Shown here: one piece after another, positions 1-26,812 of the stretch | How the letters are laid out: every line of letters begins with the position of its first letter | Position numbering within the stretch: the first letter of the stretch is position 1 | Assembly: GCA_040437565.1 (NCBI GenBank) | Contig: JBDOQK010000049.1 | Span: 248,001-274,812, forward strand | DNA from: Albugo candida | Lineage: Eukaryota | DNA: 26,812 nucleotides | Direction: 5' to 3' | Position numbers and translations under genes: made by a program | Notes under the pieces: model-generated | What the model was told of the DNA's origin: nothing | The model's input: the letters and a program-made list of their open reading frames with translations, nothing else | The model's database searches: none

Positions 1-1026
1 TGCAAGGTCGACGATATCACGGATGTAATCAAGGTTATCGGAGCTGATGGTGACACGAACCAGTGTCCAATAATGCCATTCCAGCTAGAGCATCAATCTT
101 CCAGTAATATTCTTGCAATTGTGGCTGCTGTTCAAAACTTTGTTCAAGAAGAGCTCGATGCGTTGGAACGTCATCTCAAAGATCTGCAACAACAAATGCG
201 GCACCAATGGAGTCTCTCATGGAAAATATTGGATTCAGAGTGCATGGAAAAAATTAATGAAATCTTAGCTTCTTTTCAGCTGAATGATATGGCTCCAATT
301 CTCGATTCATCACCCTCGTGGAGCTATCTTCCTCACCGCATGTTCCACATTGTCACCATCCTTGTACCTTTTGTCTTGGTGGATTTCAATAAATTCGCAA
401 TATCATCCAAGACACTCCGACTGTGCCGACGGGTTCTCAAGCTACTGACCAAATTCATCCAAATTCGTATTCGATCAAAAGTATCAGAGTTGCCTCCCAT
501 CATCCAGCAATTATTTTGTGTCACCGGGGCTCAATTTTCACCGGCATTGCTTGAGTACATTGCGTGCATATACGATGAAACAAAGGAAAGTAACAGCGGT
601 AACGATGTGAAGAAAGCGAAGAAGAGGTCTGGAGAAGCGCTCAAACCACGCAGTGCAGTACCGATGCAATCACGGGTGATTCCTGAAGTCATTTTCGCAT
701 TGGAGCAATTTGACACCGCTTTGATACGGCTGTCACGATTGTGCAAGGGTGTAGACTTCTCGATATGGTGTCGATTGAGGCAATCGCGCGATTTTCGCTT
801 GAATCGCGATCGTATCCGGGCTTTTTTCGGGCACGATGAACCCGAGCCGGAATCAAGTATTATACAAAAAAGAAGACGTTCCAATGAGGTTGGGAGTTCT
901 TTGAATGGAGGGAGAGACGCTCTATCTGATGTAACGATTGCATCAGACGCAGAAAGCGCGAGGGAAGAGGAAGAAGAGCTTGAAAAGACTCAACGGCAGA
1001 TAGAATCGAATGAGGAATCTTCATAA
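1..1026 (+). CDS. FANCI: Fanconi anemia group I protein homologue, C-terminal part (5' truncated by window edge)
   Basis: The frame is open from base 1 to TAA at 1024-1026. The segment IPEVIFALEQFDTALIRLSRLCKGVDFSIWCRLRQSRDFRLN resembles the conserved FANCI C-terminal motif (IPxLIFxIEQ(Y/F)E..L..LS.....L......SRDF(K/R)I) as I recall it. An acidic/basic tail follows. Confidence 0.8.
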   Translation, partial: CKVDDITDVIKVIGADGDTNQCPIMPFQLEHQSSSNILAIVAAVQNFVQEELDALERHLKDLQQQMRHQWSLSWKILDSECMEKINEILASFQLNDMAPILDSSPSWSYLPHRMFHIVTILVPFVLVDFNKFAISSKTLRLCRRVLKLLTKFIQIRIRSKVSELPPIIQQLFCVTGAQFSPALLEYIACIYDETKESNSGNDVKKAKKRSGEALKPRSAVPMQSRVIPEVIFALEQFDTALIRLSRLCKGVDFSIWCRLRQSRDFRLNRDRIRAFFGHDEPEPESSIIQKRRRSNEVGSSLNGGRDALSDVTIASDAESAREEEEELEKTQRQIESNEESS

Positions 1027-1236
1027 ACATTTATCGATTACAACCAATAAGAAATCAGTAGAACAAAACCAATCATTTGACGAAATCAGTNNNNNNNNNN
1101 NNNNNNNNNNNNNNNNNNNNNNNNNNNNNNNNNNNNNNNNNNNNNNNNNNNNNNNNNNNNNNNNNNNNNNNNNNNNNNNNNNNNNNNNNNAACAAAACCA
1201 ATCATTTAACGAAATCAGTAGCTTTTAGCATCCGGA

Positions 1237-4200
1237 ATGAGCGATTCTAGCACAAAGACGACAATATTTGTGCGCAATTTACCATTCCAAATCACATCAA
1301 AGGAGCTCGAAGATCTGTTCAGCCAAATTGGACCTGTGAAAAAGGTTGATTTGATCAAAAATAAAGGAAAAGCAAAGGACGACACCCTTACTCGAGGATT
1401 CGCATTTGTGAGATTGTAAGAACGGATTTGCATGCAGTAATTGTGTCAACTGAACGTATTCTTAGTGCATTAGAAAGCGATGCGTCACTCGCCATCGAGA
1501 AAATGAATAAGTCCGAATTTCAAGGCCGAAAGCTATGTATTGGTGCGTNNNNNNNNNNNNNNNNNNNNNNNNNNNNNNNNNNNNNNNNNNNNNNNNNNNN
1601 NNNNNNNNNNNNNNNNNNNNNNNNNNNNNNNNNNNNNNNNNNNNNNNNTTTGTGAGATTGTAAGAACGGATTTGCATGCAGTAATTGTGTCAACTGAACG
1701 TATTCTTAGTGCATTAGAAAGCGATGCGTCACTCGCCATCGAGAAAATGAATAAGTCCGAATTTCAAGGCCGAAAGCTATGTATTGGTGCGTCAATAATA
1801 TGATCCGGTAGCCCGTCTCCTACACAAATTCACTGACATCAGTACATGACATGCTATAGATCGATGTAAATCCAAAGACGGTACACTCGTTGCTCCGAAG
1901 ATGGAGGAAAAGTCTTGTGAAATTGATGTGGCGGATAAAACAAAATCAGAGTCAAAAGATATCGATTGTGTACCCACAAAGACAAAACAAAGCGAACGTA
2001 ATGCACGTCGTCGACAACATCGTCAGTTTTTAAGACAAGTGGAAGAAAACAAAGAACTGAAAGCCTCGATTGAAGACAGATCAATTGCTATTTACGGCTT
2101 TAGCGATAAGATTACAGACAAAATCCTATGGAAACGTATCAGAAAGGTTAGCAAACATGTTGACAAATTAGAGATGAAAGAATATATGCAAAGAAAAAAA
2201 GAGAACAAAATGTATGCGACACTGGCGTTCAAAATGACAAAGGAAGTGCCGATTGCTGTCAAGAAATTAGATCAACATATTTTGAAGGGGGAAAAACTCT
2301 ATGTGAAACCACTTGGAGACTTTCTTGATGCATTGAAAGAGAGAAAGGATGGACTTCGATTGATCATACGCAACCTTTCCTTCCAAGCCACCGATGAAGA
2401 CTTGCAACGAGTGTTCAGTCAATTCGGAGCTATATTCGAGGCACATGTAGTGCGTCTTCCAGTCGATTCTGTTGCTGCGGGCGATACAGCTACTAAAGAG
2501 GGAAGTCTACCAATTTTGGGAAGGAGCCGAGGATTTGGGTTTGTTCAGTTCAATGAAAGTTCGGCTGCGGCATCAGCTGTAAAAGCGTTAAACGGGCATA
2601 AACTAAAAGGGCGTGAAATTGTGGTNNNNNNNNNNNNNNNNNNNNNNNNNNNNNNNNNNNNNNNNNNNNNNNNNNNNNNNNNNNNNNNNNNNNNNNNNNN
2701 NNNNNNNNNNNNNNNNNNNNNNNNNTGCGTCTTCCAGTCGATTCTGTTGCTGCGGGCGATACAGCTACTAAAGAGGGAAGTCTACCAATTTTGGGAAGGA
2801 GCCGAGGATTTGGGTTTGTTCAGTTCAATGAAAGTTCGGCTGCGGCATCAGCTGTAAAAGCGTTAAACGGGCATAAACTAAAAGGGCGTGAAATTGTGGT
2901 GGATTTTGCTGTTCCTAAAACTGACTATCTAAAACAGAATGAGGAGAGTGTCAAAAAGAGTGTCGACGCTGTGATAGATGATGCTGAGGCTGGCACTGAC
3001 GCAGAATCGCTAGCTGATGCAGAGATAGACGCTGACGTGGAAACTGAGCTTCAAGATGAAGACATGGCTGACATTTCAGCAGATAGTGNNNNNNNNNNNN
3101 NNNNNNNNNNNNNNNNNNNNNNNNNNNNNNNNNNNNNNNNNNNNNNNNNNNNNNNNNNNNNNNNNNNNNNNNNNNNNNNNNNNNNNNNAGTGTCAAAAAG
3201 AGTGTCGACGCTGTGATAGATGATGCTGAGGCTGGCACTGACGCAGAATCGCTAGCTGATGCAGAGATAGACGCTGACGTGGAAACTGAGCTTCAAGATG
3301 AAGACATGGCTGACATTTCAGCTGATAGTGATGAAGATAAAGTTGAATCCGATTTCGCAAATGAAGAGGGGGACAGTGAAGACGATACTGCCGTAAGCGA
3401 CATGAATGAAGCCACGACGGAAATCGAAGAGAAATCTCGAACAGGAAATCCGGACACGAATGAGCAACTTGAGCGAACATTATTCCTTCGAAACGTATCA
3501 TTCCAAACAACAAATGAAGGACTAAAGACTTTTTTTCAGACATTCGGCTGTGTAGAGTATACGCGAATAGTATACGATACAAACTCTAGATTGTCCAAGG
3601 GCGTTGCTTTCGTTCGGTTCAAGGACATTGAACCTGTCAATTATCTACTGGATCGAGCTCATGCTATTCAGAATCTTCTTCAAAATACTCAAGAAGATCT
3701 CGCTGGTCGAAATGCCACAACGTCCAAGAACGAACATGGTATGACGAATGTGTATACCGCCAGTGCTCTATCCGATGGTTCCGCGCTGATACTAGACGGA
3801 CGGATACTCAATTTGGCAAGAGCCGTTCGGAAAGAGGAAGCAGTTGAATTGGCCAGCGTTACACCTGCCAGCACTAAGTCGGGAAAAGACAAACGGAACT
3901 TGTACTTGGCCTATGAAGGAACCATCAACGTTAACAAGATCTCGACCGACCAGTTGATGCTTCCAAAACTCGATATTGAAAAACGACGGCGCGCATTGAA
4001 AGAGAAGAAGGAAAAGCTCAAAAATCCGATGTATTTTATATCTCCAGTCCGACTTTCTTTCCGAAATCTTGCATCACACGTCGATGACACGATTCTGAAA
4101 AAACTCGTACGAGATGCTGCTGTCACTGGAATGGGACATAATCTGGTTCAAAAGAAGGAAATCAAAGCAGAATTTCAGCTTCCATTGCAGGACAAATCAA

Positions 4201-4904
4201 AGATTCCTGTCAAAGTGCGGATGGCCAAAGTGATTCGTGACCAAACTTCCGTCCGTCCTGGTAAAATTGCTCGCTCTCGTGGATACGGATTTGCAGAATT
4301 CGCCCATCATGTTCATGCGTTGTGTGCATTGCGAGAACTGAATAACAATCCAAAGTACTCTTCATTTGCTGCAGGAAATCGGTCAAATTCTGTGGCAGAA
4401 CATGAGAAATCGCGGCTTATCATTGAATTTGCAATAGAGAACCATACGAAGCTCAAGTTACGAGAGAAGAAGCAAAAGGACCAACAAAAGAAAATGGCGA
4501 CGGACAAATTACTAAAGCAAAATCAAGAAGCTGTACTTCAAACAGAGTCGACAAAAAGTGAGACCAAAAAATGCAATCGTGGCGCTCGACAACGCAAACG
4601 GAAGCGGGAATCGGAATTGGAATCTCATGGAAAACCCGATGAGAGGATGAAGGAACACCACACAATTGATAAAGCTGAACTTGCAACGACAAAGTTGAGA
4701 CGAAAGACGGATTCAAGTGTCGAAGGTCACCACAAGTTAAAGAAACAGAGACGTATCGCCCCCAATATGACCTCATCTTCTCGCAAAGCAAGAAAACAGC
4801 TGGCCAGCACTGAGAAGGAGCGTTCATTCGATACAGTTGTGGCTGAATACAAAAATGCCATTTTCGGACGCGCACCAAAAGTAGAGGAACGGTGGTTCAA
4901 GTAA
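1237..4904 (+). CDS. NOP4: Nucleolar multi-RRM RNA-binding protein, RBM28/Nop4-like (60S biogenesis); spliced and interrupted by three gap-associated duplications
   Basis: RRM motifs: TIFVRNLPF...RGFAFVRF; LIIRNLSF...SRGFGFVQF; TLFLRNVSF...SKGVAFVRF; LSFRNL...SRGYGFAEF..H.HALCALRELNNNP...RLIIEFAIEN. Also an acidic linker and the Nop4-typical DKRNLYLAYEG and KLKNPMYFISPVRLS. Predicted introns are 1416-1465 (GTAAGA..TTAG) and 1787-1859 (GTGCGT..ATAG, in the second copy of the duplicated exon); both restore the frame. Stop at 4902-4904. Confidence 0.88.
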
Positions 4905-5237
4905 ACTCACGTGGAAGATTTGCATTCTGTCTATCTCTGACTCTAGTCTACTTAGCTCACTTCACAATGATATTAAACACGTTCTTATGTATGTAATTGA
5001 GACCTTTGCCCCAATTACTCCCTTCACATGGATCAAACTTGCCTCAGTAAGCTTAAGATGCTCATTCTGACGAGAATGATTATCACAAATTAAGTATGTG
5101 TCACTTCAGGTTCTCCTGTTTGCTTTCCCAAATTTATGTTCCAGACGCAAAAAGTCAATAGAAAAAGGATTGGTGCTCGTAGCAGGAGATATTAACGAAT
5201 CAAAACACTCAATAAATTGCACAAGAGCACCACGAAT

Positions 5238-5672
5238 ATGACGTCTACGGGAATTGCTGTCGGTAAGAACAAAGGGTACCCAGTCACAAAGAGACAAGTA
5301 CCGGCTCGACCTGCTTCCAAGAAAGGGGTGAGTTATTTTTTTATCGTCTGATACTTCCAATACTAAGACAAATGTAGCGATGCGGGAAAAAAACCAAGCT
5401 AGTGCGTCAAATCGTGCGTGAAGTGGTCGGATTAATGCCTTATGAGAAACGTATTTTGGACATGATCAAGTCCGGCGGATCCTCTGCTGAGAAACGCATT
5501 TATAAGTTCTCCAAAAAGAGAGTACGTGATGTGATATACACATAATTGTTATTGGAATGAGAAGTAATGTTTGTGTTTCGCGCAGCTTGGAACACATCGT
5601 CGGGCTTTACAAAAACGTGAAGAAATGAAAGCGTACTATGCTGCACAACGTGCCAAGCAAATGGGCGCCTAA
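5238..5672 (+). CDS. RPL36: 60S ribosomal protein L36 (eL36), 3 exons: 5238-5327, 5378-5521, 5586-5672; 106 aa
   Basis: Not in the ORF track. Manual splicing at GTGAGT..GTAG (5328-5377) and GTACGT..GCAG (5522-5585) gives MTSTGIAVGKNKGYPVTKRQVPARPASKKGRCGKKTKLVRQIVREVVGLMPYEKRILDMIKSGGSSAEKRIYKFSKKRLGTHRRALQKREEMKAYYAAQRAKQMGA*. This contains the eL36 motifs REVxGxxPYEKR and KKRLGTHxRA. Confidence 0.96.
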
Positions 5673-6403
5673 GGAGTAGACGTGCTGTTTTGAGGAGAGA
5701 CAAAGGCAAATCTAAGAATTTGCATGTAAATTTCATCTCGATCAGTAGCAATATAATTCGACCATCCCGTATACAAGTTCATTCTTTGATTTGAGTACAT
5801 CTCAGCGTCCTCGGTCATGCGCGGAAATGATAAGCATTCCTCAGTTCCTTCGATTTCGTCGTTAATCAAACCGAATTCTGGGCAATATTCCGTAGCGACT
5901 ATTAGTAGTTGCGTACTCGATCATCTTGCCGCAAGAAATCCGTACACACATTACTAAACGAGGCTGCTGATTCATTCTCTTCGTTCAAGATTGCGATGTT
6001 CTATTTAAATCGGTGCTCAAAGGTTTCAAATCATTCAGCGTGTTTGCTTCCTCAGTTCTTTAGAGCCCAAGCGTTCACATATAACTGTTCTTTATGAAAC
6101 ACATAATTTTGCATTCAATAAAGATAAACATCAATTTGTCCAGCTACTAACCTTATGCCACAGTATTTACTCTAATGAACTACAAAAGCACTCTAGAAAG
6201 GTACAGCGAGACGATTAGAAATCGTTTCGTTTCACGTGTTTTGCAGTCTTTCGTCATTTTACAAACTCGACGTTGTTGTTTCTTCCGCTGCGACTCCTCG
6301 ATGATTTCAGATTTTGGCATGATTCCTTCCTCTATTTCTGGCTCGTCTATACGTTAGATAATCAGGGTGAGAAAAATACTACATCGCTGAGGGGCAATCG
6401 GAC

Positions 6404-8174
6404 ATGACACTCCGTCACGTGATGATTTTTCATCGACATGGAGATCGAACTCCGCTTGTTCAGGAAGTAGCACCTCTTATGCGCATGTCTGCAAGCGAAG
6501 TGGAATGGTGGAGTACACGAATCGCAACTCCCGAAGAGCTCGATAAACTCAGTGCTACAAGCGACGTTGTCGGCCAAGAGGAACACATTCCGATGTATGA
6601 AGTGCTCAACGAAGGGGGAATGCATCCTTTGGGCCAACTAACCTCGAAAGGTGTAGCAGAAATGCGACTGGAAGGTGTGAAATTTCGCAATTTGTACTAC
6701 GAAAAACTGTTNNNNNNNNNNNNNNNNNNNNNNNNNNNNNNNNNNNNNNNNNNNNNNNNNNNNNNNNNNNNNNNNNNNNNNNNNNNNNNNNNNNNNNNNN
6801 NNNNNNNNNNNGCAATCGGACATGACACTCCGTCACGTGATGATTTTTCATCGACATGGAGATCGAACTCCGCTTGTTCAGGAAGTAGCACCTCTTATGC
6901 GCATGTCTGCAAGCGAAGTGGAATGGTGGAGTACACGAATCGCAACTCCCGAAGAGCTCGATAAACTCAGTGCTACAAGCGACGTTGTCGGCCAAGAGGA
7001 ACACATTCCGATGTATGAAGTGCTCAACGAAGGGGGAATGCATCCTTTGGGCCAACTAACCTCGAAAGGTGTAGCAGAAATGCGACTGGAAGGTGTGAAA
7101 TTTCGCAATTTGTACTACGAAAAACTGTTTAGTCGAAATAATGGCAAGAGGAGCAAACTGAAAAGCGAGAAATTGAACCATTCAGATTTGTTGTATGTGA
7201 TGTCAACGAATGTACGACGGACTGTACATTCCGTGCAGGCATTTCTCGGTGGGTTTTTCCAAATAGAATCGGACGTGCATGTTGAGGGTGGAAAAGAGTC
7301 TCACGATATCATGCCGTCAAGTTGCTGGTCTATCTATGCTAAAAGTTGGTCTAAAGCTAAAGGTCAGACTGAAAGCAAGCGGTTTCTAATTCGGACACAT
7401 GAGAAAAATTGCCTTGCACCCTCACACTCACTTCGTGTGTTTTTTGATTTGGAGAGCGTTCTTGAAGAAGAATTGAAGCTATTGGATCAAGCGAGGCAAG
7501 AAAAGGTGATTGACTTGGGTCAGAAACTTCGCCAAGCTCTCAAATTACCAGCGGAGGAGCACATTCCATGGACATTGAGTGAGTAACTACCAATCGTTCT
7601 GTACTTGAACATCCATTCATGTAAACTCGGTCTGATAGTTCGCGATACATTGTCTTGTCAAAGACATCATGGTTTGGACTTTCCTGAAGGAATCACACAA
7701 GAAATGTACATGGAACTGGTCGAGTACGATGCGTGGCTCTGGCATCGGTTGTATTCAAAACGATCATTCGCGTCGCCTGCTATGAAGGAAGCTGTGGCAT
7801 TTTTATCATCTCACATTGAATCAATCATTTTTCGGCTCAGGTGTGATTCAAAATTCTCGCTTTTTAGTCACAAAAGAAGGGGTCCGAAGATGTCTGTATT
7901 TTCCGTACATGACAACTCGATTGTAGCGCTGATAAATTCCTTTCAGATTCGAACAGGAGACATCTTACCTGATTATGGAGCGACCTTGGTATTTGAGATC
8001 CACGAAATACGTAAAAAACATTTTTATGTCAGGGTTTTATATGACAATCGCGAATGCCAGATTTTAGAGGCCGATAGTGCTCTTGGGTGTCCATACGATC
8101 ACTTGTTGAAGCGAGCTGCTGAATTCATAAACGATCCAAAAGAGTCGGACGAAAGGGTCGAGCCTTATTCATAA
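6404..8174 (+). CDS. Histidine acid phosphatase (branch 2; ACP6/lysosomal acid phosphatase-like). The 5' part appears twice across a gap; the complete copy is 6822-7578 + 7639-8174
   Basis: Catalytic RHGDRTP motif, GQLTxKG, STNVRRTVHS and HD motif (SVHDNSIVAL), then PDYGATLVFE. Intron 7579-7638 (GTGAGT..ATAG, 60 nt) removes the in-frame stop at 7584-7586. Confidence 0.9.
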
Positions 8175-10038
8175 TGCTTCTAATAATCATTAAGTGTGTA
8201 TTGTGGAGCAAGGCCTTATTAAAAGCTGTCTGTGGTGATCGATACGAATTGATGTCTCGACTTGAATCAGAATGTTNNNNNNNNNNNNNNNNNNNNNNNN
8301 NNNNNNNNNNNNNNNNNNNNNNNNNNNNNNNNNNNNNNNNNNNNNNNNNNNNNNNNNNNNNNNNNNNNNNNNNNNNAAACATTTATGCTTATCAGAATAT
8401 ATATTCAAGAGAAAAGCCTTATCGAAAAAAAACTCATCAACAAAATGGCTTGGCTACCGCTCGTACATACCGATATAAGCTCCATGCAAACGCTCGAGCT
8501 TCAAAATGAAGCCTTTAAATATTATGTTCTATCACTTTGATACGTGGAAGCTTTACAATTTTGATCACTGTTGCGATATTATTTGCAGCCGCCCAAGGTC
8601 GCAGATTTCCTTAGACTGGCATAATCTCCACAAATGCTTCTAGTGTGAAAACAGTACAATCAGACTGTTTGCAAATTGATTTTCTGCTGACGTCCAGAAC
8701 AAACTGCTCGTATCCACAACAAAGATATCCTCCAGTAGACTTGCAGGACCGAGCTATATGCCTTACACATATTGGCGGACCTATTTTTCATCAGTATAGG
8801 TTTTAGTCTGGAATCTACATGGTGGAGCTCTTATATACAGTGCTTGGAACCTTTTACTTATATCGGCACGTATGCATTTACACCAAGACACTTTATTTGA
8901 AGGTGGTCGAAGCAAAGTTGTATGTCACGTACAGTGAAGGTTTGGCTGTTTGTTGCGGTGAACAACGCATTTTTGTAGTATCTCACCCCGCTGAATGCGT
9001 GTCGGAAGAGTGTGATGGTCAGAATTATGGATTGGAGAAATTAGGTAGCATTGGGCTGTTTGTATTTGAGATGAAATCAAGAAATGAGAGCAGTCGATGG
9101 ACAGGTTCACCACTGTTTTCATCAGTGGCTAGGATGTCAATTTTCGGGCATATATTGGACTAAATGATGGAGCTATTCGCTGAGGGTATTGAAAATCACT
9201 ATTTTAAGAGCATAACAAAAGCTGAATGAAAGCACCCACCGTGTTTGCACGTAATTAGAGGGTATCATTGTCAAGATCTTTGAAGATGCATTTGCGAGGC
9301 GTGTATGGATCAGTCACTTCGATTGGCCGTGAAACAGGACGGGATGAAAAACATGGATACGGCATTGCTTGACTGATCACCCCGCTGCTTTCAAGCGCGC
9401 ACATGAAAATGCATCTCGAATAAAATATATGGCGGGGATTGTATCTACTGCTCAAGGCAATCAAACTTAACTGGTTTTCGAAGATTGGATTATCTGGTAC
9501 GGGCAGCTGTCTAAATGGAACGATGGGACTCATGGCCTTACGAGCCAGGCACGAAGTCGACATGTTGTTAGTGAAGTAGGACACATAAAAGCTCAGGTCA
9601 AGCTTTGATGGAAGTCATGTAATCCTGATTCGCTGAATCTTGCGTCTACGCAGCGAAGCTACTTTGCGAAAGTCGCATCTATATAGACAAAAGTATGATA
9701 TGCTCTCCTATCATCACTCGTATCCCCTTACGATAGAAGCTACTTCTGGTGCTCATTAGGTTCATTTTTGGCTGCACTATGTATCAGAAACGATGATCGG
9801 AAGAGCTCATCAGCGGGGGTATATGCGAATAACACATATCTGAACAAGAAATTACCATCATATCCTTATTCAGATCCATCGATAGACAGGTATACAATTG
9901 ATAAACGCATGAGGAGATGAAAGTATCGTACGAATTCGATGACTTGTTACAACTGTCCGGATTCTTACGAGCAACGTACACAAAATGCATCTTTATTCCT
10001 TATTTACCTATTCACGTAAAAAATGTAAACAGTACATC

Positions 10039-10980
10039 TCAGTCTTCTGCGGACTTGTGTTTCTCTTTCTTCTCGGCTGATTTATCGTTTTCTGTCTTCT
10101 TTTTGGATTTCTTCGATTTCCCCCCCTTCTTTTTTGACTCAATGTTGTCATCATGATCCTCCTTGTGAGATCTGCCTTTCTGACCGCCCGCTGATTTTAC
10201 TTTCCCAGCCCCACCTCCCTTTCCTTTTTCACCCCCGCCTCCCTTTCCTTTCTCACCCCCGCCTCGATTTTCGTTGTCACCCCCGCCCCCCTTTCCCGTC
10301 TTACCATCGTCTTTGTCTCTGATCGGGCAGTACTTTTTATCTTCATCGGAGTATCCTGTGCCACCATTGACATTGTCCACGTTATAGTAGTAAATGTAAG
10401 CTTGGCCACCACCCTCATCTTTAGCTTGTGTTGATAGCCAATATAACTGGAACGTTTTCGCCTTAGTACATAGCTTCGTATTGTTCAATTTAACTTTAGC
10501 CACGCCCTTGTTTCCAGGATTGTTATAGATCCGAAAATCATCAACGTGCATGATTCGGATAGCATCGCAATAAGCCTCCATAGGCCCTTGATGTCTGACA
10601 CCTTCGACTTTTTTTGAATTCATTCTATTTTTCCCGAAGTAAATTACATTTGGGAGCTTGATAGCTGGAGCAGTTTTGAGACAATACCCCGTATTTAAAT
10701 CTGCACCCTTCTCCGGTTTACCAAACTTTAGAACCATGTCTTTCAAACTGAGTTTATCCGGGTTCCATACAGAAATAAACATATCGTAGGTTTTCCGTGA
10801 ACTGGTTCTCGGGAATTTCTTGCCTGGGAAGACTTTGTCAAAATCAAGACGAGCTGCAAAAATATTGTTTTTGTTCTTATCTGCCCGCAAACAGTCTGGA
10901 CATACCATATGGCCGTGGCTTTGTGCAACGCTGACCAGGTCTGACAGGAGAAGAATGCAAAAGGTAAGTTTGAGTGCCAT
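10039..10980 (-). CDS. Secreted AA17-like copper LPMO (divergent) with Gly/Lys-rich basic tail; 313 aa
   Basis: ATG at 10980 (the ORF-track start at 11109 is a TTG). A 21-aa signal peptide MALKLTFCILLLSDLVSVAQS ends just before HG, making His the predicted mature residue 1. GVRHQGPMEAYCD matches the AA17 HxGPCExWxD motif, and FQLYWLSTQ...QAYIY matches LxFYWLA...WQxY. The family assignment is from recalled motifs, not a database search. Confidence 0.78.
   Translation of the reverse strand: MALKLTFCILLLSDLVSVAQSHGHMVCPDCLRADKNKNNIFAARLDFDKVFPGKKFPRTSSRKTYDMFISVWNPDKLSLKDMVLKFGKPEKGADLNTGYCLKTAPAIKLPNVIYFGKNRMNSKKVEGVRHQGPMEAYCDAIRIMHVDDFRIYNNPGNKGVAKVKLNNTKLCTKAKTFQLYWLSTQAKDEGGGQAYIYYYNVDNVNGGTGYSDEDKKYCPIRDKDDGKTGKGGGGDNENRGGGEKGKGGGGEKGKGGGAGKVKSAGGQKGRSHKEDHDDNIESKKKGGKSKKSKKKTENDKSAEKKEKHKSAED
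10200..10262 (-). repeat. Short 24-nt coding tandem repeat (GGGEKGKG-type, ~2.5 units) in the tail of LPMO 1
   Basis: The translation RGGGEKGKGGGGEKGKGGGAGK corresponds to + strand ccccgcctccctttcctttytca units. Confidence 0.8.
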
Positions 10981-11047
10981 TGAGACTCGGTGTGCCAATT
11001 TAATAATGCCGAAACTCTTACAACTCGAATCAAAAAGCTCTCTTGGA

Positions 11048-11092
11048 GTGTAAAGACCGATCGCATGAAAGACACGAGTGCACCAACATGCG
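11048..11092 (-). promoter_or_regulatory. Conserved upstream block of LPMO 1, shared with LPMO 2 (putative core promoter or 5' UTR element)
   Basis: gtgtaaaga...gaaagacacgagtgcaccaacatgcg here versus gtgtaaaga...gaaaggacacgagtccacctacctgcg at 23206-23247. Both lie about 55-115 nt upstream of their ATG. Confidence 0.5.
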
Positions 11093-14000
11093 AGTGTTCT
11101 GCAGGCCAATAACCATATCTAACCACGTAATCATGACACTGAAAGATTCTCGAAAAAAAGGCATTCTCGCACCTCTAACAAGAGCCAGTGATATCAAACA
11201 TGGTAGAGTAGATGCATTCGGTTCAGGGCTTTATGCAATCATCGTTCTTATGAATTGTTCTTCTGACCACATAGCAAATACTTGATTTGCTGAATCATAG
11301 GTAATCTTGCATACATCCAACAACGCATGCTAACAAGTAGTGATGAGGGTACCACGTAAGAGTCAATAATCTTACGGAAGGATCAGAGTGGAGACAATGA
11401 CGTATTTGGGTTCGCGAAAGAGGTATGTTCACGTTGATTTTAATCTCAGAACTTGCGTATAGTGAGACCTGTTTTCTAATCTGATATTGAATGTAGAGGA
11501 GATGCTGATGCCTGATCTCTGAAATATCTGGACGGGGTATATCTTTCGTATTTAGAAAAAGAAAAAGCTCTCGGTAAGAGACACNNNNNNNNNNNNNNNN
11601 NNNNNNNNNNNNNNNNNNNNNNNNNNNNNNNNNNNNNNNNNNNNNNNNNNNNNNNNNNNNNNNNNNNNNNNNNNNNNNNNNNNNGCGTATAGTGAGACCT
11701 GTTTTCTAATCTGATATTGAATGTAGAGGAGATGCTGATGCCTGATCTCTGAAATATCTGGACGGGGTATATCTTTCGTATTTAGAAAAAGAAAAAGCTC
11801 TCGGTAAGAGACACTCAAAAGTAACTCAAAATGGCTGGGCTGGCATAGCTATACAGAGGATGGATTGGGGAAGCGATGATTTTGATGGGGGACACAAGTA
11901 CGAACTTTTCGTAGCTGACAAAGAAACACACTTTGCTTGAGAATAGCAGCATGGGGGGTACAATGATCAACGTCAAATACTTTGCTTGTTGAAGCCGGCT
12001 ACGTTTGGGGAGTATTTTGTTCTTTTGTCCATTTGAATGTGATCATGTAAGACGCTAAAGAAAGTGATTGCGCCAATGTATTTGATAGATACAATGATTG
12101 AGAAGACATCCTGATGTAACGTCAGGTCCAAATGTAATGCTTCTGGTCGGCAAATAACTTACACGCCGATGAGAACGCTTAGATACAGAATGCTACGATG
12201 CTCCGAGCAAGCTTCTATTAACCAAAATGCCGCAAACACATTATATTCCAACTGTCATTGATGTATTCTGGCATGGCGCATATTATATATTTAGCTTTAA
12301 AGAATCATAAGATGGCTTCTTGAACCGGGCAACGTTTCAAATGACTGATAAGTTCTCGCGAAGTGATCTTTCATGGCTTTGCCAACGGGATTTACGTCGA
12401 TTCGATCACTGTACCGCACGTTGTTACCTCTCACAGTAGCTAAATCTACGGGTATGATTTTGATAGAAACTTGGCATTTCCTGTAACAAGAGTATGCTTT
12501 GGCAACTTTTTGTGCAAGCGGGTATAATGAGCTCTGGTCGCAGTCAACTAAACAGGTCACATTGCATATATGACCGCAAAGTGACCCCTATTATCTCTAA
12601 AACAACGAGATGTACCCTTCCCTTCGCCGCCCCTCGTAGTAAAATCCTTGTGCACTTTTCAGCTTATTCTTACTTCCAATTCCCTGCGGTGGCTACCGTG
12701 TAGTCNNNNNNNNNNNNNNNNNNNNNNNNNNNNNNNNNNNNNNNNNNNNNNNNNNNNNNNNNNNNNNNNNNNNNNNNNNNNNNNNNNNNNNNNNNNNNNN
12801 NNNNNCTCAAATCTATTCTCAGGGGTGGTGCGAGAGAAAGTTTGCCTGTGGATAGATTTACATTCCGTCTGTGAAAAATCAGCGGACCGCAATGTCTTTT
12901 GTGAAGAAAGGGCCTCAACTTTTGTGTGATTTAGCAAATGGTCGTGAAAGGCAGCAAAACGTCATATCAAAAATGATGTAAAATGATGTAAGATTTCTTT
13001 CTTATCATAAGTTTGGATGTCAATAAGCAGGTGAACAGTGGCAAAACATATGAGCAGTTGTGACTCCATGTCCTGGAAAAGGCGATTATTGCACAGACAC
13101 AGATTCTATACCCGCTCTTACTCGCGGACTTGAATTGTCGACTATCAGATGCAATGCACCTTAGCAAGGCCCGCATTCAAGCAAATTATGAAGTGTAAAG
13201 GAATGCGTTTTCTGCAGGTAATACGCTTACTTCCGGCACCCCGTCTGCGCGATTTTGCGGCCGACAAAATTCAGTGAGCGATACTCAGGAATTTAGAGGG
13301 GGAAATACTTCTCACTACCTCAGAGACCGCCCAATTAGAGATAGATGAGCGTAAACGGTGGTAGAATACAAGTGATTTCTCNNNNNNNNNNNNNNNNNNN
13401 NNNNNNNNNNNNNNNNNNNNNNNNNNNNNNNNNNNNNNNNNNNNNNNNNNNNNNNNNNNNNNNNNNNNNNNNNNNNNNNNNCGCCCAATTAGAGATAGAT
13501 GAGCGTAAACGGTGGTAGAATACAAGTGATTTCTCAAAATGAAAAGGAAAATTGTATGCTAACCATGATGCTTCTCTCTACTCTAGCGTACTGTCGTTTC
13601 TATTCGCGACATGGAGTACGAATAGAGGCGTATAAACGTTACTCATGGCCGCACAATGAACATGATGCGAATCGAAGATCCGGAGACACACGGTATCTGT
13701 TCATAACGAAGCAGGATCACGGTAGGAAATAGTGCAGACTATGCTAGGTTTTGAAACAGATTTGCTGCTATCCTTATCTTTGATATTGCAGCCATCATGA
13801 AAAAATCACACAGATTACTCAAGCAAGAATTCCCTATGTCGTCCCCTTTCTTTCCGAGCAATACGCATCTGTTTGTGAAGGAACTCGTTTGCTTGATATA
13901 TAATTGTGGCTCATATACAACACGCACCAGATTGATTTTAACGTTGGGCATACGTTATTCAGATATCAGTCACGATACGATCTTGTACTGCTCACTGCTA

Positions 14001-17000
14001 TTTTGAAATTATGGCTGCAAATGATGAACCTACAACCCTGATGAGAGCAGGATGGTCAGAGATTAGTATGCAGATCATTTCAACGTGATAACATGTGACG
14101 AACTGTTTGGATTGGATTTGCCCTCGCAAGCACGATAGAGAAGTCATGTTTGGCCAGTTTGTCAAGTTGAAAGTGTCTCTAAGGAGTTCCTTGCATAAAA
14201 TGTGTAGTAGCTGAATCATCAGTCTGGTAGCGTTTCTCTGAAAAGGATCTGGTGAGTTGTTTTGCGTCTGAACTATGAATTCATGTAAATAAGCCTTCAT
14301 AGAAAAAGAACTGCCGCACTAAAGTCGAGGTTTCTCATCGGTAAAAACAGCTGTATGCAACTGTAATTCGTAGAGCGAGACAGGATTGAAAAGGGAATAA
14401 AGACGTTCTTGGGATACCCCAGAAAGCGCGATAGAAGAAGGTGTAATCTCCAGTGCGTACTCTGGTGATATTTTGTGAGCAAGGATCTTGGTTAGAATCA
14501 CGCTGAATGACTACCTTATGTCAAGCAAGATGTACAATTGCCGAAAAAGCTTCCCCACCTTTTGACGACTGCGGAAACATTTAGGGCCAATGCATTTTTA
14601 CTGCTCCCTCGCGTCAGCATCAGAGATAAAAAAGCGAACGTCAAAGGCGTAGTGAAGGTTTTCTCTACGAGACAAACGCCCATATTTGGAAAAGAAAGTT
14701 GACCAGGCAACGCAAGGCCTGGACGTAGCTACGGTTGTGGCTCACGCATAGTATACACTTGATGCAGAATATATCGTAGTTCCTGATTGCAAAAGACACT
14801 TAAAAGCACCTTCCGCTTGTAAGGTTTCTATACTTGACTCGGTGGGCCGGGGTTTTGGGCATGGTAAAGATCAATAAAGTGACATACTCTTTCATAAAAA
14901 ATATTCGGGTGGAGTGGTAAATGGCGCTAAATGCAATTAATTGAGTGAAATACAAGGAAGGAGGATTTTGTGCGTGTCTTGGCAAGCTAGAGATTAATAC
15001 TAAACGTCTTACCAGCATTTTCAAGGCTTTTAAATATAAGCAGCATCGAATTCAACGTTGTAGATTACGAAGTCTGCGCAAACCTAATAAACAATGAAGC
15101 CTGTTGCTGACGCCATAACTCCCATTGAAAAGAGGCGAAAGAATGATGTTGACTGCCTAGATCCTTAATTATACGCAACTGTATAAAAACATGGCAGATC
15201 TGATAGTCACACATCAAAGACCATTGCCTAGAAACCCCATTGACTATCTATGCATGAGGCACGTCTTGAATCCACAATATGATTATCTCACTATCTCTTC
15301 GGTTCGAAGGTTTGTGGCACCTCTTTAGTCACGCTGGGCCTCCTTTGACAATATATTCCGAGACAGCAAACTCCGAGAGATTCATAGCACTTCGAAGAAT
15401 TATGTCGAGCCCATGAAGTGGTGAAAAATGGATTAGAATCAACATTCTGGAGTCCCCATTCCGCAAAATTGCGAGAATTGACGAAGATGGTACGGAGGTA
15501 ACAATAATGCAGCAACATGCCAACAATGTGGAGGTAAACAGCGATGACGGTATTTGTGATATTAAGAGGAGAAAACATGTCCGAGAAGGAGGAGTCACAA
15601 AATAAGGCGCTCCAGTGAGGTGTGGATGCGTTGCTCCTAGATACGAAGAATTAGGAGAGAAAGGTTTTGCTTTGGGTTTGACATTGATAACGCTTACACT
15701 AATCATTGGCTAGGCTGATGACGAACTTTGGAACTAATCATGAATTTAAACGATATTCCTTTCAGACCGGTAATTCCCATGTCAAGTGATACCTAACAAA
15801 AACAAAGAGTAAAAGTAGAGGCCTCACTTTGTTGTTGATACTGGCTAAGGGTGCCTGTAATGCTTGTCCATCATCACTACGCTGTCAGCGAGATTATCCT
15901 AGAAGCTCCTAGTAGTGCTCTCGATCAAGGTATAGCAATAGGCTTCTCACTTTCTGTTTCTTTCTTCTTCCGAACAATGACCTCCTCATCATATGATGCC
16001 ATCATTGAAGTTGTTCTAACAAATTGCTATGTCAGTACCGATAGCATAAAGGGCGCACTACTAGCATTAAGTCGGTCTTGCCATTTGACTGAATTGGTCT
16101 CTTTTTTTTGTACAATTCTTCAGAGAAGTGGATGTGGTCGAACGACTTCGAAATTATCTAAAATTGATCATCACCAGTTTGCCATCGATGCATCCAAGTC
16201 AAAAGTATGTGCAGGAGGTAATATAGTACCGGTCCAGTACACACGATACGATGGTATGCCATGTGAAAATTCAAACATGTAGGAGCGCTGGTCCCTTCCA
16301 GTTGCTTTTTTGTTCTTACACGGCAGAAGCTATGGTCATCTTGAAGAGAACGAAAGAAGGATACTGATGCTGACGAGTTCTTGTGCATGCGTCGACAATA
16401 TCCTTCTTCGAGAGGGTCGTGTATCGAATCGATCGGATTTTTTAGTTGCACGACATCGTTGCACTGGAAGATCTTTTTATCATGCTACCTATATCTGGAT
16501 TTGATAGTTCGCGCCAATTACGTTTGCGGTCACAATGAAAGATCACCTTTTTGGCACCTAGCTGTTCTGCATTAGGGCATGCGCAGCAGTGCTATTTATC
16601 GCAGAATTACAGATGTTATACAAAAGACAATCGCACTTTTATTCCGCTGGGGGCAAGTGATAGTCATGCTGGTTCACTTTTCGTTGTATTGTTACCACAT
16701 CGACAAGGGCCTGAACTACAAAAAGAGCTAATAGAGCCGGCTTGAAAATTAGATTATGGTGCGTAAATTCACTCGCACCTGTGAGAACGCACGATGACCA
16801 AATAGCCTCAAATACATATTGCTATTACAAACGAAAGGAAAGTTTAATCACAGGCGTATACAATACGTCAATTTTAGCTGTCAAGACCCTTTGCCTGAGC
16901 TACCTACCGCTGATATGAAATCTGAACTTTGGTTGATTAGTCAGCTTAGATGCGGAGATGGTAGAAAGCAACACTCTTCCGAATAGACCTTGTCTGTTGT

Positions 17001-17498
17001 TCTTAAATGGATTGCGTACAGTAAATTTCTTACTCCTTCATGTCCATCAAACTTGCTCCTCAAATCTTGTCCTACGTAGCACAGAAATTCAATGATCTTA
17101 AGCATGTTATTTTGGAATATGTATGGAGAAATTTGATTCATGCATCAATCGAAGAGACTCGTTGTAATGTTTTACAATGCGAGAATAGAGTACACGACGC
17201 TACCTAGGTGATTTACACGCCCAGATGTTGAAGTAGCCACAGGTACAACAATCTGTCCGAATAAGGTTGCTTCGCACAACGTCTCACAAGGTTTTTGTCA
17301 AAGTATTTGATTCCTTTTCATGCTTTGGTGATGTTCCCGAAACTAAGTGATATATCTGAACAAGCTTGGGAGGAAGCTAATAAATGACTAAAAGCGCAGT
17401 CTGCTTCGCGAAGTACTTCGTTTTGACATCGTATTGCACCCAGCATGCTTCTCCGAACACCAGGTTTCCCTAAGACCATAGTCAGCTAATTTGAGAAG

Positions 17499-18572
17499 AA
17501 ATCTCAACTAGCTTGGATAGGTCTACGTGGGGAAGTCCAGATATCGTGCACTGGAATTTGTACAACCAAGTTGCTTTGATGGCTTGTTCCACATAAACGG
17601 GGTTCAAATGTATTAAGTGGATGTAAACGTTTCTCGCGCAAACTCTTAAGTAGTAATTTTTCAAGCCGAAATTATGGCGTAATTTTTGTGCAACAGAAGT
17701 CACCTAGGGATGTTAGACTACACATCAATGAAGAAATCGATGATGATGTGAGCTTTCCATTTCGTACGAGTCTATGTGGCGTTTTAGAATTCGCAAAATC
17801 AGAGGCCTATAAACCCGCGATCAAGGTATTGGGTTCTTTTGCTGTGACAGGCTGAGTTTGGAAGACCTGGTCGGATTTGAGTCGAATGACGCTGTGAATT
17901 TTACCTATCTTACACATACTTCTGAAGTCGGACTGTTTATTTCGTAATTGTGATGTAATTACTTTGATGCATGAGAGAAACCCTCNNNNNNNNNNNNNNN
18001 NNNNNNNNNNNNNNNNNNNNNNNNNNNNNNNNNNNNNNNNNNNNNNNNNNNNNNNNNNNNNNNNNNNNNNNNNNNNNNNNNNNNNAATCTCAACTAGCTT
18101 GGATAGGTCTACGTGGGGAAGTCCAGATATCGTGCACTGGAATTTGTACAACCAAGTTGCTTTGATGGCTTGTTCCACATAAACGGGGTTCAAATGTATT
18201 AAGTGGATGTAAACGTTTCTCGCGCAAACTCTTAAGTAGTAATTTTTCAAGCCGAAATTATGGCGTAATTTTTGTGCAACAGAAGTCACCTAGGGATGTT
18301 AGACTACACATCAATGAAGAAATCGATGATGATGTGAGCTTTCCATTTCGTACGAGTCTATGTGGCGTTTTAGAATTCGCAAAATCAGAGGCCTATAAAC
18401 CCGCGATCAAGGTATTGGGTTCTTTTGCTGTGACAGGCTGAGTTTGGAAGACCTGGTCGGATTTGAGTCGAATGACGCTGTGAATTTTACCTATCTTACA
18501 CATACTTCTGAAGTCGGACTGTTTATTTCGTAATTGTGATGTAATTACTTTGATGCATGAGAGAAACCCTCG
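17499..18572. repeat. ~487-bp direct duplication flanking a 100-N gap (17499-17985 = 18086-18572); probable assembly overlap artefact
   Basis: The same sequence aatctcaactagc...gagagaaaccctc occurs on both sides of gap 17986-18085. Confidence 0.85.
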
Positions 18573-18734
18573 TTTCGCTCGGTAAGTCTGTCGCTCGATG
18601 ATTTAAAGTGACTGGTCATCTCGCAAGTCTTATTCCATCGGAGAAAAGTAAACACGCTGTCCAGAATCATTGCTGGAATAGTATTGTGCCTCTGTTTGTT
18701 ATATGATGTGTTAGCACTCAGAGTCTTGATAATA

Positions 18735-20426
18735 TTAGTCGAACTCATCTTCGTCGTCGTTACCGTCGTCAGCATCTCCATCTTCGTCAAACAAAGCATC
18801 CAAAATCTAGTCAGAAAAAATAAGGCATTCGATGAAATGCACACTGGATATAACGGCAATACCGTGTCATTTTCACTCAATGCCTCTTCCACATAAGTCA
18901 TAAATGATTCGTATGCGTCACTACCTTCTCCTTGATGTCCTGCCACGTCTAAGAGCTGCTGATACATCTGCAGCATATCATGAGAAGCGCAATCAAGATC
19001 TTCAGAGTCTCATATCAGCAGTAAAATTCTTTGTACATCGAAGGAGAATTCCACATTTTGGACCCGGGCATGCTCTAATAAATCAGTCGCCACCAAATAA
19101 TCGCAGCGCTTGACCAGTGCCATCAAAACAGGATGGTACAATCGCTCTGTTGGGATTACTTCTTTTTCTATGTTTGAGCAATTAGTAGCATTAGTATTGC
19201 TGAACACGACCNNNNNNNNNNNNNNNNNNNNNNNNNNNNNNNNNNNNNNNNNNNNNNNNNNNNNNNNNNNNNNNNNNNNNNNNNNNNNNNNNNNNNNNNN
19301 NNNNNNNNNNNTAATCGCAGCGCTTGACCAGTGCCATCAAAACAGGATGGTACAATCGCTCTGTTGGGATTACTTCTTTTTCTATGTTTGAGCAATTAGT
19401 AGCATTAGTATTGCTGAACACGACCCTCATCTGGCAAACCTGCAGATAATTCTCGAATGATATCCACAGCTTCCTCGAGCATGTTAGCCTGTACTAACGC
19501 TTCCAGAATACCGCTATAAGCCTGTAAATCCAGTAATATTCCGAATTGTGATGCTTCATCATAAATTTCCATGGCCTCCTTCAGCATGTCATGACGTAGA
19601 CAGCCATCCACTACATAGATAAAGGCCAGTTTTGTGTAATCATCCGCTTTGAATCTGGCGTTTCGGAACGAATTGCGTAGAATCTCCAGGGCACTTTGAA
19701 CGTGCGAGCCAGTTTCGCTTTTCGCAAGAAGAATCACCAGCTTTTGAGAAATTTTGTCATTTGGATGCTCAGGAAGTCGTTCAAAGAATCGTAGCGCTTT
19801 GACAAAATCACGGTTGGCGATAATCAAGTCCAGATTCTGAGCAAGATTTGTTTCCTCGCACACTTGTACTCGAGGAGACNNNNNNNNNNNNNNNNNNNNN
19901 NNNNNNNNNNNNNNNNNNNNNNNNNNNNNNNNNNNNNNNNNNNNNNNNNNNNNNNNNNNNNNNNNNNNNNNNNNNNNNNCTTCAGCATGTCATGACGTAG
20001 ACAGCCATCCACTACATAGATAAAGGCCAGTTTTGTGTAATCATCCGCTTTAAATCTGGCGTTTCGGAACGAATTGCGTAGAATCTCCAGGGCACTTTGA
20101 ACATGCGAGCCAGTTTCGCTTTTCGCAAGAAAAATCACCAGCTTTTGACAAATTGTGTCATTTGGATGCTCAGGAAGTCGTTCAAAGAATCGTAACGCTT
20201 TGACAAAATCACGATTGGCGATAATCAAGTCCAGATTCTGAGCAAGATTTGTTTCCTCGCACACTTGTACTCGAGGAGACGCTGATGAAAAAAGAAGTTT
20301 GCGTTGTCGATGGAAATCATTCACACCCGAGTAACTAATCATAAAGTAGCATCTATGCTCAGATCTTAGTAATTGTTTTCCAGGTTGGCCAAAACGAGCT
20401 TCATTTAAGAACGATAATATTCTCAT
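18735..20426 (-). CDS. Pentatricopeptide-repeat (PPR)-like helical repeat protein, probably mitochondrial; spliced, with gap-associated duplications
   Basis: ATG at 20426, with an Arg/Ser-rich N-terminus. PPR-like units: AFIYVVDGCLRHDMLKEAMEIYDEASQFGILLD, QAYSGILEALVQANMLEEAVDIIRELSAEKEVIPT, RLYHPVLMALVKRCDYLVATDLLEHARVQNVEFS. Predicted introns 19439-19382, 19036-18968 and 18862-18807 are all GT-AG and frame-restoring. The protein ends in the acidic ILDALFDEDGDADDGNDDEDEFD* (TAA 18737-18735). Confidence 0.78.
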
Positions 20427-22087
20427 CGCCAAAACTACTGTAATCTTCTAGATATAANNNNNNNNNNNNNNNNNNNNNNNNNNNNNNNNNNNNNNNNNNN
20501 NNNNNNNNNNNNNNNNNNNNNNNNNNNNNNNNNNNNNNNNNNNNNNNNNNNNNNNNNCTCATCGCCAAAACTACAGTAATCTTCTAGATATAAGCGTGCT
20601 CACCCAGTAATTATTTATTTGTATCCAGCTGTACTGAAGGTAATATCATTGAGACAAATATGTAGAGATCTGTAGCCCGGGTGCGAGTTTACATGATACA
20701 ATAACTTCTGATTCGTCAAAGCCGTATTTTTCATTTCAGAACAACTTACGGAAATTTACGATGCAAATAACTTCAGGACAGGGTAAGATCAGTGCCATCT
20801 CTATCATTTGTCCATTGATGCAAAGTCAAGTTCAGAAAATGTCGTAGGTATATTATTACCTGCTTGGTTAGAATCAAAAAATCAATTGATTTGCTACTAC
20901 TTTCTAGAGCAGAAATAAGTCTAGCGTATTCTCGTTCACAATCGCTTTACTCATTGTAATACAATCTCGTGGCGCAAGCTTGTAAATAAAAATGCGGAAA
21001 CGTGGTGGGAACCAGCTCATATTCCAGGAGTTGACGCCGGTGAAGAGTGTCATAAAATATATGAGGACGTGCAAACCCATTGAGGTGTACATTGTCGACA
21101 AAGATTTTGAAACGTCTTCGTTTTACATCAAAAGATCTCAAGAAGACAGCTTACCTCGTCAACGAGGTTGCCAACAACATCTACTCAATGACTCTTCTGT
21201 CACTACCAAAAAATTCTTACCACCTGTGTCACGATTCCAGAGAATGCACCATCTCTCATCATTATATGTCATTATGAGTGGTAGTTGTAGGAAGTTATGC
21301 TTCACAATAGATAATGCTAGGTAGGGCCATGCCATATCATTCTGTACAAGCTTCCAGACAATACTTCATTATAGTGTTTGCAAGCTAAACATGATCGAAG
21401 GTACGGGTCTCGTATAAATTATACAAATAAGGTTGCGTCATGCGTATACATCATTAGGAATAGTCTGCTTTTGAGTCTTTATGTACGATATTCGTCAACT
21501 GTAGTTCGCACAGATGATGGTGATCTTCTCTAGTAGTCATAAATAAAGTAATTTCAGCTTTAGAAGTACGCATTCACGTCCAGAATATGAGCGAGCTTTA
21601 ACAAGTTATAGGTCATATAAACTAACCGATAACCCACGCTTCGGGAACTGTTAGACAAAATTCTACTCTCACCACGCATGTTGCCCGCTACAGCTGTTAA
21701 TCTTTTGCTGAAGTTAGTAGTGTTGCTCTACACAATAATATATTTGCGCTGATTAGAGTCTTGTAGGCTGTTTAACATATCGTACATGATTCTTCATATA
21801 CCAGGGAGTAACTGGTTTTTATACATGCTATGTTGAACGCGCGGACGAACTGCAAGTGCCGTACAAGGCCAGATACGAGAAGCTTGGCACATTGCAAAGA
21901 AACCTTTGTCTTTAACTGATGCGATAACCCGAAAGTATTTACAATGCTAATTGATGAAGTAATAGGCATGAAACACAAAAATCAAGGNNNNNNNNNNNNN
22001 NNNNNNNNNNNNNNNNNNNNNNNNNNNNNNNNNNNNNNNNNNNNNNNNNNNNNNNNNNNNNNNNNNNNNNNNNNNNNNNNNNNNNNN

Positions 22088-23150
22088 CCTTACCCACCAT
22101 TGACACCTCAGGTTTTTGCTTCGCTGGAGCTTTTTCAACATCCTTTTCCTTTGTGCTCGTGTTGTCATTTATTTTCTTGTGATTCGAGCCTCCACTTTCC
22201 GGTGGGTTGGACGTCGGCCCTCCACTTCCCGGTGGGTTCAACGTCAGTCCTCCACTTTTCGGCGTGTTGTGATTCGACCCTCCACTTTTCGGCGTAATGG
22301 GACTCGAGCCTCCATTTCCCGGCGTAGTGGGATTCGAGCCACCATTTCCCGGCGTAGTGGGATTCGAGCCTCCATTCCCCGGCGTAGTGGGAGTCGAGCC
22401 TCCATTCCCCGGCGTAGTGGGATTCGAGCCTCCATTTCCCGGCGTAGTGGGAGTCGAGCCACCATTTCCCGGAGTAGTGGCATTCGAGCCTCCACCATTC
22501 GGCGGACACCTTAGGTTATATTCACCGGACGTTCCTGGGCTAGCATTCTCATCGATGTTGAGATAATATACATAGACCTGGCTATTTCCTTCCGCTTTTG
22601 ATTGTGATGCCGTCCAAAATAATTGCAAGGTCTTAGCCTTAGCGCACCAACTAGTGTTTGTTAGATCAATTTTAGCCAAGCCCTTGTTTCCAGGGTTGTT
22701 AATATCCTGGAAATTCTTGAAAACCATGATACGAATGTCATCGCAATAAACTTCAGCAGCTCCTACGTGTATGACACCTTCAAGAAAAGAACCTCTTCTC
22801 CTTCCAAAATAAATGTTCTTAGGAAATTTGACAGGTGCACCGTTTTTATCACATTGACCGGTCTCGAAGTTGCCTCCATTCGTTGGCACTGCATACTTTT
22901 GTATAATCTCTTTGACACTGAGTGTGTTGGGATCCCAGACAGACTTGAACATTTCATAATTTCTATCCGTTCCGGTTTCTGGGAATTTCGTGCCTTTGAA
23001 AACTTTTCCAAAATCAACTCTTCCAACAAAAAGACTTTTCTTCTTTATATCTTTTTGTGCGCAAGCTGGGCAATATACAGTCCCGTGGCTCTGCGCAACG
23101 CTGAGCAGTTTCGATAAAAGTAGAAATGAGAAGATAGTTCTATATGCCAT
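22088..23150 (-). CDS. Secreted AA17-like copper LPMO (divergent), paralogue of 10039-10980, with Gly/Ser/Pro/Thr repeat tail; 3' end lost in gap 21988-22087
   Basis: ATG at 23150, a 21-aa signal MAYRTIFSFLLLSKLLSVAQS, then HGTVYCPAC. Motifs: GVIHVGAAEVYCD, NNPGNKG, LQLFWTASQ...SQVYVYY. It aligns with the first paralogue over the whole catalytic domain, including all six Cys. Confidence 0.78.
22179..22493 (-). repeat. 30-nt coding tandem repeat, ~10.5 units of GGS(N/T)PTTPGN degenerating to GGxxxxPxS
   Basis: The + strand unit cccggcgtagtggga(t/g)tcgagcc(t/a)ccatt(t/c) repeats with a 30-nt period. Confidence 0.95.
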
Positions 23151-23205
23151 TGATGAACAGGCTGTCAAATCAGGAATGCGTTACTGCGATCAAACCGCCC
23201 CATAT

Positions 23206-23247
23206 GTGTAAAGAACACCTGAAAGGACACGAGTCCACCTACCTGCG
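23206..23247 (-). promoter_or_regulatory. Conserved upstream block of LPMO 2, shared with LPMO 1
   Basis: Near-identical to 11048-11092 and in an equivalent position relative to the ATG. Confidence 0.5.
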
Positions 23248-25463
23248 TGTCGTGAGAAACCCTCATAATTCCTGAGTAAGAGGTATCGCGTCTTTTCTTG
23301 ACCAGCTAATTTTGTGATATCTTGGTGTCACAGTACTGTTGAGTAGGTGCTGATAGTGATACAGCTATTTATTCTATCGACGTGGCAAGACAGAATTTGA
23401 TACAAAAGCGCTTTGCGATGACTAGCTTTTCTGACCACATTAGTTGTATGCCCTCACTTTACATACACCCCGACACTTGATGACATCAAAGCGATCAGGT
23501 TTATAAAGGTATTGCCACATAATCTGGTCTCAATCTGGTGTCAAATGTAGAGAAGCTGCCCATGCTGAGTGCTGATGCTGATGCTGATGCGTCTCACCAG
23601 AGACATCATCACAAAGCTGAGCTGTGTTGTTAAGTTATGTGAACATTTTCACATTGTCGCGTGGCGATAGAGAAGAAAAGGCATGTACAGAAAAGAGTAT
23701 TGTGTACTATATGTACAGCTACTAGTCTGATGAGAACATCCCGTCAAATTCACGCTTCGGCAGACANNNNNNNNNNNNNNNNNNNNNNNNNNNNNNNNNN
23801 NNNNNNNNNNNNNNNNNNNNNNNNNNNNNNNNNNNNNNNNNNNNNNNNNNNNNNNNNNNNNNNNNNGTGAACATTTTCACATTGTCGCGTGGCGATAGAG
23901 AAGAAAAGGCATGTACAGAAAAGAGTATTGTGTACTATATGTACAGCTACTAGTCTGATGAGAACATCCCGTCAAATTCACGCTTCGGCAGACATTAGTT
24001 GGATATGACGTCAATTTTTCCTTTTCTGAGGGACAGTGTCCAGTGTAATGGGTATGGTGATTGTACATTTTTTTATTACTTTTACCGATGCTAAAAATAA
24101 TGCCACGCTCGTCGATACGAGTGATATAATGATTCAAAGATCAGATAGAACATTCTGAGTCAATTCCAAAACAAATTATAGTAGAAACACCGTGGTTCAA
24201 TTGATCAAATTGAAGGATAATGATTTCTACTTCGCAAGTTTCGGAAATTTCTGGCAGGACAGGAAGAGCTAAATACCTAATAATGGGTGAATGCAGTCAA
24301 AGTATTTGTGACCCTATGAAGCAATACTATGGAATGATACACTTAATAGTAAAGTCTTTAATGATTGACTGTGCGCAATATTGTGGAGACATAGCACGTT
24401 CATTTGAATTCGAGTCCCATAAAACGCTCTATTTACTTAAGCCCGAGTTTGTTTATTCAAGGACTACCAGGTACATACACAAAGTGTGCTATATATGAAC
24501 TGGTTTTATGGACAATGTGAGACCGGCATATGAAGCCAATGGTTTTTATCGATGCTGTGGGGATCATTTTGAAGCGACGGAAATGTAATACAATGGATAA
24601 GCAGGCACTTTCTCTTATCTTACTTGACTGGGAGGACACTCCGCATTTTTCAGGTTCCTCACCTTTATAACCTTGAAACTGGGCAATCCAGCCAACAAAT
24701 CTCAAGTAGAGCACAACTTCTCATTTTGAGTTTGCACCGTTTGGTCAAGATAAATCGGTTTCTCGCATACCTGATAAGTGATTTGATATACGAAAGGCGT
24801 TGACTCAGGGTGTGAATCTCAACGGTCGTTTGGTACTTTAAAGCGCGTGTACACTATTGAAATATAAAAAAAGACGATTTCATGCACCTCGCTCGTTTAT
24901 AATATACTGTGTGAGTTGTGCAAAGCTGCTGGTCACACTGACATTTATCCTTGGTAAATGTGCACGACGTATAAAGTTGATCTTGGTATTTCCTGCCAAG
25001 CGCCTTTGATCATGTCAGAATCATTCATTCATTGATACAAAGATTATCCGTGAAAAAAACTTTCTTTTTAGATTTTCGATACAAATCAACCTACGAAATG
25101 AGTTCTTCGAATGGTCCCAGATGAAGTGCAGTGGCCACTTAGATAAGCTCTCGCTCCTACAAAATCTTGATGCTATCTGTATCCTGAAATAACAGATACA
25201 ATCTGCTCACTCTCAGGTTTACCTATTCCGGTTTGTTTATAATCTGCTATATTCATACTTCGAGTGTCACAATGTCGATGATACCCCAGCAAATATTTGC
25301 TAGTCCAAAGTAATTTTAAAGTTGGTTGAAGCCCGGTGTATTTGATAAATCTATAGTAAGAACTTCGAAATAGCGCTCAGATGCGCACTGGATCAGGTAG
25401 CTTTCATGTGCTAAAATAACAAGAGCTAGAAGGCAACATTTACTTCTTGGTAACTTCTGTTGA

Positions 25464-25542
25464 AGAAAGTCGGATAAGTTCAGAAAGTCGGATAAGTTCA
25501 GAAAAAAGTCGGCTAAGATCGGAAGAGTCGGATAAGATCAGA
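25464..25542. repeat. Minisatellite, 4 copies of an ~18-21 nt unit AGAAAGTCGGATAAG(T/A)TC
   Basis: agaaagtcggataagttc agaaagtcggataagttc agaaaaaagtcggctaagatc ggaagagtcggataagatc. Confidence 0.85.
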
Positions 25543-26481
25543 TCATTAATAGCGCGGAAAGATGCGATAAGAAATACATACTAATAGTGTAGAGAAGCGA
25601 TATAGAGAATGTGGTATAGGCTTAGACTATCTTTTTGAGAACTAAGGACCTCCAAATATAGACAGTTTCCAATTTGACTACAACAACTTCAAAAGCCCAT
25701 CATTACGTCAGTGGCGACATATGACGATTCATTGCACATTTCTTTGTATTGTGGATGATTTGAGCGTAAATGTAGTCTAGGCTGATCGAGAATGAGTAAC
25801 GTGCCTATTTACATACACGATCGGCCGGAATTATAATTGAATATATCGATCATAAGCAATTGCGTTTTTATTTAGAACACTATGTTTCTACAAATTGATA
25901 TACGATGAAAAGTGGTCATTATTTGAGCGTTTCATTCGTTTGTCCCAAAAGAGGACCTTAAGTGAAGATGTCTATATTAATACAATCCGACTAACTGACT
26001 TCTCTAGTTGCCTAGGATATCCTAAATAGCCTGTATAGTGCAAGTCATCCATAGCCTGTAAGGGTGTGATTATTGCCAAAGACGTATTGGCTAATGCCAC
26101 AGACAAAACAGCTCTGATTGGGTATTTTGTATACACTAAGATTCAAGGAGCGTTTAGTATCCACTCACCTTCGTGATAGTATTGACTCAACCTCCTGATT
26201 CACTGGCTAAAATCCACTCAACTAGATTATTATTCACTCACTTGTTACAACTAATACCAATCAACTCACTACCAATCAATTCACTCGAAAGAAAAAAAAT
26301 CATGTTCTCAGCTTTCTAGACCAATCAGCCAATCTCTTCTTTCGCAAATACTCACAGAGGAAAAGTTAAGGTTGTTATTTTTGGTATTAAAAATAGCTTT
26401 TTTATAATTTCTAGGAAGTTGTGTTCCTAATCGCAGAATCTTTACGTCCTATATATAGGCCACTATTGGTAATATACATAT

Positions 26482-26812
26482 ACTGCACACTTGGGATGGT
26501 CGAGTGGAATAGATAAGCGCATCTCCAAGGTCACAAAGACGCGAACATGGTTACACATTTCTTTCCGAAAGGTGACGTGTTTATGGAAGCTTTCTCAGAG
26601 AACTTGAGACAGATTGCAGAATTTCAGAATGTTCTTATGCAAGTGGTGAGCTGGGGTCAATACATGACATCTCATAACTCACGTTTCCTGGTCCCTAGTG
26701 AAAAAGGAAAGACACGATGACTGCAAACTTGGGATGGTCGAGTGGAATAGATTATCGGATCTCCAAGGTCACAAAGACGCGAACATGGTTACACATTTCT
26801 TTCCGAAAGGTG
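26482..26812. repeat. Imperfect direct repeat with 238-bp spacing (26482-26574 ~ 26720-26812), running off the window end
   Basis: actgca(c/a)acttgggatggtcgagtggaatagat...ctccaaggtcacaaagacgcgaacatggttacacatttctttccgaaaggtg occurs twice with 4 mismatches and no gap between the copies. Confidence 0.9.

Follow-up and report, generated by a model that had tools for sequence, protein, structure and literature searches.

Diverged AA17-type LPMO candidates in Albugo candida form a clade with altered cysteines and surface charge

Introduction

In Phytophthora, AA17 enzymes act as virulence factors early in infection. Do two neighboring genes of Albugo candida encode members of this family, and if so, what might they do there? 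The family is described as oomycete-specific (PMC10080066); necrotrophs are reported to have a large AA17 repertoire and biotrophs a small one (PMC8393829). Our literature search found no relevant paper on Albugo AA17 proteins and no title on Albugo LPMOs. Albugo AA17 genes may already be included in the founding AA17 phylogeny (Science 2021) or in supplementary data of PMC11992081 and PMC8393829. An earlier sequence-only reading of the locus had proposed that two highly divergent paralogues are secreted AA17 relatives and possibly a lineage of their own. We analyzed them in a stretch of 26,812 nucleotides (assembly GCA_040437565.1, contig JBDOQK010000049.1, positions 248,001 to 274,812 of the forward strand), here referred to as the window, to which all coordinates refer.

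Results

Organization of the gene pair

The pair consists of two intron-less open reading frames on the minus strand. They are co-oriented, as the sequence-only reading had described, and their start codons are 12,170 bases apart. Their products share 41% identity over 278 aa in BLASTP (E 5e-70) and 48–49% across the 213–218-aa domain in tblastn, which found no third copy in the window. We consider them tandemly retained paralogues of Albugo candida, with the same good confidence that we place in the AA17-LPMO explanation as a whole.

The coding sequence of gene A (10039..10980, minus strand, as are all gene features below) is complete and, according to the list of open reading frames and the translation, forms a single exon for a protein of 313 aa (P0001), a putative secreted LPMO of the AA17 type whose tail is rich in Gly and Lys. 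Residues 1–21 (10918..10980) are a predicted signal peptide. The catalytic domain, residues 22–220 (10321..10917), was delimited with the AF2 model, Foldseek and the classic-only profile described below; it contains His22, His130 (10591-10593), Gln193 and Tyr195 (10396-10398), together with Cys27, 30, 100, 138, 171 and 218. The low-complexity tail, residues 221–313 (10042..10320), is 27% Lys and 26% Gly, has a net charge of +10 and a pI of 9.75, lacks Cys, and includes a 24-bp tandem repeat of 4.2 copies at 10196-10296.

Gene B starts at 23150 and can be followed up to an assembly gap (22088..23150); its product is a putative secreted LPMO of the AA17 type that has a mucin-like tail. The translation and composition predict a signal peptide of residues 1–21 (23088..23150). 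AF2, Foldseek and phmmer place the catalytic domain at 22491..23087, with His22, His128 (22767-22769), Gln191, Tyr193 (22572-22574) and Cys27, 30, 100, 136, 169 and 215; the two histidines are the only ones in the domain. The tail (22088..22490) is rich in Gly, Thr, Pro, Asn and Ser, and tandem-repeat analysis found 30-bp repeats there, 8.2 copies at 22249-22494 and 3.5 copies at 22189-22292. A scaffold gap of 100 N (21988-22087), delimited with tblastn, hides the 3' end; the apparent end of the open reading frame at 21939 arises only because the frame was read across this gap. P0023, the orthologue of 379 aa in another A. candida assembly, aligns only with its residues 1–344 (to 23150..22089). 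Because this alignment stops at residue 344 by the gap, the last 35 or so codons and the true stop of gene B lie within the gap; no match to the P0023 tail was found beyond it, nor any duplicated flanks. The truncation of gene B is due to the assembly, not to mutation.

Both proteins begin with a leader of 21 hydrophobic residues that ends in VAQS, which puts Ala in position -3 and Ser in position -1, and that is followed by HG. Its predicted cleavage site follows from the -3/-1 rule and from the alignment of His22 with residue 1 of the three crystallised AA17 chains (8s6s, 8s71 and 6z5y). An ATCUN-like H-G-H start, seen in the mature product of gene A, was rejected as a clade feature, since the corresponding start is HGT in gene B and HGY in A. 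laibachii.

As for deposited records, the protein cluster of gene A includes the Albugo candida entry CCI48887.1, deposited as 'unnamed protein product', and the gene B record KAL0584208.1 is named 'hypothetical protein'. The expectation that these proteins are annotated only as hypothetical thus holds for the deposited names, but one orthologue already carries an automatic LPMO-like name in UniProt. The named cluster members are from Albugo candida and Albugo laibachii, consistent with occurrence in oomycetes; those of the gene A cluster have total lengths of 289–321 aa, with tails of varying length. The best cluster in the ESM Atlas, a 703-member oomycete cluster of 'hypothetical proteins', scored 0.83, below the 0.9 level, and serves as a lead only. 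Word-indexed homologue searches returned 3 and 14 proteins, and the query P0009 (a Pythium oligandrum protein, see below) matched itself alone.

Relationship to family AA17

To evaluate the proposed kinship, we used a profile of 14 non-Albugo oomycete AA17-like sequences (classic-only profile), with 400 shuffles as control. Gene A matched with E 8.6e-18 (64.6 bits) and gene B with E 1.4e-16 (60.7 bits), while the best shuffle reached 6.5 bits; the alignment spans His22 to about residue 210. Members of this profile are themselves linked to solved AA17 proteins, P0033 to PsAA17B with E 1.7e-96 and P0013 with E 1.9e-14. A profile of the seven Albugo rows only, searched against the PDB, gave exactly three matches at E<=10, namely 8s6s, 6z5y and 8s71 (E 0.0044–0.026), and a mixed profile matched the AA17 chains with E 1.7e-20 to 1.4e-18, starting from chain residue 1. 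In single-sequence searches of the PDB, the AA17 chains appeared with E 0.45–0.53 for gene A, weaker than a chance match to Integrator subunit 4 (E 0.045), and with E 0.015–0.14 for gene B in phmmer (8s6s 0.015, 6z5y 0.034). Kinship with AA17 is borne out by the two profiles, the transitive phmmer links and the models described below. The divergence claimed before is not so high that the family profile fails to reach the proteins.

Neither protein matched any Pfam family at E<=10, and no carbohydrate-binding module was found in this search. This null result is uninformative, because none of seven classic AA17 proteins scored above the cut-off in Pfam either and, to our knowledge, Pfam holds no AA17 model. 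CAZy families are defined by sequence, and by similarity both proteins would be placed in CAZy family AA17. Since the family profile finds both, a scan of the dbCAN type would probably assign them to AA17 already. The name 'hypothetical protein' of the two deposited records could be replaced. For AA9, AA10 and AA16, there was no Pfam family, and structural matches had E of at least 2.7e-3 and TM of at most 0.37. As for X325, the chain 6ibh_B ranked only 25th for gene B (E 3.7e-2, TM 0.23), and 6ibh was absent among the Foldseek matches listed for gene A.

Predicted fold and copper site

The AF2 models of the catalytic domains reached a pLDDT of 88.6 and a pTM of 0.87 for gene A, and 86.3 and 0.86 for gene B. 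With each model, Foldseek returned four matches at E<=1e-3, all of them AA17 chains (TMq 0.59–0.66, TMt 0.67–0.74) from the three solved AA17 enzymes, among them 6z5y, the PiAA17C structure on which a superposition had been suggested. Beyond AA17, the runner-up had E of at least 2.7e-3 and TM of at most 0.37, and the best AA9 match had E 2.7e-3 and TM 0.29. A long helix at residues 35–51 is reported as a peculiarity of AA17 (PMC10195143), and both models contain a helix at mature residues 40–50. The models thus predict an AA17 fold that includes this helix, although this evidence is not independent of the sequence evidence, because the AF2 alignments contained classic AA17 sequences.

The residues of the putative copper site are conserved throughout the alignment: His1 in all 21 rows that have an N-terminus, the second His in 23/23, Gln in 22/22 and Tyr in 21/21, with all four invariant across the Albugo rows. 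The axial Tyr is described as an AA17 trait (PMC13726380). Judged by alignment, the two proteins have the residues expected in the family for a histidine brace, an axial Tyr and a second-sphere Gln. Moreover, all motifs named by the sequence-only reading were recovered: HQGPMEAYCD of A and HVGAAEVYCD of B contain the second His (H130 and H128, respectively), Q-x-Y corresponds to Q193/Y195 and Q191/Y193, and the common NNPGNKG lies at position 153 in A and 151 in B.

A separate Albugo clade

The tree comprised 23 rows, which are seven Albugo sequences and the 16 non-Albugo relatives returned by our searches; the CAZy AA17 set tabulated in PMC10195143 comprises 424 sequences. In this tree the Albugo sequences form their own 100/100 clade, as the suggestion of a separate lineage implied, sister to a Pythium oligandrum protein and on a stem of 1.27 substitutions/site. 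The substitutions pointed out before at family-consensus positions are also real and clade-wide in the alignment.

Cys97, Cys134 and Cys149 are present in 16/16 non-Albugo rows and 0/7 Albugo rows, and Cys198 in 11/16 and 0/7, respectively. The clade has thus lost four conserved cysteine positions; it has gained four others, including a CPxC right after His1. For gene A, we would expect one disulfide between Cys138 and Cys171 and two more within the set Cys27, Cys30, Cys100 and Cys218. The family-consensus cysteines (DCG, GPCE, N-x-C, Y-x-N-C) are absent in Albugo, where the consensus is that of the sampled rows and no formal criterion. However, cysteine positions vary within accepted AA17 too, since Cys138 is Leu in 4/16 rows, all from Phytophthora and including a close relative of PsAA17B. 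At the site of Trp192, which adjoins the second-sphere Gln, 7/7 Albugo rows have Gly, Ser or Ala. Because both the consensus cysteines and Trp192 are absent, the environment of the copper site may differ in Albugo.

The charge of the domain is changed as well. All six full-length Albugo rows have basic domains (pI 8.25–9.56, net charge +2 to +14, with +13 for gene A), whereas most non-Albugo domains are acidic, and those of the sampled AA17-like rows that have been characterised range from acidic to neutral. Not every tail is cationic, as that of P0006 has a net charge of -3. The tails of P0023 and of A. laibachii P0005 and P0006 have one Cys beside a polybasic stretch. The C-terminal K-C-K-E-V of A. 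laibachii was considered as a CaaX-like signal and rejected, both because these are secreted proteins and because the motif is not terminal in the A. candida orthologue, which extends beyond it.

Discussion

Proposed function and alternative explanations

We propose that both genes probably encode secreted copper-dependent LPMOs of family AA17, likely acting on de-esterified host homogalacturonan. Cleavage of the signal peptide would make His22 residue 1, and one copper ion would be held by its amino group, its imidazole and His130 (His128 in B). Tyr195 (193 in B) would take the axial position, and Gln193 (191 in B) would belong to the second sphere. Once reduced, the copper site would react with O2 or H2O2, and the polysaccharide chain would be oxidised and cut. 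The substrate is probably the de-esterified homogalacturonan (pectin) of host cell walls where the parasite penetrates or forms haustoria. The disordered tails, Gly/Lys-rich in A and mucin-like in B, may act as spacers or anchors outside catalysis. We infer pectin as substrate from homology to the three characterised AA17 enzymes, PsAA17A, PsAA17B and PiAA17C, reported to cleave demethylated pectin at C4 (PMC11992081), and from the strongly basic domain. Charge complementarity is suggestive here, but the characterised acidic-to-neutral AA17-like rows still act on pectin. Albugo, moreover, is an obligate biotroph and expected to limit wall damage, which counts against this substrate.

A resemblance of motifs by chance, with no LPMO kinship, might be read into the empty Pfam search and the single-sequence PDB E-values (0.015–0.53); yet Pfam misses classic AA17 proteins as well, the profile E-values of about 1e-17 stand far from the best shuffle, and Foldseek matches below 1e-3 are AA17 only. 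The Albugo-only and classic-only profiles and the Foldseek results of both models refute this reading at the homology level, and we give it hardly any probability. Within the family, a genuine AA17-fold LPMO could instead act on something other than pectin, either the cellulose/beta-glucan of its own wall during remodelling or another host polymer. Remodelling of own-wall cellulose has been proposed for AA17 copies of Saprolegniales, in the same source that reports few AA17 genes in biotrophs (PMC8393829), other specificities are considered possible within AA17 (PMC10080066), and the long Albugo stem and changed residues near the copper site would fit. However, all three characterised enzymes cut pectin (PMC11992081), the Pfam search gave no carbohydrate-binding module for either protein, whereas Saprolegniales copies are described as fused to cellulose-binding domains (PMC8393829), and a net-positive domain fits a polyanion better than cellulose. 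We regard a non-pectin substrate as unlikely.

Somewhat less probable still, in our view, is that the LPMO fold was kept in a protein that is no longer mainly an enzyme, such as a copper-binding or cationic apoplastic protein that attaches to pectin or to microbial envelopes by its basic domain and tail, for adhesion or antimicrobial action in the phyllosphere. The cationic domain and tail of gene A agree with this, since Gram-positive leaf bacteria are reported to be inhibited by apoplastic proteins of A. candida whose disordered C-termini are positively charged, with activity that tracks net charge (bioRxiv 10.1101/2022.05.16.492175), and inactive LPMO-like copper binders (X325) exist (PMC8615602). 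On the other hand, the invariant His, His, Gln and Tyr argue for a retained copper-oxygen site, the X325 structure is a distant match, the negative tail of P0006 does not fit, and neither accession occurs in the main text of the bioRxiv report (0 occurrences).

The AA17-LPMO explanation with pectin as likely substrate is therefore preferred. It is also conceivable, though improbable, that the Albugo clade is a re-tooled cationic AA17 with rebuilt surroundings of the copper site, a rebuilt disulfide framework and a biotroph-specific task, unlike bulk pectin breakdown. The CPxC beside His1, the loss both of a Cys only two residues away from the brace and of the Trp adjoining Gln, and the cationic or mucin-like tail are the basis for this. 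Such a task might be a tightly localised opening of the wall around the haustorial neck; alternatively, the protein might bind or attack the anionic surfaces of leaf microbes with which Albugo competes. Albugo is an obligate biotroph whose set of wall-degrading enzymes is reduced, and it retains a small, strongly diverged AA17 lineage with a copper site under constraint. With two to three genes per species, this lineage is a compact test case for the role of LPMOs where host cells must stay alive, and it could show how far the AA17 scaffold can change in cysteines and surface charge without loss of the brace.

Comparison with known systems

The closest characterised systems are PiAA17C of Phytophthora infestans (PDB 6Z5Y) and PsAA17A (8S6S) and PsAA17B (8S71) of P. 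sojae, which have the same fold as the Albugo models (TM 0.59–0.74). They share with the Albugo proteins a His directly after the signal peptide, which is a predicted one in Albugo, the second His in H-x-G-(P/A), the Q-x-Y, the equivalent of Cys171 and a disordered C-terminal tail beyond the domain (dCTR, PMC8615602). However, identity in the structural alignments is only 19–21%, and Albugo lacks the Cys of DCG, GPCE, NDDC and KNC, has the new CPxC after His1, Cys100 and Cys218, has Gly, Ser or Ala instead of Trp before Gln, and has a basic rather than an acidic or neutral domain.

The nearest relatives outside Albugo are two uncharacterised proteins, Pythium oligandrum TMW61726.1 (P0009) and UniParc UPI00043EFE64 (P0010), with 37% and 34% identity to gene A (E 7.8e-29 and 1.8e-14). 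Together with the Albugo sequences they form a 100/100 clade of nine rows, and have N-x-P-x-(N/D)-K-G, TTQA(K/R)DEGG and, at position 137, a Tyr in place of Trp in common. Unlike Albugo, both keep the classic cysteines (Cys97, 134, 149, 198) and have no CPxC, and the P0009 domain has a pI of 5.95.

CoAA9A of the fungus Colletotrichum orbiculare belongs to another LPMO family, AA9. The gene A tail has no Cys, and the window lacks the last part of the gene B tail. However, CoAA9A has the same architecture of a secreted LPMO domain with a long disordered tail and is reported to dimerise via a single tail Cys (PMC10990093), which the single tail Cys of P0023, P0005 and P0006 resembles.

Gene structure and genomic setting

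The two paralogous genes are intron-less ORFs on the minus strand of the window, whose G+C content is about 40%: gene A (10039..10980, 313 aa, P0001) and gene B (start at 23150). BLASTP aligned their products with 41% identity over 278 aa (E 5e-70), in agreement with the pair of co-oriented paralogues reported from sequence alone. By tblastn, the N-terminal domains (213–218 aa) are 48–49% identical and no third copy was found within the window. Both proteins carry a leader of 21 hydrophobic residues that ends in V-A-Q-S and is followed by H-G. The second His of H-x-G-(P/A)-x-E-x-Y-C-D is His130 in gene A and His128 in gene B, N-N-P-G-N-K-G starts at residues 153 and 151, and Q-x-Y corresponds to Gln193/Tyr195 and Gln191/Tyr193; all motifs of the sequence-only reading were thus recovered at their positions in both genes. 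The gene B domain contains no histidines besides the two putative brace residues.

The window includes 15 scaffold gaps of 100 N (for example 1549–1648, 2626–2725, 6712–6811, 17986–18085 and 19880–19979). At 10 of them, 54–486 bases upstream recur directly downstream at 97.7–100% identity. Here the Ns joined overlapping contig ends, and false duplications therefore arose within genes, including those of the RRM, histidine phosphatase and PPR proteins. The gap at 21988–22087 is among the five without duplicated flanks, so sequence is truly absent there. Residues 1–344 of P0023, the 379-aa A. candida orthologue of gene B from another assembly, align to 23150..22089; past this gap, the remaining ~35 residues had no match. 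The previously assigned end of the gene B ORF at 21939 is an artefact, since the reading frame had been carried through the gap.

The surrounding genes encode a FANCI solenoid-4 fragment (1–1026, plus strand), an RRM RNA-binding protein (1850–4904, plus) and a branch-2 histidine phosphatase (6371–8174, plus), and a PPR-repeat protein (19405–20447, minus) lies between the paralogues. These are ordinary housekeeping genes, so no effector or CAZyme cluster is apparent around the pair. Between the two paralogues, a stretch of about 8 kb (11100–19400) holds short ORFs only and four assembly gaps; two ORFs tried from it (15860–16282 and 18545–19009) had no Pfam match.

Exact look-up assigned both proteins to Albugo candida. 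As had been anticipated, they are deposited without a function: the gene B product is KAL0584208.1, "hypothetical protein ABG067_005982", from a 274,812-base contig, and the orthologues CCI48887.1 and CCI48882.1, which share one 37,259-base contig in another assembly, are each an "unnamed protein product". Yet the gene B orthologue in UniProt bears the automatic, LPMO-like name "Chitin-binding type-4 domain-containing protein".

Sequence relatives and AA17 membership

We searched 1,835,955,588 cluster representatives exhaustively by phmmer with the gene A domain and obtained only 12 proteins at E<=1e-3. Besides the query P0001 itself (100% identity, E 2.0e-145), these were four Albugo proteins with 50–55% identity to gene A (E 5.2e-66 to 3.2e-47), namely the gene B product, two from A. 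laibachii and the fragment P0008, which was assigned to Albugo by tree position and not by look-up. Then followed Pythium oligandrum TMW61726.1 (37%, E 7.8e-29), the UniParc entry P0010 (34%, E 1.8e-14) and five others from Phytophthora fragariae, Globisporangium ultimum and unnamed sources (24–27%, E 5.1e-7 to 3.3e-4), which carry G-P-C-E-x-W-C-D-D and W-Q-V-Y-I-N-C. The scan argues that this library holds nothing closer. Nine further sequences came from a profile search, among them PITG_04947 and proteins of P. capsici, P. cinnamomi and P. pseudosyringae.

Single-sequence searches gave weak links to the AA17 structures 6Z5Y (PiAA17C), 8S6S (PsAA17A) and 8S71 (PsAA17B) (PMC11992081). The gene B domain matched 8s6s, 6z5y and 8s71 at E 0.015, 0.034 and 0.14, with an unrelated VP5 chain at E 0.04, and full-length gene A reached AA17 chains at E 0.45–0.53, weaker than a chance match to Integrator subunit 4 (E 0.045). 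A profile of the seven Albugo rows alone had exactly three PDB matches at E<=10, all AA17 structures (E 0.0044–0.026), and a mixed 10-row profile matched these at E 1.7e-20 to 1.4e-18 from chain residue 1. Moreover, a profile of 14 sequences from outside the Albugo and P. oligandrum group detected gene A at E 8.6e-18 (64.6 bits) and gene B at E 1.4e-16 (60.7 bits), both with Z=15,000, while the top score of 400 shuffled controls was 6.5 bits. The 14 are in turn linked to the solved enzymes: P0033 and P0013 matched PsAA17B at E 1.7e-96 and a solved AA17 at E 1.9e-14, respectively. Pfam had no family for either protein and is likewise silent for classic (non-Albugo) AA17 sequences, as it lacks an AA17 family.

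AlphaFold2 models of the mature domains, built without templates from 23 (gene A) and 24 (gene B) alignment rows, had mean pLDDT of 88.6 and 86.3 and pTM of 0.87 and 0.86. Each had four Foldseek matches in the PDB at E<=1e-3, every one an AA17 chain: E 3.2e-8 to 2.2e-6, TMq 0.59–0.63 and TMt 0.67–0.71 for gene A, and E 3.2e-7 to 1.0e-6, TMq 0.63–0.66 and TMt 0.72–0.74 for gene B; because classic AA17 sequences were among the alignment rows, this evidence depends on that from sequence. The next-best matches (AA9, FnIII, CopC and others) had E>=2.7e-3 and TM<=0.37. A helix spans mature residues 40–50 in each of the two models, and a long helix at residues 35–51 is described as an AA17 peculiarity (PMC10195143). 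The proposed AA17 relationship is therefore upheld by the classic-only profile and by Foldseek.

An Albugo clade with altered cysteines and charge

In the unrooted maximum-likelihood tree of 23 domain rows (LG+C20+F+G4), the seven Albugo rows group as a single clade (support 100/100) whose stem measures 1.27 substitutions per site, and together with P. oligandrum and P0010 they make up a nine-row group (100/100) against the remaining 14. The suggested distinct subclade stands as an Albugo-only clade in a sample of the 16 non-Albugo relatives that the searches returned, from a family said to have 424 CAZy entries (PMC10195143). Gene A clusters with two Logan-derived proteins, 91–92% identical (97/98). 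Gene B, flagged by the tree tool for long branches together with P0005, P0012 and P0015, is a separate deep branch inside the clade, so the duplication is old relative to variation in gene A's 90%-identity cluster.

We then counted residues in the same 7 Albugo and 16 non-Albugo rows, using gene A numbering. The copper-site residues are conserved: His1 in 21/21 rows having an N-terminus, the second His in 23/23, and the Gln and Tyr of Q-x-Y in 22/22 and 21/21. Cys171 is also kept (22/22). The consensus substitutions noticed earlier hold throughout the clade: Cys134 of G-P-C-E (16/16 elsewhere) is Met, Ala or Val, Trp192 preceding Gln (14/15) is Gly, Ser or Ala, and Cys198 of Y-x-N-C (11/16) is lost, each being retained in 0/7 Albugo rows. 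Cys97 of D-C-G and Cys149, both 16/16 elsewhere, are likewise 0/7, the latter replaced by Phe. Conversely, Cys27 and Cys30 (C-P-x-C, five residues past His1) occur in 6/6 Albugo rows with an N-terminus and 0/16 others, Cys100 in 7/7 and 1/16, and Cys218 in 7/7 and 0/16. The six cysteines kept in the mature domain suggest three disulfides in a rewired pattern. N-N-P-G-N-K-G, rightly noted as common to A and B, is exact in only 5/7 Albugo rows, and the related N-x-P-x-(N/D)-K-G is present in both sister sequences.

The charge also differs. The six full-length Albugo domains have pI 8.25–9.56 and net charge +2 to +14 (fragment P0008, pI 6.40 and −1), against pI 4.05–6.33 and −1 to −20 in the other 14 rows; P. 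oligandrum P0009 has pI 5.95 and −2, and the truncated P0010 pI 9.30 and +7.

C-terminal tails

The gene A tail (residues 221–313) is 27% Lys and 26% Gly, with net charge +10 and zero Cys, and contains a 24-bp x4.2 repeat (10196–10296). The A. candida-like members of its cluster, P0016–P0022, are 289–321 aa long, and this variation is at least partly due to copy number of the 8-residue repeat. The gene B tail, rich in Gly, Thr, Pro, Asn and Ser with a 30-bp x8.2 repeat, is mucin-like, as reported for AA17 tails (PMC8615602). In P0023 and the A. laibachii proteins P0005 and P0006, the disordered tail closes with a conserved polybasic stretch, after which come one Cys and E-V; this end is absent from gene A, and the gene B copy lies inside the assembly gap. 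Fungal AA9 LPMOs dimerise through a single tail Cys (PMC10990093), and by this likeness the Cys may be an intermolecular disulfide site.

Interpretation

Genes A and B probably encode secreted copper-dependent AA17 LPMOs, in which cleavage before His22 would expose the first brace residue; their likeliest substrate would be host-wall homogalacturonan in de-esterified form. PiAA17C, PsAA17A and PsAA17B, 3/3, are reported to cut demethylated pectin at C4 (PMC11992081). A different substrate, or remodelling of the organism's own wall, is unlikely. Somewhat less likely still is a mainly non-catalytic, cationic apoplastic protein. That the resemblance to LPMOs is due to chance is highly improbable: single-sequence links stay weak, but at the level of sequence the profiles settle homology with AA17.

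Our literature search, made without supplements or the founding AA17 paper, found no paper that treats AA17 enzymes or LPMOs of Albugo. Neither the family nor its mechanism is new, and retention of few AA17 copies by biotrophs has been published in a work that gives ~46 copies per Phytophthora species (PMC8393829). Since both genes are readily detected by the family profile and one orthologue already has an LPMO-like name, the pair represents further AA17 members, whose rewired cysteines and reversed charge relative to classic AA17 are the aspects deserving attention.

Follow-up and report, generated by a model that had tools for sequence, protein, structure and literature searches.

Two AA17 genes in an Albugo candida contig

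The window analyzed here is a stretch of 26,812 nucleotides of Albugo candida contig JBDOQK010000049.1, and it holds two paralogous genes predicted to encode secreted, pectin-cutting copper enzymes of the AA17 family of LPMOs. Both genes, with all of their features given below, lie on the reverse strand. Gene 1 (10039..10980) is an intronless ORF of 313 amino acids that comprises a leader, an AA17 domain, a cysteine-bearing extension, and a Gly/Lys-rich tail. The leader (10918..10980) is 21 hydrophobic residues ending in AQS and is probably a signal peptide whose removal would expose His1 (10915..10917), a predicted copper ligand; leader cleavage sites were placed by inspection of the sequence. 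Close behind His1 comes the motif CPDC (10891..10902), in which C6 ends strand 1 and C9 follows. Further along are C79 of a TGxC motif (10681..10683), the predicted second copper ligand His109 in HQGP (10591..10593), C117 of YCD (10567..10569), and C150 of CxKAK (10468..10470). The segment at 10396..10428 runs from the second-sphere glutamine Q164 to Q172-x-Y174, in which Q172 is a conserved Gln and Y174 belongs to WQxY; the Trp preceding Q172 is changed to Gly. The C-terminal extension (residues 181-198; 10324..10377) includes a short predicted helix and ends in C197-P. It gives way to a cysteine-free, low-complexity tail of 94 amino acids (10042..10323; pI 9.75), which is cationic, like the disordered antibacterial tails described for other A. 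candida apoplast proteins (10.1101/2022.05.16.492175).

Gene 2 (22088..23150) is also an intronless ORF with a 21-residue hydrophobic leader, and its Pro/Thr/Gly repeat tail runs into an N gap at 21988-22087. His1 and CPAC occupy 23061..23087 (C6, 23070-23072; C9, 23061-23063), and the remaining landmarks are spread over 22506..22853: C79 (22851-22853), H107 (22767-22769), C115, C148, Y172, and C194 (22506-22508). The mature domains of the two genes are 47% identical. A first-pass annotation had read their N termini as HGHMVCPDC (10891-10917) and HGTVYCPAC and had placed six cysteines at equivalent positions in each domain. Both readings hold: each N terminus follows its leader, and the cysteines fall at 6, 9, 79, 117, 150, and 197 in gene 1 and at 6, 9, 79, 115, 148, and 194 in gene 2. 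A further locus on a short contig (L003; G000:C1692:1-655) covers the 3' portion of a gene close to gene 2, either a copy or an allele; it includes the extension cysteine, and its tail ends in a basic, cysteine-bearing stretch.

Clusters at 90% identity tie both genes to named Albugo candida proteins (CCI48887.1/A0A024GPT6 for gene 1 and CCI48882.1/A0A024GPT0 for gene 2) and hence to an oomycete origin, and orthologues of both are listed in a published secretome set (PMC12503489). Their neighbors at 1-1026, 1901-4904, and 6822-8174 on the forward strand are housekeeping genes, namely, a FANCI C terminus, an RRM protein, of which one piece was scanned, and a histidine phosphatase spread over two ORFs. 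The window contains 15 gaps of 100 N, and at 10 of them the right flank is duplicated just upstream (54-486 bases). This duplication is an assembly artifact that creates false duplicate ORFs, such as 6404-6964 and 6822-7586.

Are these proteins really AA17s? Identity to the characterized members is 18-20%, and a profile of the two genes alone matches weakly (E values of 0.023-0.072). A profile of the 84-row alignment described below, which includes both genes, matches each of the three solved AA17s (E<=1e-25); a canonical AA17 used as the query recovers genes 1 and 2; the predicted fold is an LPMO beta-sandwich closest to AA17 structures, with the model aligned over residues 1 to 181; and in a tree the genes fall beside a canonical AA17 from Pythium oligandrum (P0008). 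The family assignment made in the first-pass annotation is thus supported. With the solved enzymes PsAA17A (8S6S), PsAA17B (8S71), and 6Z5Y, which we take to be PiAA17C, the Albugo proteins share the predicted fold, His1, a second His in HxG, Gln at the YWLxxQ position (Q164), QxY, Pro7, a signal peptide, a low-complexity tail, and a total of six domain cysteines. They differ in having a cysteine-bearing extension past the last strand, a basic domain, and no Trp before QxY.

The copper site looks intact. H1, H109, Q164, Q172, and Y174, the last presumably with an axial role, are kept in all seven rows of the Albugo clade; His1 is present in 74 of 77 other rows, the remaining three being gapped, and His109 is invariant (84/84). 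The clade domains also have the five highest pI values of 70 rows (8.3-9.6), and a basic surface of this kind would fit a polyanionic substrate, though it proves nothing. PsAA17A and PsAA17B are active on demethylated pectin with ascorbate (PMC11992081), and by comparison the clade proteins probably bind copper and may cut the same polymer. The 18-20% identity and the loss of the WQxY Trp make both the activity and this substrate tentative. Apart from the cysteine question, these two features, together with the long stem branch and the basic domains, could also be read as signs of proteins that bind copper without cleaving pectin, whether they act on another substrate, serve as oxidases only, or scavenge copper. 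Against that reading stand the five intact residues and the suitability of a basic surface for a polyanion, and we regard it as somewhat unlikely.

A cysteine pattern restricted to Albugo

How unusual is the CPxC motif? The alignment used to answer this (A3) has 84 rows: seven from the Albugo clade, representing five distinct proteins and two alleles from two species, and 77 others, namely, all 71 matches of one search and six from another. P0003 and P0004 were omitted as full-length duplicates and P0007, P0013, and P0026 as truncated sequences, together with six near-identical alleles. As a sample, the 77 rows represent the WCD type, chiefly from Phytophthora and Pythium, and hence cover part of a family for which a table of 424 sequences exists (PMC10195143). 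CPxC, whose frequency the first-pass annotation had proposed to check by alignment to all AA17s, occurs in 7/7 clade rows and 0/77 others. Four public sequencing runs (of 11 listed), all spanning the motif, show no difference at 10891-10917. Given these counts and the agreement of the runs, the motif is neither chance nor an assembly error, and among the AA17s compared here it marks a real variant restricted to Albugo. The literature surveyed contains nothing about CPxC in LPMOs or about the clade itself; the supplement of the Science paper defining AA17 may list the genes.

The rest of the cysteine complement has been rearranged as well. In the 77 rows, Cys is found at columns 76 (CG; 76/77), 113 (GPCE; 77/77), 117 (YCD; 77/77), 128 (DxC; 77/77), 150 (CxKAK; 76/77), and 177 (NC; 71/77). 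The first-pass annotation had stated that the cysteines of CG, GPCE, DxC, and NC were replaced and had surmised that disulfide pairs were lost whole while new cysteines were gained. The comparison agrees on the first two points: in the two genes these columns read T76, M113 or A, F128, and Y177, and all four lack Cys in 7/7 clade rows, barring an alignment detail in P0027 (A. laibachii), which has a seventh cysteine at 178. Two pairs were therefore lost whole. The third point needs amending, as not all six cysteines are new. Those at 117 and 150 were inherited from the ancestral set, and 48/77 nonclade rows have Cys in the TGxC column (79). Because of this column, a CxxC string (CGxC) exists in those 48 ordinary AA17s, its first Cys being the conserved CG cysteine. 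Column 79 thus supplies a seventh, apparently unpaired cysteine in most of the sampled Phytophthora AA17s, and four other rows carry a lone cysteine at position 9 instead. Within the first 20 residues, any Cys at all occurs in only 4 of 74 His1-bearing rows, always at position 9. The proline of CPxC is family-wide (75/77), and the middle residue of the motif varies (D, A, Q, Q, E).

Compared with the solved AA17s, whose cysteines lie in CG, GPC, DDC, SSC, GGC, and KNC, the clade (C6, C9, C79, C117, C150, and C197) has only column 150 in common; the WCD type, too, departs from the solved enzymes in its third pair. The nearest relative outside Albugo is P0008 (TMW61726.1), an uncharacterized AA17 with 36-37% identity. 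It has the same TTQARDEGG-type loop and Gln164, but keeps all six ancestral cysteines and lacks C6, C9, C79, and C197. In a 26-row tree computed with every cysteine masked, the CPxC clade is sister to P0008 with support of 100/99.

Albugo itself offers a second variant. The genome holds about ten divergent AA17 loci, which Pfam misses. Two of these are tandem genes on G000:C39 (L009:1105-2097 and L010:1000-2091, both reverse strand), in which Thr or Met takes the place of Gly at residue 2 and TF or TY that of the YW motif; for L010 an AA17 fold is predicted. Together with A. laibachii P0100, they have C6-P7 without C9 or C79, retain the six ancestral cysteines, and carry one added cysteine 18-20 residues beyond column 177, in the place of C197. 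The C6-only proteins (P0097, P0098, and P0100) resemble the CPxC clade in fold, in C6-P7, and in an added Cys that follows a predicted helix and lies 18-20 residues past the last strand, but differ from it in lacking C9 and C79, in keeping all ancestral cysteines, and in forming a separate branch. The other loci vary in different ways. L005 and L006 (G000:C39 and C610) represent another Albugo AA17 type, in which strand 1 is followed by a 7-residue insert; this type has a C9 equivalent, has lost the CG and NC cysteines, and bears two other new ones. L007, L008, and L011 (G000:C5:718315-721301) form a cluster of divergent copies, of which L007, interrupted by an in-frame TGA, is apparently broken; a portion of L007 recurs in L011.

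One more cysteine deserves mention. Close to the end of the low-complexity tail, a lone Cys amid basic residues is present in P0005, P0006, P0025, P0097, P0098, and P0100 and in many Phytophthora and Pythium AA17s; it is absent from gene 1 and present in the gene 2 allele. It recalls the tail cysteine that dimerizes fungal AA9-X283 LPMOs (PMC10990093).

Which cysteines pair

The simplest reading, to which we give a probability of roughly three in four, is that the six cysteines form three structural disulfides, C6-C197, C9-C79, and the ancestral C117-C150, the first two being new. The first-pass annotation had suggested that C6 and C9 might bond with the cysteines of TGxC and the C-terminal CP; the evidence favors this and narrows it to one order. 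For C6-C197, 75 rows were complete enough for the extension cysteine to be scored. It is present in 10/10 rows that bear C6, which amount to two lineages and not 10 independent cases, whereas four of the 65 C6-less rows have one, 15-23 residues out, and count against the pairing. In both predicted models (gene 1 and L010) a helix at the end of the extension stands directly before the added cysteine, although the extension carrying C197 is modeled at a pLDDT of only 63-68. A single clade of C6 carriers is rejected (p-AU, 0.016), a test that long branches may affect. Because the two cysteines co-occur and the tree rejects one C6 clade, they appear to have been gained together twice in the genus. 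The second lineage serves as an analogy and does not force the same pairing on the CPxC clade.

For C9-C79, the residue pairs at columns 9 and 79 are V/C in 48 rows, P/T in 9, C/C in 7, A/S in 5, C/T in 4, A/T in 4, A/A in 3, and others in 4, so that the two columns seem to covary as a packing pair would. In both models, residue 11 (10-11) and column 79 (86-87) lie in short beta-bridges, partners unspecified. A lone cysteine is tolerated at column 79 (48 rows) or at column 9 (four rows, plus L006 by alignment), so C9 and C79 need not be bonded.

Could the four cysteines pair in the other order, as C6-C79 and C9-C197? All four probably lie near one another, which would permit it, but C6 and the extension cysteine occur together in rows with Ser or Thr at column 79, and columns 9 and 79 covary. 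We consider this order quite unlikely.

Alternatively, C6, C9, C79, and C197 might form not two bridges but a cluster at the distal end of the His1 strand, acting as a zinc site or a switchable dithiol. Such a cluster, which if real would give the LPMO an electron store of its own or a means of sensing the host oxidative burst, is unlikely on the whole. The first-pass annotation had offered, as one of two options, a CxxC next to the copper that serves as a redox or metal site, and here the evidence points the other way, as either of C6 and C9 can be present alone: C6 alone in three proteins of the second Albugo lineage, and C9 alone in four Phytophthora proteins and, by alignment, L006. The two are therefore not inherited as a unit. 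Nor does closeness to His1 in sequence mean closeness in space, because residues 3-6 are mostly extended strand in the model. At the approximately 3.3 A per residue of an extended strand, C6 would be some 15 A from His1, and C9 is probably farther.

In its redox form, this idea has C6 and C9 as a dithiol/disulfide that reduces or gates the copper, leaving C79-C197 as a pair. The motif does resemble thioredoxin-fold active sites and is retained in all seven clade rows from two species. A thioredoxin-type CxxC, however, sits at the N terminus of a helix in a thioredoxin fold, while CPxC lies at a strand end and loop of an LPMO fold. Its middle residue varies, its proline is not new, given that Pro7 is family-wide, and a secreted dithiol would have no evident recharging system. 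The natural electron donor of AA17 is unsettled, and P. sojae AA7 oxidases failed to fuel AA17 (PMC11992081), which leaves room for a built-in reductant. We nevertheless hold a redox role to be very unlikely.

The metal form, a Zn-Cys4 knuckle with no disulfides, strikes us as equally improbable. CPxC is a common metal knuckle, all four cysteines are in every clade row, and the four sulfurs would be mutually near if the proposed contacts hold. Partial sets are common (C6 plus the extension cysteine, C79 alone, and C9 alone), however, and at columns 9 and 79 they hold S/P/A and S/T/T, not a His or Asp that could stand in as a ligand. The cysteines of secreted proteins, moreover, are normally oxidized.

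Finally, Albugo has a known class of effectors with an N-terminal CxxCxxxxxG, the expanded CCG effectors (10.1101/2021.03.29.437041), whose cysteines have also been modeled as structural disulfides (PMC12503489). The genus, the signal peptide, and the early CxxC are common to both groups, but a relationship to this CHxC/CCG motif, marking delivery to the host cell, is largely refuted and has next to no likelihood: none of the six full-length clade proteins fits CxxCxxxxxG, lacking the Gly six residues past the second Cys; the orthologues, listed with 0.70 and 0.072 in the MEME output for CCG (PMC12503489), are taken as nonmatches and sit there in structural cluster 146, of three proteins; and CCG motifs are located on a helix within a ferredoxin-like fold (10.64898/2026.02.04.703898), whereas CPxC follows a histidine brace start in an LPMO sandwich that aligns to AA17 from the first residue.

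Proposed disulfide turnover and its meaning

Taking the three-disulfide reading as the working model, the Albugo clade lost two ancestral cysteine pairs and likely substituted two structural disulfides beside the retained C117-C150. The signal peptide would be cut before His1 and the six cysteines oxidized in the secretory pathway. C9-C79 would fasten the N-terminal loop to that of TGxC, near the spot held by the lost CG-NC bridge, and C6-C197 would hold the added C-terminal extension against strand 1. A single copper would sit between His1 and His109 and, as in PsAA17A and PsAA17B, would take its electrons from an external donor, and the basic domain would likely oxidize demethylated pectin, the putative substrate, in the host apoplast. 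Sequence, conservation, the clade, and the co-occurrence of cysteines are shown directly; the fold is a prediction, and from these the pairings, copper binding, activity, and substrate are inferred. CPxC would then not be one functional unit; it would arise because two independently variable positions flank a conserved Pro7.

What would this mean? Disulfide bonding of this kind leaves LPMO chemistry unchanged; only a redox or metal role would alter it, and that would matter because an LPMO with its own reductant bears on what fuels AA17 in the plant. If the three disulfides are correct, the clade would be a case of disulfide turnover in an LPMO, with two of three bridges swapped around an unchanged copper site, and the same C6-to-extension staple would apparently have been gained twice in one genus. 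An obligate biotroph with some ten AA17 loci missed by Pfam also matters for the annotation of wall-modifying enzymes in the white rusts.
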